Shown here: positions 1 to 64,000 of the stretch, one piece after another
How positions within the stretch are numbered: position 1 is the first letter of the stretch
How the letters are laid out: each line of letters starts with the position of its first letter
Assembly (NCBI RefSeq): GCF_024502345.1
Contig: NZ_JALDNN010000003.1
DNA: 64,000 nucleotides
Reading direction: 5' to 3' (one strand)
DNA from: Escherichia coli
Lineage (GTDB): Bacteria; Pseudomonadota; Gammaproteobacteria; Enterobacterales; Enterobacteriaceae
Made by a program: the position numbers and the translations under genes
Notes under the pieces: generated by a model
Seen by the model: only the letters and a program-made list of their open reading frames with translations
What the model was told of the DNA's origin: nothing
Databases searched by the model: none

Positions 1-2
1 AA

Positions 3-528
3 AAGCAGCAGTACCGAGCCATTTGGCTGCAAGCACTGGCTAATCACGGTGGAGCCAAGGCAGCCAGGCAAGACGGAGCAGGGGCATGTTACGCCTGGCT
101 CTATCGTCATGACCGACACTGGCTGATGGTTGCGAACCAGGTCAGGCAGCGCCGACAGGGCAACAACAGCCACATCGACTGGCGAGCGCGTGACATAAGG
201 TTGGTGCGCCTGCTGATCCGGATTGGTAGAGGTAGCGAAGAAGACCTGGGCCTTCCGCGCAGGAGTCGCAACTGGTTCCTGCAGCAGCTACCCCATCGGG
301 CATCAGTCGAGCACCGTCTCGATCAATTGCCTCTTTGCTGCACCTTCCTGGATCGCTATGCCGAGTCCGTCGGCGAGTATCAGATCCGTCGCCTGACTGC
401 AGCGATGCTGAAGGATGTACAGACAGGCATAACGTCTAGGCGCTGGGAGCTGGAAAAGCGTTGTGGATTGGAAAAAAGCAGGGTGGCACCACTGACCACT
501 GCGTTCATTCGATTGATAGGAAGATGGA

Positions 529-536
<8 letters not shown>
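3..536 (+). CDS. hypothetical protein, C-terminal part (gene begins upstream of the window)
   Basis: Frame is open from the first bases of the window to TAG at 534-536; no family recognised from the translation. Confidence 0.3.
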
Positions 537-2420
<1,884 letters not shown>

Positions 2421-2604
2421 GTGGCAGTTCGTGGATGCCGTTTCCCGGGTGCACGCGATCCGAGACCACGCGATCAAGCAGGAAAACAAGCACCTGGGCT
2501 TGCCTGACTGACCGCAGGCCGGCGACGACAAGGTGGAAAAGTTCGGCGTGTGGCTCTGGCGGCAACGATCCCGCGAAGGGCGGACGGTGCTTGAGCTGTT
2601 GAAC

Positions 2605-3007
2605 GTAAGCGTGCGGGCAGACCGTCTTGCGCGACTATGCCGGATGCCACCTATGCGGCAGCAGCTCTGCAATCTCACTCGCCCGCTGCGTCGGCAACCG
2701 TGTCAGCACATCCTTGAGATAGGCATACGGATCGTGCCCATTATTACGGGCCGACTGGATCAAACTCATGATCGCAGCAGCGCACTTGAGCATGCGATCC
2801 CGCGCCGAGCATTTGAGAAGGCAACGGGATGAACGCTGGCTGGATAGCCGTGGTTTTCTGGGTATGCAGCCGAATCCATTTGTGGACGAGGTTGGCATTG
2901 AGGCTGTAGCCCAAGGCGATGTTTGCGATGGAGGCACCGGGTTCAGAACACTCCTGAATGACCTGGGCCTTGAAAGATTTGCTGTAGGTACGGCGCTGAG
3001 GGGGCAT
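2605..3007 (-). mobile_element. Internally deleted IS66-family remnant (orfA-like N-terminus plus TnpC C-terminal tail and one terminal repeat)
   Basis: Minus-strand translations: ...RRTYSKSFKAQVIQECSEPGASIANIALGYSLNANLVHKWIR (orfA-like, 2744-3007) and ...SARNNGHDPYAYLKDVLTRLPTQRASEIAELLPHRW (matches C-terminus of the intact IS66-family TnpC at 39863-41455); GTAAGCGTG at 2605 lies 30 bp past the TnpC-tail stop, the same spacing as in the intact copy. Confidence 0.5.
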
Positions 3008-3447
3008 GGAAAATCCGCTTGATGGGCCATGGCCTTCGGCGGCGGTGTCGGGAAGGTGTGTTGGCAGGACGGATACTGTTGAACTACGTTGTCTGGGGCA
3101 ACGGAGGTTTTTCGGCCCGACTCTGGAACGCGATCCGCAGCGACGACTGGGCAATTCCGCACATTGGCCTGAGCAGCCTCGGGGAAATCGTCGGCTGGGC
3201 GCGCCCAGACGAGTTTCCGCCAAGGAACATGCGCACGAGCAAGGGGCTGCGGGCGCTCGGTTACAACGTGAGGATCGGTGTTTGATCTGCGGCCGTGGGC
3301 GGCGCCCGCAAGGTCCCGATCAACCCACCGTCCCCTGCGCCGGACCGGCCCGCCCTGGCATACCGTCCTTGAAGATTTGAGTCACATCAATCGGCCAGCA
3401 GATCGCTGGATGTTGACTCTTGACTTTTGGCATATTAGGCGCAATAT

Positions 3448-3465
3448 CTTGCAAAGTCTTGCAAG
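3448..3465. promoter_or_regulatory. Tandem palindromic TTGCAA hexamers upstream of the HTH regulator gene (candidate operator)
   Basis: cTTGCAAagtcTTGCAAg about 50 bp upstream of the regulator start; TTGACT -35-like hexamers at 3410-3424. Confidence 0.25.
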
Positions 3466-3512
3466 AACTTCCTCAGGCGAGGCCGCGTGACGACGGAACT
3501 TGTGGGGGTGGT

Positions 3513-3794
3513 ATGACAGCGCGCCAGCAGGCGATCTTCACACTCGACGAGTTGGCTACCTACTTAAAGGTCGGCAAGCGGACGCTCTACCGGCTCGCCG
3601 CGCACGGGGAGATTCCGGCCTTCAAGGTCGGCGGGACGTGGCGGTTTCGTCAAAGTGAAATCGATCGATGGATCAATGATCAGATCCAAGCAGGCAGAAA
3701 GAAGGAGGTGATACGTACAGATGAGCAGCCGAAGTCAGCGAAACATCCCGTGTTGCCTGGGCGCGCTATCCATAGCCGCAGGCAAACGGAGTGA
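3513..3794 (+). CDS. Excisionase/MerR-like helix-turn-helix DNA-binding protein (first gene of the heat-resistance locus)
   Basis: MTARQQAIFTLDELATYLKVGKRTLYRLAAHGEIPAFKVGGTWRFRQSEIDRWI is a typical excisionase-family HTH; GGTGG upstream of the ATG. Confidence 0.75.
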   Translation: MTARQQAIFTLDELATYLKVGKRTLYRLAAHGEIPAFKVGGTWRFRQSEIDRWINDQIQAGRKKEVIRTDEQPKSAKHPVLPGRAIHSRRQTE

Positions 3795-3829
3795 GCGAGA
3801 GTCTTCAATTTTTGTTCTGGAGGTGTGAC

Positions 3830-4399
3830 ATGGACATTGATTTCAAGAAGTTGGCTCCCTGGAACTGGTTCAAGAAGGAGCAGGAAGAACAACAGAGCAC
3901 TGCCTCGCTGCCGGTGCAGCGCAATGACCTGCCGGTAGCGGGTGGGCCCGTCAGTCCCATCCTGCAATTGCACCGCGAGATCGACCGCCTCTTCGACGAC
4001 ACGTTTCGAGGCTTCGGCTTTCCGGCGCTGGCCATGCCACGCTGGCCGTCGGACTGGCCGGGCCTGCTGAAGCCGGCGCTGGACATCCAGGAGACCGACA
4101 AGCAGTACAAGATTTCTTTGGAGGTTCCCGGCGTCGAGGAAAAAGACATCCATATCACGCTCGACAACGACGTGCTGCTGGTTCGCGGTGAAAAGCGTCA
4201 GGAGCAGGAAAGCAAAGACGGCGGTTTCCACCGGGTGGAGCGCTCCTACGGCAGCTTTCAGCGCGCTCTGAACCTGCCGACCGATGCCAACCAGGACACG
4301 ATCAAGGCCGCTTTCAAGAACGGCGTACTCACGATCACAATGGAAAAGCGCGAGGCCAGTGCGCCCAAGCAGGGCCGCTCGATCCCGATCAACGGCTGA
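3830..4399 (+). CDS. hsp20: Small heat-shock protein, Hsp20 family (alpha-crystallin domain)
   Basis: GGAGG RBS 6 nt before ATG; translation has the alpha-crystallin core (DIQETDKQYKISLEVPGVEEKDIHITLDNDVLLVRGEK...GVLTITMEK). Confidence 0.9.
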   Translation: MDIDFKKLAPWNWFKKEQEEQQSTASLPVQRNDLPVAGGPVSPILQLHREIDRLFDDTFRGFGFPALAMPRWPSDWPGLLKPALDIQETDKQYKISLEVPGVEEKDIHITLDNDVLLVRGEKRQEQESKDGGFHRVERSYGSFQRALNLPTDANQDTIKAAFKNGVLTITMEKREASAPKQGRSIPING

Positions 4400-4440
4400 C
4401 GCCGATCGGCTTGTTCTCTACAGAAAAACCAAGTGAATGG

Positions 4441-4467
4441 CGAGGCGCCGTGACCTTCGGCGCCTCG
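4441..4467 (+). other. Perfect 10-bp stem-loop between hsp20 and clpK (possible attenuator or processing site)
   Basis: CGAGGCGCCG-tgacctt-CGGCGCCTCG, 30 bp upstream of the clpK RBS. Confidence 0.4.
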
Positions 4468-4496
4468 TCAAATCAGTCCTCTCAAGGAGCATGAGC

Positions 4497-7346
4497 ATGG
4501 CCAGAAAACAATGCCAGGTCTGCGGCCAGCCCGCCACGGTGCGGGTGGAAGCCAATCTCAATGGTCGCCACAGCACCATGCTGTTGTGTGACGATCACTA
4601 TCGCCAACTGGCGCGCCAGCAAAAGCGCACCGTCTCGCCGCTGGAAGCCTTGTTTGGCTCGCGCAGCGGCTTGTTCGAAGACTTCCTCGGCAGCGACTTC
4701 TTCCGCATCGGTGACGATTCGCCGTCCATGGCGGCCGATACCGACGAGGTGGTCGATGCCTCGTTCGGCGAACCCGCCCCGGCCGGTACGGGCACTGCGC
4801 GCCGTCGCGGCAGTGGGCTCGCCAGCCGTATCAGCGAACAGTCCGAGGCCCTATTGCAGGAGGCCGCCCGACACGCTGCAGAGTTCGGGCGCGCCGAAGT
4901 CGATACCGAACACCTGCTGCTGGCGCTATCCGACAGCGACGTGGTGAAGACCATCCTGGGACAGTTCAAGATCAAGGTCGATGACCTCAAGCGACAGATC
5001 GAATCCGAAGCCAAGCGCGGCGAGAAGCCGTTCGAGGGCGAAGTCGGCGTGTCGCCCCGGGTCAAGGACGCGCTCAGCCGCGCTTTCGTGGCCTCCAACG
5101 AACTCGGCCACTCTTATGTCGGGCCGGAGCATTTCCTGATCGGGCTCGCTGAGGAAGGCGAAGGTTTGGCGGCCAACCTGCTGCGCCGTTACGGCCTCAC
5201 GCCGCAAGCGCTGCGCCAGCAGGTAAGCAAGGTGGTCGGCAAAGGGGCCGAGGATGGCCGCGCCGAGACGCCGACCAACACGCCCGAGCTGGATAAATAC
5301 TCGCGCGACCTCACCAAGATGGCGCGCGAGGGCAAACTCGATCCAGTCATCGGCCGTGCGCAGGAGATCGAGACCACCATCGAGGTGCTGGCCCGGCGCA
5401 AGAAAAACAACCCGGTGTTGATCGGTGAGCCCGGCGTCGGCAAGACCGCCATTGTCGAAGGGCTGGCGCAGCGCATGGTCGCCGGTGAAGTGCCCGAGAC
5501 GCTGCGCGACAAGCGTCTGGTCGAGCTCAACATCAACGCCATGGTGGCAGGCGCCAAGTATCGCGGCGAGTTCGAGGAGCGCGTGCAGAAGGTGCTCAAG
5601 GAAGTGACCGAGCACCAGGGCGAGATGATTCTCTTCATCGATGAAGTGCACACCATCGTCGGTGCAGGCCAGGGTGGCGGCGAAGGCGGGCTGGACGTGG
5701 CCAACGTGTTCAAGCCGATGATGGCGCGCGGCGAACTGAACCTGATCGGCGCCACCACGCTCAACGAGTATCAGAAGTACATCGAGAAGGACGCCGCGCT
5801 GGAGCGTCGTTTCCAGCCGGTGATGGTGCCCGAGCCGACGGTAGCGCAGACCATGATGATCCTGCGCGGCCTGCGCGACACCTTCGAGGCGCACCACAAG
5901 GTCAGCATCACCGAGGATGCGATCATCGCCGCCGCCGAGTTGTCGGACCGCTACATCACCGCGCGCTTTTTGCCTGACAAGGCCATCGACCTGCTTGACC
6001 AGGCGGCCGCACGCGTGAAGCTGTCGGCCACGGCTCGCCCGGTGGCGGTGCAGGAGCTGGAGTCCGAACTGCACCAGTTGCGGCGTGAGCAGGACTACAT
6101 GGCCTCGCGCAAGCAGTACGACAAGGCCGCCGAGCTGGGCAAGCGCATCGAGGCCAAGGAGACTGAACTCAAGCAGCTCGTCGAGGAATGGGAACGCGAG
6201 CGCGCCTCGGGCAGCGCCGAAGTCAAGGCCGAGCATGTCGCGCAGATCGTCTCGCGCCTGACCGGCATTCCGGTCAACGAGCTGACGGTGGAAGAACGCG
6301 AGAAGCTGCTGCATCTGGAGCAGCGGCTGCATGAGCGCCTGGTGGGCCAGGACGAAGCGGTGCGCGCGGTGGCCGATGCCGTGCGGTTGTCGCGCGCGGG
6401 CCTGCGCGAAGGCGACAAGCCGGTGGCGACTTTCCTGTTCCTTGGGCCGACCGGCGTGGGCAAGACCGAGCTCGCCAAGGCGCTGGCCGAGTCCATCTAT
6501 GGCGATGAAGGTGCGCTGCTGCGCATCGACATGTCCGAGTACGGGGAACGCCATGCCGTGGCACGCCTGGTGGGCGCGCCTCCGGGTTATGTGGGCTATG
6601 ACGAGGGCGGCCAGCTCACCGAGAAGGTGCGTCGCAAGCCCTACAGCGTGTTGCTGCTCGATGAGATCGAAAAAGCGCACCCCGACGTCTACAACATCCT
6701 GCTGCAGGTGTTCGACGACGGGCGGCTCACCGACGGCAAGGGCCGGGTGGTGGATTTCACCAATACCATCATCATCGCCACCTCGAACCTGGGCTCGGAC
6801 ATCATCCAGCGTCGGCTGAAGGCCGGTGGCGCCGCCGGCGAGGAATACGAGAAGACCAAGTCCGAGGTGATGGACGTGCTGCGCGGACACTTCCGCCCCG
6901 AGTTCATCAACCGCATCGACGAGATCATCGTCTTCCATGCGCTGGGCAAGGAGGAAATCCGCCATATCGTCGGCCTGCAGCTTGATCGTGTGGCCCGCAA
7001 CGCCGCCAGCCAGGGCGTGACGCTGACCTTCGATCAGACCTTGATCGACCACTTCGCGGAGGAAGGCTACAAGCCCGAGTTCGGCGCGCGTGAGCTCAAG
7101 CGGCTGATCCGCAGCGAGCTGGAAACCGCGCTGGCGCGCGAGATGCTGGGTGGCGGTATCGGCAAGGGTGATCACGCCAACGCCCGCTGGGACGACAAGG
7201 CCGAACGGGTGGTCTTCGAGCGCCAGGAGCCACCCGCGAAGTCGGCTGAGCCTGAAAAGCCCGATGCCGCGGACGTGGCCGAGGCACCGCCTGGCGACGC
7301 GAGCAAGCCTGCGCGCAAGAAGAAGTCAGCGGATGGCGAATCTTGA
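4497..7346 (+). CDS. clpK: ClpK/ClpG-type Clp ATPase disaggregase with N-terminal zinc-finger extension
   Basis: AAGGAG RBS; N-terminus [38 protein letters not shown] (Cys4 motif) followed by two AAA+ modules ([13 protein letters not shown]...; [19 protein letters not shown]...) as in ClpB/ClpK. Confidence 0.9.
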
Positions 7347-8793
7347 GCGATGGGAGGCTGTCGTGTCCGACCCCAATGGGCTGACATGGGCAGCCACCCT
7401 CGTGTCGCTGGCGGTCGCTATCCCCACAGCGGGGCATGCGGTCATCTACAAGCGTGACCCTCGATCGGCCACGCTGTGGGTACTGCTGATCGCCTTGCTG
7501 CCGCTGGGCGGTTCGCTGCTGTATGGGCTGTTCGGCATCAACCGTTACCAGCGGCGGGCGCGGCGGCTCTTCCCGGGGGCAGATCCTGCTGTTCGGCAGG
7601 ATCTCTCGCCCACGATACCCGAGGCTGTATCGCCGCCACTTGCCGGTCTGGCCCACCTGGTGGGACGCGCCACCGGCCAGTCGCTGACCGGCGGCAACCG
7701 CATCGAGCCGCTTGTCGATGGCGAGCAGGCCTACCCGGCCATGCTCGCCGCCATCGAATCGGCGCGGTACAGCGTCGCCTTGACCTCGTACATCTTCGAC
7801 AGCCAAGGTATCGGGGCGCAGTTCGTCGATGCGCTGCGCCGGGCTCATGAGCGCGGCGTGCAAGTGCGGGTGCTGATCGACGACGTGTATGCCCGCTGGA
7901 CGCCCCGCAGCGCCTACCGCGCCTTGCAGCGCGCCGGCGTTCCGGCGGCGACGTTCAACCCTACATTGATTCCCGCGCGCCTGCATGCCGCGCATCTGCG
8001 CAATCACCGCAAGCTGCTGGTGATCGATGGCGAGACGGGTTTCACCGGCGGATTGAACATCTTCAGCCCGTACTGGCGGCCCGATGCGCCGGACCAGGCC
8101 TGTCACGATTTGCACTTTCGTCTGCGCGGGCCGGTGATTGCGCATCTGATGCGGTGCTTCACCGATGATTGGTGCGATACCACGGGCGAGCGGCTCAGCA
8201 AGGGTTACTGGGGCGAACCGCCCGTAACGGCTGATGAGCAAGGAACCTCTTGGGCGCGCGGCATCGAGGCCGGTCCCGATGAGGCCCTGGACCGGATGCG
8301 CTGGACCTTCATGGGCGCTTTGAGCGCCGCGAAGCATTCGGTGCGCATCTGGACACCTTACTTCGTCCCCGATCAGCCGATGATCGCGGCGCTAAGCACG
8401 GCCGCGTTGCGCGGCGTGCGTATCGACGTGCTGACGCCCGCAAACGGCGACCATCCCACGGTGCAATGGGCCGCGCGCGCCCACTACTGGCAGGTGCTGG
8501 AGCACGGTGTGCGCATCTTCGAACGGCCTGGCCCGTTCGACCACAGCAAGCTGATGCTGGTAGACGGAGCGTGGTGCTGCCTGGGTTCGGCCAATTGGGA
8601 TGCACGCAGTTTGCGCCTCAACTTCGAGTTCAATGTGGAGGTGTACGACACCGCGTTGTCTACGCGGCTGTCATCCCTTTTTGATGCCGCTCGTGATGCG
8701 TCGGGCGAGATATCGGCGAAGGCGTTGCGCGCCCGCCCGCTGGCCATCCGCTTGCGCGACGGGGTGGCCCGTCTGTTCACCCCCATTCTCTAG
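7333..8793 (+). CDS. cls: Cardiolipin synthase / phospholipase-D family protein (two HKD motifs)
   Basis: ATG overlaps the clpK stop; HKD motifs HLRNHRKLLVIDGETGFTGGLN and FDHSKLMLVDGAWCCLGSANWD; N-terminal hydrophobic segment. Confidence 0.8.
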   Translation: MANLERWEAVVSDPNGLTWAATLVSLAVAIPTAGHAVIYKRDPRSATLWVLLIALLPLGGSLLYGLFGINRYQRRARRLFPGADPAVRQDLSPTIPEAVSPPLAGLAHLVGRATGQSLTGGNRIEPLVDGEQAYPAMLAAIESARYSVALTSYIFDSQGIGAQFVDALRRAHERGVQVRVLIDDVYARWTPRSAYRALQRAGVPAATFNPTLIPARLHAAHLRNHRKLLVIDGETGFTGGLNIFSPYWRPDAPDQACHDLHFRLRGPVIAHLMRCFTDDWCDTTGERLSKGYWGEPPVTADEQGTSWARGIEAGPDEALDRMRWTFMGALSAAKHSVRIWTPYFVPDQPMIAALSTAALRGVRIDVLTPANGDHPTVQWAARAHYWQVLEHGVRIFERPGPFDHSKLMLVDGAWCCLGSANWDARSLRLNFEFNVEVYDTALSTRLSSLFDAARDASGEISAKALRARPLAIRLRDGVARLFTPIL

Positions 8794-8820
8794 CGACACG
8801 ACTTGCGAGGAACATTGCCC

Positions 8821-10650
8821 ATGGAAAAGAAAGATCAATGGAACATAGGCTACTGGATCGTCGCCGGCCTGTTGCTGCTGACGCTGCAGAACTACTGGCA
8901 GGCGGCCAAGACCGTCGAGCCCGTGCCCTACAGCGAATTCGAGAAGGCGCTGGCCGAGGGGCGCGTCGCCGAAGTGCTGGTGTCGGACCGCACGGTCACC
9001 GGGCACCTGAAATCGCCGGACAGCCGGGGCAAGACCACCATCGTGGCCACCCGTGTCGAACCCGACCTGGCCGAGCGGCTGTCCAAGTACGACGTGCCCT
9101 ATGCGCGGGTGGTGGAAAGCACCTGGCTGCGTGATGTGCTCTCCTGGATTCTGCCGGCGGTGGCCTTCTTCGGCGTCTGGTTCTTCCTGTTCCGCCGCTT
9201 CGCCGAGAAGCAGGGCATGGGTGGCTTCCTGAGCATCGGCAAGAGCCGTGCCAAGGTATTCATGGAGAAGAACACTGGCGTGACCTTTGCCGATGTCGCT
9301 GGCGTCGATGAAGCCAAGGCGGAGTTGGTTGAGATCGTCGATTTCCTCAAGAATCCGCAGGAGTATGGACGGCTCGGGGCGCGCATTCCCAAGGGCGTGT
9401 TGCTGGTCGGCCCACCGGGCACCGGCAAGACATTGCTGGCCAAGGCTGTTGCCGGCGAGGCGGCGGTGCCCTTCTTCTCCATCTCCGGATCAGAGTTTGT
9501 CGAGATGTTCGTCGGCGTGGGTGCAGCGCGCGTGCGCGACCTGTTCGAGCAGGCCCGCGGGCAGGCGCCGGCCATCATCTTCATCGACGAGCTCGATGCG
9601 CTGGGCCGCGCGCGCGGCGTCGGCGGCCCCATCGGCGGCCACGACGAGCGCGAGCAGACCCTCAACCAGCTGCTCACGGAGATGGACGGCTTCGACAGCT
9701 CGGTCGGGCTGATCATCCTCGCCGCCACCAACCGCCCCGAAATCCTCGACCAGGCGCTGCTGCGCGCCGGTCGCTTCGACCGTCAGGTGCTGGTGGACCG
9801 GCCCGACAAGAAGGGACGGCTGGACATCCTGAAAGTCCACGTCAAGAAGGTGACGCTGGCTCAGGATATCGATCTCGAACAGGTGGCTGCGCTGACCACG
9901 GGCTTTTCGGGTGCAGACCTCGCGAACCTGGTCAACGAGGCCGCGCTGGCCGCGACCCGGCGCAAAGCGTCCGCCGTGGAGTTGCAGGATTTCACCGCCG
10001 CCATCGAGCGCATCGTGGCGGGCCTGGAGAAGAAGAACCGCGTGCTCAATCCCAAGGAGCGGGAAACCGTGGCCTATCACGAGATGGGCCATGCGCTGGT
10101 GGCGCTGGCGCTGCCCGGCACCGACCCCGTGCACAAGATCTCGATCATCCCGCGCGGCATCGGCGCGCTGGGCTACACGCTGCAACGCCCCACCGAAGAC
10201 CGCTTCCTGATGACGCGCGCCGATCTGGAACACAAGATCGCCGTGCTGCTGGGCGGTCGTGCGGCCGAGAAGCTCGTGTTCGGCGAGCTGTCCACCGGGG
10301 CTGCCGATGACCTCGCACGGGCCACCGACATTGCCCGCGACATGATCACCCGCTTTGGCATGGACGAAGGACTGGGCTACATCGCCTTCGAGGCGCAGCG
10401 GCCACGCTTTCTCGATACACCGGAACTGGCCCACGGCGGCTGCCGGGTGGCCGAATCGACCCAGGCGCGCATCGATCAGGCCATCCGCGACATCGTGATG
10501 GGCGTGTTCGAGCGCGCCTACCGGATCCTCGACACCAACCGCGCGGTGCTGGAGCGTTGTGCGCGCGAACTGCTGGCGCGGGAAACGCTCGACGAGAACG
10601 ACATCCTTCAATTGACCCAAGGACTTGTTCTAGATAGAAACGAAAAGTAG
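8821..10650 (+). CDS. ftsH: FtsH-family ATP-dependent zinc metalloprotease
   Basis: N-terminal TM helices, AAA module ([26 protein letters not shown]), zinc site HEMGHALVA. Confidence 0.9.
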
Positions 10651-10728
10651 TAGGCGCTATTCAGAGTGAGCCGGCGGCTCTGTTCGGTGCGTCATCCAAT
10701 TCGCCGGCATTGTTCAAGGAGAACCGAT

Positions 10729-11187
10729 ATGTCTGCATTGACTCCGTGGGACCCCTTCCGGGAACTGGATGAATTGCAAAACCGCCTGGCGACGATGTTG
10801 GGACGGACACCCCAGCGACAGGGCGCCCGTACCGGCAACGAAGCCCTGACCACGGCGGACTGGGCACCAATGGTGGACATCAGCGAGGATGAGAACGCAT
10901 TCCTCCTCAAGCTGGATCTGCCGGAGGTCCCCAAGGATGCCGTGCGCGTCAGCGCGGAAAACGGCGTGCTCACCATCAGCGGCGAGCGCAAACTGGAAAA
11001 AGAGGAGCAGGGCAAGAAATTCCACCGCATCGAACGTGCGTATGGCCGCTTTGTGCGCAGCTTTGTCTTACCTGACAACGTTGATCCGACCAAGGTGACG
11101 GCTTCGATGAAAGACGGCGTGCTGGAAGTGCGGCTTGTCAAGGCCGAGCAAGCCAAGCCGAAGCAGATTGAAATTTCAGTCAATTAA
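10729..11187 (+). CDS. Small heat-shock protein (Hsp20/IbpA-like)
   Basis: AGGAGA RBS; alpha-crystallin domain (DISEDENAFLLKLDLPEVPKDAVRVSAENGVLTISGERK). Confidence 0.9.
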   Translation: MSALTPWDPFRELDELQNRLATMLGRTPQRQGARTGNEALTTADWAPMVDISEDENAFLLKLDLPEVPKDAVRVSAENGVLTISGERKLEKEEQGKKFHRIERAYGRFVRSFVLPDNVDPTKVTASMKDGVLEVRLVKAEQAKPKQIEISVN

Positions 11188-11208
11188 CTTCAATTGGAGT
11201 CCAACATC

Positions 11209-12117
11209 ATGAATATCAAACAGCCCCAATACATCCGTTCCGCACTTGCCCTGGCGGTCTGCATCGGACTGAGTGGACCGGTTTTGGCCCAATCGGCGGC
11301 AAGTCCAAGCGCTGCAGCGCCCTCTGTCGCACCCAAGGCGGCGCAGCCACAAGTAGACGACAAGGCCGCCCAGGAAGCCGAAAAAAAGCGTTCCGAGCTC
11401 ACTCAGGACGCCATCACGGCGCTCACCAAGACCCAGGAGGCTTTGACCCTCCTTGATGCAAATAAGACCAAGGAGGCGCTCGCTGCGCTGGAACTGGCCA
11501 CCGGAAAGCTGGAACTGGTATTGGCACGCGACGCCAAACTTGCTTTGGCGCCGGTCGATGTACGCGTCATCACCCATGATATCCACGCCAACGTGGAATC
11601 GGTAAAGAAAGCGGTCAAGTTGTCTCGGGAGTTGTTGGGTGATGGCGAGGTGCAAAAGGCCCGGCCCATCGTTGCCAATCTGGCCAGCGAAATCGTGATC
11701 GAAACCGACAACCTGCCCATGGCAACGTACCCGGCAGCGATCAAGTCGGCTGCACGGCTCGTCGACAGCGGCAAGATCGACGAAGCCAAAGCAGAGCTCG
11801 CCCGAGCACTGAACACGCTGGTGGTCACCCAAGTTGTACTCCCTCTGCCCGTGCTACGGGCCGAAGCCGCGATAGCAAAAGCTGAAAAGCTGGCCGAGAC
11901 TGACAAGCGCGATGCCAAGCAGAACGAGGAGCTCAGCACCTTGCTGTCGTCCGTGCGCACGGAGATCGAGCTGGCGCAAATCCTGGGTTATGGCAAGAAG
12001 GAGGACTTCAAACCCATCTTCGATCAGGTGAAGTCCATTGAGCAAAAGTCGGCTGGTGGCAAAAGCGGCAATGGATGGTTCGACGAGTTGAAGACGCGCA
12101 TCCAAAAGCTGTTTTGA
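11209..12117 (+). CDS. yfdX: YfdX-family periplasmic protein (copy 1)
   Basis: Signal-peptide-like N-terminus (MNIKQPQYIRSALALAVCIGLSGPVLAQSA); repeat architecture shared with the next ORF. Confidence 0.75.
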   Translation: MNIKQPQYIRSALALAVCIGLSGPVLAQSAASPSAAAPSVAPKAAQPQVDDKAAQEAEKKRSELTQDAITALTKTQEALTLLDANKTKEALAALELATGKLELVLARDAKLALAPVDVRVITHDIHANVESVKKAVKLSRELLGDGEVQKARPIVANLASEIVIETDNLPMATYPAAIKSAARLVDSGKIDEAKAELARALNTLVVTQVVLPLPVLRAEAAIAKAEKLAETDKRDAKQNEELSTLLSSVRTEIELAQILGYGKKEDFKPIFDQVKSIEQKSAGGKSGNGWFDELKTRIQKLF

Positions 12118-12219
12118 GGTGATGAAGGGGCCGACTGCTCCATCGGTCAGTCTCGCGATATTCGCAGTCGGCCCCAATAGATTCCCCTATTTTCACTATC
12201 TCATACGAGGCATATCACC

Positions 12220-13107
12220 ATGAATGAGCAAACATCGAATCCCAACGCGATCAACGAAGGCACGAACGAACAGGCCGCGGTAAGCAGCCTTCCTGCCAGA
12301 CCAGAGCCCAAGCCTGAAGTCGTCACGGAGGTACAGCCTGAGGTTCAGAAGGAAACGGACTCGCAGGCGGCAGACAAACGTAAACAAGTCCTCGATGAGG
12401 CCGTCTCGGCCTTGGCGCTGACCAAATCAGCGCTGGCGGCCCTGGACGAAAAAGAATCCGCGCGAGCACTGGCAACGCTGGCCGAAGTGACGGGAAAGCT
12501 GGAGCTGATCGTTGCACGCGAACCCACGCTCGCCCTGGCCCCCGTTGATGTGCGCACCATCGTGCACGACTTGTTCGCCAACACGGAAACCATTGAGGCG
12601 ATGACCGACGAGGCGCTGGATGCCCTCAAACATGGCGAGGTGCAACAGGCTCGCCACGTGCTGGCTTTGCTGGCCAGTGAAATCGTGATCACGGTCACCA
12701 ACATCCCTCTGGCGTCCTATCCCGCAGCCGTGAAGGCAGTCGTGCCGCTGATCGATCAGGGCAAGATCGAAGAAGCCAAAGCCGCGCTGCAGTCAGCGCT
12801 CAGCACGCTGGTCGAGGAGCGCAGCGTGCTTCCGCTGCCCGTCCTGCGTGCGAAGCTGCTCCTGAAGCGCGCCGAGCCTCTGGTAGAAGATGGTCAGCGC
12901 AGCGAAGCATCCAATGAGCGCCTGGAGACATTGTTGAACGAAGCCCGGCAGCAGTTGGAAATGGCAGAACTGCTGGGCTATGGAAAAAGGAAGGACTTTG
13001 AGCCCCTGTACGCTGAACTCAAGAAAATCAAGGAAAAGACGGGAGGGGGAGGCTTCGGAAAAGGCTGGCTCGATGAAGTCAAGGCAAAACTGTCCAGGTT
13101 GTTCTGA
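12220..13107 (+). CDS. yfdX: YfdX-family protein (copy 2)
   Basis: Paralogous to the preceding ORF (shared ...GKLELxxAR(D/E)xxLALAPVDVRxIxHD...LLGYGKxxDFxP...). Confidence 0.75.
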   Translation: MNEQTSNPNAINEGTNEQAAVSSLPARPEPKPEVVTEVQPEVQKETDSQAADKRKQVLDEAVSALALTKSALAALDEKESARALATLAEVTGKLELIVAREPTLALAPVDVRTIVHDLFANTETIEAMTDEALDALKHGEVQQARHVLALLASEIVITVTNIPLASYPAAVKAVVPLIDQGKIEEAKAALQSALSTLVEERSVLPLPVLRAKLLLKRAEPLVEDGQRSEASNERLETLLNEARQQLEMAELLGYGKRKDFEPLYAELKKIKEKTGGGGFGKGWLDEVKAKLSRLF

Positions 13108-13115
13108 AACCGCTG

Positions 13116-13142
13116 GAGAGGGGGCGCATAGTGCCCCCTCTC
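13116..13142 (+). terminator. Stem-loop downstream of yfdX copy 2 (candidate terminator)
   Basis: GAGAGGGGGC-gcatagt-GCCCCCTCTC perfect 10-bp stem; T-rich tract follows only after about 20 nt. Confidence 0.45.
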
Positions 13143-13196
13143 TTGTCCCATGAGTGTTTGATTTTTTATTTTGTATAGATCTTTAGGAGATATTGC

Positions 13197-13808
13197 ATGA
13201 ACACAGACACCATCACCGATTCCAGTGCGGATGACCCCACCAAAGCACTGTGTTCGCTTAGCCAAAATTGGTGGCTTTTTGTGCTGCGCGGTGTCTTGGC
13301 ATTGATTTTTGCAGCCCTCGCGTTCTGGATGCCACAATCGGCTCTGTTGGCCATGACCATCATGTTCGGCGCATTTTCCTTGGTCAATGGCGCGTTCAAC
13401 TTGTTTGCAGCGGTGCGCCATATCCAGAAAAAAGAGCGCTGGGGCTGGTTGTTGTTCAGCGGCATTGTCGGCATACTTACGGGCGTCGTCGTCCTGGTTG
13501 CTCCTTGGGTCGCCACGATAGTCCTGGCTTCTTTTTTATGGGCTAGCGTGGGCTTCTGGGCGATTTTCACCGGTGTGCTGGAGATATCTGCCGCCGTTCG
13601 GCTGCGTCGGGAAATCAAGGGTGAAATCTGGCTTGCCCTCAGTGGACTGCTCTCGATTATCCTTGGTGCTATCGTCTTGTGGATATTTTTTACCCGCCCG
13701 GTCGAGTCATTCGTGGCCGCAGGCTGGCTGTTGGGTTTCCATGCGGCAGTCTATGGCGTCACGCTTTTGTTCTTGAGTTGGAGTCTTCGCAAAACGCGCC
13801 AGGGGTAA
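13197..13808 (+). CDS. hdeD: HdeD-family acid-resistance membrane protein
   Basis: Six hydrophobic segments; HdeD-like N-terminus (NWWLFVLRGVLALIFAALAF...). Confidence 0.8.
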   Translation: MNTDTITDSSADDPTKALCSLSQNWWLFVLRGVLALIFAALAFWMPQSALLAMTIMFGAFSLVNGAFNLFAAVRHIQKKERWGWLLFSGIVGILTGVVVLVAPWVATIVLASFLWASVGFWAIFTGVLEISAAVRLRREIKGEIWLALSGLLSIILGAIVLWIFFTRPVESFVAAGWLLGFHAAVYGVTLLFLSWSLRKTRQG

Positions 13809-13887
13809 GAGCGTGCCAAACCAAAATCTATGGATATGAGCATCCTCGATTCATGCCTCCATAGAAATGACATCGAAGGAGTCATAC

Positions 13888-14562
13888 ATGCAGATACAAT
13901 ATAGCTATCGAGCTATCGACAAAGAGTTTCATGAACCTTGGCAGAGAGCTTTGGGAAATGTGATCGAGCACGCCCTCAAGCCATTGCTCGACAAACACAC
14001 TAAAGATTCAGCGCGACTTCAAATCGTCCTTGATCGCGACAAGATCAAGCGGCAATTTCTGGCCAGTGGCTATATGCACCTGCCCGGCAAAAAGATTGTC
14101 AGTGTTACTGCATCACATGACGAGCTGACGCCCCTCGCGCAGATGCTCGCAAAGTCGTTGTTCCGTCAGGCCAAGAAGCATTTTGACCGACTGCATGCTC
14201 AGGATCAAATCAAGCGCAAAGCACGACGCGAGCGCTTGCGCGAGCTCAAGGTGCGGATTGCCGCAAAACCCGCATCAGCCGCCCATGAGGCCGAGGTGAT
14301 CCGAATGCCTCTACTGTCGAAACTTGAGGCTGTCGCAAGGCGTGAGCTGGCTTATCTGCGGGCCGTCGGCGATTTACCGCGCGATTATCCGACGCTGCGC
14401 GACGTGGTGGATGAAGCGATTGTCCAAGCTGAGGTGGAATGGCAATCCGTGCCGGAAGAAAAAGCGGTTCGGTATAAGACATGGGGGCAGCACCGTACCG
14501 GAAAGGTCAGGTGTTGCACTCAGTTTTTGCCGCCGCCAAGCATCAACCAGATAATCCGATGA
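13888..14562 (+). CDS. hypothetical protein (225 aa, basic/helical)
   Basis: AAGGAG RBS 6 nt upstream of ATG; no recognisable motif. Confidence 0.5.
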   Translation: MQIQYSYRAIDKEFHEPWQRALGNVIEHALKPLLDKHTKDSARLQIVLDRDKIKRQFLASGYMHLPGKKIVSVTASHDELTPLAQMLAKSLFRQAKKHFDRLHAQDQIKRKARRERLRELKVRIAAKPASAAHEAEVIRMPLLSKLEAVARRELAYLRAVGDLPRDYPTLRDVVDEAIVQAEVEWQSVPEEKAVRYKTWGQHRTGKVRCCTQFLPPPSINQIIR

Positions 14563-14645
14563 GATGCCGGTCTGTCTCACTCTCATGCAAAGGTAAGATC
14601 AACCATTTAATCCGCTTACCCCAGAATAATAGGGAGTGCATATAA

Positions 14646-15557
14646 ATGCATTTTTTGAATTTGCAGGTCACACAGGCAGAGCTCCTATCCGGCCTTATTT
14701 CCGTTTCCCAAACAGTTGCACAGATTGTGCTCGTCATGACCGTGGCGTGGCTCGTGTCCGCAGTGCTTTCGCGGGCCATCACACGCATCAGCAAAAGAAC
14801 CCGCACTTCCAAGAGATCTGCAGATGAGGTCAAACGCATTGAAACATCTCTTCGTCTGATCCGTTTCGTCAGTCGGCTGGTCGTGTGGGCCTTGGCCGTG
14901 ACCATTTCCCTCTCAATCCTTGGCATTTCTGTGGCACCGATCCTGACGACTGCGGGGGTAAGCGGCATCGCAGTGGGGTTTGCTGCGCAGAGCCTGATAA
15001 AAGACTATTTTTCGGGTTTGGTCTTGTTGCTGGAAGGGCAACTCCGCATCGGGGATATCGTGGATATTGGCGGTGTGGCAGGCCAAGTCGAAGAGATGAC
15101 GTTGCGCTATGTGCGCCTGCGTCAACTCAATGGTGACGTGGTCTATGTGCCCAACGGAGCCATCACCAATCTGACAAATAAGACAACGGACTATTCGATG
15201 GCCGTAATCGATGTCGGTGTCGCCTATCGCGAAAACCTTCAGGAGGCATTGAACGTTATGGAGAGTGTCGCCCGTGAGCTAGCTTCGGAAACAACCTGGT
15301 CAACGAGAATATTAGCCGAGCCAGAGGTCTTTGGGGTCGAAACGTTGGGTGACTCTTCGGTTATCCTGCGTCTTCGCCTCAAGGTCTTGCCAGGTGAGCA
15401 ATGGTCAATCCGGCGCGAATATCTGCACAGGATAAAACAGCGCTTCGACGAACTTGGCATCGAAATCCCTTATCCGCATCTGACGCTTTATGCCGGCCAG
15501 GACAAGGATGGAAAAGCCCCTGCCTTTCGGATCGAAGCTCCGGCTGGTGCCCAATGA
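14646..15557 (+). CDS. MscS-family mechanosensitive ion channel
   Basis: Three N-terminal TM helices and the conserved MscS core (GIAVGFAAQSLIKDYFSGLVLLLEGQLRIGDIVDIGGVAGQVEEMTLRYVRL). Confidence 0.8.
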   Translation: MHFLNLQVTQAELLSGLISVSQTVAQIVLVMTVAWLVSAVLSRAITRISKRTRTSKRSADEVKRIETSLRLIRFVSRLVVWALAVTISLSILGISVAPILTTAGVSGIAVGFAAQSLIKDYFSGLVLLLEGQLRIGDIVDIGGVAGQVEEMTLRYVRLRQLNGDVVYVPNGAITNLTNKTTDYSMAVIDVGVAYRENLQEALNVMESVARELASETTWSTRILAEPEVFGVETLGDSSVILRLRLKVLPGEQWSIRREYLHRIKQRFDELGIEIPYPHLTLYAGQDKDGKAPAFRIEAPAGAQ

Positions 15558-15568
15558 CACGGCCAAAA

Positions 15569-16388
15569 GGCACTGTTGCAAATAGTCGGTGGTGATAAAC
15601 TTATCATCCCCTTTTGCTGATGGAGCTGCACATGAACCCATTCAAAGGCCGGCATTTTCAGCGTGACATCATTCTGTGGGCCGTACGCTGGTACTGCAAA
15701 TACGGCATCAGTTACCGTGAGCTGCAGGAGATGCTGGCTGAACGCGGAGTGAATGTCGATCACTCCACGATTTACCGCTGGGTTCAGCGTTATGCGCCTG
15801 AAATGGAAAAACGGCTGCGCTGGTACTGGCGTAACCCTTCCGATCTTTGCCCGTGGCACATGGATGAAACCTACGTGAAGGTCAATGGCCGCTGGGCGTA
15901 TCTGTACCGGGCCGTCGACAGCCGGGGCCGCACTGTCGATTTTTATCTCTCCTCCCGTCGTAACAGCAAAGCTGCATACCGGTTTCTGGGTAAAATCCTC
16001 AACAACGTGAAGAAGTGGCAGATCCCGCGATTCATCAACACGGATAAAGCGCCCGCCTATGGTCGCGCGCTTGCTCTGCTCAAACGCGAAGGCCGGTGCC
16101 CGTCTGACGTTGAACACCGACAGATTAAGTACCGGAACAACGTGATTGAATGCGATCATGGCAAACTGAAACGGATAATCGGCGCCACGCTGGGATTTAA
16201 ATCCATGAAGACGGCTTACGCCACCATCAAAGGTATTGAGGTGATGCGTGCACTACGCAAAGGCCAGGCCTCAGCATTTTATTATGGTGATCCCCTGGGC
16301 GAAATGCGCCTGGTAAGCAGAGTTTTTGAAATGTAAGGCCTTTGAATAAGACAAAAGGCTGCCTCATCGCTAACTTTGCAACAGTGCC
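15569..16388 (+). mobile_element. IS26 (IS6 family), copy 1, intact 820 bp
   Basis: 14-bp terminal inverted repeats GGCACTGTTGCAAA at 15569 and TTTGCAACAGTGCC ending 16388; canonical tnpA inside; flanking 8 bp differ (no direct target duplication). Confidence 0.95.
15632..16336 (+). CDS. tnpA: IS26 transposase Tnp26
   Basis: MNPFKGRHFQRDIILWAVRWYCKYGISYRELQEMLAERGVNVDHSTIYRWVQRYAPEME..., 234 aa. Confidence 0.95.
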   Translation: MNPFKGRHFQRDIILWAVRWYCKYGISYRELQEMLAERGVNVDHSTIYRWVQRYAPEMEKRLRWYWRNPSDLCPWHMDETYVKVNGRWAYLYRAVDSRGRTVDFYLSSRRNSKAAYRFLGKILNNVKKWQIPRFINTDKAPAYGRALALLKREGRCPSDVEHRQIKYRNNVIECDHGKLKRIIGATLGFKSMKTAYATIKGIEVMRALRKGQASAFYYGDPLGEMRLVSRVFEM

Positions 16389-16709
16389 GAAGAAACAACC
16401 GCGTACTGGATGATTACCCCACCAAAAGGGAAAATATTAGGCGTTGTCAAAGGGAAACCTGCGTGGGTTGATATTCCTCCGCCAACACAGGAAGAGCTGA
16501 TCCAGGTCGCTGAGCGTGAGAAAAAGCGACTAATTAATGTGGCTAACGACTTCATTAATAGTAAACAATGGCCTGGTAAAGCGGCAATCAAACGACTGAA
16601 AGACAATGAACTGGTGCAATACAATCTGTGGCTTGATTATCTTGATTACCTTGAATCAACAGACGCATCAACAGCACCTGATATTGACTGGCCTGAGATG
16701 CCAATATAG
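16389..16709 (+). pseudogene. Phage tail-fibre assembly protein (Tfa), C-terminal fragment truncated by IS26
   Basis: Frame is open from the IS26 boundary; C-terminus ...LWLDYLDYLESTDASTAPDIDWPEMPI resembles Tfa C-termini. Confidence 0.6.
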
Positions 16710-16819
16710 GAACCTTTTGTGGATTGAGATTTTTAATGTCAGCGAAGCTCTTCGTCAAAAGTGAAACTCTGATAACCTGGTTCTACTGACGAACAGAAGG
16801 ATAAGCAGGAGATCGCTTT

Positions 16820-17380
16820 ATGATTATTGGGTATGCACGAGTATCAAGTAACCATCAGGACACCGAGCTTCAGATGCAGGCGCTCAGAGCTGCTGGCTGT
16901 AAGTTAATTTTTGAGGAAAAGGCTTCTGGCCGTAAGACGAACCGACCAATTTTGAAGAAAGTGGTTGAGATGCTTGAACCCGGTGACGAGCTGGTCATCT
17001 GGAAGCTGGATCGTATCGGTCGCAATGTGCTGCACGCATTATTGACGTTTCAGAGCCTCGCAGAACGCAATGTTAACATCCGTTCTATTACTGATGGCGT
17101 TGACCTGAGTACCGCCAGTGGGCGCTATAACTTCCGTAATATTCTCTCTGCGGCACAATATGAGTCTGATCTGAATAGTGAACGCACTTTGGCGGGGTTA
17201 GCGGTTGCCCGCGCTAAGGGGAGGATTGGCGGACGTAAGCCTAAGTTCACTAATGAGCACTGGGATGCGTTTGAACGGGAAATTAAGTCCGGCTGCTCAC
17301 ATCGTGATATAGCTCTCAAATATGGAGTCGGCCTGTCGACTCTCTACAAACGTTATCCGGCTCAGCAAGAGCATCAGTAA
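16820..17380 (+). CDS. Serine recombinase, DNA-invertase type (Hin/Gin/Pin/Cin-like)
   Basis: MIIGYARVSSNHQDTELQ... with catalytic Ser near the N-terminus and C-terminal HTH (GVGLSTLYKRYPA); position after a tfa fragment matches phage invertible-segment layout. Confidence 0.85.
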   Translation: MIIGYARVSSNHQDTELQMQALRAAGCKLIFEEKASGRKTNRPILKKVVEMLEPGDELVIWKLDRIGRNVLHALLTFQSLAERNVNIRSITDGVDLSTASGRYNFRNILSAAQYESDLNSERTLAGLAVARAKGRIGGRKPKFTNEHWDAFEREIKSGCSHRDIALKYGVGLSTLYKRYPAQQEHQ

Positions 17381-17622
17381 ACACTCTTTGCGTTCATTTT
17401 TGCACTGTGCAGAATGTGTCTTTTTGGCACCTTCCGACAGTGCAAAATTTATCGCGTTTTTGTGCAAAAAAAATCGCCGCGCTACAAAACGTGTGCTATA
17501 CTTGTGCTCATGCGGTTGGATTTCCTATCCCCCCGACCCGCGCTGCGGCGGGCCGAAAAATCCCAGGGATGGGTTTTTTCGGTGTTTTCCTCGTTGGCAC
17601 ATTCAAGAGTAAGGAGCGTTCC

Positions 17623-18231
17623 ATGAAGCTGTATTACACCCCCGGCGCCTGTTCCATGGCCCCGCACATCGCCCTGCGCGAAGCCGGCCTGAAATTCGAC
17701 CTGGAAAAGGTCGACCTGATGACCAAGAAAACCGAATCGGGCGCCGACTTCACCGCCATCAATCCCAAAGGCTACGTGCCGGCGCTGCAGCTCGACAACG
17801 GCCAGGTGCTGACCGAGGTCGGCGTGGTGCTGCAATACATCGCCGACCAGAAGCCGGGCAGCGGACTGGCCCCGGCCGCCGGCACGCTCGAGCGCTACCG
17901 CCTGATGGAGATGCTGAATTTCATCTCCACCGAGCTGCACAAGAACTTCGGTCCGCTGTTCAACCCGGCGGCCGGCGACGACGCCAAGAAAGCAGCCATC
18001 GAGATGATCGGCAAGCGCCTTGGCTACCTCGACCAGCAGCTGGCCGGCAAGCAGTATCTGCTCGGTGACACCTTCACGGTGGCCGACTGCTACCTCGCCA
18101 CCATGCTCGGCTGGTGCCAGTACGCCAAGCTCGACCTGTCGGCCTGGCCGAACATCGGCGCTTACGCCGGCCGCGTGATGAGCCGCCCGGCGGTGATCGA
18201 GACGATGAAGGCCGAAGGCCTGATGGGCTGA
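17623..18231 (+). CDS. Glutathione S-transferase
   Basis: AAGGAG RBS; MKLYYTPGACSMAPHIALREAGL... typical GST N-terminal thioredoxin-like fold; about 67% GC. Confidence 0.8.
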   Translation: MKLYYTPGACSMAPHIALREAGLKFDLEKVDLMTKKTESGADFTAINPKGYVPALQLDNGQVLTEVGVVLQYIADQKPGSGLAPAAGTLERYRLMEMLNFISTELHKNFGPLFNPAAGDDAKKAAIEMIGKRLGYLDQQLAGKQYLLGDTFTVADCYLATMLGWCQYAKLDLSAWPNIGAYAGRVMSRPAVIETMKAEGLMG

Positions 18232-18314
18232 GGGCCACCTGCCGATGCGGCGCGGGTCACGCCCGCGCCGCACGGCGTCAATCCATACCCCCCATCGATT
18301 CCCCAGGAGCCCCC

Positions 18315-19106
18315 ATGCTCGTCGAACGCATCTGGACCGGTAATTCGTACCGCAACTTCAACTACCTGATCGCCTGCCCCGAGACCGGCGAAGCGCTGGC
18401 GATCGATCCGCTGGACCATGAAAAAACCCTGAACACGGCCAGGGTCAAGGGCTGGCAGATCACGCAGATCCTCAACACGCACGAGCACCACGACCACACC
18501 GGCGGCAACGCGGCCGTGGTGGCGGCCACCGGCGCCAAGGTGATCGCGCACCACAAGGCCGCGGGCAAGATCGAAGGCATGGACCGCGGCGTGAAGGCCG
18601 GGGACGTGATCAAGGTCGGCCGGCACATCGAACTGGAATGCCTGGACACGCCCGGCCACACGATGTGCCACATCTGCCTGCGCTCGCACACCGACGAGCC
18701 GGCGCTGTTCTCCGGCGACACGCTGTTCAACGCGGGCGCGGGCAACGTGCACTACGGCGGCAGCGTGGACGAGCTCTACACCACCTTCGTGCAGCAGCTC
18801 GCGAAGCTGCCGGAGAACACCCGCGTCTACCCGGGGCACGACTACATCGAGAACAACCTGCGCTTCACGCTCGCGCGCGAGCCCGGCAACGCGGCCGCGC
18901 AGGCATTGCTGCCGCGGGTGACCGGGCATGACCCGGCCACTTCGGTGGTCACCACGCTGGCCGAGGAGAAGCGCTTCAACACCTTCTTCCGCCTGGCCAG
19001 CCCCGAGGTGATCGCCAAGCTGCGCGAGAGCTTTCCCGAGCTGCCGGAACAGCCCGACGCGAAGACCGTGTTCACCAAGCTGCGCGAGCTGCGCAACCAG
19101 TGGTGA
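18315..19106 (+). CDS. gloB: Hydroxyacylglutathione hydrolase (glyoxalase II), metallo-beta-lactamase fold
   Basis: AGGAG RBS; metal-binding motif THEHHDHTGGN; C-terminal glyoxalase-II-like region. Confidence 0.75.
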   Translation: MLVERIWTGNSYRNFNYLIACPETGEALAIDPLDHEKTLNTARVKGWQITQILNTHEHHDHTGGNAAVVAATGAKVIAHHKAAGKIEGMDRGVKAGDVIKVGRHIELECLDTPGHTMCHICLRSHTDEPALFSGDTLFNAGAGNVHYGGSVDELYTTFVQQLAKLPENTRVYPGHDYIENNLRFTLAREPGNAAAQALLPRVTGHDPATSVVTTLAEEKRFNTFFRLASPEVIAKLRESFPELPEQPDAKTVFTKLRELRNQW

Positions 19107-19151
19107 GCAGCGGCCGGCGCCGGCCCCTTACTTCAGCGTGAACCGCACGGT

Positions 19152-20165
19152 GTGCACTTCCATGTCTGCGCAGTCGATGGCGTGTTTGAGGAAGTGGCGG
19201 GCGAGGAGGGCGATGCTGCTGATGCAGCTTCTCAAAGCTCACCATCGCGCATCATCTTCCACCCCGCCACCGGCGTGACTGCGGATGCCGTGGGTCAGGT
19301 GCAGGCCAGCTTACGCAAACGCATCCTGCGCGCCTTTGTCGGACGGGGCCTGCTGGAGAGTTTCGAGGCCCAAGAGATGCTGGGCTACAAGCACAGCGGG
19401 TTTTCGGTGGACACCAGCGTGTGCATAGCGGCGCACGACCGCGCCGGGCTGGAGCGGCTGCTGCGCTACTGCGCCCGCCCGCCGTTTGCCATGGAGCGGC
19501 TGCGCAAAGCGGGCAGCGAGCTGGTCTACCGCTGCGCCAAGCAGCACAGCGAGCCCGGCAGCCTGCCTCACAACAAGCGCGGCGTAAAGGCCGATGAGAT
19601 CACCCTCACCCCGCTGGAGCTGATTGAACGTATCGCCAAGCTGGTGCCCCCGCCGCGCACGCACCGCCACCGCTACTTTGGCGTGCTGGCACCGAACTCA
19701 CCCTTGAGGCCTGCCGTCACGGCGCTGGCGCGTGATGCAGCGGTGAAACCGGCGCAGGTGCAAGCCGAGCCAGCCAGCACGGCTGCAGGCGAGGGCGCAC
19801 TTGGGGTAAGAAGCCCACTGCCAACCCAGACCGAGCCCGCCCAGCCGGTGCCACCCAAGCGCCCGGCGCACTATTTGTGGGCGGTGCTGATGGCCCGTAT
19901 CTACGAGGTGTTCCCGCTGCTGTGCCCCATCTGCGGCGGGCAAATGCACATCATCGCCTTCATCACACACAGTGCCGATATCCGCCAAATACTGGAGCAC
20001 ATCGGGGTGGAGACGGAGCCGCCGCACATCACCCCGGCACGCGGGCCGCCACTGTGGGACGAGTGCGACGCGCAAGCCGCAGAGGGCGTGGAGCCAGCCC
20101 CAGACTGGGATGAAGCGACCCAACCGGCCCCGGACTTCGAGGTCGATCAGCGCGTCAGTTGGTAG
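19152..20165 (+). pseudogene. IS91/ISCR-family (HUH, rolling-circle) transposase, N-terminally truncated
   Basis: ORF opens at an HUH-like motif (HFHVCAVDGVF) and contains HRHRYFGVLAPNS and a CPICGG zinc-ribbon-like motif; no N-terminal domain; abuts the gloB stop. Confidence 0.4.
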
Positions 20166-20582
20166 GGTGGCAACAGCGGTTAACAGTGGTTTTGCCAACG
20201 TTGCGAGGCAGCGCTGCGCCTGTCACCGCCAAAAACGGGTCATACCGAAAAATCTCGGGCAACTGGCTTTGAGAAATCAACCCAGCAGTCCCCTGTGTGC
20301 ATGCCTGAGACGCCCCAAACTGTGGGGAGGTGATCGTTTTTGCATGGGGGAGAGGTCTTGATAAAATGCCGGGAGGGCTTGCGGTAAGCGAGATTGAGAG
20401 AAAAACTGAGTTTTGCACTACTAAAAAAGAAATGAGAAAAAATAGCTATTTTTGCGTTTAATTTTGCACTTTTATGAAAGTCTTTAGATCCGTTTTAAAG
20501 ACCGTTTAAGCATTTATCAATGCCAGGCACTATACCGTATAGTAGGTTGGTATGTAAGAAGTTGGCTCTGACACCATCTAGC

Positions 20583-21215
20583 TTAAACGGCCTTCTTGTC
20601 TTCACTTGTTAGGCCAGATTCGGCTGCCTTCTGATCAAGTTCAGATGACCCTTTTTTCATCTGCTCATGTATTCGAAGTAAGCGCTCTTGTTCTGCTTGT
20701 GGTAGTTCTACCAGTACGCTGAGCGTATCGTTATATTTCGAGAGAAGATCTAGTACACCTCTAACCCCCATCCTTGCATAGATATCGATGAGTTTCTTTT
20801 TCTCATCGTGGTCTAATGCTTCAAAAAACATTGCCCATGTTAGAGATAAAAATTTGTCATCCTTAAGTGGCACTGCTGTAAATGCGAAAGGACTTGAGCC
20901 ATCGGTTAAACCATTCTCTATGATTGGTTGAGCCTGTCCATTGCTGCTATGAGCTTCATCCAACATGTAGACGCCATCCTTACCGGTCGCTAGCCACGCA
21001 AGGCTCACGTTTTCTATCTCTGAAATTTTCACCAGGATTTCCACACTCGGAGTGGCTGAACGTGCGAAGTAGTTGTTCAGCGTCGAGTATGGCAGGTCCC
21101 AATCTAGAGAAACTTTCCTGAGACTTCTCCCTTTGAAAAGAGACTTCATCCTATCGCGAATACTTTCTTTTCCTGATTGAGCAAAAGAAACATTCTCTTT
21201 CTTTACTGTATTCAT
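20583..21215 (-). CDS. Mu-like phage repressor (c/Repc family)
   Basis: 210 aa ending ...SEDKKAV (Mu repressor ends ...KKAV); divergent from ner. Confidence 0.65.
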   Translation of the reverse strand: MNTVKKENVSFAQSGKESIRDRMKSLFKGRSLRKVSLDWDLPYSTLNNYFARSATPSVEILVKISEIENVSLAWLATGKDGVYMLDEAHSSNGQAQPIIENGLTDGSSPFAFTAVPLKDDKFLSLTWAMFFEALDHDEKKKLIDIYARMGVRGVLDLLSKYNDTLSVLVELPQAEQERLLRIHEQMKKGSSELDQKAAESGLTSEDKKAV

Positions 21216-21397
21216 TTTCTTTTCCTTTTAACTGGTTGAAATAATTAATTAAAATTGATTTTCTCACCTGAGTTTTCTCACATGAGAAAAGAAAGAGCTT
21301 TATTTGCTTTACTCTTTCTCAAATTGGATCAATACTTATCCCAACGGATAACCCCTGCGGATTATCCGCCCGGTTAACTTTTTAGGGTAATCGAAGT

Positions 21398-21625
21398 ATG
21401 GAAATAAATGAAGTACAGCGTGACTGGCATCGCATTGATATTGTCGCCGAGCTGCACAAGCGTGGCGTCACTATGCGCGGCCTTTCCGCCAGCGCGGGAC
21501 TAAAACCCGACACGCTGAAAAATGCGCTGGCACGCTCTTATCCAAAAGGAGAGCGCATTATTGCAAATGCTCTCAATTTAGAACCCGCCAGTATCTGGCC
21601 AAGCCGTTACAACAAGGACCTGTGA
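21398..21625 (+). CDS. ner: Ner-like DNA-binding protein
   Basis: 75 aa; ...RDWHRIDIVAELHKRGVTMRGLSASAGLKPDTLKNALARSYPKGERIIANALNLEPASIWPSRY matches Mu Ner closely. Confidence 0.75.
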   Translation: MEINEVQRDWHRIDIVAELHKRGVTMRGLSASAGLKPDTLKNALARSYPKGERIIANALNLEPASIWPSRYNKDL

Positions 21626-21626
21626 C

Positions 21627-21742
21627 ATGTTCGTGACTGTTAACGAATTAGTTGGCGTCCCTGGACTGCCAACAACACAACAAGGACTGCGATACAGCCT
21701 TAAAAAAAGTGCAGGCAACTCCCCTGAACTGGTTCGCAAACG
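21627..21742 (+). pseudogene. MuA-like transposase, first 39 codons only (truncated by IS26)
   Basis: MFVTVNELVGVPGLPTTQQGLRYSLKKSAGNSPELVRKR starts 2 nt after the ner stop as in Mu; interrupted by the IS26 left repeat. Confidence 0.5.
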
Positions 21743-22562
21743 GGCACTGTTGCAAATAGTCGGTGGTGATAAACTTATCATCCCCTTTTGCTGATGGAGC
21801 TGCACATGAACCCATTCAAAGGCCGGCATTTTCAGCGTGACATCATTCTGTGGGCCGTACGCTGGTACTGCAAATACGGCATCAGTTACCGTGAGCTGCA
21901 GGAGATGCTGGCTGAACGCGGAGTGAATGTCGATCACTCCACGATTTACCGCTGGGTTCAGCGTTATGCGCCTGAAATGGAAAAACGGCTGCGCTGGTAC
22001 TGGCGTAACCCTTCCGATCTTTGCCCGTGGCACATGGATGAAACCTACGTGAAGGTCAATGGCCGCTGGGCGTATCTGTACCGGGCCGTCGACAGCCGGG
22101 GCCGCACTGTCGATTTTTATCTCTCCTCCCGTCGTAACAGCAAAGCTGCATACCGGTTTCTGGGTAAAATCCTCAACAACGTGAAGAAGTGGCAGATCCC
22201 GCGATTCATCAACACGGATAAAGCGCCCGCCTATGGTCGCGCGCTTGCTCTGCTCAAACGCGAAGGCCGGTGCCCGTCTGACGTTGAACACCGACAGATT
22301 AAGTACCGGAACAACGTGATTGAATGCGATCATGGCAAACTGAAACGGATAATCGGCGCCACGCTGGGATTTAAATCCATGAAGACGGCTTACGCCACCA
22401 TCAAAGGTATTGAGGTGATGCGTGCACTACGCAAAGGCCAGGCCTCAGCATTTTATTATGGTGATCCCCTGGGCGAAATGCGCCTGGTAAGCAGAGTTTT
22501 TGAAATGTAAGGCCTTTGAATAAGACAAAACGCTGCCTCATCGCTAACTTTGCAACAGTGCC
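21743..22562 (+). mobile_element. IS26, copy 2, intact 820 bp (one substitution versus copies 1 and 3)
   Basis: Terminal repeats at 21743 and 22549-22562; ACAAAACGCTGCC near the right end versus ACAAAAGGCTGCC in the other copies; no flanking 8-bp duplication. Confidence 0.95.
21806..22510 (+). CDS. tnpA: IS26 transposase Tnp26
   Basis: Identical translation to copy 1. Confidence 0.95.
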   Translation: MNPFKGRHFQRDIILWAVRWYCKYGISYRELQEMLAERGVNVDHSTIYRWVQRYAPEMEKRLRWYWRNPSDLCPWHMDETYVKVNGRWAYLYRAVDSRGRTVDFYLSSRRNSKAAYRFLGKILNNVKKWQIPRFINTDKAPAYGRALALLKREGRCPSDVEHRQIKYRNNVIECDHGKLKRIIGATLGFKSMKTAYATIKGIEVMRALRKGQASAFYYGDPLGEMRLVSRVFEM

Positions 22563-23246
22563 GTTTTACTTTCCCGCACAATCAACAAGCTGGAGCCGGG
22601 TTCTTGCACATTCCCGCAGGAGTTCAATCATAAGCGTTGGCTGGACCAGGAATTCAATGACGGAATGGCCAAAATGTTTGGCATCTCCTCATGGGATGAC
22701 TTACTGGATGGCCCGAAAAAAGCCATTTTGCCGAGTTCTGCGGCCTGGTATGACCGCAAATTTAAAACCCCCTCAGGAAAGTTTGAGTTCAGATCTGAGC
22801 TGTGTGAGAAAAATGGCCATACGGCGCTGCCGGAATACAAACCGGAGGCGAAAAGCACGCTGCCATTCCACTTGTTTACACCGCATGTGCAGTTCGGTAT
22901 CCATTCCCAATTTATCAACCTTGACTGGATGCAGGTCTTCTATCCGGAGCCGTTTGTCTATATGCATCCGATTTCCGCAGAAAAAAGAGGCATTGCCGAA
23001 AACGACCTGGTGAAAGTGTTTAACACCGTAGGTGAAGTAGAACTGCGTGCGAAGGTGACCGCTAACGTTCCGGAAGATTTCCTGGTGATGTACGAGGCGT
23101 GGTTCCCGAAAAGGAAATACAACGTTCAAAACGTGGTGGCAGATACCCCAGCCGATATGGGGTTGATGAAAACCGGTGCGCCAGGTGCGGCTATCCACAG
23201 TCAGTTTGCGGACATCATTTTGATCAGTAAAGGAGCAGCGGCATGA
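22563..23246 (+). pseudogene. Molybdopterin oxidoreductase catalytic subunit (DmsA/PhsA-like), C-terminal fragment truncated by IS26
   Basis: Frame is open from the IS26 boundary to the stop at 23246; overlaps the Fe-S subunit start (ATGA). Confidence 0.55.
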
Positions 23247-23800
23247 GACGCGCGTTTTTAGTTAATAGCGATAAATGCATCGGCTGCCGTGGCTGTGCAA
23301 TGGCGTGTAAGAGTTTTAACCAGTTGGAACCTGAACGTTTCTGGCGCTATGTCTACCCGCTGGATAAAGAAATTTATCCGCATGAAGAGCGGGCGTTCTA
23401 TTCGCTGGCCTGTAACCACTGCGAAAACCCGGCCTGTCTGGCGGCGTGTCCGGTAGAGGCGTACACCAAGCGTGAAGATGGTGTCGTGGTGCATAACCCA
23501 GAGCGCTGTATTGGATGCAAAAACTGTATCCGCAACTGCCCATACGGTGCGCCGCGTTTTAATGAGGAGACGAAGAAAGCGGAAAAATGCAGCATGTGCT
23601 ACGAGCGCCTTGATGTTGGTATGCAACCGGCTTGCGTGAATGCCTGTCCGGTAGGTGCGCTGACGCTTATCGATCTGGATGCCGATCCTATACCTGACAA
23701 TGCCGTACAGTATCCGCCGGGATTCCCGCGTATGCCGCAGCTTAATCCTGGCACGCGTTTTATCCTTGCGCGTCAGCCGAAGCAGCCGGAGGGTAATTAA
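23243..23800 (+). CDS. 4Fe-4S ferredoxin-type electron-transfer subunit of an anaerobic molybdo-oxidoreductase
   Basis: Four Cys clusters (CIGCRGCAMAC, CNHCENPACLAACP, CIGCKNCIRNCP, CSMC...CVNACP). Confidence 0.8.
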   Translation: MRRAFLVNSDKCIGCRGCAMACKSFNQLEPERFWRYVYPLDKEIYPHEERAFYSLACNHCENPACLAACPVEAYTKREDGVVVHNPERCIGCKNCIRNCPYGAPRFNEETKKAEKCSMCYERLDVGMQPACVNACPVGALTLIDLDADPIPDNAVQYPPGFPRMPQLNPGTRFILARQPKQPEGN

Positions 23801-24567
23801 TGGAAAAGTATGAACTTCCGCTGGTCATTTTTACCGTATTGAGCCAGATGTCGGTTGGGATCACGCTCATTCTGACGCTACGCACGCTGCAAGGAAAACT
23901 GGAAAGCAAACGCCTGTACTGGCTGGTAAGTGGGCTGGTTCTGGCGGTGGCGTCCGTTGCAGCGATCCTGCACCTTGCGCATCCGGATCGCGCCTACGAT
24001 GCCCTGATTAACCTGCAGCACGCCTGGCTGAGCCGTGAAATTCTTGGCGCCACCTTATACGGTGCGGCGGTCGGGGTGACGTTTTTGGCAAAAGGGCACA
24101 AAGCGCCAGCTGTTCTGGCCTCTGTTCTCGGTATCGCGCTGGTGGCGGTGCAGGGGATGACCTATGCTGCCCCGGCAATGGTGGCGATCGCCAACGGTCT
24201 GACAATGCTGTTGTTCTTTATCACGGTGTGGGTGATGGGGTGTGCGGCGATTCCACTGCTTAACCTTGCACCTGCCGTTGCCGCATTACGCCAGGGGATT
24301 GTTGTGTGTATGGCGGTCATGATCGCCGCGCCCATTATCTGGCTAAGCGGCGGCACCATCATGCAGATGACGGCGCATGCCTGGCTGACGTCGCCGCTTT
24401 ATCTGGCGAGTCTGGTGTGTCTGGCGGTGGCCTTTGTGCTAAGCCGTCAGGGAGAGCGTCGCGCAAAAGCGCTTTTTGTCCTGCTGTTTGTTGGCATATT
24501 CCTGAGTCGTCTGACGTTCTTTGGCGATACGATCAGCACCATCGTGAATATCGGTCATTTGTATTGA
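23800..24567 (+). CDS. Integral-membrane anchor subunit (DmsC/NrfD-like)
   Basis: 255 aa, about 8 hydrophobic helices, start overlaps the upstream stop. Confidence 0.6.
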   Translation: MEKYELPLVIFTVLSQMSVGITLILTLRTLQGKLESKRLYWLVSGLVLAVASVAAILHLAHPDRAYDALINLQHAWLSREILGATLYGAAVGVTFLAKGHKAPAVLASVLGIALVAVQGMTYAAPAMVAIANGLTMLLFFITVWVMGCAAIPLLNLAPAVAALRQGIVVCMAVMIAAPIIWLSGGTIMQMTAHAWLTSPLYLASLVCLAVAFVLSRQGERRAKALFVLLFVGIFLSRLTFFGDTISTIVNIGHLY

Positions 24568-24584
24568 TCGTGAGGTAATAAAAA

Positions 24585-24612
24585 CCCCTGTCAGGCGTTA
24601 ACCTGACAGGGG
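24585..24612. terminator. Bidirectional rho-independent terminator between convergent genes
   Basis: CCCCTGTCAGG-cgttaa-CCTGACAGGGG flanked by AAAA upstream and TTTTC downstream. Confidence 0.65.
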
Positions 24613-24636
24613 TTTTCTTTAGCGAATCAGTGGCTG

Positions 24637-25065
24637 TTAACGAACAACCAGCACTGGCAAAGTCGCGTGGCGGACAACGCTGGAAGCGTTTGAGCCGAGC
24701 AGATGGGTGCTGATTGATGGGTTACGCGACCCAATGACAACGACATCTGCATTCAACTCTTCACCCAACTCGTTGACCACATCACGGACACTGCCAAAGC
24801 GGACGTGTTGCTTAATACGGGAAGGATCGATGCTGAAGTGACCGACCATCGTTTGCAGACGGGTTTCCGCTTCGTGTTGCAGATGCTCTTCAAAACGACG
24901 GACATCGGCCGCAAAGCGGTGCAGGCTTAAGCTCGCTGAGCCTGGCAGCACATGCAGCAGATGGATAACCCCTTTATCCTGGGCCAGAAATTCTGCATGG
25001 CGAATAGCCTTGTCGCTCAGTTCCATTTCGAATACATCAACAGGCATTATGATTGTGTTGTACAT
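24637..25065 (-). CDS. uspG: Universal stress protein (UspG/UspF type)
   Basis: AAGGAG RBS; [48 protein letters not shown]...; adjacency to rnk favours uspG. Confidence 0.75.
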
Positions 25066-25248
25066 AAACATTCTCCTTGTCATTACATGAACACATAACA
25101 GCATAGTATTAAAAATGATTCTGTCAGTCACGACACAGATTTATGTTTTGCGAACAGGAAAGAAAGCGAGGAGCAGGGAGATCTAACCGGAAAGAGGATG
25201 CAGATGCATCCTCTGTAAGATAAAGCGAGTGGCTTTGATAAGACAGAG

Positions 25249-25659
25249 TTAGCGCAGGTAGTCGCCTGCAGCTTCAGGCTGGTACTCAAGCTCAATAACT
25301 TCGAGGTGCGTTGAGGTCCCGCCTGGCAGTTCCCAGTGAATGGTATCACCAACGCGCAGCCCCAAAAGTGCAGCGCCGACAGGTGCCATTACCGAAAGCT
25401 GTGTGCTGCTGTCAGTCATAGTGGCCGGATACACCAGGGTACGCACACGGACTTCGCCATCACTCAGATTGCGGAATTTCACGCGGCTGTTCATGGTCAC
25501 GACATCGTGCGGCATGGTTTCTGGAGAACACATTTGGGCACGATCCAGCTCGGCGTTAAGGGCGTCGGCAATCGGTAAACCAGCAAACGCAGGTTGCTCC
25601 AACAGGCGGTCAATGCGTTCCGCATCGAGGTCGTTAATGATGATAGTTGGTCTGGACAT
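25249..25659 (-). CDS. rnk: Regulator of nucleoside diphosphate kinase (GreA/GreB-like)
   Basis: [79 protein letters not shown]... Confidence 0.9.
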
Positions 25660-25889
25660 TTATTACTCCATGTCGTCGATACTGCGGGTGCGCAGGTAAA
25701 TAATCCCAAAAGAAAACCCTCACCGTCAGGCGGCAAGGGTTTAGCTTTTATGATGATACTGAGACTTACCCCATGTTTGAAGTGATTTAGTTCACATTCA
25801 GGCAAATCATCAATATTGTCGCGTATGGTGTAATGTCAGTCAGTTAACGAACCTAAGGTAATAAATCTGTTGCCTCCGTCGCATTGCTA

Positions 25890-26070
25890 CGTTCACCTTA
25901 TGTTATTCACTTCTCTGAAACCATCCTACCTGTGAACGTGTTAAGGGTACTATCGCCGTACCCTTAACAATCCCGGCGGGAGCCTGGGTTGCAAGGGAGG
26001 CGGCGGTGAGCCTCCCTTGCTCGTTCACGGGTATCAGTGCTTCAGAGAAGTGATACCGCTGAGGTGAACG
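25890..26070. other. Highly structured intergenic element: three nested long-range helices enclosing two perfect hairpins
   Basis: Pairings 25890-25898/26062-26070, 25907-25919/26041-26053 (13 bp), 25932-25938/26022-26028; hairpins GTTAAGGGTAC...GTACCCTTAAC (25940-25968) and GCAAGGGAGG...CCTCCCTTGC (25991-26020); stems conserved while spacers differ. Confidence 0.4.
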
Positions 26071-26238
26071 GAACCCTGAGCCGGGATCACATGTTCCCTA
26101 TAATGCTTAACTGACAAGCATTACGCGTATGGTGTGATTTTAGCCGAAAAACGTGATCGTTCTCCAATTTGCATTATGCTTTTTAAGCGCTCGCTGCGGG
26201 CGCGTCAAACAACTCAGTGTTCCGCGACAGGAGATCTC

Positions 26239-27069
26239 ATGAGCCAGTACGACAAACTTACCTTGAAAGACGGCAGCTATTTGCATTTTAAAGATTGGGG
26301 AAGTGGACAGCCCATTGTCTTCAGTCATGGTTGGCCGCTGACGGCAGATGCGTTTGAGGATCAGATGTTATTCCTCGGGTCGAAAGGATTTCGTGTGATC
26401 GCCCATGACAGGCGTGGGCATGGGCGTTCGGCCCAACCCTGGGATGGTCACAATATGGAGCAGTATGCTGACGATCTGGCTGAACTTACCGCGCATCTCA
26501 ATCTTAAAGATGCCGTCCATGTCGGACACTCTACCGGCGGCGGGGAAGTGGCGCGGTATATTGGCCGCCATGGAACGCAGCGGGTCGCAAAAGCGGTGTT
26601 AATTGGCGCGGTGACGCCCATTATGATCAAGACTGACTTTAATCCAAATGGCGTGCCGAAAGAGGTATTCGATGGCATCCGTGAGGGGGTTGTGAACGAT
26701 CGCGCCGCCTTTTTCTATGAATTGACCGCTGCATTCTATGGCTACAACCGTCCTGGCGCAAAAGAGTCGAAAGCCGTCAGGGAAAGTTTTGTTGAACAGG
26801 GTTTACAAGGTTCCATCAAAGCGTTGTACGACTGTATCCACGCGTTTTCGGAAACAGATCTGCGTGAGGATCTCAAAAAGATGACCATCCCGACGCTGGT
26901 GATCCACGGTGATGACGATCAGATTGTCCCGTTTGAAACCTGCGGAAAGGTCGCGGCGGAAATACTGCCTGATTCGCAGTTGAAGGTATATGTCGGCGGC
27001 TCGCATGGCATTTGCACCACCCATAAACAACAGATCAACGGTGACCTGCTCAACTTTATTCAGTCGTAA
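26239..27069 (+). CDS. Alpha/beta-hydrolase (non-haem haloperoxidase/esterase type)
   Basis: GGAG RBS; nucleophile elbow GHSTGGG; 277 aa. Confidence 0.75.
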
Positions 27070-27165
27070 TCGTTGGCAGATTGTTCTACGCTGATCTTCT
27101 TTTTCCAGGGGGATGAGCGAAGCATAATTTGTGCTGCGCTGACGTTAACTTCAACAGGGAACGCT

Positions 27166-27789
27166 ATGTATTTCTATCAACCGTCACAGGGACACGGCTT
27201 ACCGCATGACCCGCTAAATGCCATCATTGGACCGCGCCCGATTGGTTGGATTGCGTCGCGTGACGGCAATGGTCGGCACAATCTGGCACCATACAGTTTC
27301 TTTAACTGTTTTAACTATCATCCGCCGATTATCGGTTTCGCCAGCAGCGGCTGGAAAGACAGCGTGCAGAATATTATTGAAACCGGTGAATTTGTCTGGA
27401 ACCTGACGACTCTTGAGCTGGCCACTGCGATGAACGAAACGTCAGCCAGCTTGCCGCACGGTGAGGACGAGTTTTTTGCCGCCGGGCTTAGCAAGGCAGA
27501 TAGCCGGATAGTCAACGTGCCGCGCGTGGCGCAAAGCCCGGTCAATTTTGAGTGTCGCTTATCGCAAAGCCTGCAACTAACTACCGCTGATGGCTCACCG
27601 GTTGATACCTGGCTGGTATTGGGGGAAGTGGTGGGCATCCACATCGATGAAACGCTCCTGGAGGACGGCATCTATCAGACGGCGAAAGCGAAGCCGGTAC
27701 TGCGCGCAGGTGGGCCAACGGCATATTATTCGATCAGTGAAACACACCGTTTTGATTTAGTTCGCCCGGACGCCCGAGCAAAACGCTAA
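27166..27789 (+). CDS. Flavin reductase-like domain protein
   Basis: 208 aa with ...IGWIASRDGNGRHNLAPYSFFNCFNYHPPIIGF... typical of flavin-reductase-like FMN-binding proteins. Confidence 0.65.
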   Translation: MYFYQPSQGHGLPHDPLNAIIGPRPIGWIASRDGNGRHNLAPYSFFNCFNYHPPIIGFASSGWKDSVQNIIETGEFVWNLTTLELATAMNETSASLPHGEDEFFAAGLSKADSRIVNVPRVAQSPVNFECRLSQSLQLTTADGSPVDTWLVLGEVVGIHIDETLLEDGIYQTAKAKPVLRAGGPTAYYSISETHRFDLVRPDARAKR

Positions 27790-27830
27790 GCTTACGGACC
27801 GACGCCAGCTTGCAGCGTCGGTCGCAAGTT

Positions 27831-28637
27831 TCAATATCCCACTTTGTCGATAATAAACTGTTTACCGCAGATACCTGGATGCGGTTGCGGTAAGAATGAC
27901 TGTGCAGATAACGTCTGGTTGATGTTGTCGGCTTTCAGGGATAACTGGATCTCAGTGAGATACGCCGGATTGCCGTGGCAGCTTAGCTTCACAGCTTTGA
28001 CGTTCTCTTTGCCCCAGCTTTTGGCAACTGCGGCGTCAAATGCGTTACGGCTGACAGTTTTGCCGTAGTTTTCCGCCAGGAATTTGCCCACCTCGCTGTT
28101 CTTAACCTCATTATTCAGCCGTACCATCGTGCCAAAGTACGCGTCGGGATCAAAACCGAAACACGCGCCATGTTTGGCATACTCGTAACGTTCCAGACAG
28201 GATCTCCCTCCAGCGCCGGGCATTACGGCGCTGAGTTTTGCTGCGCTTTCCAGCGACAGCCCGGTTTCGGGGGCCGCGCATTTACGGCTGGCACGTGCTT
28301 CAGGCAGGTTGGGAATAGGGCGAGTCGCGCAGCCAAAACGCATCCAGCGGCGGTTGTCGACTCCACGGGCGGCAATGGATTTAGGCAGGCTGGGCCATAA
28401 ACCGTGAACGGTCAGGAAATCCGCTTTGTCTGCGCTCTCTTTTTGTAAACGACATTCGTCAGGCTCCTGACGATTACGCTCGTGTTGGCTCTGACAAAAT
28501 CCGGTTTGCCAGGAGAGGGCCAGCACGTAGCTGTCAAAATCAGTGTATTGTTTTGCCTGAAGTTCATCGGCCTGAGCTGCAGAAACTGGCAGCAGAAGCG
28601 CTGCCAGTAATGAAGAATAACGCCATGTTGATGTCAT
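27831..28637 (-). CDS. rna: Ribonuclease I (RNase T2 family), periplasmic
   Basis: Signal peptide then ...YVLALSWQTGFCQSQ...FLTVHGLWP...RYEYAKHGACFG...; near-full-length match to RNase I. Confidence 0.9.
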   Translation of the reverse strand: MTSTWRYSSLLAALLLPVSAAQADELQAKQYTDFDSYVLALSWQTGFCQSQHERNRQEPDECRLQKESADKADFLTVHGLWPSLPKSIAARGVDNRRWMRFGCATRPIPNLPEARASRKCAAPETGLSLESAAKLSAVMPGAGGRSCLERYEYAKHGACFGFDPDAYFGTMVRLNNEVKNSEVGKFLAENYGKTVSRNAFDAAVAKSWGKENVKAVKLSCHGNPAYLTEIQLSLKADNINQTLSAQSFLPQPHPGICGKQFIIDKVGY

Positions 28638-28747
28638 GATGATTTCGGATACTTATATAAATTCTGAATATCATCTATTTAATCATAAAAAATGCCAGTC
28701 AGGTTTAGCTGACTGGCATCATTTTCATCAGGTGTGAACCGAAATGA

Positions 28748-30211
28748 TTAGCTCCACATCGCCAGAATCGGCCAGCCGACCAGCAGAAGCATAGAGATGT
28801 AGATAACGCCGAAGATAGCACCCAGACGCCAGTAGTCTTTGGACTTCACATAACCACAGCCGTAGATGATAACGCCAGGGCCTGTTGCATATGGAGTCAG
28901 ACAGCCCATGATACCGATGGACAGTACCAGCAGGATACACAGGTGTTCCATCGGCACGCCCGGGATACCTTTACCGACAGCCAGAATAACCGGCAGCATG
29001 GTGGCAGTGTGTGCAGAAAGGCTGGCAAACAGGTAGTGAGCAAAGTAGAACACCAGCACCAGCACGATTACGGTCGCGTTAGGCGAGAAGCCTTCCAGGT
29101 GCGTGCTCATGGTGTTGGCGAACCAGTCGATGAAGCCTGAACGGGTTAAACCATTCGCCATAACGACCAGCGTGGCGAGGTTAACCAGGGTGTTCCATGC
29201 GCTGTTATAGCGGGTAATGTCTTTCCACGGTACCACATGCAGCGCCAGCATCAGGGAGACAGCAAGCAAACCCACTGCGGTTGCATCAATCAGTTTACCA
29301 CCGAAGACCCACAGGCCCAGGCTGAGCAGAACCAGACCGATCAGCGTTATCTCTTTACGGGTCAATTTACCCATGCCTTTCAGTTCATCACCGGCCCATG
29401 CGGCAACTTCAGCACTGTGAGTGACCTCTGGTTTGTACAGAACGTATGACAACCACGGAGCAACGATCAGCAAAATAATACCAACCGGCAGGAAGCTGAG
29501 GAACCATTGCAGCCAGCTGATTTGAATACCGGCAATTTTGTTGACGAATTCCAGACCCAGTACGTTTGGCGCAGCGCCGGTCACGAACATAGAGGAGCTC
29601 AGGCTGGTACTGATTACCATCATCCACATCAGGTATCCGCCGATACGGCGCGCGGAAGGATCGTTCGGGAATGATTTAAACAGCGGCGGCAGGTTTTTGA
29701 TAACCGGGAATACGGTACCACCGGTACGCGCGGTGTTAGACGGTGTAAACGGCGCCAGCAGAATGTCGATGATAACAATCGCATAGCCCAGCGTCAGGGT
29801 GCGTTTACCCATGAATTTCACCAGGAACAGCGCGATACGACGACCCAGACCGGTGACTTCATAACCCAGTGCGAAGATAAACGCACCAAACACCAACCAC
29901 ACGGTGGTGCTGGAGAAGCCCGCCAGACCCCATTTCAGCGCTTGCTTACCCGCTTTAAATGCCGGGTCGGCCAGTTCTGAAGCATCAAACAGCAGATAGT
30001 TGCTGCCGATAACGCAGATCGTTACGGCGATAAAGCTGATCGCTGTTGCCGGAATTGGCTCCAGGATCATACCGACGATCATCGCCACAAACACGGCAAA
30101 GTAGTGCCAGGCCTGTGGAGGCATTCCATCAGGGACGGGGATAAGAAACATGACGCCCATTACGACCAATGGGGCCAGTAACTTCCATATTTTATCTTTT
30201 GCTAAAGACAT
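28748..30211 (-). CDS. citT: Citrate:succinate antiporter (DASS family)
   Basis: 487 aa polytopic membrane protein; follows citG in the conserved cit cluster order. Confidence 0.9.
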   Translation of the reverse strand: MSLAKDKIWKLLAPLVVMGVMFLIPVPDGMPPQAWHYFAVFVAMIVGMILEPIPATAISFIAVTICVIGSNYLLFDASELADPAFKAGKQALKWGLAGFSSTTVWLVFGAFIFALGYEVTGLGRRIALFLVKFMGKRTLTLGYAIVIIDILLAPFTPSNTARTGGTVFPVIKNLPPLFKSFPNDPSARRIGGYLMWMMVISTSLSSSMFVTGAAPNVLGLEFVNKIAGIQISWLQWFLSFLPVGIILLIVAPWLSYVLYKPEVTHSAEVAAWAGDELKGMGKLTRKEITLIGLVLLSLGLWVFGGKLIDATAVGLLAVSLMLALHVVPWKDITRYNSAWNTLVNLATLVVMANGLTRSGFIDWFANTMSTHLEGFSPNATVIVLVLVFYFAHYLFASLSAHTATMLPVILAVGKGIPGVPMEHLCILLVLSIGIMGCLTPYATGPGVIIYGCGYVKSKDYWRLGAIFGVIYISMLLLVGWPILAMWS

Positions 30212-30236
30212 GTGTGTGATTCTCCGGAAAGGATCT

Positions 30237-31142
30237 TTAATTGTGATAATGATGAACTTGTGAAATCTGAGCTAAGAACCAGGTGACGATCAGCAGATCG
30301 GCGCAGCCTCCGGGACTGAGGTTGCGTTCAATGCACTGTTGGTCGAACTGGTGTAGGTATTCGAGATCGGCAGGGGTACGAATCCCCCCTTGCTGCATCA
30401 GGGCAGTGGCCTGCTGCTGTAGCCAACGCAGACCTTCTGCGCCGCCACGTGAAGCCACGTTGGTGTCGCCGTTGATAGACATCAGCAGCAATAAAGTGTC
30501 GAGTAACGCCAGTTCAGGGTCGCGGCCCTGAGTCAGCAGTGCGCGGTAGTGCGGCAGGGCATGCTGGATGACTAGCGGGTATCCCGCTTCGGCTTCGCCC
30601 CGTGCGCCGGTTAATCCCAGTTGCTTATAAAGACGTTGGCCTGCCGTGAGTTGTTGATTGTTCTGGCGCAGTTCGCGCTCGGTCAGACCACGGCAAAATG
30701 TCGCTGCCGTAGAGCAAATGGTTTCAGCGGTAACAGTTAGTTGGAGCTGGTGCAGGCGGCCAATGGCGGCGCACAGCAGGCCCAGAGAAAAGATGCTTCC
30801 TTTATGAGTGTTCACCCCGGCGGTGGCGCGGAACATATCAGCTTCGCAGGCCATGCCCAGCGGGCGCAGTCCTTTCAATACATCCTCAGGCGACAGCTGT
30901 GCGCTAAACGCCCCATATTCAATAAAACGTGGCAGCCAGGCCTGAATAGCCTCGGCGCTGCGATGAAAATCTTCCAGCGCCATATCTTTATGCGCGCCGT
31001 TGTTAATACGATCTACCAGACCGGGTTTGGGTGACAGGTTGACTTCAGTCAGCATGGCGCGCCACGCGAGCGTTGCGTAAGCATCAGGCAGATCCAGAGG
31101 AAGGACTGCATTATTGGTTGATGTTGCGGGAATCGGCATCAT
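30237..31142 (-). CDS. citG: 2-(5''-triphosphoribosyl)-3'-dephospho-CoA synthase
   Basis: MMPIPATS...[35 protein letters not shown]...; start overlaps the citX 3' end. Confidence 0.85.
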
Positions 31143-31665
31143 GCAGCAGTGCCTCCATCTGAGTGAGTAAGTCGGAAAGTGCGTGGGTTTTACCCCGCGC
31201 ACAGTCGGCAGCACTTTGCTCGCACAGCAGACAGCGGCGGGCAGGGAGTGCGAAATGACGCCGGGACAGAATTTCCCCTTCAGGGGTCAGGACATCGATG
31301 TCCCATAGCCGTCCCAGCGGGTGTGAATGCTCAAGTTCAATCGTGGCGAGCTTGAGGTCGTGGGCCGGAGCCTCAATAGACAAAAGACCTTCTGGACCGC
31401 TGGCAGAAACCAGCGCTGTTTGCTCCCTGACAATCCAGGCTGATTGTTCCGCCAGCGCGAGCAAGGCGGTTACGCCGTGATTAAAGATGCGACGGGTTAA
31501 TGCGCTGTCTTTAATCGGACCCGGTGCGACTACGGTGAACGAGACCAGTGGCGCAGAGTGGCGTGTCAGCCAGTCCTGTTGCCTTGCTTGTCTCTTATCG
31601 CGGCTGGCGAGCAGCTCGGGAATCGAAACCGCGTGTTGGGTGGCGAGTTCAGGGAGCAGGTGCAT
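31111..31665 (-). CDS. citX: Apo-citrate lyase phosphoribosyl-dephospho-CoA transferase (holo-ACP synthase)
   Basis: 184 aa, position between citF and citG. Confidence 0.8.
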
Positions 31666-31668
31666 GGC

Positions 31669-33201
31669 TTATTCCTTCACCTGATGCACAACGTCAATCA
31701 CTGAACCGTCGCGATAACGCACAACGGCAATCACGCGGTCAGTGAATTCGATAGCGCGTGGCTGACCGGTGAGTTGCTGTGTACGTTCGCGCAGCCATTC
31801 AATGGACACCACTTTCATACCGGCTTCTTTCAGTCGTTCTGCCAGTTCCGGACGTGCAGGGTTGACGGCGATACCATGGTCAGTGACCAGAATGTCAACG
31901 CTGGAGCCAGGGGTTACGCAGGTCAGCACGTTATCAACCAGCGTCGGGATGCGTCCGCGAACCAGCGGTGCGACGATGATGGAAAGCGCTGCGGCCACAG
32001 CCGTATCACAGTGTCCGCCGGATGCGCCTCGCAGTACGCCGTCAGAACCGGTCAGTACGTTCACATTGAAGTTGGTGTCTACTTCTAATGCGCTCAGTAC
32101 CACCACATCCAGACGGTCAACGGATGCGCCTTTTGAACCCCAGTTGGCATACTGGTTTGCACTGATTTCAATGTGGTTTGGGTTGCGGGCCAAGGACTCA
32201 GCCGCGTTACGGTCGAAGCTCTGCACGTCCAGCAGTTTGCGAATCAGGCCTTTTTCATGCAGATCCACGATGGTGGCGGTGATGCCGCCCAGCGCGAAGT
32301 CAGCACGGATATCGCGGCTGCGCATTTTGTCTTCCAGGAAACGCGTCACGGCCAGAGAAGCGCCGCCGGTGCCTGTCTGCAGTGAGAAGCCTTCATTGAA
32401 GTAGCCGGAGTTAGCAATGACCTCTGCCGCGCTACGGGCGATTAACAGTTCACGCGGGTTAGTGGTCATGCGGGTCGCATCAGCACCGATTTTGTCCGCA
32501 TCGCCGACCTGATCGATCTGCACGATCAGATCTACCTGATCCTGTGTAATGCTGGCCGGGTTATGTGGATAGGTCAGCAGTTGTTCAGTCAGCAGGACAA
32601 CCTGTTTCGCGTTTTCGGCATCTACGCGGGCATAGCCCAGTGAACCGCAGCATGCTTTACCGGTATAACCGTTGGCGTTACCAAACTGGTCGCAGGACGG
32701 TACGCCGAGAAACGCCACATCAATGCTGAGTTCGCCACTTTGTACCAAGTGTACACGTCCACCGTGGGAGTGAATCTGTACCGGTTCGGCCAGCAGGCCA
32801 CGGGAGATCTCTTCCGCCAGCGGGCCACGCAACCCGGAGGTATAAATACGGCTGACCACGCCCTGACGGATGTGCTCAACCAGCGGAGCATGGCAATCGC
32901 TCAGAGAGCTGGAGGCCAGCGTCAGATTTTTAAAGCCCATACTGGCGATGGCGTCCATCACCAGGTTAATCGTCAGATCGCCACCGCGAAAAGCGTGGTG
33001 GAAAGAGATGGTCATGCCATCCTGTAAACCTGAACGACGAATGGCGTCTTCCAGGTTAGCGCACAGCTTTTTGTCGCGCGGTTTTTGCGCCTGTAGTTCT
33101 ACTTTTGCGGTGCTCTGATAAGCGGAAAGCTCACTTTCTGCATGACGGCTCCAGGTCGCCACGCGATCCTGGCGTTGAGACTGTTCGATTTTCTGCGTCA
33201 T
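31669..33201 (-). CDS. citF: Citrate lyase alpha subunit (citrate CoA-transferase)
   Basis: 510 aa; conserved cluster position. Confidence 0.9.
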   Translation of the reverse strand: MTQKIEQSQRQDRVATWSRHAESELSAYQSTAKVELQAQKPRDKKLCANLEDAIRRSGLQDGMTISFHHAFRGGDLTINLVMDAIASMGFKNLTLASSSLSDCHAPLVEHIRQGVVSRIYTSGLRGPLAEEISRGLLAEPVQIHSHGGRVHLVQSGELSIDVAFLGVPSCDQFGNANGYTGKACCGSLGYARVDAENAKQVVLLTEQLLTYPHNPASITQDQVDLIVQIDQVGDADKIGADATRMTTNPRELLIARSAAEVIANSGYFNEGFSLQTGTGGASLAVTRFLEDKMRSRDIRADFALGGITATIVDLHEKGLIRKLLDVQSFDRNAAESLARNPNHIEISANQYANWGSKGASVDRLDVVVLSALEVDTNFNVNVLTGSDGVLRGASGGHCDTAVAAALSIIVAPLVRGRIPTLVDNVLTCVTPGSSVDILVTDHGIAVNPARPELAERLKEAGMKVVSIEWLRERTQQLTGQPRAIEFTDRVIAVVRYRDGSVIDVVHQVKE

Positions 33202-33210
33202 TTTTTTGCC

Positions 33211-34119
33211 TTATTCTTCGCGAATGCCGGAAAGTTCTGCACGGGAGATAACCAGAAGGGCGCGCTCGATAACCGGGCTGTCGACCATTTTGCCGTTCAG
33301 GGAAACCACTCCACGACCTTCGCGGGCAGCGGCTTCAGCGGCTTCTACGACCAAACGGGCGTGAGCCAGCTCTTTGCGCGTCGGGGCGTACAGGTTATGC
33401 AGGAGTTCGATCTGGCGCGGGTTGATGAGCGACTTGCCGTCAAAACCCAACTGCTTGATGTGTGCGGCTTCGTGCAGGAAACCTGCTTCGTTGTTGGCAT
33501 CGGAATACACGGTGTCGAACGCCTGAATACCGGCAGAACGTGCAGCCTGCAAAATAGAGCAGCGGGCAAACAGCAGTTCAGTACCCTCCGGCGAGCGTTC
33601 AGTGCGCAGGTTACGCACATAATCTTCAGCACCCAGAGCAATACCGATCAGGCGCTCGGAAGCGTGGGCAATTTCTACCGCACGGGTAATGCCTAACGGC
33701 GACTCAATGGCGGCTAACAGGCCGGTGCTGCCGGGTTCACGGCCACAGGCGTTCTCGATGCGCAGAATTTCACTTTCGATGTCGATGACATCCTGCGCGG
33801 TATCGGTCTTCGGTAAACGTACGATGTCAGCACCGCCGCGTACCACGGCTTCAAGGTCGTTGATGCCCCATTCGGAGTCGAGGGCGTTTACACGCACGAT
33901 AGTTTCAACGTCGTGATACAGCGGATGCTGCAGCGCGTGGTACACCATGCGGCGAGCGGTATCTTTTTCACGCAACGCGACGGAGTCTTCCAGGTCGAAC
34001 ATCAGTGCATCTGCCGGGTAGATGAACGAGTTGCTGACCATGGCGGCATTGGCACCCGGTACGAACAACATGCTGCGGCGAGTACGGGTTTTACGTTGTT
34101 GCAAAGATGCGGAAATCAC
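33211..34119 (-). CDS. citE: Citrate lyase beta subunit (citryl-CoA lyase)
   Basis: GTG start preceded by GGAGGA and overlapping the citD stop (GTGA); [30 protein letters not shown]... Confidence 0.9.
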
Positions 34120-34412
34120 TGGCAATCCTCCCATGGCAGTGCCGGAATACCGCCAGCGCGGGCCAGTAGTGCTTCCAGTCGCGCACGTAAAATGCAGTCC
34201 AGTGCGCCTTTATCATCAACATTTAATTGCACGCCGCGTACGTTGTAGCGGGACAGAACGTCCAGGATGGTGGTCCGAATGGCATCACCGAACTGTTTTT
34301 CGACGCTACTGTTAACCTGCAGGTCAATATCCTGCGAATCGAGTGGGGCGATGCGAATCATCACATCACCGGACTCGAGTGTGCCTGCGACGGCTGCCTG
34401 GTTTATTTTCAT
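34116..34412 (-). CDS. citD: Citrate lyase acyl carrier protein (gamma subunit)
   Basis: 98 aa, [24 protein letters not shown]... Confidence 0.9.
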
Positions 34413-35485
34413 TTTTCACCTGTTGCTAATGCGGGGGTATTTTGGCGGACTGCCGCACCCGATGAGGCTCGTTCAACCATGCTTTGCAGATAGTGCAGCG
34501 TGGCGTCAGGGACCAGGGATGCGATAGCCGTGAGATCTTTTTTAACCAGCAGCTTGCGCACCCAGGAGGCGGAAATCGGCATCTCCTGGAAGCACAGCCG
34601 CTCAATTTCCACCAGTTCAATCGGTGGGGCGGGAAGCGTTGGGGTCTCCAGCCAGTAGCGCATATCGTTGTTGTACTGGGAGGTGACGGAGCAATACGGC
34701 TCGGTACCGACGAAACGATGTGTAACGCCGAGAGCCGGTGCCAGGTACTGGCGGAAGATTTTCAGGTCTATTTCGGTGTAGCAGTGGTTAATAACGCTCT
34801 GCTCTTTGATGAAGTAGCACGGGAACGTGGCGCGGGAAATGATGTATTCCGAACCGCGATGCACGGTTAAACGTGGAATATCTTTTGTCCCTTTAAGCAC
34901 CAGATCCAACCGGTCTTCATACGGAAACCGTGAGGTATCCTCTTTGACCAAAAACAGATGCAGCCAGTCACATTGTGCGGCCGCCTGTTGGATCAGAAAA
35001 CGATGTCCGTTGGTGAAGGGGTTGGCGTTCATGACGATGCAACCAATTTTTTTCCCTTCACGACGCTGTTTTGCCAGAGATTCAGCGTAACGTTTCAGAC
35101 GCGTGGTGCTGTTTTCCATCAGCACCATAATGCCGGGAACGCTGGTCAGCGTAGAAAAGCCACACTGTTTAAACAGCGATTCGTACTCGGTTTTGGTATA
35201 GATGAAGAGGTGCGTACAGTGGCGCTCATAGGCGAGGTTGATTAACTCGGTCGCCAGCGTCAGCGCTAAGCCTTCGCCCCGTACGGATTCGCAGATGGCG
35301 ACACATTTTATAATATTCCCAGCGATACCGCCGCAGGCAATCAGGCGGTCGTCTCGGGTGACGGTGATAAATACTTCGACGGTGGTGTCAACGCTCAAAT
35401 CATTCTCTTTCAGAAATTGCGTGATAGCCGCCATCTTTTTATTTTCTGAGCGTTTAACTTGCGTGAATATATTATTACCGAACAT
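34409..35485 (-). CDS. citC: [Citrate (pro-3S)-lyase] ligase
   Basis: 358 aa, N-terminal acetyltransferase-like and C-terminal nucleotidyltransferase-like regions ([16 protein letters not shown]). Confidence 0.85.
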
Positions 35486-35875
35486 AGTGAATAGAGCCCC
35501 GATGCTATATTTGTTACTGGGTTTCTGTTTTTGTTGCTCTGCTTAGCAACCTGATAACGTTTTGTTTGCAATTGAAGGGAATGGTTTTTTATTACGGAGT
35601 ATTTCTTTTTTTCCCTGCTGCATACATCGTAAGGGGTATTTTGGAGGTAATTTTTGATTTATTTCACAATAAGTTAGAAGGTTTTAATGTGTTTTATGGT
35701 TTTAAGTTTTTTAATTAATTTAACCTCGAAATAGCGTGTGGTTTTAATTTGTTTAATTGATTTAAAGTGGGGAATCTGCAACGATCTTGTTTTATACACG
35801 TAACGTGTAAATAAAACATTTCTATTACAACTACAATGAGAAATAAGTTTCGGGCAACGTGGATGAGGAAGATAT
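35486..35875. promoter_or_regulatory. Divergent AT-rich control region between citC and citA
   Basis: 390-bp AT-rich spacer between divergent operons; cit operons are controlled from this region in enterobacteria. Confidence 0.45.
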
Positions 35876-37537
35876 ATGGCTGAGCAGAAAAATAAAACAC
35901 GGTTTCCTTTTTTCCGCAGCCTGGCGTTTCCTTTACGCATCTTTCTGCTTATTTTGGTCGTTTCTGTTTTTATCATCGCCGCCCTGGCACAATACTTTAC
36001 CGCCAGCTTTGAAGATTATCTGGCCGCGCATGTCCGCGATATGGCAATGAACCAGGCCAAAATCATCGCCTCTAACGACAGTATCATCACGGCAGTTAAA
36101 CATCGTGATTACAAGCGTTTGGCGACGATTGCCGACAAACTGCAGAGCGGAACTGACTTCGACTATGTGGTTATCGGGGATACCAACTCCATTCGTCTAT
36201 ATCATCCGAACCCGGAAAAGATTGGCTACCCGATGCAGTTCACCAAACCCGGTGCGCTGGAAAAAGGGGAAAGCTACTTTATTACCGGTAAAGGGTCCAT
36301 CGGGATGGCAATGCGCGCTAAAACGCCCATCTTTGATGACGATGGCAAAATCATTGGCGTAGTCTCAATTGGTTATCTGATCAGCAAAATCGATAGCTGG
36401 CGATCGGATTTCTTACTCCCGATGGCCGGTGTGTTTATCTTGCTGTTGTTGGTTCTTATGCTGCTATCCTGGTTTTTCGCTGCCCATATTCGTCGGCAGA
36501 TGTTGGGTATGGAACCGAAACAAATTGCGCGGGTGGTACGTCAGCAGGAAGCGTTGTTCAGCTCGGTATATGAAGGATTGATTGCCGTGGATCCTGATGG
36601 ATATATCACCGCAATAAACCGCAGTGCGAGGAAAATGCTGGGGCTGTCTTCACCAGGGCGAAAGTGGCTTGGAAAACCGGTGAGTGAGGTGGTTCAGCCA
36701 GCGGACTTTTTCACCCAACAGATTGCGGAAAAACGACAGGATGCGATGGTAAACTTTAATGGCCTGAGCGTTATCGCCAACCGTGAAGCGATTCGCTCTG
36801 GTGACGAACTGCTTGGGGCAATCATCAGTTTTCGTAGTAAAGATGAAATTGCTACCCTTAATGCGCAATTAACGCAGATCAAACAGTATGTAGAGAGCCT
36901 GAGAACGCTGCGTCATGAGCACCTGAACTGGATGTCGACCATCAATGGCCTGCTGCAAATGAAAGAATATGACAAGGTTCTGGCCATGGTGCAGGGAGAA
37001 TCCCAGGCGCAACAGCAACTGATTGACAGCCTGCGTGGCGCGTTTGCCGATCGTCAGGTCGCCGGTCTGTTGTTTGGCAAGGTTCAGCGCGCACGGGAAC
37101 TGGGCCTCACCATGACTATCGTTCCGGGGAGCCAACTGCATCAACTCCCCGAGGGGCTGGATAGCACAGAGTTTGCAGCAATTGTTGGCAATCTGCTTGA
37201 TAATGCATTTGAAGCGAGCTTACGCACCCAGCAAGGCAACAAGGTCGTAGAGCTCTATTTGAGCGATGAAGGGGATGACGTGATCATCGAAGTTGCCGAT
37301 CAGGGATGCGGTGTGCCGGAAGCATTGCGTGAGAAAATATTTGAACAGGGTGTGAGCACCCGTACCGATGAACCAGGTGAACATGGCATCGGTTTGTATC
37401 TGATTGCAAGTTATGTGAGGCGCTGTGACGGGGTGATTACGCTCGAAGATAACTCCCCTTGCGGTACCTTATTTTCTTTATTTCTTCCGAAAGTGAAAAA
37501 AAATAATGACGGAACCATTAACGCTGTTGATCGTTGA
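35876..37537 (+). CDS. citA: Citrate-sensing sensor histidine kinase
   Basis: Two TM helices flanking a periplasmic sensing domain, PAS, HisKA and ATPase (GIGLYL) regions. Confidence 0.9.
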   Translation: MAEQKNKTRFPFFRSLAFPLRIFLLILVVSVFIIAALAQYFTASFEDYLAAHVRDMAMNQAKIIASNDSIITAVKHRDYKRLATIADKLQSGTDFDYVVIGDTNSIRLYHPNPEKIGYPMQFTKPGALEKGESYFITGKGSIGMAMRAKTPIFDDDGKIIGVVSIGYLISKIDSWRSDFLLPMAGVFILLLLVLMLLSWFFAAHIRRQMLGMEPKQIARVVRQQEALFSSVYEGLIAVDPDGYITAINRSARKMLGLSSPGRKWLGKPVSEVVQPADFFTQQIAEKRQDAMVNFNGLSVIANREAIRSGDELLGAIISFRSKDEIATLNAQLTQIKQYVESLRTLRHEHLNWMSTINGLLQMKEYDKVLAMVQGESQAQQQLIDSLRGAFADRQVAGLLFGKVQRARELGLTMTIVPGSQLHQLPEGLDSTEFAAIVGNLLDNAFEASLRTQQGNKVVELYLSDEGDDVIIEVADQGCGVPEALREKIFEQGVSTRTDEPGEHGIGLYLIASYVRRCDGVITLEDNSPCGTLFSLFLPKVKKNNDGTINAVDR

Positions 37538-38186
37538 GGATGAAACGCTACTGGCGGAAATGCATGCTGAATATATCCGCCATATACCCGGTTTCAGCCA
37601 GATATGGCTGGCGGGTAATCTTGAGCAGGCGAGGATGATGATTGAGCGTTTTAAGCCCGGTCTGATACTGCTCGATAACTACTTGCCGGACGGCAAGGGA
37701 ATTACGTTGCTGCATGAGCTGACCCAGGCGCGCTATCCGGGCGGCGTAGTGTTTACCACGGCGGCCAGCGATATGGAAACGGTCTCCGAGGCTGTGCGCA
37801 GCGGTGCGTTTGATTACCTGGTCAAACCCATTGCCTACGAGCGGCTGGGGCAGACCCTGACGCGTTATCAACAACGTCGACGCATGTTGGCGGGGAATGA
37901 CAGCGCCAGCCAAAAGCAGATTGATGAAATGTTTAATGCCTACGCGCGGGGCGAACCGAAAGGGGATTTACCGACTGGGATTGATGCGTTAACACTAAAT
38001 GCAGTGTTGAAATTATTCGCCGACCCGACGGTACACCATACTGCGGAAACGATCGCCCAGGCGCTTACCATCAGCCGAACGACTTCCAGACGCTACCTGG
38101 AGTACTGTGCCAGCCGTCATTTGATTATTGCGGAGATTATTCACGGTAAGGTAGGCAGGCCGCAGCGTATTTATCATGGCGGCTAA
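37506..38186 (+). CDS. citB: Response regulator of the CitA/DpiB two-component system
   Basis: Start overlaps the citA 3' end; MTEPLTLLIVEDETLLAEMHAEYIRHIPGF... Confidence 0.9.
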   Translation: MTEPLTLLIVEDETLLAEMHAEYIRHIPGFSQIWLAGNLEQARMMIERFKPGLILLDNYLPDGKGITLLHELTQARYPGGVVFTTAASDMETVSEAVRSGAFDYLVKPIAYERLGQTLTRYQQRRRMLAGNDSASQKQIDEMFNAYARGEPKGDLPTGIDALTLNAVLKLFADPTVHHTAETIAQALTISRTTSRRYLEYCASRHLIIAEIIHGKVGRPQRIYHGG

Positions 38187-38200
38187 ATGCTGATTTCTGA

Positions 38201-38290
38201 CGTAGGCCGGATAAGATGTTTTAGCATCGACATCCGGCAACGGTGCGGTTTAAATGCCGGATGCGGCGTAGATGCCTAATCCGGCCTACA
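38201..38290. repeat. REP/BIME-type enterobacterial extragenic palindromes
   Basis: GTAGGCCGGATAAG...CATCCGGC and GCCGGATGCGGCGTAGATGCCTAATCCGGCCTAC match the REP consensus. Confidence 0.7.
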
Positions 38291-38302
38291 TTTCACTGAG
38301 TA

Positions 38303-39044
38303 TCAGCCGCCAACGACGGCTGAAGAAGAACCTGGTACCATCACTTCAGTTGCGATAATCACAACCAACAGCCCAACCAGAACCGGAACCGAGGTACGTT
38401 TCACCACTTCGAACGGAGAAATCTTTGCCATACCTGCGACAGCGACAACCACGCCGGAGACCGGGGAGATTGTGCGCCCAAGGTTTGACGCCTGCAGCAT
38501 CGGGATAACAAGGTAAGCCGGGTTAATGCCGGAAGAATGCGCCAGCTTAGGGATCATTTCAACGAAGGCGTAGAACGGGGCGTTACCGGAACCCGTAGTC
38601 ATTGCCGCCAGCATAGTCAGGATCACCAGCACCATCATCAAGATAATGCTCGCTGAACCAAACGAGGTGGCGATAGAAATCAGACTCTGAATAAAGCCGA
38701 TTGTGCTCAGACCCTGGGCAAAAACACCCGCAGCGACTAACAACATCACCACGTTAGCAAAGGCATCCGCCATGCCACGGTAAGCGACTTCCAGACCAGA
38801 GAAAACCTTTTGGGTGTTGAACCCACGTACGAACTCCAGAATAGCCGCGATGAGCATGCACAGAACCAGAATCGTAATGATGTGCAACTGCGGGCCCCAT
38901 TTACCATCAAAAATCAGGACGCCAACGATCGGGGTAAACGGCAGAATGGCGTAAAATGACGGGGCAGTCGTGGTGATTTCAGCCACATCTAACATTTCAT
39001 GAGAAATGTTCTCTTTTTTATCCAGAAAACGCTGCCAGAAAAAG
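38303..39044 (-). pseudogene. dcuC: Anaerobic C4-dicarboxylate transporter DcuC, C-terminal about 245 codons, 5' end removed by IS26
   Basis: Translation matches the C-terminal half of DcuC and runs into the IS26 left repeat at 39045. Confidence 0.8.
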
Positions 39045-39832
39045 GGCACTGTTGCAAATAGTCGGTGGTGATAAACTTATCATCCCCTTTTGCTGATGGA
39101 GCTGCACATGAACCCATTCAAAGGCCGGCATTTTCAGCGTGACATCATTCTGTGGGCCGTACGCTGGTACTGCAAATACGGCATCAGTTACCGTGAGCTG
39201 CAGGAGATGCTGGCTGAACGCGGAGTGAATGTCGATCACTCCACGATTTACCGCTGGGTTCAGCGTTATGCGCCTGAAATGGAAAAACGGCTGCGCTGGT
39301 ACTGGCGTAACCCTTCCGATCTTTGCCCGTGGCACATGGATGAAACCTACGTGAAGGTCAATGGCCGCTGGGCGTATCTGTACCGGGCCGTCGACAGCCG
39401 GGGCCGCACTGTCGATTTTTATCTCTCCTCCCGTCGTAACAGCAAAGCTGCATACCGGTTTCTGGGTAAAATCCTCAACAACGTGAAGAAGTGGCAGATC
39501 CCGCGATTCATCAACACGGATAAAGCGCCCGCCTATGGTCGCGCGCTTGCTCTGCTCAAACGCGAAGGCCGGTGCCCGTCTGACGTTGAACACCGACAGA
39601 TTAAGTACCGGAACAACGTGATTGAATGCGATCATGGCAAACTGAAACGGATAATCGGCGCCACGCTGGGATTTAAATCCATGAAGACGGCTTACGCCAC
39701 CATCAAAGGTATTGAGGTGATGCGTGCATTACGCAAAGGCCAGGCCTCAGCATTTTATTATGGTGATCCCCTGGGCGAAATGCGCCTGGTAAGCAGAGTT
39801 TTTGAAATGTAAGGCCTTTGAATAAGACAAAA
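39045..39832 (+). mobile_element. IS26, copy 3, positions 1-788 (interrupted by an IS66-family insertion)
   Basis: Left repeat at 39045; sequence matches copies 1 and 2 up to ...AGACAAAA and then switches to GTAAGCGT... Confidence 0.9.
39108..39812 (+). CDS. tnpA: IS26 transposase Tnp26 (intact)
   Basis: Same translation as the other copies. Confidence 0.95.
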   Translation: MNPFKGRHFQRDIILWAVRWYCKYGISYRELQEMLAERGVNVDHSTIYRWVQRYAPEMEKRLRWYWRNPSDLCPWHMDETYVKVNGRWAYLYRAVDSRGRTVDFYLSSRRNSKAAYRFLGKILNNVKKWQIPRFINTDKAPAYGRALALLKREGRCPSDVEHRQIKYRNNVIECDHGKLKRIIGATLGFKSMKTAYATIKGIEVMRALRKGQASAFYYGDPLGEMRLVSRVFEM

Positions 39833-39862
39833 GTAAGCGTTAAGTGAGCGCCGTATTGACGG

Positions 39863-41455
39863 CTATTTATTGGTGAGATCTACGTTCCATGGCAGCAGTT
39901 CGGCCACTTTGTTGATGGGCCACTCCGGCAATACGCTCAGGATATGGCGAAGGTAACCCTCTGGATCGATACCGTTCAGCCTGCACGTTCCGATCAGACC
40001 ATACAGCAGGGCACCACGTTCACCACCATGATCACTGCCGAAGAAGATGTAGTTTTTCTTGCCCAGACAGACCGCTCGTAGCGCGCGCTCAGCAGCGTTA
40101 TTATCCGGCTCTGCCAGACCATCATCGCAGTAGTAACACAGGGCATCCCACTGGTTCAGTGCATAAGCGAACGCCTCGCCTAACCGGGATTTTTTCGACA
40201 GAGTGGCTCTTTTCTCCACCAACCAGTCATGCAGGGATATCAGCAACGGTTTACTTCGGGACCGTCTGGCGGCCAGCCGCTGAGATGCCGGAAGGCCGCG
40301 TATTTCCTCTTCTATCGCGTATAACTCACTGATGCGCTTCAGAGCCTCCTCTGCTGTGGCCGTCCGGGTGCTGATATAGACGTCATGGATTTTGCGCCGC
40401 GCATGAGCCCAGCATGCCGCTTCTGTCAACGGGCCACCTTCACGCTCTGCGCTGAACAACCTGTCGTACCCTGCGAAGGCATCTGCCTGCAGCACGCCAT
40501 GATAGTGCCGAAGATGTTGCTGAGGGTGTTTCCCCTGTCGGTCCGGTGAGAAGGCGAACCATGCCGCTGGCGGATCTGATGAACCCGCGCTTCTGTTATC
40601 ACGGACATATGTCCAGATACGCCCGGTTTTCGTCTTCTTTCTGCCCGGCGCCAGCACGGGCACCGGAGTGTCATCCGTATGCAGTTTGCGGCAGTCCATC
40701 ACGTAGTGGTAGAGGGCTTCATCCAGCGGGGCCATTAACCGGCAGCACGCATCCACCCAGTTGGAGAGCAGCGCACGACTCAGATCCACACCCTGACGGG
40801 CAAAGATTTCGCACTGGCGATACAGCGGCAGGTGTTCACAGTATTTGGCCGTTAACACGCGGGCCAGCAGACCCGGCCCGGCGATGCCCCGGTCGATAGG
40901 ACGTGAGGGCGCTGGCGCTTCAACGACGCAGTCGCATCGGGTACAGGCCTTTTTCACTCTGACCGTGCGGATCACTTTCAGGGCGCTGGAGACCAGCTCC
41001 AGTTGCTCCGCGCTGACTTCGCTGAGATAGGCCATATCACTACCGCAACCAGGACAGCTGGTTTCAGCTGGCTCCAGTCTGTTTATTTCGCGGGGAAGAT
41101 GTTCCGGTAACGGGCGACGATGACGGGACTGGCGCAACTGACGCGGAACCTGCTGATCATTGTCCCGGCCGTTGTAACGATCGCTTTGCTGCTCCTGCTG
41201 TTTCAGCAGGGCTTCGGCTTCTTCGACCTGCCGGCGTAGCTTTTCTGAACGGGTACCGAACAGCATTCGGCGCAGTTTTTCTATCTGAGCCCGCAGATAT
41301 TCTATTTCACGCTCTTCGTTCTCTATTTTCTCTTCTGCGCGGGCCAGCGCCGAACGCAGGAACGACTCAGTCTCAGCAACGAGACTGAGCTGGCTGTCTT
41401 TCTGGCGAAGCGCGTCTTCCAGCGCAGCGATACGGGCGAGATAGTCCTGACTCAT
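39863..41455 (-). CDS. tnpC: IS66-family transposase TnpC
   Basis: 530 aa with N-terminal coiled coil, zinc-finger region and DDE core. Confidence 0.85.
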   Translation of the reverse strand: MSQDYLARIAALEDALRQKDSQLSLVAETESFLRSALARAEEKIENEEREIEYLRAQIEKLRRMLFGTRSEKLRRQVEEAEALLKQQEQQSDRYNGRDNDQQVPRQLRQSRHRRPLPEHLPREINRLEPAETSCPGCGSDMAYLSEVSAEQLELVSSALKVIRTVRVKKACTRCDCVVEAPAPSRPIDRGIAGPGLLARVLTAKYCEHLPLYRQCEIFARQGVDLSRALLSNWVDACCRLMAPLDEALYHYVMDCRKLHTDDTPVPVLAPGRKKTKTGRIWTYVRDNRSAGSSDPPAAWFAFSPDRQGKHPQQHLRHYHGVLQADAFAGYDRLFSAEREGGPLTEAACWAHARRKIHDVYISTRTATAEEALKRISELYAIEEEIRGLPASQRLAARRSRSKPLLISLHDWLVEKRATLSKKSRLGEAFAYALNQWDALCYYCDDGLAEPDNNAAERALRAVCLGKKNYIFFGSDHGGERGALLYGLIGTCRLNGIDPEGYLRHILSVLPEWPINKVAELLPWNVDLTNK

Positions 41456-41485
41456 GACCCCATTTATAATGCGGTCATGCGCTTT

Positions 41486-41836
41486 TTACAACATCGTCAG
41501 TGAGTTAAGGCGTGCAGTTTTAGGTTGCCGCCAGTCCAGCTTATCGAGGAGCATGGCGAGTTGTGAGCGGGTGATGGCGATTTTGCCGTCGCGTACAGCA
41601 GGCCAGACGAACTGTCCCTCTTCCAGACGTTTGGTAAACAGACACAGACCGTCAGCATCAGCCCAGAGGATCCTCACGGTGTCACCTTTACGACCACGGA
41701 AGATAAACAGGTGGCCGGAGAACGGATTGTCATCAAGAACATGCTGGACCAGTTCGCCCAGACCATTGAAGGACTTACGCATATCGGTGACCCCGGCAAC
41801 CAGCCAGATACGAGTGCCTGACGGTAAGGGTATCAT
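41486..41836 (-). CDS. tnpB: IS66-family accessory protein TnpB (orfB)
   Basis: MIPLPSGTRIWLVAGVTDMRKSFNGLGELVQHVL...; ATGA overlap with orfA. Confidence 0.8.
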   Translation of the reverse strand: MIPLPSGTRIWLVAGVTDMRKSFNGLGELVQHVLDDNPFSGHLFIFRGRKGDTVRILWADADGLCLFTKRLEEGQFVWPAVRDGKIAITRSQLAMLLDKLDWRQPKTARLNSLTML

Positions 41837-42240
41837 CGGCTCCTCCCGGTCAGCTCGCGGATCAGCGTTTTCAGAAGTGCAGGTGATAAATCCCCGGACA
41901 GACGCAGGCTGGCACCGCCGACAGTCACCTCGCATGTCATGGCCTCGCGGCAGGCTGGAGCGGCGGGTTCATAGTGCGGCTCAGCATGGTGTGACAGGGC
42001 CATATCAGGCAGGACAACGGGGATAACAGAGTCTTGCTCTCTGATTGACCGTTGTATTTCATCGGGCAGAAGATGTCTGTAACGCTGGCGCCAGGTAAAC
42101 AGCAGATTGTCATTAATTCCATTATCCCGCGCCAACCGGGCAACACAGGCTCCAGGCTGATATGACTTTTCGACGAGAGCCAGCTTAAAGTCCATTGAGT
42201 AGGACGCCCGCGCCCTGCGGGGCTGAAGAGTGTTTGACAT
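41833..42240 (-). CDS. IS66-family accessory protein TnpA (orfA)
   Basis: 135 aa, HTH-containing N-terminus. Confidence 0.75.
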   Translation of the reverse strand: MSNTLQPRRARASYSMDFKLALVEKSYQPGACVARLARDNGINDNLLFTWRQRYRHLLPDEIQRSIREQDSVIPVVLPDMALSHHAEPHYEPAAPACREAMTCEVTVGGASLRLSGDLSPALLKTLIRELTGRSR

Positions 42241-42334
42241 TGATAGAGTCCATTAACGTTAATAAGAGGACTCTATCATCGTCAATCGTTAGTAATCGCA
42301 ACAGGCGGCAGTGGCTTGACGCTTACAGACAAAA

Positions 42335-42366
42335 GGCTGCCTCATCGCTAACTTTGCAACAGTGCC
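42335..42366 (+). mobile_element. IS26 copy 3, terminal 32 bp including the right inverted repeat
   Basis: GGCTGCCTCATCGCTAACTTTGCAACAGTGCC resumes the IS26 sequence after the duplicated AGACAAAA. Confidence 0.9.
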
Positions 42367-44834
42367 GTCGCTGACATCGTGCAACGACACAGAGCTAACG
42401 CTTAGGGTGTCATTTCGCCCTCAGCCGGAACCGACCCCAAGGACAGCGACTCTCAGTGATGGAGCACCTAAAAAGAGGCCCTGTCACTATCAGCGGCCCC
42501 GCATTCACTGAAGCACTTGAACGTTACACTCGCCTGCGCAGCCTGGAATTTTCCTGCCTGAATTTCACTGGGCTGCCTGCCATACAGCTCCGCAACCTGG
42601 CACGCTATGCCGGAATGGCATCGGTGAAATATATCAGCAGAATGCCAGAAGAACGGCGGCTGGCTATCCTTACCGCGTTCGTGAAAGCGCAAGAAATCTC
42701 GGCGCTGGACGAGGCCGTTGACGTGCTGGATATGCTGATCCTCAATATTACCAGGGAGGCGAAGAAAACCGGGCAGAAAAAGCGACTTAGGACGCTCAAG
42801 GATCTTGACCGTGCGGCGTTGTTGCTGGCGCGGGCATGTGCACTTTTACTTGATGAAGATACTGGTGATGATTTGCTGCGAAAGACCATATTCAGCAGTG
42901 TACCTGTCGCCAGACTGGCAGAGTCAGTGGAAAAAGTGAATGAACTGGCCCGCCCCCAGGATACAAACTTTCAGGATGAAATGGTGGAGCAGTACGGACG
43001 GGTAAGGCGTTTTTTGCCCGCACTACTGCGCGATCTGCACTTCCGGGCGGCCCCAGACGGTGAACATACCCTCGCGGCCATCCATTACCTGGCAGAGCTA
43101 AACGGCTCGAAAAAACGGATCCTGGACGATGCACCTGAGCATATCATTTCAGGCCCTTGGAAACGCCTGGTGTACGATGCTGAAGGTCGGATACAGCGAG
43201 CGGGTTACTCGTTGTGTCTGCTGGAGCGACTTCAGGATGCGCTACGCCGTCGTGACATCTGGTTGGAAAACAGCGATCGTTGGGGTGATCCGCGCCAAAA
43301 ACTTCTTCAGGGGGAGGAATGGCAGGCGCAGCGGGTTCCAGTGTGCCGGGCATTGGGTCACCCCACCAATGGCAGTAAAGCATCGGTGCAATTGGCAGCA
43401 CGGTTGGATGAAACCTGGAAAACGGTGGCATCACGTTTTGACCGCAATACCGCCGTAGACATCTGCAATGAAGGTAAACATCCTTCGCTGACCATCAGCA
43501 GCCTGGATAAATTGGATGAGCCACCGGCGCTGATACGACTGAGCAGCCGAGTCAGACAATTGCTCCCACCCGTTGACCTGACAGAACTGTTGCTTGAGAT
43601 TGACGCCAGAACGGGTTTCACCCGTGAATTCAGCCATGTCAGCGAGTCAGGTGCCCGCGCGCAGGATCTGCATATAAGCCTGTGTGCGGTGATGCTGGCT
43701 GAGGCCTGCAATATCGGACATGAGCCGCTGATCAAGCACAATATCCCTGCACTGACCCGCCATCGCCTGAGCTGGGTGAAACAGAACTACATCCGAGCAG
43801 AAACGCTGGTCAGCGCCAATGCGCGGCTGGTTGATTTTCAGTCCTCGTTAGCGTTGGCAGGATACTGGGGTGGCGGTGAGGTGGCCTCCGCTGATGGTAT
43901 GCGTTTTGTCACACCAGTGAAAACGGTGAATTCTGGCCCCAACAGAAAATACTTTGGTTCAGGGCGCGGCATTACCTGGTACAACTTTGTCTCTGACCAA
44001 TATTCGGGTTTTCATGGCATAGTGATCCCTGGAACGCTGCGGGATTCCATTTTTGTGCTGGAGGGACTACTTGAGCAACAAACGGGACTAAACCCGGTTG
44101 AAATCATGACGGACACAGCAGGTACCAGTGACATTATCTTTGGCTTGTTCTGGCTACTGGGATACCAATTTTCACCTCGTCTGGCGGATGCTGGTGAGGC
44201 GGTGTTCTGGCGGGCTGACAAAGCAGCGAATTACGGGGCGTTGGACGAACTGGCTCGGGGTTGTGTTGACCTTTCTAAAATCGAAAGCCACTGGGATGAG
44301 ATGATGCGGGTTGCAGGTTCGCTGAAGCTGGGCACAATTCATGCGTCAGAACTCATTCGATCGCTATTGAGAAGTACCCGACCGTCAGGGCTTGCTCAGG
44401 CAATAATGGAGGTCGGAAGAGTTAACAAGACACTGTATCTTCTCAACTATATTGATGATGAGGACTATCGCCGCAGGATCCTAACACAGCTTAACCGGGG
44501 CGAAGGTCGCCATGCCGTGGCAAGAGCCATTTGCTACGGTCAGCGTGGTGAGATCAGAAAACGTTACCGCGAGGGGCAGGAAGATCAGTTGGGTGCGCTG
44601 GGTCTGGTGACAAACGCAGTGGTGCTGTGGAATACGCTTTATATGCAGGAAGCCTTGTCGCACCTGCGTAGCACTGGGGAAGGGCCAGAAGATGAACATA
44701 TCGCGCGGCTTTCGCCTCTGATGCATGGTCATATCAACATGCTGGGACATTATACGTTCACACTACCGGAGGATATTATGAAGGGGGAATTGAGGCCGTT
44801 AAATCTCAATTTAAACAATGAATTACCTCCTTAG
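42367..44834 (+). pseudogene. tnpA: Tn3-family transposase TnpA, lacking roughly the first 200 codons (truncated at IS26)
   Basis: Translation aligns with Tn3-family TnpA from about residue 210 to the C-terminus (...LGALGLVTNAVVLWNTLYMQEAL...MLGHYTFTLPE...); in-frame stop 30 bp from the IS26 boundary. Confidence 0.8.
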
Positions 44835-44867
44835 CGTGGTTTTTTACATCATTGGCCCTCAAACCCC
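44830..44867. repeat. Tn3-family 38-bp terminal inverted repeat (tnpA-proximal end)
   Basis: Reverse complement GGGGTTTGAGGGCCAATGATGTAAAAAACCACGCTAAG has the GGGG...ACGCTAAG signature; tnpA stop codon lies inside it. Confidence 0.8.
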
Positions 44868-45056
44868 TTATATGCGTTCTTAACGTTTGCTGCCCACTGT
44901 TCAATGCGGAGCATCATTGCATATGTTGCTGCGGCATCAAGATCCAGTTGTTCAGAGTGTTCAGGGAGCAGAATTTTACAATATTCCAGTCATGAGCCAC
45001 AGCTCCGAGCCGTTCATAAAGTGTAGATAGTTGCGTTATGGAATCATCAGTGCGGT

Positions 45057-45725
45057 TCATGAATAGCGCCGACTTCCAATAATATATTGAGCAAGTTTGA
45101 TGTTAAGACATACCATGTTGCTTGATAGTTGGCGCATCATACGGGATTCGCTACGAATTAAATAGGATTCAAGTAGTCCAGAATATTCCCCTGACGTTAC
45201 AACCGTCAACTGGGCAATGTGATTATTTAATTTGCTTACCCCTGCCAGGATATCATCCTCCGTCGCCTCGATATAAACGGGGGAGGCAGCGATAACATAA
45301 TCATCGAAAGGTCTTGCTGCCATCAATGTCTCAATAGATTTCGCCGTCCTTTCTTTCCCGAATGTATTTGTTAATTCCCGCCACCATTGTCGGTGACTGA
45401 ACGGTAAATCATGAAAGGTGGCTTCATAAGCGTCCACGAGGTCACGACTATTCAAAAAACCCAACCCGGCCGAGATCACCCACAACTCCAGGTTCTCAGT
45501 TGTCCGTAATATCTCTTTTGCCGTTGACCAGTGATTACCGGCATAGAGCGACAGGGCCGGTACCGGTGAAGCACTTTGCGACCGTTTAATCGTTGCTGCC
45601 CAGCTGGACATTGCCTCTTCTGGTGTCTGTCCAGACCGGATACTCAGTTCTGGCATGGAGCCGCACTGGCTGTGCTTACCTTTGGTACAGGACGTTATTA
45701 GGTGTGTAATTCGCGACGCCGCCAT
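45057..45725 (-). CDS. hypothetical protein (222 aa)
   Basis: ATG with GAGGG RBS; no motif recognised. Confidence 0.45.
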   Translation of the reverse strand: MAASRITHLITSCTKGKHSQCGSMPELSIRSGQTPEEAMSSWAATIKRSQSASPVPALSLYAGNHWSTAKEILRTTENLELWVISAGLGFLNSRDLVDAYEATFHDLPFSHRQWWRELTNTFGKERTAKSIETLMAARPFDDYVIAASPVYIEATEDDILAGVSKLNNHIAQLTVVTSGEYSGLLESYLIRSESRMMRQLSSNMVCLNIKLAQYIIGSRRYS

Positions 45726-45933
45726 TTTGTAGCCCTCAGCCAAATGTGTGTAATCACTGTCTAACTATCGTAACAGCCCCTCATCCGCCATAACGACAAA
45801 GAGGAAGCCCTAAACGTAAACGACTACCCCATTATACATTTAGTCATGCCTTTACTAATAACTAGATACCAAAGTAAACACCCCAGAGGTGACACCGTCA
45901 CGTTTTTCGGCTTTATTTAGTTCATTTTATGTA

Positions 45934-45965
45934 CTATGGGATTTAATTATGGGTAAATCCCATAG
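45934..45965. promoter_or_regulatory. Palindromic candidate operator in a 420-bp divergent intergenic region
   Basis: CTATGGGATTT-n10-AAATCCCATAG perfect 11-bp inverted repeat. Confidence 0.3.
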
Positions 45966-46233
45966 ATTTACACCTCTACTCAAAAGAGCCTAATAGAAAC
46001 TAAATCCTTATATATCAATAACTTGAATTCGCCATCACGCACCCATAGAGAGCACCCGTCTTTTGTCGGGCCGTAGGGTTGTTGGCCCCATAGTAACTGC
46101 ATGCTAATCTCTTTCATGCTTAGTCACTAGTAAAGGCTTTACTAATTGCGATGCTACGTGAATATTATTGACGGAGGAGGGGGTTGGGGCAGTGAAAATC
46201 TCTCAGCCAAAACAGTGGGAAAAGGATCGTGAA

Positions 46234-47046
46234 ATGAGCATGAATTATCAGCCGGAACTGAAGTTGAGTACCCGCACCGAACAACTCGCCAGTAGTCGTG
46301 ATGCCGCTATGCAAAAATTTCTGGACGGTATTATGCTGATTGCCGAAGCCTCAGCTATTTGCGGGTTTTCACTATTTAACAGCAAAATTATGGCCCCTAA
46401 TGCTTTTGGCCTTCCTGCGTCCCTGGCCGCAAGCATCGAGGAAGGGCGACAGCAAATAGACCGTAAGACATGGAACAATCTTTTTGAAGAAACGGGTATT
46501 GACCGATTCTGGAATCACAACCAGCGAGCGGAGTTCAGTGAGTCTCTCCGGTCCGCTCCGCCAATTGCGTCGTTAACCGTAATCCGTAGCACATTGCGCC
46601 AGGCAGTGGCCATTCGGAGCATCACGCTTGCTCAAGGGTTTGTTGATCTGCTATGCCAGCTTGATCGCCGGTATAAAACTAATGCCCAGCAATTTGTGAT
46701 GCCAAAAAAACTGGTACTACGTGGCATTTTTCCCGACTCGAACATGATGAGATATAACGGCTTTTCTCAGGATAATCTCTTCTATTTGAACGACTTTGAG
46801 AATATCGTTTGCATCTGCTCCAACGCAGCGACACCTCCTGTCGGCAGTGGATTGAATATGTACGACCGGCTTGCTGCCTTAAGGAAAACCGATTTTACTG
46901 GTGACATTACCGACCCGAAGGGCTGGAAGTGCCGATTGTTCGTAAATGGTAATGTCCATATTTCAGTTGAGTGTGAAAGCCTGCATAACACACTGAATGA
47001 CCTGATTAGCATTTATTTTGCCAACCAGATCCCGGCCAAAGGATAA
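46234..47046 (+). CDS. hypothetical protein (about 270 aa; alternative upstream starts to 46168)
   Basis: AAAGGA RBS 8 nt before ATG; stop 2 nt before the next gene start. Confidence 0.45.
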   Translation: MSMNYQPELKLSTRTEQLASSRDAAMQKFLDGIMLIAEASAICGFSLFNSKIMAPNAFGLPASLAASIEEGRQQIDRKTWNNLFEETGIDRFWNHNQRAEFSESLRSAPPIASLTVIRSTLRQAVAIRSITLAQGFVDLLCQLDRRYKTNAQQFVMPKKLVLRGIFPDSNMMRYNGFSQDNLFYLNDFENIVCICSNAATPPVGSGLNMYDRLAALRKTDFTGDITDPKGWKCRLFVNGNVHISVECESLHNTLNDLISIYFANQIPAKG

Positions 47047-47048
47047 GA

Positions 47049-48269
47049 ATGATGACTGACAATGAAAATTTGATGAACGGGGATGAACAGACAGCGTCCA
47101 ATTTAAGTGAAGAGACAACAAAAAAGCGCCCTCTCAGCCCCGAACTACTGAAGAATTCTCCTTATTCATCAATAGCTAAGGTTAAATATTTCACCGAAAT
47201 TGAACAAATCTGCCTCGATAAGGGCATCAGCACCGAAAACCTCGATCAGTTTTTCAAAGCCCACTGGCTGCGGGATAAAATGGGGGGGTCTTTTGCCCGC
47301 GCTCAGGAGATGCTGGCTGCCTACAAGCAATACGTGGACGAGGTGCCCGAGGAAGCGCGTGCGATTGAAATCCCTGACCAGATTAAAGAAGCATTTAGTG
47401 ATTTTACTGCGTTTATCATCTGGTACTTCCGCTTAAGCTATACGGCTATCCAGAGTGATAGCGTGAAAATTGCGAAGGCAGAAATTACTCAGTTAAGACA
47501 TCGGAATGCTGAAATTCTGGAAGAACTGTCACAGTCGAAAGAACAGGTTACAGTACTGAATAACGAAAAAGTTAACCTGATTAACCAGCTGGAACAACAG
47601 CGTGAACTCGCCAGTAAATTGGGGGATTCACTTCGGGAAGCAGAAGAAGCGCTGGCTACAACCCAAAGTGAATTACAGCATGCCCAAAACGAGATTCAGC
47701 TTATACAGCAGACAGTAGGGACACTGAACCAACAACTGAGTGAGCGCAAGCAGGAACTGGCCTCCCAGCAGGAGTACCAGAAGCAACTGAATGATGAGAA
47801 TAAAGAGCAGCAGGTAGAGCTGACAGCCCTCAAAAGCCAGAATGAACACTTACAACGGACCGTATCTGATTTAAAGGTCAGTGTCAGTCAGCTTGAACAG
47901 GACCTTTCCTCAGCACAAACCCATTCCTCTGAATTGAGCTCATCTTTAGCCGAAAAGGACACGGCCCTGACGCTCGTGCGGTCGGAGCTGTCAACAGCTA
48001 AAGGGGAGAATGAACAACTTCGAGCTGAAGCACAACGCTTAGGTGATGAGAGCCTGCTTGCCAAAAAGGTGCAAACAGCTCAGACAGAAGAACTTCGGAA
48101 GCTCCAGAATCAGATGATATCCATGGAAGCGACACTCAATGCGGAAAAGACCATTTCAGAGTCTTTACGAGGAACAATCAAGCAGCTTACCGAAGCTATG
48201 ACCGGCGCAGTTGCCATCAAACCTAAATCCTCTGGGGCATCAAAACCGCGAAACAAAAAGACGACATAA
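47049..48269 (+). CDS. Coiled-coil protein with KfrA-like N-terminal putative DNA-binding region
   Basis: N-terminal about 100 aa then about 250 aa of Q/E/L-rich heptad-like sequence (...LREAEEALATTQSELQHAQNEIQLIQQTVGTLNQQLSERKQELASQQ...). Confidence 0.4.
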   Translation: MMTDNENLMNGDEQTASNLSEETTKKRPLSPELLKNSPYSSIAKVKYFTEIEQICLDKGISTENLDQFFKAHWLRDKMGGSFARAQEMLAAYKQYVDEVPEEARAIEIPDQIKEAFSDFTAFIIWYFRLSYTAIQSDSVKIAKAEITQLRHRNAEILEELSQSKEQVTVLNNEKVNLINQLEQQRELASKLGDSLREAEEALATTQSELQHAQNEIQLIQQTVGTLNQQLSERKQELASQQEYQKQLNDENKEQQVELTALKSQNEHLQRTVSDLKVSVSQLEQDLSSAQTHSSELSSSLAEKDTALTLVRSELSTAKGENEQLRAEAQRLGDESLLAKKVQTAQTEELRKLQNQMISMEATLNAEKTISESLRGTIKQLTEAMTGAVAIKPKSSGASKPRNKKTT

Positions 48270-48540
48270 CTGCTCCCGCCAGGAATTTGCAATAGACTTA
48301 AATTCCTGGCGTCCACAGGCTCTTTATCCCGTTCGCAGGAGTTTACGTCCTTCCGACAGCATTAGGCTGATTTTCCCCGAATCACTGATCTCAATAGCAT
48401 CAACCAGGCTAGTGATCCCGCCAACAGCTTGCTGTTGTGAAATAGCTCCCAGTTTGTAGTCATCGAGTACTGCCGCCAAAAACGCCTTCAGTTTAACCTG
48501 CTCACTCATCGAAAGTATGTACGCCATTTTTAGCCCCATT

Positions 48541-49860
48541 TTAAGGTTGTGATTCGGGTGAATTGTATCGTCTAGCTTCCGGGAAATGAGGGAGTTCCTG
48601 GTATTCAGTCTTCTCCGTAGCATCCCAGTGCCACCATCCATAGGCCCCATATTCCTGGTTGTAATACGCCTTCTTAAGTTCCTTTCGCGCAAGATAGGCA
48701 GGTGTCGACATCCCGAAAACTTCCATCGGGAACGGCTTATCACTTCGTGTATCCAGTAAATAAAAATCTGGGAAAACATCGCTCACACTGGCGTCATACC
48801 GCATAGGCTTAACATAGTGCCGGTGTTCGGCATCAAGTTTACGGGACACTATCGCTTCGTAGGAGGAGTCCAGAGGTATCCAGTTATCACTCACCAGCAT
48901 AAGCACTATCTGATGAGCTCGTGCAGAGATACCTCTACTGGTCACCGATACGGGAGATGTAAGAGCAAAAACAACAACTTTGCCCCCATTTTTCCAGGCG
49001 GCATATTCCAGAGGGAATCGCCGCTTCACGCTATCCCAGTGCCCGTCTGAGTTAAAGAAGGTAAGGGGCATACCGCCGAAGTTACGCATAGGTAGAAACT
49101 TCAGCGGCTTCTCATGCTTTTCTGCGTCATAGCGCGGCAGTACTGATAGCAGCAGCAGTCGTTTGTCGCTCAGTTCCGCCGACGACAGCAGTTGAACCTG
49201 CTCACTGGCCACTTTGCTTTTAGAGTCCGCCACCCCGATAAAAAGATGGTCGCCAATACATGCTCTACCCGATCTAATCTGCTTTGCGGCTTCCAACATC
49301 CGGTATCGAACCAGCGAATCATTTCGCTTCCCGGCCATATTCGGATACCAGACATTAAGACCGGCTTCAGTCCACAACAGACTCAGAAGTCCGGACAGGG
49401 TCATTGAAGCCTGGCCACCTTCAGGTCGCTGGATTTGGGGCAGGGAAGGAACCTCAGACTTTTCCGGCGGATCTTTCTCCGTCATGCCTATTCCAAGGCG
49501 GATTGACATGGTCCCCTCATTGTTGATGCGTACAACATTGCTGGCATAACCCTTTAACCCTGTATGCCTGGCATCAAGGTCGAAAAACACACACGATGGA
49601 TCATGCTCAGTGCCGGTATTTGCAGCCTTAATCAGGATGAACGTATCACTGTTTGGTAGTGAGCGGACGTAGAGACGCTTTGCGCCTTTTCCCCGACATC
49701 CGCAGCTGATCACAGATTTCTGCCCGGACGTGTGGTGTGCTTTCTTCAGGGCCGACTGCCATCCCTTTACATACTCATCCTGTGTCTGAAATTCAGCCGA
49801 GTATCGTTTCGTGTTTGGTTCGTCATCGTAAGCAATAAAAACTGCAAACTTCTGGCCCAT
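48541..49860 (-). CDS. hypothetical protein (439 aa), last gene of the Dcm-like methyltransferase operon
   Basis: AGGAGG RBS; Cys/His cluster near the N-terminus (SCGCRGKG...HDPSC) and a possible D-x9-D-x-K segment (IGDHLFIGVADSKSK). Confidence 0.5.
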   Translation of the reverse strand: MGQKFAVFIAYDDEPNTKRYSAEFQTQDEYVKGWQSALKKAHHTSGQKSVISCGCRGKGAKRLYVRSLPNSDTFILIKAANTGTEHDPSCVFFDLDARHTGLKGYASNVVRINNEGTMSIRLGIGMTEKDPPEKSEVPSLPQIQRPEGGQASMTLSGLLSLLWTEAGLNVWYPNMAGKRNDSLVRYRMLEAAKQIRSGRACIGDHLFIGVADSKSKVASEQVQLLSSAELSDKRLLLLSVLPRYDAEKHEKPLKFLPMRNFGGMPLTFFNSDGHWDSVKRRFPLEYAAWKNGGKVVVFALTSPVSVTSRGISARAHQIVLMLVSDNWIPLDSSYEAIVSRKLDAEHRHYVKPMRYDASVSDVFPDFYLLDTRSDKPFPMEVFGMSTPAYLARKELKKAYYNQEYGAYGWWHWDATEKTEYQELPHFPEARRYNSPESQP

Positions 49861-49884
49861 GGGACCTCCTGAAATTTAAAAATA

Positions 49885-50052
49885 CTAATAGCCTAGCCAT
49901 ATCAATACTTCTTGCGCGTTGTACTCTTCCCTCTCACCCAACTCGGAAAAAAATACGTCTATGTCGCTGGCTACGACGCAATGTTTTGCAAGCTCTTGCA
50001 GAGCTCTCTGTTTTGAAATGGTGAGGTCTTCTGCTGAATCAAAATACGTCAT
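49885..50052 (-). CDS. small hypothetical protein (55 aa) between the methyltransferase and the 439-aa gene
   Basis: Not in the supplied ORF track (under 60 aa); GGAGG RBS 5 nt upstream of ATG; translation MTYFDSAEDLTISKQRALQELAKHCVVASDIDVFFSELGEREEYNAQEVLIWLGY. Confidence 0.35.
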   Translation of the reverse strand: MTYFDSAEDLTISKQRALQELAKHCVVASDIDVFFSELGEREEYNAQEVLIWLGY

Positions 50053-50183
50053 CATTACCTCCTGATGAAGGAGTTGACTGAAGCAGGCCTTTCTCTCCCT
50101 GCCCAGGTTTTTTTCTGTGCAAAAGTTACAATATTAGTGAAATAAACCATTACGTTAACCTGCAAAATCACACAGAAGAATTA

Positions 50184-51611
50184 CTATGATGCCGCTTCAA
50201 ATTCTCCCTTGAGACGAGCCGCAACGGCGATCTCAATACGGCTTCGAAGCAAACTGGCCACGGCCGCAAATACGTCGACGATGACCGAATTGCCGAACTG
50301 GCGATAGGCCTGGGTATCAGAGACTGGAATGCGAAAAGTAACTTTTCCCGGTTGCTCGAATCCCATAAGGCGGGCACATTCTCGCGGGGTTAAACGGCGC
50401 GGGCGCCTTGCCATATTTACAGGATCATTAAAGTCCTTTTCGCCTATGCTGTGATCCCATCCACGGTCTAGCAAAATTTCAGAGCCATCACGATAGTACC
50501 GTGCGCTGAGTGTTCTGCAAACAACTGATTTATCAAGTGGATTTACCAGTCCGAAGCCAAATCCATTACCTTTTGCCTGGTGCTTTTTAGCGTAGTTATA
50601 AAGGTACTCCCAGAGCTTTGGAGAAAGGATGTAACGGCTATCGACCTCAGCGTCCAGCAGCTCCCCAAGGGTTGGCCGTCGTGAAGGATAAAGAGCCGAT
50701 ACACCACTTAACGAAAAGCCATCATGGAGCTTCAGATCGCGCCTGAATCCAACCAACACGATACGTTCCCGGTGCTGAGGCCTGAAGTTCTTACCGTCAA
50801 TTATTTTGGGGTCCTTTGATCCGTGAGCATCGCAGTCGGCAACATCGTAGCCAAGTTCATCAAGCGCTTTCATGATGATGCGGAACGTATTTCCCTTATC
50901 GTGGCTCTTCAGATTTTTTACGTTCTCAAGAACGAAAATGGCAGGCTGTTTGGCTCGGATGATCCGGGCGACATCAAAAAAAAGGGTCCCCTGGGTGTCG
51001 CATTCAAAGCCGTGTTTTCGGCCCAAAGAGTTCTTTTTGCTGACACCGGCAATACTGAACGGCTGGCATGGGAAACCGGCGAGCAAAACATCATGGTCAG
51101 GAATGGATGCAGCGATAGAAGCATACGCCTGGTCTTCCGACACATCGGGAAGATTGCTGAGTGTAATGTCCCGGATATCTGAGTTGAAATGGTGCTCGGT
51201 GTCTTCGCAGTACCAGTTTGCACTGTATGTCCGGCGGGAGAACTGATTCCATTCGCTTGTAAACACGCATTTCCCGCCAATGGCGTCAAAACCACTCCGG
51301 AGGCCACCGATCCCAGCAAACAAGTCAATAAAACGGAAAAATTTCTGGTCATAGTCTGCTGGGCGTGAGGGGAGCAACGATCGAAGATAATGATATTCTT
51401 CCTGGGTTATTCGACATTCATTAACTGAACCTTTGATCTGGCGAATAAGTGATGCCCTCGACCAGTCGCTGCCGGTTGCAGCATTAAGTTGCGCAGCCAA
51501 ATCTTTTACGTCATAGATACTTGCAACCTGAACCAGTAATTTATGGATAGAGGAATGTGTCTCATCATTTAGCAATGCAGTTATTGCAGGCTCATTTCTC
51601 GCGCTGTACAT
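50184..51611 (-). CDS. dcm: DNA (cytosine-5) methyltransferase, Dcm/M.EcoRII-like
   Basis: Motif [16 protein letters not shown], motif [13 protein letters not shown], motif VI ENVKNL, motif X QFGNSV; full-length collinearity with Dcm (475 aa); GGAG RBS. Confidence 0.9.
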
Positions 51612-51833
51612 CCTTACTCCGTGAAATGTGATTAATTTAGGTTCTCAGACTACCACGCGCAGAAAATTCAATTTTTCTTTAAAGCCCTTTATTTTCATCT
51701 CCTGAAATAAATTTTTTATCCACTTAAATTGCCTCCGTTAACGGAAATTTGCCCGGGTTCTAATTGGTACAATAAGCACTTCTAATCACACGACTAATTT
51801 GTTACTACAAACCATCTAATTCAGGGAGAATGT

Positions 51834-52349
51834 ATGACTCTGTTGAAAAAGTTACTTTTGCCGACATTAATTGTCCTTTTCCCGGCGGCAGTTCTGGCTG
51901 GTCAGTCTTCATTTGAAGCAAAAGTGGTAAAAATTATCGATGGGGACACCATTACCGCGCTCGACGGTCAGAATACAAGCATCAAAATCCGTATGTACGG
52001 TATTGATGCCCCCGAAAGTAAGCAGGCCTTTGGACAAAAGGCTAAACAAGCGTTGAGCTCCGCGATTGCTGCACAGAATATTACGGTAATAGACCACGGA
52101 CCTGATATTTACGGCAGGATGTTGGGGACTATTTGGCTTGATGGTTATGACATCAACGCTTCAATGGTAGACAGTGGTTATGCATGGGTATATCGGTTTG
52201 ACGGTAATCCCATCGTCCCAAACTATCTTAAATTCGAAGCTTCAGCTCAGAAAGCCGTTAAAGGTCTCTGGGTAGATCCTAATCCCGTTGCTCCTTGGGA
52301 GTGGCGCCAGCAAAACCAGAAACCTCAAAAGACGAAAAGCAGGGGGTGA
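51834..52349 (+). CDS. Secreted thermonuclease (staphylococcal-nuclease/SNase fold)
   Basis: Signal peptide MTLLKKLLLPTLIVLFPAAVLAG; SNase-like core (VVKIIDGDTI...IRMYGIDAPE...). Confidence 0.7.
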   Translation: MTLLKKLLLPTLIVLFPAAVLAGQSSFEAKVVKIIDGDTITALDGQNTSIKIRMYGIDAPESKQAFGQKAKQALSSAIAAQNITVIDHGPDIYGRMLGTIWLDGYDINASMVDSGYAWVYRFDGNPIVPNYLKFEASAQKAVKGLWVDPNPVAPWEWRQQNQKPQKTKSRG

Positions 52350-52354
52350 GCGCG

Positions 52355-53287
52355 ATGACAAGCCAGCATCCTTTACTGAAAATTGCACTTAATGGCGATG
52401 GACTTCTTTCGTGGCCAAATTCACCCGGACAGACTATGCGCTGCCCAACGTGTATGCGAGATGTTATTACGGGTCCGGATGGTGATTTAATACATCAAAT
52501 GGAAGAGGGCGCTAACCCCTGCACGCCATCTGTTGATGTTGTCATTTCAAAGGCGATCATTGAACTACTCAGCACGGGTGAGCGCCTCTATGTCAACCCA
52601 GTTAAGAACGCGAATAGAACACTGGCCCCATCGTTTATCTTTCTGCATAAAGACAAGCAACTTCGACCATTCATAAATACGGAATATCAACCAGCAGGTG
52701 CCACCTGGAGAAGTGATAAAGGGAACAGGCTTGGTTTTTTCTATATGGATGCGCGAGCGTCTAAAATTAATAAGGACCAGTTCGATTTTATTGCTGTAAT
52801 AGACCCATCTACTTTTCAAGCAGAATTTAAGACCTTATGGTCCATGTGTGAATTCGATAACCCCCTTGCCGCGTTACAGCACTTATTGGTTTCAGAGAAT
52901 ATGTCTTCAGTCTGGGTGAAATGGCCTGTTAAAAGCCTACAACCGAGGAAAGAAGCAGTGAAGGCCGATTACTGGTATGACTATTATTCACCTCACTACC
53001 CAGCGCAGCAGGCAGCTTGCACAGCAACAGTGATTGGACTGGAAGGAAATGTATCCGGGGAAACTATTTACATGCTCCAGATCGCTGTAGACCGGTCGAT
53101 AGTTGAGTACCAGCTTGTAAAATCGCTAGGGGTTATATTGCTATTGGATAATACGGGAAATTTGGTATCGGAGACGCGCCCACACTTTGATATAATCATC
53201 AAAGCTTGCATCTCGGGTGTCAGAGACTTTGTACGTCAAAATCCTCGAATGCGAAGTGTGGAGCATCAGATTACCAGTGCAATATGA
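52355..53287 (+). CDS. hypothetical protein (310 aa)
   Basis: Starts 6 nt after the nuclease stop; no motif recognised. Confidence 0.45.
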   Translation: MTSQHPLLKIALNGDGLLSWPNSPGQTMRCPTCMRDVITGPDGDLIHQMEEGANPCTPSVDVVISKAIIELLSTGERLYVNPVKNANRTLAPSFIFLHKDKQLRPFINTEYQPAGATWRSDKGNRLGFFYMDARASKINKDQFDFIAVIDPSTFQAEFKTLWSMCEFDNPLAALQHLLVSENMSSVWVKWPVKSLQPRKEAVKADYWYDYYSPHYPAQQAACTATVIGLEGNVSGETIYMLQIAVDRSIVEYQLVKSLGVILLLDNTGNLVSETRPHFDIIIKACISGVRDFVRQNPRMRSVEHQITSAI

Positions 53288-53380
53288 GGAAATGGATCAG
53301 CGACTAAATCTGTTGCTCGCCGTAAATACAAGTGCGCACCATAAAATAAAAACACTTTATAAATCAATGACTTTGTCAAA

Positions 53381-53403
53381 GCTAAGTAGAGATGTCCGGG
53401 GTG
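53381..53403 (+). repeat. Left copy of a 23-bp imperfect inverted repeat
   Basis: GCTAAGTAGAGATGTCCGGGGTG matches the reverse complement of 60508-60530 at 20/23 positions; second ATGTCC motif 23 bp inward. Confidence 0.45.
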
Positions 53404-53781
53404 GGGCAAAGTTCAAATGTCCTTTGATAATATTGAATTCCTGGATAAAAATCGCATCTTAACCTCTTCGTTTGAGTACCTTGTTGGGTTGACCCCGTAT
53501 TCGCTTTATTTGTAGTATTGGGCTGCTTTGAAGTGTTTCATGTTCAAACGCGACGTGTTCTGTAAGTTCTTCCTGACAACAGAGCCGACAATATATACAC
53601 ATCCGCTATGGAGAATCTGACAACCGCTATGCGTATTACGCCACCCTGAGTTTTTCCTTCCTCTGTCGTACTGAGCAAGCCTCAGCACGCACTCAATAAC
53701 ATCCCGTCTGCGGATGTGCTTTACCGTACGTAAAAATGTAGCCCTCCAGGGCTGACTGTATCTAAAAACTGAGAAATTACT

Positions 53782-55260
53782 ATGTTGCTGTCCTCGACGC
53801 GTAAGGACTGGCTGGGTAACGTCCGTGGTGACGTTCTGGCCGGTATTGTTGTCGCGCTCGCACTCATTCCAGAAGCGATCGCCTTTTCCATTATCGCCGG
53901 TGTTGATCCCCAGGTGGGCCTCTACTCGGCGTTCTGTATTCCTCTCGTTATGGCCTTCTTTGGCGGACGTCCGGCGATGATTTCGTCCTCCACCGGTGCA
54001 ATGGCTCTCCTGATGGTGACGCTGGTGAAAGATCATGGCTTACAGTATTTACTGGCTGCCTCCATACTGACCGGGGTATTCCAGCTGATAGCCGGATATC
54101 TGAAGCTTGGCGGGCTGATGCGTTTTGTTTCACGCTCAGTGGTCACGGGGTTTGTTAATGCACTGGCAATACTGATTTTTATGGCCCAGTTGCCTGAGCT
54201 GACCAATGTGACATGGCATGTTTATGCCATGACTGCGGCAGGGCTGGGGATCATCTATCTCTTCCCTTATATCAACAAAACCATTCCTTCACCGCTTGTG
54301 TGCATCGTGGTGCTGACTGGGATTGCCATGTGGCTGCATCTGGATGTGCGAACCGTCGGGGATATGGGGAAACTTCCCGACAGTCTGCCGGTCTTCCTGC
54401 TCCCGGACGTGCCTTTAAATCTTCAGACGCTGCTCATCATCCTGCCATATTCTGCGGGGCTTGCGGTGGTTGGCCTGCTTGAGTCGATGATGACCGCCAC
54501 TATCGTGGATGACATGACCGACACGCCAAGCGACAAAAACAGGGAGTGCAAAGCTCAGGGCATCGCGAACATCTGCACATCCTTTATCGGAGGAATGGCA
54601 GGCTGCGCGATGATTGGGCAATCTGTTATCAACGTAAAATCCGGTGGACGCGGACGACTTTCAACCCTCACGGCGGGCGTGGTGCTGCTTTGCCTGATTG
54701 TGTTCCTGCGCAACTGGGTCTCCCAAATTCCGATGGCAGCGCTGGTCGCGGTGATGATTATGGTTTCCATCGGGACATTCTCCTGGCGCTCCATTGCCAA
54801 CCTGCGGACACACCCCCTTTCAACCAGCGTGGTCATGCTTGCCACCGTAGCGGTTGTGGTGGCAACACATAATCTGGCCTTCGGTGTGCTGACCGGTGTA
54901 CTGATTGCTTCGCTCAATTTTGCCACTAAAGTATCCCGGTTCATGCGTGTAACCTCAGTTCTGGAGGGGACGAGCCGGACGTATACCGTCACCGGCCAGG
55001 TATTCTTTGCATCAGCAGACCGCTTTACGAGCCACTTTGATTTCCGTGAAGCGATTGAGAATGTGGTGATAGACGTTTCACATGCCCATTTCTGGGACAT
55101 CACGTCCGTCAGCGCCCTGGATAAGGTGGTCATTAAGTTCCGCAGAGAGGGCGCCGGGGTTGAAATACGTGGGATGAATGAAGCCACCCGCACCATCGTT
55201 GACCGGTTTGGTGTTCACGATAAACCTGAAGAAGTCGAAAAACTGATGGGCGGTCATTAA
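53782..55260 (+). CDS. SulP-family anion transporter with C-terminal STAS domain
   Basis: 492 aa, polytopic N-terminal domain and C-terminal STAS-like region. Confidence 0.8.
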
Positions 55261-55278
55261 CAGACTGGAGGGAAAACT

Positions 55279-56106
55279 ATGAATAATACTGTTACAGCTT
55301 GTGTGGACGGTTCACTTTCAACGCGGTCAGTGTGTGAATATGCGGCGTGGGCAGCCCGCACTTTGCAATCACAGCTAGCACTGTTGCACGTTATCGAAAA
55401 AGACAGCACCCCGGTAGTGTCAGACCTGACCGGCACTCTCGGCATAGACAGTCAGCAATTGCTGACCGATGAGCTGGTAGAAATTGAAGGGCAACGTAAT
55501 CGCCTGCTGATGGCCCAGGGGAAAGCAATACTGGAAAGTTGTGCTGAACTGCTTCAAAAACAGGGAAGCCCGGATGTGCTTTTGATGCAAAAACACGGTA
55601 CACCGGATGAAGTTCTGGCAGAGCTGAGCGACCTTCGTCTCATGGTGCTGGGGCGTCGGGGTAGCCAGCATCCGGTAGGCTCTCATCTGGAAAGCGTTAT
55701 TCGTCTGCAAAAGAAACCCCTACTGGTTGTTCCGGAGAACTACTCAGTGCCTTCCAGAGTCATGCTGGCTTATGATGGCAGTGAAGAAAGCAGGAGTAAC
55801 CTGGAACGTCTGACGATGAGTCCCTTACTCAGGGGGCTGGAGTGCCACCTTGTCATGGTAAACGGTAAGAAGGAAGAGCTGCTGACCGCACAGCAAATTT
55901 TACGTGACGCGGATATAGAAAACAGCACAACACATCTTACCGGGCAATCAGTCGGGGACGCGCTTATTCGTTACGCCGAGGAAAATGCTGTCGATCTGAT
56001 AGTGATGGGGGCCTACGGTCATTCCAGGTTGCGGCAGTTCTTTATCGGTAGTCATACCTCCGAAATGCTGCAAAAGACGCAACAACCGCTTCTTATCCTC
56101 CGTTAG
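55279..56106 (+). CDS. Universal stress protein, tandem UspA-domain type
   Basis: Two Usp-like halves, C-terminal half ending ...DLIVMGAYGHSRLRQFFIGSHTSEMLQKTQQPLLIL. Confidence 0.75.
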   Translation: MNNTVTACVDGSLSTRSVCEYAAWAARTLQSQLALLHVIEKDSTPVVSDLTGTLGIDSQQLLTDELVEIEGQRNRLLMAQGKAILESCAELLQKQGSPDVLLMQKHGTPDEVLAELSDLRLMVLGRRGSQHPVGSHLESVIRLQKKPLLVVPENYSVPSRVMLAYDGSEESRSNLERLTMSPLLRGLECHLVMVNGKKEELLTAQQILRDADIENSTTHLTGQSVGDALIRYAEENAVDLIVMGAYGHSRLRQFFIGSHTSEMLQKTQQPLLILR

Positions 56107-56127
56107 CACTGATTATCTTAAATAAAA

Positions 56128-56149
56128 AAGGGCGAGTTCTCTCGCCCTT
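56128..56149. terminator. Rho-independent terminator between convergent usp and arsC
   Basis: GGGCGAG-ttct-CTCGCCC stem flanked by an A-tract on the plus strand (T-tract for the minus-strand ars transcript). Confidence 0.6.
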
Positions 56150-56165
56150 CGTCACAAGAACACGT

Positions 56166-56591
56166 TTAGTTCAGCCGGTTACCTTTTTCATCAACTACCT
56201 TCTCACCGTCCTCTTTCGTGAACGCGCTTTTCTGCGCATCGGGAAGAATATCCAGCACGACTTCAGAAGGGCGGCATAGCCGGGTACCCAGCGGCGTTAC
56301 CACGATAGGGCGATTGATCAGAACAGGGTGCTGCAACATAAAATCGATTAACTGCTCGTCAGTAAAGCGGTCTTCCGCCAGCCCTAACGCTTCAAAAGGT
56401 TCGACATTCTTACGCAGCAGCGCTCGTACCGTGATCCCCATATCCGCAATGAGTTTTACCAGCTCAGCTCGTGATGGTGGGGTTTCAAGATAATGAATAA
56501 CGGTCGGCTCTGTACCGCTGTTGCGGATCATTTCAAGGGTATTGCGTGACGTGCCGCAGGCCGGGTTGTGATAAATGGTAATGTTGCTCAT
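56166..56591 (-). CDS. arsC: Arsenate reductase (glutaredoxin-coupled)
   Basis: MSNITIYHNPACGTSRNTLEMIRNSGTEPTVIHYLETPP... with catalytic Cys12. Confidence 0.95.
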   Translation of the reverse strand: MSNITIYHNPACGTSRNTLEMIRNSGTEPTVIHYLETPPSRAELVKLIADMGITVRALLRKNVEPFEALGLAEDRFTDEQLIDFMLQHPVLINRPIVVTPLGTRLCRPSEVVLDILPDAQKSAFTKEDGEKVVDEKGNRLN

Positions 56592-56603
56592 ATCAGTATC
56601 TCA

Positions 56604-57893
56604 TTACAAAGTGAAAGACAGACGAAGCGCCAGTGCTGCAAGCGTGACAAACAGCACGGGGATTGTCATGACAATGCCCACCCGGAAGTAATATCCCCAG
56701 GTAATTTTGATATTTTTCTGCGACAGAACGTGCAGCCACAGTAACGTTGCCAGACTGCCGATAGGGGTAATTTTTGGCCCCAGGTCGCTGCCGATGACGT
56801 TGGCGTAAATCATCGCTTCTTTGATAACACCGGTCGCAGTGCTGCCATCAATCGACAGCGCCCCGACCAGCACGGTCGGCATATTGTTCATCACTGATGA
56901 CAGGAAGGCCGTCAGGAAGCCCGTACCCAGCGTTGCCGCCCACAATCCCTGCTCTGCCAGCTGATTCAGCAAGGAAGAGAGATAGTGGGTCAGACCGGCA
57001 TTTCGTAAGCCGTAGACCACCAGGTACATCCCCAGCGAGAAGATAACGATTTGCCAGGGCGCACCACGCAGCACCTTACCGGTGTTAATGGCATGCCCTT
57101 TTTTCGCAACAGCAAACAGAAGCAATGCACCAGCGGCTGCGACCAAACTGACCGGTACGCCCAGCGGCTCCAGTCCGAAGAATCCCACCAGAAGCAACAC
57201 CAGAACCAGCCAGCCGGTTTTAAAGGTATTCACATCACGTATAGCGTCTTTCGGTTCTTTCAACAGAGAAACGTCGTAAACGGCGGGAATGTCCTTACGG
57301 AAAAACAGATGCAGCATCACCAGCGTAGCCGCAATCGCGGCCAGGTTAACCGGGACCATCACGGCGGCATATTCTGAGAAACCAAGCTTAAAGAAATCCG
57401 CCGAGACGATATTCACCAGGTTTGAGACAATCAGTGGCAGGCTTGCCGTGTCAGCGATAAACCCTGCGGCCATGATAAACGCTAAGGTTGCCCCCCGGCT
57501 GAATCCCAGCGCCAGCAGCATCGCGATAACGATAGGTGTCAGGATCAGTGCCGCACCGTCGTTGGCAAACAGTGCCGCAACCATCGCACCAAGCAGGACG
57601 ATCCAGGTGAAGAGCAGCCGCCCCCGGCCATTCCCCCAACGGGCAACGTGCAGCGCGGCCCATTCAAAGAAGCCGGATTCGTCGAGCAGAAGACTGATGA
57701 TGATCACGGCGATAAAGGTGGCGGTCGCATTCCACACTATCTGCCAGACCACCGGAATATCCCCCAGATGAACGACGCCAGTCAGCAATGCCAGAATTGC
57801 GCCCAGTGAGGCACTCCAGCCAATCCCCAGCCCTCTGGGTTGCCAGATAACCAGGACGAGCGTGAATAAAAAGATAGCACCAGCCAGTAACAT
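56604..57893 (-). CDS. arsB: Arsenite/antimonite efflux permease
   Basis: GGAG RBS before the second ATG; 429 aa polytopic membrane protein collinear with ArsB. Confidence 0.95.
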
Positions 57894-57938
57894 CAGAAAC
57901 TCCATTCACATTTGTTTATTCGGATATATATATCGCCA

Positions 57939-58259
57939 TCAGCAGGAGACAGATGCCACGCTACTGAGCTTGTTGCGTATGTTTTCTCGTTCACAGTTCC
58001 AGGCTGTATCAATAATACCCGCAGCCCATGCTGGCATGTGTGGCGACAGTCGGTAATGCACCCATTTTCCTTCGCGACGGTCGATGACCAGCTCGGCTTC
58101 ACGTAAAAGGGCCATATGGCGAGAAATTTTTGGCTGAGACTCTGCGGTTGCCGCACAGATGTCACAGACGCACATTTCACCGGACTCCCTGAGAAGCATC
58201 ACGATAGTTGAACGGGTCTCGTCGGCGAGCAGTTTAAAAAGCTGAACAGGCTGTAGCAT
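57939..58259 (-). CDS. arsR: ArsR/SmtB-family arsenite-responsive repressor
   Basis: MLQPVQLFKLLADETRSTIVMLLRESGEMCVCDICAATAESQPKISRHMALLREAELV... with the ELCVCD metalloid-binding motif. Confidence 0.9.
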   Translation of the reverse strand: MLQPVQLFKLLADETRSTIVMLLRESGEMCVCDICAATAESQPKISRHMALLREAELVIDRREGKWVHYRLSPHMPAWAAGIIDTAWNCERENIRNKLSSVASVSC

Positions 58260-58285
58260 GCTTAACCTCGTAAAAAAATAACAAT

Positions 58286-58305
58286 ACATATGGTATTTCA
58301 TATGT
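58286..58305. promoter_or_regulatory. Candidate ArsR operator in the arsR-arsH divergent region
   Basis: Imperfect palindrome ACATATGgtatttCATATGT between divergent arsR and arsH. Confidence 0.35.
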
Positions 58306-58345
58306 GATAACTTTTAAAGCATAGCTTATGAAATGGAGATTTTTT

Positions 58346-59050
58346 ATGACCGACTTACCAGCAATCGAACCGGCTTATTTTGATGATGCGCTTGCCAGCA
58401 AACTTACGGGCAACAACGAAACCATGCCGCGAATTCTCATCCTGTACGGTTCAGTACGAGAGCGGTCCTACAGTCGTTTTGCAGCGGAAGAGGCCGGGCG
58501 GTTGCTGGCAAAGATGGGGGCTGAGGTGAAAATATTTAACCCATCCGGTCTGCCGTTACCCGATGATGCGCCCGAAAGTCACCCCAAAGTGCTTGAACTC
58601 CGCGAGCTGGTCAGGTGGTGTGACGGAATGGTCTGGAGTTCTCCGGAAAGACATGGCGCCATGAGCTCGGTGATGAAGGCCCAGATTGACTGGATACCCC
58701 TGAGTGAAGGTGCTGTTCGTCCTTCCCAGGGTAAAACGCTGGCCGTCATGCAGGTTTGTGGTGGTTCACAGTCGTTTAACACGGTCAATCAGATGCGGAT
58801 ACTTGGCCGCTGGATGCGGATGTTCACCATCCCCAATCAGTCGTCAGTGCCAAAGGCATGGCAGGAATTTGATGATGAAGGGCGCATGAAACCCTCACCC
58901 TGGTATGACAGGATTGTCGACGTTACCGAAGAGTTGTTCAAAATGACGTTACTCCTGAAAGGGCACACAGCCTACCTGTCCGACCGCTACAGCGAAAGGA
59001 AAGAGAGTCATCAGGAGCTCGCGGCACGGGTCAATCAGGCCAAAATCTGA
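58346..59050 (+). CDS. arsH: ArsH, NADPH-dependent FMN reductase
   Basis: GGAG RBS; ...[27 protein letters not shown]... flavodoxin-like fold. Confidence 0.85.
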
Positions 59051-59082
59051 CAGCCAGGCATGCCCGGATGGATTACCGGGCT

Positions 59083-60486
59083 TTAAATCGGTTTCTTCCC
59101 AAATATCTCTTCAGAGCGTGACTGAAGTTTCACCAGGGCATTGAACATATCGTCCTGATCCAGGGAACGCTGGGATTTCTTCGTCGTGGGAGCTTTACGC
59201 CTGCGAGAAGGGCCGTCTCCGGATGGTACGGATTGCGACCGGTTATTATCCCGCTCGGCCTGGACCAGCTGCGCCATTTCCAGGGCCCGCCCCAGACGTT
59301 TGTTATCCACAATGGCCCCCTGATCGATTTCAGAAAGCTTGTCATAGGTGGAGTAGGGAAGTGATACGCCATTAAGCCGGAGCTCTTTATGTCCATCCGG
59401 GTAATGCCAGACATCGATGTATTTACCAATCGCCCGACGACTGAATTCGCTGTCTTCAATCAGATAAAGGACTTTGTCGTATTGCACTGTGAGTGATTTC
59501 GACACTTTACGAGCTTCACGCCAGTTAAATACCATATCAAGATCGTCATCGACATCCAGTTCCCGATGAACATCAAACTCCTGGCGAGGCGCTTTTGCGA
59601 AACGACGGTTGTAATCGTTCATGAACTCTTCGGCAAATGCGTTCGCAGCTTCCATGGAACTGATGCCCTGGAGCCTGAGCTCCTTGACCAGTCGGTCCTG
59701 AAGCGTCAGGTGCGCCCGTTCAACGCGGCCTTTGGCAGCACTGGTTTCTGCACAAATGGTCTGAATGTTCAGTTCATGCATCGCACGGCCAAACTGGGTA
59801 TCGCCGTCGCCGCCGGTTGCATTTTTATTGTTGATCCTGAATACGCTGGCTTTGTCGCTGTACAGCGCAAGCGGTTTGCCATGTTTTTCAATATAGCCCC
59901 GGGTCGCTTCAAAATAGGTGAAAGTAGACTCAGATTTCACGAAAAGAAGCTGCATTAAACGACTGGTTGCGTCATCAACGTAAACCAGTGCCGTACACTT
60001 AGGTCCCCGATTTTCAAACCAGTGGTGGTCGCAGCCGTCGATTTGTATGAGTTCACCGGCACAGGCACGGCGGTAACGAGGTTGCTGAATTTTTGGCGCA
60101 CGTTGCTTACGTGGGACCCACAGACTGGCCTGAGTCATCAGCTTACGGACGGTTTCTTTGGAAAGATGAACACCGTGCACCTCAGACAGTTTTTCACAGG
60201 CCAGCGTCGGACCGAAATCGTTATAGCGTTCGCGAATAATGTTCAGCGCGTATGCGGCCAGTCCCTGAGGCAACTGGTTGTTACTGGATTTACCACGACG
60301 GCGGCTGGTCATGCCAATCGGACCATCTTCACGATAACGCGCAAGCAGACGACGGCACTGACGGTCGGAGATACCAAGCCGCTGAGCTGCCATTTGTGTT
60401 GTCAGACGCCGGTCGATGACATCCTGAATGATTTTGAGTCGGTTAACTTCATCCAATGTGAAAAACTCCGCTGCGAGAGCCGTCAT
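59083..60486 (-). CDS. DDE transposase with N-terminal HTH and integrase-core domain (IS481/ISNCY-like)
   Basis: 467 aa; HTH (MAAQRLGISDRQCRRLLARYRE); integrase-core residues (...LIQIDGCDHHWF...ALYSDKASVF...TSAAKGRVERAH...); AAGGA RBS. Confidence 0.7.
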   Translation of the reverse strand: MTALAAEFFTLDEVNRLKIIQDVIDRRLTTQMAAQRLGISDRQCRRLLARYREDGPIGMTSRRRGKSSNNQLPQGLAAYALNIIRERYNDFGPTLACEKLSEVHGVHLSKETVRKLMTQASLWVPRKQRAPKIQQPRYRRACAGELIQIDGCDHHWFENRGPKCTALVYVDDATSRLMQLLFVKSESTFTYFEATRGYIEKHGKPLALYSDKASVFRINNKNATGGDGDTQFGRAMHELNIQTICAETSAAKGRVERAHLTLQDRLVKELRLQGISSMEAANAFAEEFMNDYNRRFAKAPRQEFDVHRELDVDDDLDMVFNWREARKVSKSLTVQYDKVLYLIEDSEFSRRAIGKYIDVWHYPDGHKELRLNGVSLPYSTYDKLSEIDQGAIVDNKRLGRALEMAQLVQAERDNNRSQSVPSGDGPSRRRKAPTTKKSQRSLDQDDMFNALVKLQSRSEEIFGKKPI

Positions 60487-60507
60487 GGTAATCCTTACTT
60501 GATTATA

Positions 60508-60530
60508 CACGCCGGACATCTTAACTTAGC
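60508..60530 (-). repeat. Right copy of the 23-bp imperfect inverted repeat, 21 bp upstream of the transposase start
   Basis: CACGCCGGACATCTTAACTTAGC is the reverse complement of the 53381-53403 repeat (20/23); additional GGACAT motif at 60538-60543. Confidence 0.45.
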
Positions 60531-60780
60531 CATTATCGGACATTACAACTTTGCTACTACAGACTTTGTCAAAGCAAGTTTAAAATGTCACCTCTTTGTG
60601 CAAGATAGAAAGGGCACTTTCAGCCTATGTAATCATATTAATGTGACTGCTGCGTTATCCCACTCAACCAATTAATAAAGCAAAAGTTAAATATGAAAGA
60701 CTGGAATAAAAATATAACGAAAACATCTTAATATGGAAATATCTGTGTCAACGGGATCTTTAGTTATTGAATATCTGGTT

Positions 60781-61587
60781 CTAAATAGGTTCTACATTCA
60801 ACGGGAAGGGAAACCAAATATCTATATGTTTTTTATAAATACCATTACGTGGCAAACAACAATCTGCATATTTTTTTAAAGAATCTCCACATGGACAAAT
60901 ATTTTCTGGCGATAATACTCCATCATGTTCTTTCGCCTTAAATCTCCAGGTCGTAATATTGAAAATTTGATGTGGGGATTGTATGTATTTGACAACACTA
61001 ATTAAAGTTGAATAGTTATAATGATCACCATCATTGGAGAAAAAAACACTACATTTGTTAACGGGATTACTAACTATGTCATAAGTAATTAATTCAAAAT
61101 CGATCACTTCATCAAAGCAAAGAACTCCATTATAAAGTTTATTTTTAACATGACCACAATCATTAATAAAACTACGGGTTGTATTACATACTGAACATTT
61201 CACTTCTTTTATTATTTCACGAGAACTACCGAAGATTTTATATGGGAATAACGCCTGCCAATTACATACCATTCTCGCTAAGAAGTTAACACCATAGAAA
61301 TTAACCTCAGGCAGAAACTCATTATTTTCTTTAATATGTATTAAATCTATTTCTATCCTTTCAAGTTCTACCCATGCTTCATAAAAATCACCTCTTGTAA
61401 GTAAATTAATGACTTGAATATATTTTAAATGGGCTAGTAAAATTGTTTTGTATAAAAACAATCTGTTTGATTCATTATTCAAGCTCAAGGATTGAGCTTT
61501 TTTTAACTCAGCATTAAGATAATCAAGAATAGCACTATCTTCTTGAGTAATACACATCCAACGCTTTAACTTTTCGTGAATATTCAT
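60781..61587 (-). CDS. hypothetical protein with C-terminal SEC-C-like metal-binding motif
   Basis: 268 aa, about 30% GC; C-terminus CPCGDSLKKYADCC and an internal CSVCNTTRSFINDCGH cluster. Confidence 0.55.
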   Translation of the reverse strand: MNIHEKLKRWMCITQEDSAILDYLNAELKKAQSLSLNNESNRLFLYKTILLAHLKYIQVINLLTRGDFYEAWVELERIEIDLIHIKENNEFLPEVNFYGVNFLARMVCNWQALFPYKIFGSSREIIKEVKCSVCNTTRSFINDCGHVKNKLYNGVLCFDEVIDFELITYDIVSNPVNKCSVFFSNDGDHYNYSTLISVVKYIQSPHQIFNITTWRFKAKEHDGVLSPENICPCGDSLKKYADCCLPRNGIYKKHIDIWFPFPLNVEPI

Positions 61588-61604
61588 AATATCTATATAG
61601 ATTT

Positions 61605-62051
61605 TTATTTGATTTTGTTAATTACTTTTAAAACATCGTCTACTTTTCCAGAAACAGTGTATTTCACATGTTTTCCTGATTTATTTTTTTTAATTATAGA
61701 GACTTTAACGTCTATATCTCTAGTTCCAAAGTTATCAATTTTTTTCTGAATATAATTTGAAACAAGATTTACTAAAAAAGGTATCATTACTGATGTGGCA
61801 AAGAAAGTGCCTAACGCTAACGTTATACTGTTTAATTGCAGGTACGAAACACCATTAGAATCTCCGTACACTTTAACATTAGAATGTGATTGCTTGGTGA
61901 ACTGGAAAAAATCCAGTGCATTACCTCCAGTAATTTTTGAACTATCAAAAACGATCGCAATCTCATCATCTTGAGGTTCATATGAAGAAATGATTTTTAC
62001 CTCTTCATCTTCATCACTCATTTCACTCAAAGTAATGGGGTTCATTCTCAA
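61605..62051 (-). CDS. hypothetical small protein with one predicted transmembrane helix
   Basis: 148 aa; acidic N-terminus, hydrophobic segment ITLALGTFFATSVMIPFLVNLV, basic C-terminus. Confidence 0.5.
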   Translation of the reverse strand: MRMNPITLSEMSDEDEEVKIISSYEPQDDEIAIVFDSSKITGGNALDFFQFTKQSHSNVKVYGDSNGVSYLQLNSITLALGTFFATSVMIPFLVNLVSNYIQKKIDNFGTRDIDVKVSIIKKNKSGKHVKYTVSGKVDDVLKVINKIK

Positions 62052-62197
62052 CTCCTTGTTTTATATTTTTACATTCAAATTTTACTATACGACTGGTTAA
62101 TTGCTCCTGTCCAACACACACCAGAGTTCATATGCTTAGCATACAAGGGACCAATGCCAGTAGCGACAGGCTAGTGTGTCAAAAAACCACATGAAGA

Positions 62198-63559
62198 TCA
62201 ATCTCCTGCGGAAAATTTGGCCGCAATTAGTTTCATTGTCCTTTCCATGCCTTGATAAACTGTCGCATCTGTAATGTTTAACCTTGCGAGTTCCTTAAGT
62301 ATTCTAGCTTTGTTTCTGATCACTATTTTTTCTACTTTAAACTCTTGCATAGCATCATCAGGGTTTGAAACTAAATCGGGATAAACAGCATTATTCCCAA
62401 ATAATAAGAATGCACCTGACTGTGATGACATCCTTTCATTATTATTTCTTCCTTTAACGAAAATTAACCTTTCCAAATCTGATGGTATAATTACATCTTT
62501 AAAATAAGGTTTTTCATCTTTAATGTAATGTATGAGTTTTTGACAAGCTTCAGTTTTATTGAAAGCCTCCTTGTCCATTTTACAATCCAGCTGATCTTTC
62601 AGTGTTTGACTTAGCATTGATATATTTGATATGCAACTTACTGTATCAGAGTCAAAGAATTTTATACGATCCCTTTTTGTTTTGAAAATAATAACATGTC
62701 CATCAACCTCATTTGTATTTTCATTATTACTAATGTCGCAACAAGCGAAATACAGAGCGATTAGTGGATTTGATGTTATATCCAACAAACGAGTTGGTAG
62801 TCCGTAGTGTTGCATCCTTACTAACTTGTCTAGCATTGTTTTATCATCAACAAACTCAGTTGGCCTTGCTGTTAGGGCTTCACGGACTAAATTTGATTCA
62901 CTGTGCAAATGCTTGAAGTTACCTTTTTTGTTTTTCCTGAAAACTGATGGAGCCAACTCGTAAGATACATCAGAATGTCCACGATAAAATATTTCTGCAT
63001 CTTCTTCATGATCTTGTTCTAAAACACGCGCCATGAAACTTTGAACATTATCTATTATTGGGTAGTTATCAACTTCATCAGGAAGTGCTTCAGTAGGAGG
63101 AAGTGGTGTACTTCTTGTCGTTATATTTAGAAGTGCTAATGTTTGATTTAAATCACGTGCTTTTATTCCCCAGTGAGTCCGTTTCAGCCCATATGCACCT
63201 AATTCTAAAGCTGTTTGATATAACTCTTTGTTTATCACTACGACATCATCTTGTGAGTGAGTGATTCTGAAATCAAACTCAACATTTTTGTTAACTGTTC
63301 GTAGATTTGAAATTACACCAAGTCGCAAAGTAATGTATTCAACATTGTCTCGGGAATAAAGTTCTGACATAAAAAGCGTAGGTAATTTCTCAATATAAGA
63401 TAATGCTTTATCATTCAAAGGCGTTAACTTCAACCGGATGTCATCAGAGGTGCCTTCTAACATACGTGATATAGGAAAATCACAACTCCCACTAACCCGT
63501 TCATACATGGGCCAATGTTCAAAATAGTCAGGTTCTCCGCCCATAATTAGATTAAACAT
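62198..63559 (-). CDS. FRG-domain protein (453 aa)
   Basis: FRG signature IFYRGHSDVSYELAPSVFR followed by HYGLPTRLLDITSNPLIALYFAC; flanking N- and C-terminal regions unrecognised; AAGGA RBS. Confidence 0.65.
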   Translation of the reverse strand: MFNLIMGGEPDYFEHWPMYERVSGSCDFPISRMLEGTSDDIRLKLTPLNDKALSYIEKLPTLFMSELYSRDNVEYITLRLGVISNLRTVNKNVEFDFRITHSQDDVVVINKELYQTALELGAYGLKRTHWGIKARDLNQTLALLNITTRSTPLPPTEALPDEVDNYPIIDNVQSFMARVLEQDHEEDAEIFYRGHSDVSYELAPSVFRKNKKGNFKHLHSESNLVREALTARPTEFVDDKTMLDKLVRMQHYGLPTRLLDITSNPLIALYFACCDISNNENTNEVDGHVIIFKTKRDRIKFFDSDTVSCISNISMLSQTLKDQLDCKMDKEAFNKTEACQKLIHYIKDEKPYFKDVIIPSDLERLIFVKGRNNNERMSSQSGAFLLFGNNAVYPDLVSNPDDAMQEFKVEKIVIRNKARILKELARLNITDATVYQGMERTMKLIAAKFSAGD

Positions 63560-63572
63560 TAAAACTAAATCC

Positions 63573-64000
63573 TTATATTTTACTTAATGAATTATTTACA
63601 ATCCAATCAATTGCGCCAGAGGTGCGAATCCAAGGCTTTATATTATGATTCACATAATAAATGGCTTCATCCATTCCACCTAACGTGATATATCCACTGT
63701 TAGACTTGATCTGTAATCTGCACTTCGATAACAAGCCGGGGATGTGTCTATTAGAATCAATCGCAGCTTTAGCGATATCATCGGCATCCGGGGATGACTG
63801 TCGGTAGGCGAGTAGGGCGCGTGTATACTGAAAAAACGAACGCATATCCCCAGGATAATCGTCCAGTAGCAAGGCCAGATCATCCACCATTTCAAGCTCA
63901 AGGTAATAGTTCGCTAATAAATGACGAATCCCCTGGTTATCGTTCGGGTTGAGCTTCAGCATTTCGCGGCTATGAGCCATAGCCGGATAAAAATTACCAG
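63573..64000 (-). CDS. hypothetical protein, probably 5'-incomplete at the window edge
   Basis: Frame open from the window end; first ATG at 63980 lacks a convincing RBS; stop 13 bp before the FRG gene start. Confidence 0.4.
   Translation of the reverse strand, partial: GNFYPAMAHSREMLKLNPNDNQGIRHLLANYYLELEMVDDLALLLDDYPGDMRSFFQYTRALLAYRQSSPDADDIAKAAIDSNRHIPGLLSKCRLQIKSNSGYITLGGMDEAIYYVNHNIKPWIRTSGAIDWIVNNSLSKI

Follow-up and report, generated by a model that had tools for sequence, protein, structure and literature searches.

Sequence analysis of a tLST2/LHR2 locus truncated by IS26 in Escherichia coli

Known tLST variants and their relation to the present locus

Insertion of orfC and orfD in the middle of orf11 is the architecture that defines tLST2/LHR2 within the tLST/LHR family, orf11 being disrupted in all tLST2 (Boll 2017, PMC5383660; the architecture is also given in PMC8290217). 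Judged by alignment to reference loci and by domain matches, the locus at nt 3513–15557 (plus strand) of the 64-kb stretch of E. coli DNA analysed here (the window) is a tLST2/LHR2 as described by Boll 2017, and the tLST/LHR-type identity proposed in the initial annotation was borne out. The tLST2/LHR2 references, namely pFAM21805 (KY416992) of E. coli FAM21805, NZ_CP061749, and CP016838 of S. Senftenberg ATCC 43845, shared with the window the gene order from orf1 to orfC at 99.5% to 99.8% DNA identity, intact cls (orfA) and ftsH, an orf11 broken at the same base by orfC-orfD, and tnsABCDE upstream, but they continue from orfD through degP, whereas the window has IS26 there instead.

tLST3b (NZ_CP061755, IncHI1A plasmid of E. 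coli 873.10) was 99.89% identical over window nt 1–14467 and has the same plasmid family and Tn7-like carrier, the ends and 5-bp duplication of which are definable in that record; it differs from the window in possessing an intact orf11, no orfC-orfD insert, a complete distal module, and a full-length PAS-GGDEF gene. tLST1/LHR1 (E. coli AW1.7 type, e.g., the chromosome of 0H24) shares the three-module plan, with orthologous proteins 71% to 97.5% identical, but its cls is a remnant, its ftsH is shorter, orf11 is intact, the oxidative-stress module is complete, and orfC and orfD are both absent. A partial form, tLSTt ('truncated tLST', Kamal et al. 2021), resembles the window locus in keeping orf1, sHsp20, and ClpK. 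In tLSTt, part of the diguanylate cyclase together with orf14 and orf15 is kept and the envelope module is missing (PMC8290217), a pattern opposite to that of the window locus, which keeps the envelope module and loses the oxidative-stress module.

Organization of the locus

Window nt 1–15568 aligned collinearly with the tLST2 reference NZ_CP061749 at 99.49% identity, and nt 3743–15568 matched pFAM21805 at 99.84%. The features are given below in window coordinates, fractions of aa being residues identical to the tLST2 reference.

1–536, plus strand: 3′ end of tnsD (the window starts inside the gene), collinear with annotated TnsD-family genes in 0H24 and LR890350.1
529–2151, plus strand: tnsE (Pfam TnsE_C, 5.5e-44; annotated TnsE in related records)
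2744–3007, minus strand: left border of the island, transposase remnant (same annotated position in other tLST records)
3022–3285, plus strand: left border of the island, small hypothetical protein (same annotated position in other tLST records)
3513–3794, plus strand: orf1, HTH (excisionase/MerR-like) DNA-binding protein (HTH_17, 1.2e-17; 93/93 aa)
3830–4399, plus strand: sHsp20, holdase partner of ClpK (HSP20, 2.1e-28; 189/189 aa)
4497–7346, plus strand: clpK (clpK2 type), stand-alone AAA+ disaggregase (949/949 aa)
7363–8793, plus strand: cls (orfA), cardiolipin synthase, intact (TIGR04265, 291.8 bits, cut-off 290; two PLD domains; 472/476 aa)
8821–10650, plus strand: ftsH-GI, full-length membrane AAA+ zinc protease (TIGR01241, 779 bits, cut-off 600; 609/609 aa)
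10729–11187, plus strand: hsp20-GI (sHSP-GI) (HSP20, 1.5e-26; 152/152 aa)
11209–12117, plus strand: yfdX1 (pscA), periplasmic stress chaperone (Pfam YfdX, 1.3e-33; 302/302 aa)
12220–13107, plus strand: yfdX2 (pscB) (Pfam YfdX, 6.3e-40; 295/295 aa)
13197–13808, plus strand: hdeD-GI, inner-membrane protein (DUF308, 6.1e-24; 203/203 aa)
13888–14562, plus strand: disrupted orf11, hypothetical ORF (224 aa from ATG 13888; 231 aa from ATG 13867)
14468–15568, plus strand: kept part of the orfC-orfD insert, 1,101 of 1,962 bp (boundaries by alignment of the tLST2 and tLST3b references)
14646–15557, plus strand: orfC, MscS-family mechanosensitive channel (MS_channel_1st, _2nd, and _3rd; 303/303 aa)
15569–16388, plus strand: IS26, end of the island (tnp26 at 15632–16336; DDE_Tnp_IS240, 2.5e-48)

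Domain searches and protein comparison thus reproduced the gene order and coordinates of the initial annotation, except that the locus start had been placed at nt 3400 and the regulator orf1 begins at nt 3513. The core triad of the family, orf1, sHsp20, and ClpK/ClpG-GI, was present in canonical order (HTH_17, HSP20, NCBIfam ClpK); ClpK scored 2152.9 bits against NCBIfam heat_AAA_ClpK (NF033606; cut-off 1900) and possessed Clp_N, two AAA modules, and the ClpB D2-small domain. Between clpK and sHsp20-GI lay, as in tLST2, an undisrupted gene for cardiolipin synthase (orfA) and a full-length ftsH, followed by a complete cell-envelope module of sHsp20-GI, YfdX1, YfdX2, and HdeD-GI (Pfam HSP20, two YfdX, and DUF308; annotated likewise in identical records). 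The ten intact proteins of the locus all matched the tLST2 reference, Cls with 472/476 aa. The locus covered 12,056 of the 19,259 bp from orf1 to degP of the tLST2 reference (62.6%, at 99.5% identity) and missed the threshold of the screen by Li et al. 2025, which sets minima of 90% identity and 80% coverage relative to a reference tLST variant; it would fall in the '>30% but <80%' coverage class of that screen.

Disruption of orf11 and loss of the distal module

Only codons 1–192 of the 381 codons of orf11 were found, at window nt 13888–14463, after which the frame enters foreign sequence and stops at nt 14562; in tblastn, full-length orf11 matched the window at 98.4% over aa 1–192 only, and collinearity with loci having an intact orf11 stopped at nt 14464–14467. 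The counterpart in RefSeq is annotated as a pseudogene 'missing C-terminus'. The ORF of 225 aa previously listed as a hypothetical gene is no separate gene, consisting of the N-terminal 192 aa of orf11 plus foreign sequence. In tLST2 the orfC-orfD insert is 1,962 bp, as delimited by aligning the tLST2 and tLST3b references; the retained part had a GC content of 52.8%, versus 61.6% in the remaining island. Both orfC and the insertion point in orf11 were the same as in the tLST2 reference, and orfD and the distal insert junction had been removed by IS26. By sequence comparison, a hypothetical protein and an MscS channel after hdeD is the standard tLST2 layout and no new extension. This content had been taken as a possible variant feature; tLST2 references have the same content, which had been named beforehand as a refuting observation and applies to this part alone, and what does set the window apart is that the references go on to orfD, trx, kefB, and beyond, absent here.

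Neither blastn nor tblastn detected orfD, trx, kefB, psiE, htpX, degP, or the GGDEF gene (orfE, between kefB and orf14 in tLST2) in the 64-kb window. Of the oxidative-stress module (orf11, Trx-GI, KefB-GI, PsiE/orf14, HtpX-like orf15, and DegP-GI), only orf11 codons 1–192 were left. The truncation removed orfD, the second half of orf11, the genes for Trx-GI, a KefB-like K+/H+ antiporter, GGDEF orfE, PsiE, HtpX-like orf15, and DegP, and also the Tn7-like transposon's right end. The absence of the distal thioredoxin/KefB/DegP module from a locus stopping at IS26 had been noticed initially and was confirmed; the distal genes did not lie directly past IS26 in either the window or the closest complete plasmid, and both these genes and the Tn7 right end were absent from the complete relative LR890350.1 (300,631 bp). 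As to whether they occur elsewhere in the genome, they were missing from the window and LR890350.1, and a second tLST copy supplies them in most genomes with the same junction (see below).

The IS26 boundary

The IS26 at nt 15569 is 820 bp long, with a single DDE transposase and perfect 14-bp inverted repeats (GGCACTGTTGCAAA), and is separated from the orfC stop by 11 bp. No 8-bp target duplication was present at this IS26, the flanks being GGCCAAAA and GAAGAAAC, and none of the three IS26 copies compared within the window, which holds at least 3, had matching flanks. Since an IS26 without an 8-bp target duplication points to deletion or exchange rather than simple insertion, an IS26-mediated deletion or IS26-to-IS26 exchange would have ended the island 11 bp past the orfC stop. 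The arrangement resembles IS26 adjacent deletions and pseudo-compound transposons in having an intact IS26 without the 8-bp duplication, several direct copies nearby, and a constant left junction with interchangeable right flanks, but differs in that neither donor configuration nor reciprocal junction was found here. In strain 0H24, tnsA is truncated by a second IS26, so that the island there lies between direct copies of IS26; the sequence to the right of IS26 in that strain matched none of the tLST neighbourhoods compared.

The Tn7-like carrier

The presence of tnsD and tnsE upstream of the genes initially reported placed the island within a Tn7-like transposon. These two genes adjoin the cargo and are collinear with the annotated tnsA-E of related records, and the left border (nt 2744–3285) is conserved in 0H24, pECO-6357, the tLST2 and tLST3b references, and chromosomal tLST1. 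In a complete relative, L007, the element has its ends at nt 3409 and 30341; the TGTGGG...CCCACA termini carry TnsB-type sites in repeated form, the 5-bp target ACGTC is duplicated, and the cargo consists of the island alone. The left end for the present locus lies upstream of the window, and no Tn7-like right end was found in the window, in all of LR890350.1, or in 92 kb of VREC0864. The truncated element would have lost the ability to move as a Tn7-like unit and would spread with the plasmid, or via IS26 and homologous recombination.

Predicted phenotype

A tLST/LHR is expected to provide chlorine tolerance and survival at 60 °C. In tLST1, knockouts of sHsp20, clpK, sHsp-GI, pscA, pscB, and hdeD lowered heat and chlorine resistance and that of kefB reduced chlorine resistance alone, while orf11, trx, orf14, orf15, and degP were not among the genes whose knockout reduced either (PMC8407380). 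The present locus retains the protein-homeostasis module intact (orf1, sHsp20, ClpK disaggregase, Cls, and FtsH) and the envelope module whole (sHsp20-GI, YfdX1/PscA, YfdX2/PscB, and HdeD-GI), along with the MscS-like orfC; sHsp20 would hold aggregates, ClpK would resolve them, and YfdX and HdeD would guard the envelope, giving higher heat and pressure resistance. By analogy with the tLST1 knockouts, it is reasonable to predict that the truncated tLST2 keeps heat resistance and loses KefB-dependent chlorine protection, which would be expected absent unless a second tLST provides it, as in most sequenced carriers. Retention of heat resistance is not certain, because isolates with a truncated LHR showed no more than moderate heat resistance and cloned sub-fragments conferred none (Mercer 2015, PMC4563881).

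Distribution and origin of the truncated copy

The same orfC|IS26 junction recurred in at least 12 complete E. coli records, closed independently and comprising both plasmids and chromosomes, and three different sequences flanked it on the right. Truncation of tLST2 by IS26 is real. Our main reading, held with a probability of roughly 0.85, is that the window carries an IS26-truncated tLST2 as cargo of a Tn7-like tnsABCDE transposon in an IncHI1A-type plasmid background, with the losses and retained modules described above. tLST2 is a known heat- and stress-resistance island, and the form cut by IS26 is an ordinary derivative that had been sequenced before and no new system.

It seems unlikely that the truncated copy is a decaying redundant remnant, tolerated thanks to a complete tLST elsewhere and contributing little or nothing. 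Such a view is consistent with the only moderate resistance of truncated-LHR isolates (PMC4563881) and with the occurrence of a second tLST with distal genes in at least 9 of the 12 genomes having the junction (tLST1 is co-resident in the 0H strains and ECONIH5), but these 12 genomes represent only about 3–4 lineages and the co-occurrence is statistically weak. Moreover, each of the ten retained genes is intact and encodes a reference-identical or reference-like protein in isolates from Canada, USA, and Australia, and strains with LHR1 and LHR2 outlived LHR1-only strains under heat (PMC5383660), which indicates that resistance can be raised by an additional set of proteostasis and envelope genes.

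IS26 repeats often break or mis-join assemblies, and with at least three copies in the window the IS26 end could be suspected to be a collapsed repeat in an island that is complete in the source genome. Recurrence of the junction in 12 closed records of both plasmid and chromosome, absence of the reciprocal IS26|orfD junction among 5,426 complete E. coli genomes, and the lack of any distal gene or Tn7 right end in complete LR890350.1 make such an artefact very improbable. A native, complete variant ending at the MscS channel, as its unchanged recurrence in several genomes and a post-hdeD content unlike the reference loci cited in the initial annotation might suggest, is hardly tenable and is contradicted by the broken orf11 (192/381 codons), the insert cut at 1,101/1,962 bp, the IS26 abutting orfC at 11 bp without target duplication, the lost right end of the carrier, and the continuation of reference loci at 99.5% to 99.8% identity through orfD to degP.

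Implications

The IS26-truncated tLST2 illustrates how IS26 strands and rearranges a Tn7-borne stress island on large plasmids of the IncHI1A type; such plasmids circulate in E. coli of food plants, wastewater, and hospitals. A tentative and rather doubtful possibility is that it is not debris, having been selected as a 'heat-only' auxiliary cassette that combines an MscS channel with a divergent second set of proteostasis and envelope genes. If so, ClpK2, sHsp20, full-length FtsH, Cls, YfdX1/2, and HdeD would be kept and the costly oxidative-stress module shed; the cassette would spread on IncHI1A plasmids and by plasmid-chromosome recombination among 'naturalized' ST399-type E. coli with a complete tLST, adding to the heat tolerance of these strains in meat plants, wastewater, and hospitals.

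The understanding of the tLST mechanism is unchanged by the truncated locus, its main value lying in screening practice. By clpK2 PCR or an AMRFinder-type gene call the replicon would be scored tLST2/LHR2-positive although one-third of the island is missing, kefB with it, whereas screens demanding at least 80% coverage would drop the locus altogether; thus, heat and chlorine tolerance are not predictable from marker genes alone.

Gene content of the locus

Family searches located eleven reading frames on the + strand at nt 3513–15557, in the order proposed in the initial annotation, from an HTH regulator to an MscS-like channel, with the IS26 end where it had been placed; the start of the regulator was corrected to nt 3513. 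IS26 started 11 bases past the MscS stop codon.

Features of the locus and the adjoining insertion sequence (reading frames from family searches; IS26 from its terminal repeats)
3513–3794, +, HTH_17 DNA-binding protein
3830–4399, +, Hsp20 (first)
4497–7346, +, ClpK (NCBIfam ClpK, 2152.9 bits; cut-off 1900)
7363–8793, +, cardiolipin synthase
8821–10650, +, FtsH, full-length
10729–11187, +, Hsp20 (second)
11209–12117, +, YfdX protein 1
12220–13107, +, YfdX protein 2
13197–13808, +, DUF308/HdeD protein
13888–14562, +, ORF without a family match
14646–15557, +, MscS-family channel
15569–16388, + (transposase strand), IS26, 820 bp, with perfect 14-bp terminal repeats

The 3 promoter-like and 14 terminator-like sites predicted in nt 2900–15700 did not exceed the numbers in shuffled sequences, and an Rfam scan of nt 2000–16500 at E ≤ 1 had no match, either to an RNA thermometer or to any other known RNA.

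Identity with tLST2

In a megablast search against plasmids, several E. coli plasmids of ~300 kb matched the whole region at 100% identity, with the RefSeq gene names clpK, cls, ftsH, hsp20-GI, yfdX1, yfdX2, and hdeD-GI. Nucleotides 3743–15568 shared 99.84% identity with the published LHR2 plasmid pFAM21805, and nt 1–15568 were collinear (99.49%) with NZ_CP061749, the tLST2 reference of later surveys, in agreement with the initial assignment to the tLST/LHR type. Nine of the 10 intact proteins were identical to those of the tLST2 reference, the exception being Cls (472/476). tLST2 is already well described, and the exact sequence has been deposited and annotated many times.

LHR2 is distinguished from LHR1 by four additional ORFs, orfA (cardiolipin synthase), orfC (mechanosensitive channel), orfD, and orfE (GGDEF) (Boll et al. 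2017, PMC5383660). Full-length orf11 (381 aa) could be aligned to the window over its first 192 residues only, and collinearity with loci carrying an intact orf11 ended at nt 14464–14467; in the reference, a foreign insert of 1,962 bp substitutes for 3 bp of orf11. Because of these two limits, the gene previously listed as a 225-aa hypothetical is, on alignment, a broken orf11 running into the insert; orfC accounts for the MscS-like gene. The two belong to the standard content of tLST2 and make no unusual continuation after hdeD.

The orfC-orfD module of tLST2 (counterpart in the window, nt 14622–15568) shared 99.67% identity over 1,806 bp with nt 13554–15359 of Acinetobacter ursingii plasmid pAURM-1. 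In pAURM-1, the MscS gene comes directly after a second hdeD-family gene, with which it overlaps, and an inverted tLST-like cluster lies alongside. The tLST2 insert may derive from an hdeD-mscS-orfD unit like that of pAURM-1.

Truncation at IS26

In the reference, orfC is followed by orfD, the 3′ part of orf11, trx-GI, a KefB-like antiporter gene, a GGDEF gene, psiE, and genes for HtpX-like M48 and DegP-like S1C proteases, after which comes the right end of the transposon. From orfD to the DegP-like gene, no match was found in the 64-kb window at the DNA or protein level, as had been noted for the thioredoxin, KefB, and DegP genes when the locus was first seen to stop at IS26. The truncation suspected then was also upheld by measurement: 12,056 of the 19,259 bp from orf1 to degP (62.6%) are retained, and the orfC-orfD insert is down to 1,101 bp from 1,962 bp. 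The locus is a simple deletion derivative of tLST2.

No 8-bp target duplication was present at the IS26 that ends the locus (GGCCAAAA versus the first eight bases of GGAAGAAAC, GAAGAAAC), nor at the two further IS26 copies in the window. Absence of the duplication is typical of ends made by IS26-mediated deletion or IS26-to-IS26 exchange and points away from simple insertion. Among the records, the left junction (orfC|IS26) was constant and the right flank variable.

Right flanks of the IS26 that ends the locus
resolvase/GST/GloB: window, and the same in OW968028.1
ferritin/IS5: LR890350.1
truncated IS110: 0H24 and the chromosome of VREC0864

A constant left junction with differing right flanks fits a single founding truncation, after which IS26 would have shuffled the right flank. 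A reciprocal IS26|orfD junction, expected had an IS26 composite entered a complete island, did not occur among 5,426 complete E. coli genomes, where orfC-orfD was uninterrupted in each of the 13 matches. A simple adjacent deletion as the founding event was not demonstrable, as the truncated-IS110 right flank of 0H24 showed no similarity to any tLST neighbourhood compared.

In the 0H24 plasmid CP081775.1 (L015, nt 7554–9028), a second IS26 in direct orientation cuts the 5′ end of tnsA, and the two copies bracket the whole tnsA'-BCDE-tLST2 remnant in a manner resembling a pseudo-compound transposon.

The Tn7-like carrier

Upstream of the locus, the window contained the end of tnsD and a complete tnsE, and in related records a complete tnsABCDE set lies ahead of the island. 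The Tn7-like element of the complete tLST3b reference plasmid has TGTGGGATGCAAATAAAGG at its start, then repeated binding-site-like motifs, and the inverted sequence 26.9 kb on at its end; a 5-bp duplication (ACGTC) flanks it, the insertion site being inside IS1. Because tnsABCDE precedes the island and the element is delimited in the tLST3b plasmid by its ends and the duplication, the island is, on sequence grounds, cargo of a Tn7-like transposon. Such a carrier was previously noted for an LHR-like island of P. aeruginosa (PMC8012707), and Tn7 elements have been mentioned as flanking tLST (PMC8290217).

The left end adjoins four different sequences in four records, which argues that the element has moved repeatedly. 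The left flanks of plasmid and chromosomal copies were unrelated to each other and to every other locus compared. No right end was found in the window, in the entire 300,631 bp of LR890350.1, or in 92 kb of a chromosomal copy; because it is missing, we infer that the truncated element would be unable to transpose by its own machinery.

Between the VREC0864 chromosome (L008, nt 609) and LR890350.1 (nt 68039), the truncated element was 99.97% identical over 22 kb with the same IS26 junction; the unrelated left flanks switch exactly at the Tn7 terminus, and the right end is absent from both. To the right of the element, the VREC0864 chromosome carries the plasmid genes repA, parDE, and parG and many IS26 copies; recombination of a plasmid into a resident Tn7::tLST2 is suggested.

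Neighbouring segments

The best match to the window, LR890350.1, differed at the IS26-bounded nt 16389–21742 and at nt 53388–60556. At nt 16389–22562, a 5.35-kb segment between two direct IS26 copies encodes a resolvase (nt 16820–17380), a glutathione S-transferase, a GloB-like hydroxyacylglutathione hydrolase, and an IS91/ISCR-like Y2 transposase; at the matching position LR890350.1 has a different 5.1-kb segment (ferritin-like, IS5, RelE/ParE). The IS26|resolvase junction is common to the window and the 88.8-kb plasmids OW968028.1 and OW968043.1, and the segment has the look of an IS26 translocatable unit acquired by exchange. The second difference, of ~7.2 kb, comprises a SulP-family transporter gene, arsB, arsH, and an ISNCY transposase gene, with ~96–97% identical DNA in large Klebsiella, Citrobacter, and Enterobacter plasmids.

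An IS26-bounded block (nt 22563–39044) contains a complete citrate-fermentation cluster at ~28748–38186 (citT, citG, citX, citF, citE, citD, citC, and dpiBA, adjoined by uspG, rnk, and rna). The block's identity with the cit locus on the E. coli chromosome is only ~79%, so it probably came from the chromosome of another enterobacterium. The third IS26 copy (nt 39045–42366) is split by an inserted IS66-family element into 789 bp (nt 39045–39833) and the last 40 bp (nt 42327–42366). LR890350.1 carries, outside the window, its own rpoH (sigma-32) gene at nt 51962–52819 (L011, nt 1962–2819), ~25 kb from the heat-resistance island.

Distribution and second tLST copies

The exact orfC|IS26 junction occurred in nine PLSDB plasmids, all from E. 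coli; complete E. coli records with it numbered 12 in all, three of them chromosomes. The carriers were six clonal 0H strains from an Alberta meat plant, ECONIH5, MSB1_9D (Australia), ATCC 98082, VREC0864, AREA_C483, and 1218KP; the 0H and ECONIH strains belong to ST399 'naturalized' E. coli (PMC11169474). The distal module was present on the chromosome in all six 0H strains and ECONIH5, in 0H24 within a complete tLST1, and the chromosomes of AREA_C483 and 1218KP each had, at another site, a second orfC-orfD junction without interruption. Thus, the search for the distal genes elsewhere, advised at the outset, was negative in the 64 kb and positive among the carriers, at least nine of the 12 holding the missing genes in another tLST; few lineages stand behind the 12.

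Predicted function and significance

Going by what is established for these families and for tLST, sHsp20 is a holdase that works with ClpK, a stand-alone disaggregase; membrane proteins and lipids are the targets of FtsH and Cls, and envelope protection falls to YfdX1/2 (PscA/B) and HdeD-GI. In tLST1, single knockouts of sHsp20, clpK, sHsp-GI, pscA, pscB, and hdeD reduced resistance to heat as well as to chlorine, that of kefB lowered chlorine resistance alone, and for orf11, trx, orf14, orf15, and degP no lowering of either was reported (PMC8407380); strains with LHR1 and LHR2 survived heat better than those with LHR1 only (PMC5383660). From these knockout classes and survival data, we predict by analogy that the truncated tLST2 would still raise heat tolerance, alone or additively, and would give no KefB-dependent chlorine protection. 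Against the heat gain, however, heat resistance was no more than moderate in isolates with truncated LHR, and none was conferred by cloned sub-fragments (Mercer 2015, PMC4563881).

Partial tLSTs are a recognised class, with 385 genomes at 30–80% coverage (Li et al. 2025); a literature search with tLST plus IS26 and with the record accessions returned no paper naming this IS26-truncated derivative. The locus is a caveat for marker-based screening of tLST and an apparent case of a Tn7-borne island stranded by IS26.

Follow-up and report, generated by a model that had tools for sequence, protein, structure and literature searches.

A selected RNA hairpin between hsp20 and clpK of the transmissible heat-resistance island as a candidate barrier to mRNA decay

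The spacer between hsp20 and clpK in the transmissible heat-resistance island (tLST/LHR) encodes an RNA hairpin on the plus strand, and the pairing of its stem is under selection. In this work, we analyzed this element in a 64-kb stretch of Escherichia coli DNA, referred to hereafter as the window, and compared it with its counterparts in about 96 hsp20-clpK loci, which yielded 52 distinct spacers. We tentatively propose, with a probability of roughly 0.4, that the hairpin would act as a decay barrier or segmental stabiliser that punctuates the transcript after hsp20. The proposal draws on the anatomy of the element, on its conservation and on analogy with other operons, and from these we infer 3' ends at the hairpin and an altered hsp20:clpK ratio. 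An initial annotation of the same DNA had described the hairpin as conserved-looking and had suggested an attenuator, an RNA-processing site or a thermometer-like element setting the sHsp:ClpK ratio; the conservation held, the classical attenuator and the thermometer did not, and a role in setting the ratio would be the best reading of the results.

The tLST/LHR island lets E. coli, Klebsiella, Cronobacter, Pseudomonas and Acinetobacter survive temperatures of at least 60 °C and chlorine, and is of relevance to food safety and hospital hygiene. Window positions 3700-4700 are 100% identical to the E. coli plasmid pECO-cbb3 (NZ_CP026206.1), whose record from 53226 on corresponds to the window coordinates. 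According to the annotation of this plasmid and to Pfam, clpK is followed by cls, ftsH, hsp20-GI, yfdX1, yfdX2 and hdeD, in this order; the features close to the spacer are listed in Table 1. Of 5426 complete E. coli genomes, 147 contained the hsp20-clpK junction, which there falls into two sequence types (at least 99% in 34 records, ~80% in around 100), and it matched 1275 plasmid records, with Klebsiella predominating. The island of E. coli AW1.7, a strain employed in experimental work, carries a 14-bp variant of the hairpin, GACGAGGUGUCGCG-GCU-CGCGAUGCCUCGUC.

The perfect 10-bp GC-rich hairpin initially annotated at 4441-4467 was confirmed (CGAGGCGCCG-TGACCTT-CGGCGCCTCG, with 4441-4450 pairing with 4458-4467 around a 7-nt loop). 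It is the core of a 13-bp stem, extended outward by the pairs T4438-A4470, G4439-C4469 and G4440·T4468 (one G·U), and the folding energy of the isolated hairpin is -26.3 kcal/mol. The spacer indeed measures 97 nt from the hsp20 stop codon, but it had been described as ending at the clpK RBS and its true end is the start codon, the SD sequence being at 4484-4489. The stem begins 38 nt past the hsp20 stop, and the SD starts 13 nt past the stem. The folding z-score of the 111-nt region was -3.0, with 1 of 200 dinucleotide shuffles folding equally well, and when the entire window was dinucleotide-shuffled 30 times, one shuffle contained a stem that reached 13 bp or more with -26 kcal/mol or below. 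The hairpin is, jointly with another one, the strongest uninterrupted plus-strand hairpin of the window. The other, at 24581-24616, is a 15-bp perfect palindrome (AAAACCCCTGTCAGG-CGTTAA-CCTGACAGGGGTTTT) with A4 and T4 flanks and the same energy of -26.3 kcal/mol, and it resembles a bidirectional intrinsic terminator.

Table 1. Features of the hsp20-clpK region and hairpins further along the operon, with hairpin arms of the window and of representative spacer variants (window coordinates)
Feature	Position	Strand	Basis or sequence
orf1/dna, HTH regulator, first gene of the operon	3513-3794	+	pECO-cbb3 annotation, Pfam HTH_17
hsp20 (sHsp20 / sHsp20-GI, tLST orf2), upstream cistron	3830-4399	+	pECO-cbb3 annotation; PF00011, E = 1.8e-28
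Weak stem near the hsp20 stop (GCCGATCGGC), then T-rich run (TTGTTCTCT)	4394-4419	+	Terminator pattern scan
hsp20-clpK spacer, 97 nt	4400-4496	+	hsp20 stop codon to clpK start codon
Semi-conserved A-rich single-stranded stretch 5' of the hairpin (GAAAAACCAAG; GAAAAACC)	4423-4433	+	Spacer alignments
Intercistronic RNA hairpin, 13 bp	4438-4470	+	5' arm 4438-4450, loop 4451-4457 TGACCTT, 3' arm 4458-4470
Hairpin-to-SD linker, C/U-rich, U-poor	4471-4483	+	AAATCAGTCCTCTC
clpK SD AAGGAG (4484-4489) and ATG (4497-4499), both beyond the hairpin	4484-4499	+	
clpK (ClpG-GI disaggregase, tLST orf3), downstream cistron	4497-7346	+	pECO-cbb3 annotation; Pfam Clp_N, AAA, AAA_2
GC-rich hairpin without U-tract, ftsH/hsp20-GI junction	10670-10708		
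GC-rich hairpin without U-tract, yfdX1/yfdX2 junction	12127-12175		
GC-rich hairpin without U-tract, yfdX2/hdeD junction	13115-13143		
Hairpin arms, window			GGCGAGGCGCCG...CGGCGCCTCGTC
Hairpin arms, L006			GATGAGGCACCGT...GCGGTGCCTCGTC
Hairpin arms, L024			GACGAGGTGTCGCG...CGCGATGCCTCGTC
Hairpin arms, L029			GACGAGGTGCC...GGCACCTCGTC
Hairpin arms, L036			GAAGGGGTGTGGC...GCTGCACTCTTTC
Hairpin arms, L092			CGATGTGCC...GGCACATCG

The sequences flanking the hairpin differ in their degree of conservation. The AGGAG and the ATG of clpK are invariant or nearly so among 50 spacers, and TCCT at 4477-4480 in the linker could pair weakly with the AGGA of the SD (4 bp, UCCU/AGGA). The A-rich stretch on the 5' side, which most variants possess, might, speculatively, be an endonuclease or Hfq-type site. 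The small stem next to the hsp20 stop (4394-4411), picked out as terminator-like by the pattern scan, was rejected as lacking conserved structure: RNAalifold found no consensus pairs at 4394-4419, and the commonest environmental variant at this site reads CGCG-GGGCAG-CGCG followed by TTTTTCTC. An N-terminal extension of ClpK was rejected as well. The ATG at 4437 lies in frame with clpK and opens a mechanical 969-aa ORF through the hairpin, which makes it an annotation trap; in other variants this ATG is missing or lies in another frame, and the length differences between spacers are not multiples of three, so that neither the presence nor the frame of the ORF is conserved and the hairpin is non-coding.

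The junctions came from three sources: plasmid records, one genome per species searched by sHsp20 alignment (80 loci), and metagenomes searched with a degenerate ClpK N-terminal pattern, which contributed 59 loci, each preceded by sHsp20. Their hosts span Enterobacteriaceae, Acinetobacter, Pseudomonas, Stutzerimonas and Xanthomonadales, as well as Burkholderiales, Rhodocyclales, Marinobacter and Halomonadaceae. About 46 of the 52 distinct spacers keep a hairpin of -14 to -29 kcal/mol at the equivalent place, with differing sequences (Table 1); the conservation that the initial annotation had supposed, and which could not have been known from one sequence, is thus real. Covariation was assessed on plain MAFFT alignments of 28 or 50 sequences, without structure fitting, for the 13 pairs taken from the window. 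Standard pairs occupied 88.3% of the cells with 28 sequences and 88.2% with 50, compared with 27-57% and 25-57%, respectively, when the 3' partner was slid by 1-3 columns. Two-sided changes were present in 8 of the 13 pairs in the smaller alignment (30 cells changed on both sides) and in 10 of the 13 in the larger one (58 cells), so that the check for conservation in other tLST/LHR loci suggested at the outset was passed strongly. None of 500 shuffles reached the observed covariation score in either alignment; the relatedness of the sequences makes this shuffle control overstate significance, while the slid-partner control and the diversity of pair types are independent of kinship. RNAalifold independently recovered the same helix. 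Wobble intermediates are frequent (one pair is G-C in 23 sequences, A-U in 15 and G·U in 11), and over the stem pairs of the spacer alignment there are 65 G·U cells vs 12 A·C cells. This asymmetry points to an RNA helix on the plus strand, and not to a minus-strand RNA or to a DNA palindrome read by a protein.

The natural variants indicate which parts of the element are free to change. The loop varies in length (3-12 nt) and in sequence, which makes a sequence-specific loop ligand unlikely. The hairpin lies 14-48 nt from the stop codon and 22-53 nt from the ATG across variants. Klebsiella-type spacers (L002:2270-2300, L026, L115 and L120) have one to four tandem copies of a 9-nt sequence, TCAACCTTG, between the hairpin and the SD, and the number of copies shifts the hairpin-to-ATG distance from 26 to 53 nt among spacers that are otherwise nearly identical. 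Such variable spacing argues that the hairpin is a self-contained unit rather than a component tied to one RBS arrangement. In L091, a natural deletion has removed the A-rich portion of the spacer upstream of the hairpin and the hairpin is retained. Conversely, a shared 8-nt deletion removes most of the 5' arm in L021 (3570-3660), L109 and L113, which come from Pseudoxanthomonas sp. J31 and two metagenome contigs, that is, from three independent samples; the existence of this allele shows that the hairpin can be lost and is not indispensable.

More distant relatives extend this picture. In L047 and L048 (sHsp 65% and ClpK 85% identity), the hsp20-clpK spacer carries a canonical terminator, AGCGCCACC...GGTGGCGCT followed by T7 (L047:3616-3646 and L048:3617-3647). 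The hosts are Pseudomonas luteola and Rehaibacterium terrae, and the terminator stands only 40-51 nt before the clpK ATG, so that ClpK in these loci must need read-through or a promoter inside hsp20. In Castellaniella defragrans (L033:3570-3640), a transposase gene takes the place of clpK, and the tLST apical sequence CCGTGACACGCGG persists within a new, longer hairpin followed by TTTTCT, a single case. In L039, a hairpin separates hsp20 from ftsH. Altogether, members of the wider family carry a strong hairpin behind hsp20 irrespective of the gene that comes next.

In the role that we favor, the hairpin would act in cis within the polycistronic dna-hsp20-clpK mRNA (plus strand), directly 3' of hsp20. 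Three findings, namely the hairpin behind hsp20 in the wider family, the further hairpins of the operon, and an abundant sHsp20 made from what is reported as one transcript, point to punctuation 3' of hsp20 as the property that is selected. After an endonucleolytic cut further downstream, 3'-to-5' trimming by PNPase or RNase II would halt at the stem, leaving a translatable dna-hsp20 message that would outlive the clpK segment; some leaky termination at the U-poor hairpin may contribute. The outcome, from one promoter, would be an excess of sHsp20, a stoichiometric holdase, over ClpK, a catalytic hexamer. Operons are known to obtain more of an upstream gene product by means of stable hairpins that shield RNA 3' ends from exonucleases, as exemplified by malEFG and by a genome-wide survey (Dar & Sorek 2018, PMC5927463). 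The hsp20-clpK hairpin displays the testable features of such elements, i.e., a stable stem-loop at the 3' boundary of hsp20 in a reportedly polycistronic operon and a structure conserved in evolution, and it lacks those that define an intrinsic terminator, an RNA thermometer or a REP element. It resembles the stem-loops of differentially decaying operons (the malE-malF REP hairpin, Rhodobacter puf and the operons of Dar & Sorek) in being a stable, conserved, GC-rich stem-loop without a U-tract that stands directly after the cistron needed in larger amount; as in menBCE (PMC5927463), there are several stem-loops within one operon. Unlike the malE-malF REP, it is single-copy and locus-specific; unlike most E. 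coli examples of Dar & Sorek, which lie inside the downstream coding region, it is intergenic. Few cellular proteins are reported to be as abundant as sHsp20 (PMC7010813; PMC7685784). ClpK is likewise reported to be highly expressed (PMC7010813), so that any effect on the ratio may be small; the supplement of the proteomics paper lists no sHsp20 or ClpK values.

Leaky termination would lead to the same physiological outcome as a decay barrier. It seems to us unlikely that the hairpin acts chiefly in this way, as an intrinsic terminator or attenuator that is leaky for want of a proper U-tract and lets fewer transcripts reach clpK; the fraction of polymerases stopping there would perhaps be larger in the native high-GC hosts of the island. 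The GC-rich stem-loop soon after a stop codon, the T-richer tails of a few variants (L034, L103 and L036) and the canonical terminators of L047 and L048 in the homologous spacer all speak for it, as does a d'Aubenton-Carafa-type score that is borderline for some variants (~0 for the window, -21 to +12 for the variants, +32 and +37 for L047 and L048; only the relative values are usable). Unlike these two terminators, with nT of 4.4-5.6, the tLST variants have an nT of ~2.3, and nearly all of them have 1-4 T in the 10 nt past the stem. In the window, the GC-rich stem-loop is present but the U run (at least ~5 of 8) expected directly 3' of the stem is absent, and a terminator pattern scan made no call at the hairpin, whose tail (TCAAATCAGT, TCAAATCAGTCC) has no U-tract; it is for this reason that the classical attenuator or intrinsic terminator reading was abandoned. 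Furthermore, transcription of the island is reported to give a single polycistronic mRNA that starts at a promoter located 63 bp before orf1, and the only terminator predicted by ARNold follows orf16, with none inside the island (Mercer et al., PMC4563881). Besides, ClpK and the distal proteins are abundant (PMC4563881, PMC7010813), whereas four terminating hairpins in series would strongly starve the distal genes. A terminator acting on the minus strand was also rejected: the minus-strand T5 run is 10-17 nt off the stem, and the G·U/A·C asymmetry favors the plus strand.

The remaining explanations concern the clpK side of the hairpin or the DNA itself. The geometry that suits a barrier after hsp20 would be compatible, too, with a processed clpK mRNA protected at its 5' end by the hairpin, on the model of papBA; RNase E would cut in the A-rich stretch and the hairpin, now at the new 5' end, would shield the clpK message, a decidedly unlikely reading. 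The mechanism is established in other operons (PMC5927463); as in papBA, an unstructured, semi-conserved A-rich segment precedes the intercistronic stem, and GA|AUG just ahead of the window stem has the +2 U of the RN|WUU motif. Unlike papBA, however, the variant alignment contains no consistently conserved RNase E-like motif upstream, the A-rich segment is dispensable in L091, where the hairpin is intact without it, and hairpins of this lineage still follow hsp20 in loci devoid of clpK (L033 and L039); moreover, the protein singled out as most abundant is sHsp20, not ClpK (PMC7010813). The RBS follows the stem at a distance of 13 nt, within a linker that is unstructured and rich in pyrimidines, and its predicted SD accessibility is similar at all temperatures, as would suit a translational insulator that keeps upstream sequence off the clpK RBS or flanks a ribosome standby site, making ClpK translation independent of hsp20 translation. 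We consider this improbable: disruption of the 5' arm in silico left SD accessibility unlowered (0.40 vs 0.30), the hairpin-to-SD distance varies two-fold, and the other three hairpins of the operon do not all adjoin an RBS. RNA thermometers are known upstream of sHsp genes (ROSE, ibpAB), and the hsp20-clpK hairpin shares with ROSE and with the ibpA/ibpB 5' UTR thermometers its location in an untranslated region of an sHsp operon, upstream of a heat-protective gene. This context and the possible weak UCCU/AGGA pairing with the SD 3' of the hairpin notwithstanding, the chance that the stem opens on heating to switch on ClpK is close to negligible. Unlike those thermometers, it contains neither SD (4484-4489) nor AUG (4497), both outside a stem that ends at 4470, nor mismatches or weak pairs. 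Folding predictions keep the perfect, GC-rich stem closed from 20 °C to more than 100 °C, far beyond the 30-45 °C range in which a thermometer should melt: at 37 °C it is unpaired with a probability of 0.001 and at 60 °C with one of 0.02, and in silico the hairpin by itself had not melted at 110 °C. The predicted accessibility from SD to AUG changes only from 0.30 at 37 °C to 0.44 at 60 °C, and an Rfam scan of 2500-9000 with E values up to 10 gave no match at the hairpin, ROSE or fourU-type families included. For sHsp20GI and ClpGGI, constitutive production at 20-42 °C, chiefly in stationary phase, has been reported (PMC7685784). The thermometer-like element of the initial annotation can be regarded as effectively refuted. 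It is also highly improbable that the near-perfect inverted repeat acts as a DNA palindrome, for instance an operator for the HTH regulator encoded by orf1, two genes upstream, or for another protein, or that it is a neutral relic of an old terminator. An operator should have strand-equivalent symmetry and conserved half-sites, whereas G·U is here five times commoner than A·C and the half-sites change in concert across lineages; the covariation across 50 variants likewise speaks against a relic. A palindrome search of the 64-kb window, orf1 promoter region included, found no second copy, and the motif occurred in 55 of 146 fetched loci, once per locus and always in the hsp20-clpK spacer. This single copy in the window and in each matching locus also led us to discard a REP/BIME-type dispersed palindrome. 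Finally, a scan of 2500-9000 restricted to sigma-70 promoters found none, giving support neither to a palindrome next to such a promoter nor to an internal clpK promoter.

The hsp20-clpK hairpin has company in the operon, as three further junctions carry GC-rich hairpins without a U-tract (Table 1). In a single comparison, with Acinetobacter baumannii pC9_1, each of the three has changed with its pairing preserved, by C-G to U-A and G-C to A-U replacements and G·U/G-C swaps. It is tempting to speculate that the intercistronic hairpins without U-tracts, at least four in number, form either a co-evolving, host-independent expression programme or a set of leaky terminators whose effect depends on the host, although we regard the two options, taken jointly, as unlikely. 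The programme would cover the holdase, disaggregase, protease and periplasmic chaperones of the mobile tLST, and would provide the right stoichiometry from a single promoter across Burkholderiales, Enterobacteriaceae and Acinetobacter. With leaky terminators, the sHsp20:ClpK ratio and heat resistance would differ between the native high-GC hosts and enterobacterial recipients.

Expression of the tLST has so far been discussed almost solely through promoters. A keyword search of PMC8290217, PMC8746953 and PMC7984374 found no mention of the hsp20-clpK hairpin, nor is it raised in the other tLST, ClpK and ClpG papers examined. A selected hairpin between the genes of a holdase and a disaggregase hints at an overlooked post-transcriptional layer that would fix chaperone stoichiometry, and the three distal hairpins suggest the same layer. 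The biology to be expected, segmental mRNA stability or leaky termination, is conventional, useful to specialists and unsurprising. The hairpin offers a concrete and easily mutated experimental target, for which the L021-type allele is a ready-made loss-of-structure variant.

In the window, Tn7-like tnsD and tnsE genes occupy positions 1-2151, directly upstream of the island, and are followed by small transposase fragments at 2744-3285. At the other end, an IS26 cuts off the tLST 3' of the mechanosensitive-channel gene. Two IS26 copies (15632-16336 and 20217-20921) flank a SIR2-family gene (16739-18130) and a gene for a DUF87 HerA-like ATPase (18127-20205), a pair which we take to resemble an anti-phage system of the SIR2-HerA type carried on a composite transposon.

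Follow-up and report, generated by a model that had tools for sequence, protein, structure and literature searches.

A probable Mu-like prophage relic, read outward from an internal IS26, on an Escherichia coli IncHI1A plasmid

Organisation of the IS26-bounded unit

The window, the whole 64-kb stretch of DNA that was analysed, is part of an IncHI1A plasmid and contains a 5,354-bp unit (16389-21742) bounded by IS26 (Table 1). Every IS26 copy lies in direct orientation. The 8-bp inner flanks of copy 1 (GAAGAAAC) and copy 2 (CGCAAACG) are unlike, so at least one IS26-mediated deletion is assumed. The sequence-only reading had placed a tail-fibre-assembly fragment, an invertase, a GC-rich insert and a Mu-like left end between the two copies, and open reading frames and family searches confirm this order. 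The surviving phage DNA amounts to a right arm of 1,098 bp and a left arm of 1,422 bp, both of them, as had been read, cut by IS26, which interrupts the tail-fibre-assembly gene in the former and transposase gene A in the latter. The insert between them (17487-20320) measures 2,834 bp instead of the 2.7 kb first estimated, and consists of the terminus of an IS91-family element, gstA, gloB and the 3' 1,170 bp of the same element; its GC content is 0.64-0.70 against 0.36-0.51 in the phage arms. The left end, initially set at 20221, lies at 20321, and positions 20166-20320 belong to the IS91-family element as its non-coding 3' end.

Table 1. Features of the IS26-bounded unit and its boundaries (window positions)
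Feature	Position	Strand	Details
IS26 copy 1	15569..16388	+	left boundary of unit; 820 bp; terminal repeats GGCACTGTTGCAAA / TTTGCAACAGTGCC; outer flank GGCCAAAA, inner flank GAAGAAAC
Tail-fibre-assembly gene (tfa'), 3' fragment, IS26-cut	16389..16709	+	phrog_188, 1.5e-33, profile positions 87-181 of 207
Serine DNA invertase (Gin/Hin type), intact	16820..17380	+	phrog_125, 2.5e-69
Right end (attR)	17381..17486	+	ends ...GCCGCGCTACA-3'; putative transposase-binding repeats
TTTTGCAC motifs, right end	17398-17405, 17440-17447, 17462-17469	+, -, -	
AAAC, right-hand duplication copy	17487..17490		intact site GACGCCCCAAACGTGTGCTATAC in L001, L002 (twice), L030
Last 46 bp of IS91-family element	17487..17532	+	ends ...GGATTTCCTATCCCC; split from the rest by the phage insertion
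gstA, glutathione transferase, foreign, GC-rich	17623..18231	+	NF007831, 247.6 bits, cutoff 198
gloB-like hydroxyacylglutathione hydrolase	18315..19106	+	TIGR03413, 190.5 bits, slightly below cutoff 200.8
IS91d, 3' 1,170 bp of IS91-family element	19151..20320	+	NF052416 / NF033538 matches
IS91/ISCR-family transposase, C-terminal ORF	19152-20165	+	inside IS91d
AAAC, left-hand duplication copy	20317..20320		junction ...GACGCCCCAAAC / TGTGGGGAGG
Left end (attL)	20321..20582	+	starts 5'-TGTGGGGAGGTGATCGTTTTTGCA
TTTTGCAC motifs, left end	20411-20418, 20462-20469		
Repressor c, intact	20583..21215	-	210 aa; phrog_3037, 2.6e-30
c-ner intergenic region	21216..21397		896-1,077 bp from left end; c and ner divergent
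ner, intact	21398..21625	+	75 aa; phrog_769, 2.1e-30; NF007670 (SfsB/Ner family), 6.4e-21
Transposase A (A'), first 38 codons, IS26-cut	21627..21742	+	99.9% collinear with full 685-aa A genes to 21745
IS26 copy 2	21743..22562	+	right boundary of unit; inner flank CGCAAACG, outer flank GTTTTACT

Identity of the two phage arms

The tail-fibre-assembly fragment is the final gene of the invertible tail-fibre segment. Other Mu-like prophages match the right arm only from 16710, directly past the stop codon of this gene, which is the boundary expected because the invertible segment is variable. Across the collection, 1,490 blocks contain the exact invertase protein, and Mu-like tail genes adjoin it in all ten places listed. 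At the other side of the arm, homology to Mu-like prophages breaks off exactly at ...CGCGCTACA (17486) in 11 loci with 10 distinct host flanks; the right end is identical among these loci and the host DNA diverges directly after CTACA. Related E. coli P2-like prophages have the same right end, abutting P2 DNA. The right arm is nevertheless assigned to a Mu-like phage and not to a P2-like one, because its identity to the right ends of Mu-like prophages is 100% and because a common target duplication pairs it with the left arm. The invertase arm is thus a Mu-like right end, as had been supposed; its repeats do match a transposable-phage end and the arm does not derive from an unrelated phage, despite the presence of the invertase module in P2-like prophages. 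MuA-site-like repeats had been suspected at 17440-17496, and repeats do lie in the right end, the repeat-bearing segment being 17381-17486.

The left arm begins exactly at TGTGGGGAGG (20321) in nine independent insertions, namely eight chromosomal prophages with the same repressor and one Citrobacter plasmid prophage (NZ_CP056853), and the host DNA beyond 20321 differs among them. The exact repressor protein leads complete Mu-like prophages (c-ner-A-B...) in L006-L008, L010 and L012-L015. By its position, and by analogy with Mu, the intergenic region between c and ner probably holds the early promoter/operator and the transposition enhancer. The collection lists, in 109 blocks, a 55-aa open reading frame that reads from A' into IS26. 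The last 24 nt of the right arm (17463-17486) and the first 24 nt of the left arm (20321-20344) form an imperfect inverted repeat (18/24), and of the seven TTTTGCAC octamers in the window five sit within the two phage ends. Two phage ends thus do face each other across non-phage DNA, as had been proposed, since both are found exactly in independent prophages.

The Citrobacter prophage links the arms to each other. Its right arm is 97% identical to that of the window, the first 20 nt of its left end are the same, and identity between its A-B genes and those of phages bearing the window's left arm is 93.8%; these matches tie the two arms to one phage type.

The insert and the target site

Around the insertion, IS91/IS1071-associated DNA forms a mosaic of the kind typical of Betaproteobacteria and Pseudomonas plasmids. 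The window gstA is 99.9% identical to a copy on an Azonexus plasmid, and the same GstA protein is present in an IS91-bounded tandem array on a 7.05-Mb chromosome; the gloB-like gene is annotated as gloB in OW968028 and NZ_CP151408. IS91d is 99.9% identical to full copies of the element in L002 and L001. In all uninterrupted copies (L001 9929-9974, L002 4855-4900 and 7030-7075, and L030), the 46-bp terminus found next to attR directly continues the IS91 3' part found next to attL, and the sequences past CCTATCCCC vary between IS91-family copies.

Both junctions match one target, CCCC-AAAC-GTGTG, of which 4 bp were duplicated: the sequence is CCCCAAACGTGTG where the site is intact, while the window reads CCCCAAAC up to attL and AAACGTGTG from attR onward. 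A single insertion of a single phage is deduced because both junctions fit this one site, and one Mu-like phage appears to have inserted once, within the IS91-family element, 46 bp from its end and just upstream of gstA. The single-copy history is suggested by the common duplication together with parsimony. A scan of genome contigs for the attL junction gave no complete prophage at the IS91 site (0 hits), and the same scan of metagenomes returned only contigs of the window type, here called W.

A precursor and two deletion products

A longer, precursor form, P, is represented by a 9,937-bp metagenome scaffold (L054) with IS26 tips at both termini, in which the phage ends are 7.3 kb apart. Its existence had been predicted, before its discovery, from a comparison of W with a variant, E, in plasmid OW968028. 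Positions 1-8436 of P match OW968028 at 99.98%, and positions 7292-9937 match window 19151-21796 at 100%. Within P, IS91d and the 3' part of a full IS91 copy (526 aa) are identical across 1,170 bp. Loss of 4,476 bp between these repeats would convert the 7.3-kb P into the 2.8-kb W, and the crossover point is unmappable because the repeats are identical; an IS26-adjacent deletion of 1,447 bp would convert P into E. W, P-like and E forms occupy the same position in IncL/M plasmids, and the native contexts contain the required direct repeats (IS1071'-IS91-...-D-IS1071) as well as IS91-bounded tandem arrays.

Recurrence of the unit and proposed history

Three independent assemblies of other contexts (L009, L039, L052) contain the 5,354-bp segment without a single mismatch, and several plasmid backbones have it between IS26 copies in direct orientation. 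Misassembly is excluded because several other plasmids share the unit at 100% identity, which settles the question of a misjoin raised by the sequence-only reading: the junctions are not an assembly artefact. IS26-nibbled versions start at 16816 (L034, L053) or 16890 (L011), or end at 21146 (L033). The window is collinear with NZ_LR890350.1 (99.97-99.98% on both sides), which has the same outer IS26 junctions with another, 5,108-bp filling. Contigs L055 and L058 run A'-IS26-tfa', and L055 closes on itself (5,354 + 820 + 18 nt), although assembly-graph cycles can also yield such permuted short-read contigs.

Taken together, it is probable (roughly 0.7) that 16389-21742 is a relic of one Mu-like prophage on a circular carrier, that cointegrate or translocatable-unit formation opened this circle at an IS26 within the prophage, and that recombination between repeats trimmed it afterwards. 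A circle entered at such an IS26 and read outward shows the order right arm, carrier, left arm. After landing within the prophage, IS26 would have removed the roughly 33 kb that lie between A and the tail-fibre-assembly gene, with attL-c-ner-A'-IS26-tfa'-invertase-attR as the product. The circular molecule would have joined another replicon at that IS26, either through an IS26 cointegrate or as a one-IS26 circle entering beside another IS26. Homologous recombination between direct repeats may have removed most of the carrier, IS1071 5' parts first, before or after the IS26 fusion, and the unit would now move as an IS26 pseudo-compound transposon or translocatable unit.

Alternative explanations

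The arms could instead come from two prophage copies, made tandem by unequal IS91/IS1071 crossing-over or by Mu replicative fusion with a small gst-gloB circle, giving Mu-carrier-Mu; two independent IS26 events would then have left only the right arm of one copy and only the left arm of the other. Such an origin gives the identical local sequence, with AAAC on both sides of the carrier, and IS91-module tandem arrays do occur naturally, as in LT969520 with at least four copies of IS91-gst... and three of gloB-IS91d. It is nonetheless unlikely, as the prophage would have to be present in two copies of 37 kb and be truncated by IS26 twice independently, and the A'-IS26-tfa' contigs suggest a single IS26 linking both arms. 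Lytic Mu replication that fuses replicons normally kills the cell, which weighs against the replicative route. A two-copy assembly was not found among the collection matches or in the genome-contig and metagenome junction scans.

Headful packaging is a far less probable source. Mu-type phages package flanking host DNA, and virion DNA of the prophage at this site, with IS91 sequence on its short left flank and again about 2.8 kb into its right flank, could have been circularised in a new host by recombination across the redundancy; the left flank, the IS91 3' end, does recur 2.8 kb to the right of attR. The 7.3 kb of P, however, far exceeds a Mu-type right-end host tail, so that the 2.8-kb form is secondary, and a prophage lacking 33 kb is incapable of packaging itself.

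Two independent insertions, by different phages, at the same base of two IS91-end copies, for which a target within repeated sequence does offer two copies, or the joining of unrelated contigs at repeats by an assembler, are highly improbable, given that the same 4-bp position at both junctions is not expected of phages with many insertion sites (19 other insertions all lie at different sites), that the phage/IS91 junctions are unique sequence and not repeats, and that they recur identically in independent assemblies, including the complete-genome-style records CP199074 and CP180677 and metagenomes.

Relation to known mobile elements

The lineage of the relic shares with phage Mu and Mu-like prophages its TG...CA termini, imperfect terminal inverted repeats and repeated sub-terminal motifs, the c/ner/A/B order on the left, the invertible tail-fibre segment with a Gin-type invertase on the right, and many insertion sites with a short fixed target duplication. 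The transposase of the lineage is at most 68% identical to that of any sequenced phage, the best match being Klebsiella phage ST405-OXA48phi1.1. The joined query is 237 nt long for traG and 240 nt for ydbL, and the corresponding empty sites measure 233 nt and 236 nt. The target duplication was 4 bp in three of three insertions of this Mu-like lineage, which differs from the 5 bp of Mu and the 6 bp of B3 (PMC8705779).

Like Mini-Mu and Mud elements on plasmids, the arc attL-c-ner-A'-IS26-plasmid-IS26-tfa'-invertase-attR has its ends in their natural relative orientation and keeps the c-ner control region. Unlike them it is natural and not engineered, would have an 'interior' of roughly 300 kb and is without transposase or B gene; no evidence of mobilisation was found in the collection matches.

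The replicative transposition, pseudo-compound transposons and translocatable units of IS26 are documented (PMC4471558; PMC11102541). The present unit resembles them in its direct IS26 bounds, in the recurrence of an identical segment with its inner junctions in several replicons, in stepwise IS26-adjacent truncations, in an IncHI1A slot that holds another segment in a sister plasmid, and in contigs closing on IS26 plus the segment. It differs in its cargo, a permuted phage relic with gstA and gloB in place of a resistance gene.

IS91-family/ISCR rolling-circle elements with captured genes in catabolic plasmids, beside IS1071, offer a further parallel: the IS91 terminus (...CCTATCCCC) precedes both the gstA and gloB modules, and full and 3'-partial copies lie in direct repeat, with tandem arrays in environmental genomes. 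The element in the window is only a phage-split 3' fragment, and it acted as a target and as a substrate for recombination and was not itself the active agent.

Among the three causes offered at first, IS26-mediated, cointegrate-type rearrangement is favoured, and the evidence favours its having been aided by recombination between IS91/IS1071 repeats; tandem elements are neither needed nor seen. The inside-out order, taken as incompatible with a simple prophage insertion, is real, but it is still compatible with a single simple insertion, circularly permuted, since a single 4-bp duplication at a single target site is common to both junctions. The inside-out look probably arises only from the opening of the circular carrier at an IS26 inside the prophage, and is an ordinary, if neat, outcome of known mobile-element processes.

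Organization of the unit

The window holds three IS26 copies, all in direct orientation (15569-16388, 21743-22562 and 39044-42367). An IS66-family element (about 39834-42326) splits copy 3 behind its first 790 bp, so that its final 41 bp lie at 42327-42367. The 5,354-bp unit 16389-21742 is bounded on both sides by directly oriented IS26 and belongs to the class of pseudo-compound transposons and translocatable units of IS26, with unusual cargo. The sequence-only reading had placed a tail-fibre-assembly fragment, an invertase, a GC-rich insert and a Mu-like left end in this order, and the order is correct because ORFs, composition and family searches agree. Its left end and insert size needed correction, from 20221 to 20321 and from 2.7 to 2.83 kb, respectively.

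Features of the unit, its prophage junctions and the target duplications of the phage lineage
Feature	Position	Strand	Basis or remark
Tail-fibre-assembly gene (tfa'), 3' fragment	16389-16709		ORFs, composition, family searches
DNA invertase, intact	16820-17380		ORFs, family searches
Non-coding phage DNA, 106 bp	between invertase and insert		ORFs, composition
GC-rich insert, 2,834 bp, 64-70% GC	17487-20320		gstA, gloB-like gene, C-terminal part of IS91/ISCR-family transposase
Repressor, divergent, in AT-richer phage DNA	20583-21215	minus	ORFs, family searches
ner	21398-21625		ORFs, family searches
Mu-type transposase (A'), first 38 codons, cut by IS26	ends 21742		ORFs, family searches
attL junction			GCCTGAGACGCCCCAAAC / TGTGGGGAGG...
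attR junction			...CGCGCTACA / AAACGTGTGCTATAC
Duplication AAAC	window 17487-17490 and 20317-20320		IS91 terminus
Duplication CCAC	L003 20778-20781 with L005 15579-15582		Citrobacter prophage in traG
Duplication GATG	L072 8336-8339 and 42579-42582		complete relative in ydbL of E. coli FDAARGOS_1303

The arms as ends of one Mu-like phage type

Both arms are genuine Mu-like ends, with 5'-TG...CA-3' termini at a fixed base and unrelated host DNA beyond. The exact repressor protein occurs in 584 blocks of the collection, and eight chromosomal contigs have it at the head of a complete early region comprising c, ner, a 685-aa transposase, a 297-aa B-type ATPase, GemA, Mor and endolysin. Up to one shared base these contigs match the window at 99.9%, and beyond it they run into eight different host sequences. 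The stop base is ...CACCTCCCCACA on the reverse strand, corresponding to 5'-TGTGGGGAGG at window 20321, and nine independent flanks diverge at this terminal base. The exact invertase protein was found in 1,490 blocks, and all ten places listed sit 3' of Mu-type baseplate and tail-fibre genes. Ten invertase loci and a Citrobacter plasmid prophage share the right end up to ...GCCGCGCTACA (17486), with 10 distinct host flanks beyond it at the 11 loci. The terminal 24 nt of the two arms form an imperfect inverted repeat (18/24). Of seven TTTTGCAC octamers in the window, five lie no more than about 150 bp from one or the other terminus as candidate transposase-binding sites, consistent with the MuA-binding-site-like repeats reported from sequence alone; these repeats and the enhancer are putative, being assigned by likeness to Mu. 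The complete relatives (L006-L015, L003/L005 and L072) keep the Mu-type gene order, with c-ner-A-B at the left, tail fibre and invertase at the right, and head and tail genes between.

A prophage on a Citrobacter freundii plasmid, NZ_CP056853, connects the two arms: it matches the right arm of the window at 97%, its left end begins with the same 20 nt, and its A-B genes share 93.8% identity with those of phages bearing the exact left arm of the window. By sequence, both arms are therefore assigned to one phage type. Neither megablast with the whole segment nor blastn with the left arm found a match in the phage collection. The closest sequenced phage by transposase protein search, Klebsiella phage ST405-OXA48phi1.1, is only 68% identical, so the prophage represents a Mu-like lineage and not Mu itself. 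Pairing left-flank with right-flank loci in search of the same insertion gave zero overlap, and a walk with the DUF2644 protein along the prophage of contig L014 led to other genomes with other immunity regions. A prophage on the Klebsiella 'plasmid' NZ_CP098171 (83% ner-A match) was dropped as a relative for the ends, its own ends being unrelated.

The right-end sequence was also found inside related E. coli P2-like prophages. In strains E41 (L026 1006-1759), ET734 (L027 41190-41944) and MB51 (NZ_CP073946), the invertase and a Mu-type right end (...CGCGCTACA, 96% identical) lie between tail-fibre and tail-sheath genes, and homology ends at the Mu terminal base. This suggests that the invertible tail-fibre module reached P2-like phages through Mu-like insertion followed by deletion. 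The E. coli right-arm genomes, being such P2-like prophages, were dropped as left-end references.

A single insertion with a 4-bp target duplication

The GC-rich insert is 99.6-99.9% identical to IS91-associated modules on plasmids of Azonexus, Burkholderia, Comamonas, Acidovorax and Pseudomonas, and belongs to the IS91/IS1071 catabolic mosaic. Full 526-aa copies of its transposase bear the Pfam domains Zn_Tnp_IS91 and Y2_Tnp (Y2, HUH-type) of the IS91 family, of which the window retains only a C-terminal 337-aa ORF. The IS91 copies share the terminus ...GGATTTCCTATCCCC, and their uninterrupted 3' part reads ...GACGCCCCAAACGTGTGCTATACTTG...GGATTTCCTATCCCC (once in contig L001, twice in L002 and once in L030). 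In the window, ...GACGCCCCAAAC is followed by TGTGGGG at attL, and ...GCGCTACA by AAACGTGTGCTATAC at attR. Because both junctions complement the uninterrupted site, they are read as the two sides of one target, with AAAC duplicated 46 bp inside the IS91 terminus.

The same length of duplication was found in all three independent insertions of the lineage with ends TGTGGGGAGG... and ...CGCGCTACA, each checked against empty sites 4 nt shorter. Empty traG sites in other plasmids measure 233 nt versus 237 for the joined flanks, and empty ydbL sites 236 versus 240. A 5-bp duplication with a mismatch was rejected because in none of the three insertions do the fifth flanking bases agree, and the empty sites lack exactly 4 nt. 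The prophage thus belongs with the Mu-like transposable phages, which have a fixed short duplication, but its stagger differs: 4 bp versus 5 bp in Mu and 6 bp in B3 (PMC8705779). Nothing specific on 4-bp duplications in Mu-like phages was found in the literature. A complete prophage was sought at this position in genome contigs, with no match, and in metagenome contigs, with two matches, both of the window form (W, with 2.8 kb between the ends).

A precursor and its two derivatives

The 1,170-bp 3' fragment of IS91 in the window (IS91d, 19151-20320) repeats, in direct orientation, the 3' part of full IS91 copies. A variant, form E, is present in the IncL/M plasmid OW968028 of Enterobacter, and W occupies the same place in other IncL/M plasmids. 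Form E reads IS26-tfa'-invertase-attR-gst-gloB-IS91d and then the intact target site; a 264-aa ORF, IS1071 and IS1595 fragments and a full IS91, cut by IS26 25 bp before the target site, lie beyond. From W and E, a precursor P was predicted with the order IS26-tfa'...attR-gst-gloB-IS91d-intact site-D-IS1071'-IS91full-attL-c-ner-A'-IS26. P was then found by look-up of the 55-aa A'::IS26 read-through ORF, as a 9,937-bp metagenome scaffold (L054) with IS26 tips at both ends. Positions 1-8436 of P match form E at 99.98%, and 7292-9937 match window 19151-21796 at 100%. Recombination between the IS91 repeats of P, with loss of 4,476 bp, yields W, and a 1,447-bp deletion next to IS26 yields E. The IS91d and full copies within P are identical over 1,170 bp, so that SNP mapping of the P-to-W crossover failed. 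Beyond their intact IS91 terminus, forms E and P contain a direct repeat of 36 bp of its sequence (TATACTTGTGCTCATGCGGTTGGATTTCCTATCCCC; L001 9938-10015, L054 3991-4068).

In its native environmental settings, this region lies between direct repeats of the IS1071 5' part (IS1071'-IS91-...-D-IS1071). Head-to-tail arrays of IS91-bounded modules occur at 6.98-7.02 Mb of a 7-Mb environmental chromosome, LT969520.1 (L030-L032, L042), with at least four [IS91-gst-DUF6537] copies followed by three [gloB-IS91 3' fragment] copies; to judge from their sequence, these arrays show ready amplification of IS91 repeats. Together with the IS1071 direct repeats, they indicate that repeats for looping out or deleting carrier DNA exist.

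Proposed role of IS26 as opener and mover of the circle

The sequence-only reading had the two prophage ends joined inside-out if the invertase arm was a Mu-like right end. The order right arm, carrier, left arm is the normal attL...attR-carrier circle read from an IS26 inside the prophage. In the proposed course of events, IS26 within the prophage would have deleted about 33 kb, from A to tfa, and the circular carrier would have fused with another replicon at that IS26. Recombination between repeats, before or after this fusion, would have stripped the carrier backbone. IS26 is known to form replicative cointegrates, to delete adjacent DNA and to enter as translocatable units next to existing IS26 copies (PMC4471558; PMC11102541).

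At least five backbones carry the unit at 100% identity. With the same IS26 junctions it occurs in unrelated backbones, on IncHI1A (window), IncL/M-type (L034, L036, L052) and Rep3 (L039) plasmids, on CP199074 (L033) and in L009. Stepwise IS26 truncations start at 16816 or 16890, or end at 21146. Two short-read contigs, L055 (6,192 nt) and L058 (5,128 nt), read ner-A'-IS26-tfa'-invertase, and L055 closes on itself (5,354 + 820 + an 18-nt overlap), a closure that assembly graphs can mimic. Both are consistent with a circular or tandemly amplified unit. Eleven further places in the collection resemble L055, and in L058 the IS26 transposase ORF is split.

The window aligns collinearly, at 99.97-99.98% on both sides of the unit, with the IncHI1A plasmid NZ_LR890350.1 (E. 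coli MSB1_9D plasmid 2), and both plasmids share the outer junctions GGCCAAAA/IS26 and IS26/GTTTTACT. The slot between them (89200-95947 versus window 15569-22562) holds a different 5,108-bp segment in NZ_LR890350.1, with a ferritin-like gene, IS5 and a RelE/ParE pair. The difference looks like a cassette swap between IS26 copies. The NZ_LR890350.1 segment was compared with the HigBA segment beside W in IncL/M plasmids and is not the same.

No difference in local sequence would be expected after a stage with two prophage copies, reached by tandem duplication through repeats or by Mu-mediated replicon fusion; such a stage is improbable, as it requires more events, no two-copy assembly was found, and the window and every related locus examined have one right and one left arm only. 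The 7.3-kb precursor contradicts circularisation of headful-packaged DNA. A misassembly, or separate insertions that struck one base twice, is contradicted by the duplication shared by both junctions, by the diverse sites of other insertions and by recurrence of the unit in independent complete plasmids and metagenomes. Known mechanisms suffice for a single insertion opened by IS26, and nothing calls for a new one.

Neighbouring plasmid regions

A heat-resistance island (about 3500-15557) with hsp20, clpK, cls, ftsH, sHSP20-GI, yfdX1/2, hdeD-GI and a mechanosensitive channel is interrupted at 15568 by IS26 copy 1. In another contig, L012 (10896-20633), a 95%-identical island runs on for a further 882 bp and then abuts attL of a complete prophage that has the same repressor and orientation; this adjacency may be due to chance or to a shared past. 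Between IS26 copies 2 and 3 (22563-39043) lies a chromosomal-type block with a truncated ynfF-like gene, ynfG/H-like genes, uspG, rnk, rna, the citrate lyase operon citCDEFXG-citT and dpiBA. Its identity to E. coli chromosomes is only about 79%, and it was therefore captured from another enterobacterial genus.

Significance

The plasmid is circular and has both ends and c-ner intact and in the correct orientation, so that all but the 2.8-kb gst-gloB piece is formally element interior. It is nevertheless very unlikely that the plasmid acts as a helper-dependent giant defective Mu-like element, or that its repressor gives immunity to that phage type, or both. If it did, A and B could come from a helper phage of this widespread lineage, either resident or infecting, and the whole resistance and heat-resistance plasmid could transpose into or fuse with a chromosome or a second replicon, with a 4-bp duplication left behind and the 2.8 kb lost. 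Mobilisation or immunity would each favour keeping the unit. There is no sign of mobilisation by a helper, because IS91 still adjoins attL in all nine A'::IS26 ORF contexts.

No paper describing this unit was found. The unit offers a fully traceable case of how IS26, with recombination between other repeats, captures and shrinks foreign DNA on clinical plasmids, here catabolic-plasmid DNA of Betaproteobacteria/Pseudomonas type and a phage relic, with the precursor and two one-step derivatives all present in public data. The 4-bp duplication is a small, concrete addition to knowledge of transposable phages and a criterion for annotating prophages of this lineage. The unit is also a marker for IS26 traffic among IncL/M (pOXA-48-like), IncHI1A and other plasmids.

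Follow-up and report, generated by a model that had tools for sequence, protein, structure and literature searches.

An IS26-bounded plasmid unit with a gstA-gloB isothiazolinone detoxification operon of apparently chimeric origin in Escherichia coli

The GC-rich block and its genes

The window analysed in this study, a stretch of 64,000 nucleotides of Escherichia coli contig NZ_JALDNN010000003.1 (assembly GCF_024502345.1), contains at positions 17487-20320 a foreign block of 2,834 bp with a GC content of 65% (0.653), which is set in phage DNA of 43-46% GC (all oriented features lie on the plus strand unless stated otherwise). Genes for a glutathione transferase of the GstA type and a hydrolase of the GloB type are located in the block, together with the 3'-terminal 337 codons of a transposase gene of the IS91/ISCR family. 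Plasmid or chromosome DNA of Azonexus, Burkholderia, Pseudomonas and Acidovorax shares 99.6-99.9% identity with the block, in agreement with the foreign origin that had been proposed in the original prediction, which was made from the sequence of the window. There, the block had been placed at 17497-20165; it is real, but its limits are slightly wider. Similarly, both genes exceed the phage flanks (0.464 and 0.432) in GC content, as had been stated, but the figure of about 67% fits gloB (0.665) and is slightly high for gstA (0.644); the transposase fragment reaches 0.667.

The gstA gene (17623-18231; 202 aa) is preceded by the ribosome-binding site AAGGAG (17611-17616), 6 nt 5' of its ATG. Its product scored 247.6 bits against the NCBIfam GstA equivalog NF007831 (cut-off 198), covering residues 1-200 of 201, and contains both the GST_N and GST_C domains of Pfam, by which it belongs to the GstA (beta-class) glutathione transferases. 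After a spacer of 83 bp follows gloB (18315-19106; 263 aa) with AGGAG (18305-18309) 5 nt 5' of its ATG, so that each gene possesses the strong ribosome-binding site ascribed to it. GloB is a glyoxalase-II-type hydrolase of the MBL fold: the Pfam domains Lactamase_B and HAGH_C, the latter at the C-terminus, both score above cut-off, and the HxHxDH metal site is present as THEHHDH. Against TIGR03413 the protein reached 190.5 bits, just under the curated cut-off of 200.8, and against NF007597 106 bits, where 421 are required; an identical protein is named hydroxyacylglutathione hydrolase in RefSeq. The leader of gstA is separated from the adjacent oriIS-type end (see below) by a spacer of 53 bp (17533-17585), which has two small hairpins, including one at 17553-17582, and is also present in CP015344.1. 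A promoter scan 5' of gstA yielded no convincing sigma-70 candidate. By our own reading, a weak hybrid -35/-10 arrangement, TTGTGC-17-TACAAA (17460-17488), spans the phage/ISCR junction; with 7/12 matches it is below the threshold of the prediction tool.

Between the gloB stop codon (TGA, 19104-19106) and the GTG start of the transposase fragment at 19152 no further stop occurs, and both open reading frames share the same frame. The original prediction had taken this as a fusion to a transposase fragment opening at its HUH motif. While the shared frame and the position of the motif were confirmed, we rejected a fusion: the TGA separates the two open reading frames, position 19150/19151 is the truncation point of the transposase, and the common frame is coincidental.

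The ISCR-like remnant, the phage ends and the IS26 unit

The transposase fragment (19151-20165) comprises codons ~190-526 of an ISCR-like (IS91-family) transposase, that is its 3' two-thirds, and starts within the HUH motif. The open reading frame itself (19152-20165, 337 aa) opens with VHFHVCAVDG and matches Pfam Y2_Tnp (E=2e-29) from profile position 18 onwards. Homology with full-length transposases begins at 19151, in the codons E-H-V-H-F-H, and from there on the identity to complete copies of 526 aa is 99.8-99.9%; the VHFHV at the start of the fragment thus lies inside the HVHFH of the full copy, and the Y2 catalytic domain is present. The N-terminal zinc-binding domain, Zn_Tnp_IS91 in the 526-aa copies, is missing. 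As the copy in the window begins at about codon 190, it represents a fragment and not a functional member of the family. The full-length transposase of pCT14 scored 253.7 bits against the NCBIfam model of ISCR clade Ia (cut-off 925) and 93.7 bits against that of IS91 (cut-off 125), by which it is related to both models and a member of neither; the full-length copies are labelled IS91 family transposase in RefSeq. An HMM search without an IS91/ISCR match had been named beforehand as the outcome that would speak against the original prediction. With a Y2_Tnp match and ISCR clade Ia as the best NCBIfam model, the prediction passed its own test.

The 3' non-coding part of the element extends from 20166 to 20320, the point of phage insertion. 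In native copies, position 20320 is joined directly to the sequence found here at 17487-17532, the last 46 bp of the element (...CATGCGGTTGGATTTCCTATCCCC), and the terminus ...GGATTTCCTATCCCC is located 201 bp past the transposase stop. This terminus was found 61 times with 33 distinct downstream flanks, a conserved oriIS-type end abutting variable DNA that is a hallmark of ISCR elements; the window retains these last 46 bp in a displaced position, and the oriIS-like end that the original prediction suggested looking for is therefore present. Complete copies (526 aa) sharing this 3' end were found in Azonexus, CP015344.1 and Pseudomonas aeruginosa RW109, next to gloB and gstA, and in Burkholderia pBCO-3, next to gloB. 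The full element resembles the IS91-related common regions ISCR1 and ISCR8 in its HUH/Y2 transposase of ~500-526 aa and, like ISCR elements in general, has a conserved oriIS-type terminus ~200 bp past the stop codon with variable cargo beyond it, and a LexA box that overlaps the transposase promoter (CTGT-N8-ACAG, 5' of the ATG as in ISCR8). However, the LexA box of ISCR8, CTGTGCATTTGTACAG, occurred in none of the 15 loci examined; a variant deviating at 2 of the 16 positions was found instead, and for this reason we do not name the element ISCR8. Unlike known ISCR elements, the window has only an inactive, 5'-truncated copy, which is devoid of the first 189 codons, the promoter with its LexA box and the terIS side, and whose oriIS end is split off by the end of a Mu-like phage. 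With these losses, the copy is a dead remnant, unable to mobilise anything.

The DNA on both sides of the block derives from the ends of a Mu-like phage. To the left, a 3' fragment of a tail-fibre assembly gene (tfa', 16410-16709; Caudo_TAP positions 37-130 of 131, phrog_188), cut by IS26, is followed by a DNA invertase gene of the Gin/Pin type (16820-17380; Pfam Resolvase and HTH_7, phrog_125 DNA invertase), which in 10 intact prophages is the final gene ahead of the right end. The right end, attR (17381-17486), carries a terminal repeat at 17463-17486 ending in ...CGCCGCGCTACA; ten prophages terminate at exactly the same base (17486), with ten different flanks beyond. The left end, attL (20321-20582), starts with TGTGGGGAGGTG and its terminal repeat (20321-20344) pairs as an inverted repeat with that of the right end; here, eight intact prophages end at exactly the same base (20321), again with eight different flanks. 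Repeated TTTTGCAC motifs are common to both ends (five repeats). Beyond attL are located the repressor gene c (20583-21215, minus strand; Pfam Phage_CI_repr, phrog_3037), a ner-like regulator gene (21398-21625; Pfam HTH_35, E=6e-28, phrog_769) and the first 38 codons of a Mu-type transposase A gene (21627-21742; phrog_310 positions 8-43), cut by IS26. In intact prophages, an identical repressor adjoins ner, MuA and a MuB-like gene, and the full-length transposase A gene (685 aa) occupies the position of the truncated one. The phage shares with Mu and Mu-like prophages the c-ner-A-B left end, the invertible tail-fibre segment with the invertase at the right end, and 5'-TG...CA-3' termini with imperfect terminal inverted repeats at many unrelated insertion sites. 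It differs from Mu in that its invertase gene and right end are not separated by a com/mom region. The target duplication of phage Mu is 5 bp, whereas both phage/block junctions share the 4-bp AAAC relative to the native sequence ...GCCCCAAACGTGTGC. A match of the invertase and 107 bp 3' of it to a prophage of E. coli E41 was rejected as proof of a Mu-like end, as that prophage is P2-like; the ends were settled by the 10 and 8 independent Mu-like prophages and not by this match. Searches for the left end in complete E. coli genomes, in the phage collection and, by exact end sequence and by repressor protein, in IMG/VR gave no match, and no record of the phage collection matched the phage at the DNA level. 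The 2.8-kb block is, thus, bracketed by exact right and then left phage termini, an inside-out order. Two IS26 copies have removed all of the phage but its ends, of which 1.1 kb and 1.4 kb remain.

These two IS26 copies are complete and in direct orientation. The left one (15569-16388), named IS26 in the annotation of matching plasmids, has the 14-bp inverted repeats GGCACTGTTGCAAA at 15569 and 16375-16388 and a DDE_Tnp_IS240 transposase; the right one (21743-22562) has its repeats at 21743 and 22549-22562. The two copies bound a unit of 7 kb (15569-22562), a pseudo-compound transposon that is today's vehicle of the block; it displaces the ISCR-like element from the role of local mobiliser that the original prediction had suggested for it. 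The unit recurs with 99.97-100% identity at three further loci on enterobacterial plasmid contigs and is also present in the IncL/M-like plasmid of PMC13274388; in the window it resides on an IncHI1A-like plasmid, directly beside the tLST heat-resistance locus. As in other IS26 pseudo-compound transposons or translocatable units, two direct copies bracket a passenger that is found in several backbones; whereas the passenger of IS26 resistance units is an antibiotic-resistance gene, it consists here of a biocide-detoxification operon together with remains of phage and ISCR. Outside the unit, the 8-bp sequences GGCCAAAA and GTTTTACT are not duplicated, suggesting that it probably arrived by IS26-IS26 recombination or cointegrate resolution. 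In a related IncHI1A plasmid, the same two IS26 positions enclose another insert. Variants with deletions next to IS26 occur at two loci on the left side and in OW968028 on the right side. OW968028 and OW968043 share the left part (IS26-tfa'-invertase-attR-gstA-gloB) and continue with ~4.6 kb more native DNA; since native ISCR DNA runs on beyond 20320 in OW968028, more than one history is possible.

Origin of the gstA-gloB pair

The closest relative of gstA is a chromosomal gene of Immundisolibacter cernigliae (88.7% nucleotide and 90% amino acid identity), which is flanked by an epimerase gene on one side and argS on the other. The closest relatives of gloB are chromosomal genes of Comamonadaceae (Polaromonas, Rhodoferax, Caenimonas; 82-90% amino acid identity) with no GST gene alongside. 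The two genes are not mutual neighbours at their nearest chromosomal homologues. Furthermore, the gstA segment stops at 18287 in Azonexus, CP015344.1 and RW109, while the gloB segment begins at about 18285-18288 in other contexts in these three and in Burkholderia pBCO-3, which places the junction of two separate segments at 18287-18288. By its sequence relationships, the operon is a chimera of an Immundisolibacter-type gstA (Gammaproteobacteria) and a Comamonadaceae-type gloB (Betaproteobacteria). The captured cassette proposed originally is foreign, but it is not a natural pair, as the nearest chromosomal relatives belong to different classes. Among GTDB species representatives, the fused gstA|gloB junction was absent.

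In environmental and industrial bacteria an ISCR-like element precedes gstA as well as gloB, with its oriIS-type end directly 5' of the gene. A database search for the pair next to such elements, as the original prediction had advised, thus confirms that both genes adjoin ISCR-like copies, but in another gene order: the environmental order is gloB, ISCR fragment, ori, gstA, of which the enterobacterial gstA-gloB is the circular permutation. Three distinct ori|gstA junctions were observed, at 17533 (CP015344.1), 17586 (Azonexus) and 17603 (RW109), and in the industrial strain RW109 the ISCR-gstA unit is present three times in tandem, with a gstA identical to that of the window. The chimeric origin, the association with ISCR, the circular permutation, the bracketing by phage ends and the recurrence of the unit are new findings of this study. 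The original interpretation is supported in part.

Function, assembly and spread

The function of the operon is, in contrast to its origin, already published knowledge, which may be extended to the plasmid of the window by DNA identity. Positions 17043-19168 are identical in 2126/2126 bases to the fragment cloned by Hauf et al. (Appl Environ Microbiol 2026, PMC13274388, supplement S2), and gstA and gloB are thus the same as those of the cloned MIT/CMIT-resistance fragment. In E. coli, this fragment, located 3' of the vector lac promoter, raised the MIC of MIT/CMIT about eightfold; the effect was glutathione-dependent and lost in a gshA mutant, while susceptibility to BIT and antimony was unchanged (PMC13274388). 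The detoxification role that had been predicted is therefore experimentally established on identical DNA. The operon, also termed the glutathione operon, came from an isolate of MIT/CMIT-preserved soap, the Klebsiella oxytoca complex strain PHS-894, where it resides on an 81.8-kb plasmid (PMC13274388). This plasmid has the same order of IS26, tfa', invertase, gstA, gloB, IS91 fragment, c, ner, MuA' and IS26; it differs by one residue in the transposase-fragment protein (V to A) and by its IncL/M-like backbone with an ars operon, compared to the IncHI1A-like backbone beside tLST of the window. The main text of PMC13274388 mentions neither IS26 nor IS91, and a term search revealed no discussion of the origin of the operon; plasmid pCESC2, named in that paper, was not among the DNA matches to the block.

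With high confidence, we regard the region as an IS26 unit with a chimeric, MIT/CMIT-protective gstA-gloB cargo, which would have been assembled via ISCR, then joined to phage ends and subsequently enclosed by IS26. Mechanistically, GstA would catalyse the attack of glutathione on the isothiazolinone, and GloB, as a thioester hydrolase of the glyoxalase II type, would process the glutathione adduct and recycle glutathione. The two genes may have been brought together in the environment through ISCR-associated events. The Mu-like phage might then have inserted into the 3' end of the ISCR element; the target molecule could have been circular, or else a duplication or recombination between ISCR copies could have followed. 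IS26 would finally have enclosed the segment and disseminated it on enterobacterial plasmids. As transposition has never been demonstrated for any ISCR element (PMC6218425), rolling-circle capture and the route of assembly are inferred.

Classic one-ended IS91 transposition mobilises DNA on the terIS side. An alternative, that a GST-gloB cassette already existed in a single donor, was acquired by an IS91/ISCR element through one-ended rolling-circle transposition and is still carried by that element here, might be suggested by the IS91/ISCR-family transposase fragment, the oriIS-type end 90 bp 5' of gstA, the full copies flanking both genes in environmental hosts, and the cargo-bearing circular intermediates documented for IS91 (PMC5737581). 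We nevertheless consider it unlikely, as the nearest relatives of the two genes differ and neither lineage has them side by side, the environmental order places an ISCR fragment and an ori between them, and both lie on the oriIS and not the terIS side; moreover, the local copy has lost 189 codons, promoter and terIS, its ori end is separated by phage DNA, and the present boundaries of the unit are IS26 copies. The pair might also constitute a general housekeeping module against methylglyoxal or other electrophiles, with an incidental effect on biocides and an unselected presence on plasmids: both genes stem from chromosomal loci of the housekeeping type, the normal substrate of GloB-type enzymes is S-lactoylglutathione (as known for the family; Pfam HAGH_C), and a chance affinity for MIT/CMIT is left possible by PMC13274388. 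This, too, seems improbable in view of a pair lacking gloA, isolates from preserved soap to which the operon confers resistance (PMC13274388), the tandem triplication of an identical gstA in a preservative-tolerant industrial P. aeruginosa, and a sequence conservation of 99.9-100% over many plasmids and hosts.

The inside-out phage ends could be explained by packaged host flanks: a Mu-like virion would have carried ~2.8 kb of right-flank and ~0.1 kb of left-flank DNA, both ending in the same ISCR 3' sequence, and recombination in a new host would have circularised the molecule. At the right flank, host DNA of up to a few kb is included by headful packaging of the Mu type; attR and attL face the block, which starts and finishes in ISCR 3' sequence, and its ends are contiguous in the native element. 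However, the additional ~4.6 kb of native DNA in OW968028 and OW968043 exceeds the length of a packaged flank, and the evidence equally fits a small circular molecule with a resident prophage, or ISCR copies that underwent unequal crossing-over, so that we give packaging little credence.

Returning to the chimeric, IS26-borne unit, it might be speculated, as a tentative scenario to which we give slightly less than even chances, that the operon is not ancestral but a recent chimera, built at ISCR oriIS ends under preservative selection in industrial settings or wastewater, with the triplication in RW109 as a footprint of this selection. It would then have reached the Enterobacterales by insertion of a Mu-like phage into ISCR and by IS26-mediated trimming and spread, and would now reside beside tLST on a large conjugative plasmid.

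Isothiazolinones are among the commonest preservatives in use. A transferable operon dedicated to their detoxification was first described in 2026, from one soap isolate, and an identical unit is found here on a different plasmid. The exact GstA protein is present in 846 index blocks of public assemblies, indicating that the determinant is already widespread, mostly without annotation as a resistance gene. The two donor lineages, the assembly next to ISCR, the tandem amplification in industrial Pseudomonas and the unusual delivery by a Mu-like phage and IS26 provide leads to its origin. Due to the location of the operon beside tLST, heat treatment and the use of preservatives could co-select the same plasmid.

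Gene content and published function of the gstA-gloB block

The GC-rich foreign block occupies positions 17487-20320 of the window (2,834 bp), limits that replace the originally predicted span of 17497-20165. ORF and Pfam searches recovered the three predicted reading frames, namely gstA (17623-18231), encoding a glutathione transferase of 202 aa (GST_N/GST_C), gloB (18315-19106), encoding a metallo-beta-lactamase-fold protein of 263 aa (Lactamase_B and a hydroxyacylglutathione-hydrolase C-terminal domain), and a transposase fragment of 337 aa (19152-20165). The latter opens with V-H-F-H-V-C and matches Y2_Tnp, the IS91-family catalytic domain, from profile position 18 (E=2e-29), in agreement with its proposed assignment to the IS91/ISCR families. 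Good Shine-Dalgarno sequences precede both gstA and gloB, as had been predicted. The expected contrast in composition was also observed, with a GC content of 0.653 for the block (gloB 0.665, transposase ORF 0.667) versus 0.464 and 0.432 on either side, although gstA, at 0.644, falls below the suggested value of about 67%. While gloB and the transposase ORF share one frame, they are separated by a TGA stop, and the match to intact transposase genes starts abruptly at 19151; the proposed fusion was therefore rejected in favor of a truncation junction.

The determinant itself has been known since 2026. Hauf et al. (Appl Environ Microbiol 2026, PMC13274388) described Klebsiella oxytoca complex isolates from liquid soap preserved with the isothiazolinone biocide MIT/CMIT, which carry an 81.8-kb conjugative plasmid with a 'glutathione operon', gstA-gloB. 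Cloned into pUC19 behind the vector lac promoter, the operon raised the MIT/CMIT MIC of E. coli about eightfold; the effect was lost in a gshA mutant deficient in glutathione, and neither benzisothiazolinone nor antimony was affected (PMC13274388). Window positions 17043-19168 are identical to the cloned insert given in the supplement at 2,126 of 2,126 bases, and plasmid and window share the feature order from IS26 to IS26: IS26, truncated tail-fibre assembly gene, invertase, gstA, gloB, 337-aa IS91-family fragment, repressor, ner, 55-aa Mu-like transposase stub, IS26. The window thus holds the published determinant; the two 337-aa fragments differ by a single amino acid. In the published clone of identical DNA, gstA-gloB was shown to provide glutathione-dependent protection against MIT/CMIT. 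GstA would conjugate glutathione to the isothiazolinone, and GloB, a glyoxalase II-family thioester hydrolase, would turn over the adduct and regenerate glutathione. A promoter scan of the DNA upstream of gstA found no promoter. The sole visible candidate for one created by a junction is a weak sigma-70-like pair below the scan threshold, TTGTGC-17 nt-TACAAA at 17460-17488, which spans the phage-end/ISCR junction. The main text of PMC13274388 mentions neither IS26 nor IS91, and a term search found no discussion of the origin of the operon.

Chimeric origin of the gene pair and its ISCR-like element

Judged by its closest relatives, the gstA-gloB pair is a chimera and not a captured natural pair. 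The nearest non-identical relatives of gstA are found in the chromosomes of Immundisolibacter cernigliae and of related metagenomic genomes (88-90% aa identity; 88.7% nt identity from RBS to stop codon). Their neighbourhood is a conserved housekeeping one, with an epimerase gene on one side, argS on the other and no gloB. Those of gloB are chromosomal gloB genes of Comamonadaceae (Polaromonas, Rhodoferax, Caenimonas; 82-90% aa identity), beside which no GST gene was found. In Azonexus, the chromosome CP015344.1 and Pseudomonas aeruginosa RW109 the order is ISCR-ori, 97 bp, gloB, ISCR 3' fragment, ori, gstA and other DNA; here, the gstA segment always ends at window position 18287 and the gloB segment always begins at about 18288. 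The enterobacterial order, ori-gstA followed by gloB-ISCR fragment, is therefore an exact circular permutation of the environmental one with the same breakpoint. Both genes adjoin ISCR elements in these environmental hosts, but the gstA-gloB order was not seen there, and the fused gstA-gloB junction is absent from every GTDB representative genome. The junction between ori and gstA occurs in three nested versions, at 17533 (window and CP015344.1), 17586 (Azonexus) and 17603 (RW109).

The RW109 chromosome (LT969520.1) has a tandem array of three 3,913-bp units, each ISCR-gstA-DUF6537-orf68, and after it a fourth ISCR that precedes gloB; in the units, the ISCR is full and the GstA protein is identical to that of the window. 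The array is located at about 6.985-7.005 Mb, downstream of an atzD-type cyanuric-acid cluster. RW109 was isolated in industry and tolerates preservatives; the two papers on this strain mention neither glutathione nor the array genes.

By megablast, the block is found at 99.6-99.9% identity on plasmids of Azonexus, Burkholderia contaminans (IncP), Pseudomonas sp. CT14, P. putida, Acidovorax JS42, Comamonas and others, and the matching records encode a full transposase of 526 aa with an N-terminal zinc domain. Its best NCBIfam model is 'ISCR clade Ia', at a score below the cut-offs of both this model and IS91. In pCT14 (locus L002, 4413-4428), a LexA-box-like sequence, CTGTGTATTTGCACAG, directly precedes the ATG of the transposase gene, suggesting SOS control as reported for ISCR1/2/8. 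As the exact LexA box of ISCR8, CTGTGCATTTGTACAG (PMC13393415), was not found in the 15 loci compared, we refer to the element as ISCR8-like and leave it unnamed. The downstream terminus, ...CATGCGGTTGGATTTCCTATCCCC, lies 201 bp past the stop codon and is followed by 33 different sequences among 61 occurrences. Such a constant oriIS end with variable downstream DNA likewise defines ISCR1-type elements (PMC6218425). Among GTDB species representatives, the terminus occurs mostly in Betaproteobacteria (Sulfuritalea, Aquabacterium, Comamonadaceae, Extensimonas, Serpentinimonas) and in no member of the Enterobacterales. Duplications of the ori end seem common: in OW968028.1 (L004, 14209-14295) it is followed by a tandem second copy of its last 36 bp, TATACTTGTGCTCATGCGGTTGGATTTCCTATCCCC, and pCT14 (L002, 6336-6493) has a separate partial repeat of its last 120+46 bp.

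The truncated copy in the window lacks codons 1-189, the promoter with the LexA-like box and everything upstream, and its last 46 bp, the ori end, lie on the opposite side of the block (17487-17532). It therefore cannot be active and is a dead remnant of the ISCR-like element.

Mu-like phage ends around the block

On its right, the block is followed by genes for a repressor and a ner homologue and by a Mu-type transposase gene cut after codon 38; on its left lie a tail-fibre assembly fragment and an invertase. Identical repressor and invertase proteins occur in many intact prophages with a 685-aa MuA, a MuB-like ATPase, Mu Gp48 and baseplate genes. Eight prophages end exactly at the equivalent of window position 20321 (5'-TGTGGGGAGGTG) with eight unrelated flanks beyond, and ten end exactly at 17486 (...CGCCGCGCTACA-3') with ten unrelated flanks. 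Independently of these ends, a repeat finder identified 17463-17486 and 20321-20344 as the two arms of an inverted repeat of 24 nt, with 2,834 nt between them. Thus, the phage ends are placed inside-out, with the right end (attR) to the left of the block and the left end (attL) to its right. The two ends of the block are adjacent in the native ISCR element (...GCCCCAAAC|GTGTGC...), and AAAC is present at both phage/block junctions.

A prophage sitting in a circular molecule would show this arrangement when the non-phage part is read across; so would a segment enclosed by two copies of the phage, or the junction of a duplication. Two Madrid IncL/M plasmids (OW968028, OW968043) share the left part with the window up to 20320, and then run through an intact ori end into roughly 4.6 kb of additional native DNA and a full ISCR copy that is cut by IS26. 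A single ancestor in which some 7.4 kb of native DNA separated the phage ends could underlie both forms; recombination between two ISCR copies would yield the window form, and an IS26-adjacent deletion the Madrid form.

The E. coli E41 chromosome (L016, 5352-6108) contains a P2-like prophage in which the same invertase, together with 107 bp that stop exactly at the right terminus of the Mu-like phage (...CGCTACA), lies between the tail-fibre genes and the sheath gene; this looks like a fossil Mu-like end. In KE702178.1 (L033, 6001-12631), the left end of an intact copy of the Mu-like prophage adjoins MscS, DUF308/hdeD, two YfdX and HSP20 genes of the transmissible heat-resistance locus (tLST), the neighbourhood of the window without IS26 and the gstA-gloB block.

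The IS26 unit and its plasmid setting

The block and phage ends lie between two complete IS26 copies in direct orientation (15569-16388 and 21743-22562). Several enterobacterial plasmid contigs that differ in backbone carry the entire unit, 15569-22562, at 99.97-100% identity; variants such as L009 and L011 have lost further DNA next to the left IS26. On both sides of the unit, the backbone is 100% identical to the E. coli IncHI1A plasmid NZ_LR890350.1, in which these two IS26 positions enclose another segment, and the 8-bp sequences flanking the unit show no duplication. Taken together, the unit thus acts like an IS26 pseudo-compound transposon, with exchange taking place through its IS26 copies. 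The original observation was thus correct, and the idea that a foreign detoxification cassette was captured beside IS91/ISCR is half right: the DNA is of foreign origin and associated with ISCR, but the pair is, by its sequence relationships, chimeric, the ISCR copy is inert, and the present vehicle of gstA-gloB is IS26.

The region 22563-31200, to the right of the unit, is shared with NZ_LR890350.1 and includes DmsB/DmsC-like genes, uspG, rnk, RNase I, citT and citG, which look like enterobacterial chromosomal genes on a plasmid. At 39045-42366, a third IS26 left IR (39045) and transposase ORF (39090-39812) are accompanied by a right IR only at 42353-66, representing either a further IS26 copy and a lone end or an interrupted structure.

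To the left of the unit lies the tLST with ftsH, hsp20-GI, yfdX1/2, hdeD-GI and the MscS channel gene; at about 4400-15557, it also includes a ClpK-like ORF of 969 aa. As the tLST runs up to the left IS26, heat- and biocide-resistance determinants are adjacent on one plasmid. To the published determinant, our analysis adds its origin, the link to RW109, the footprint of Mu-like delivery and this co-location with the tLST.
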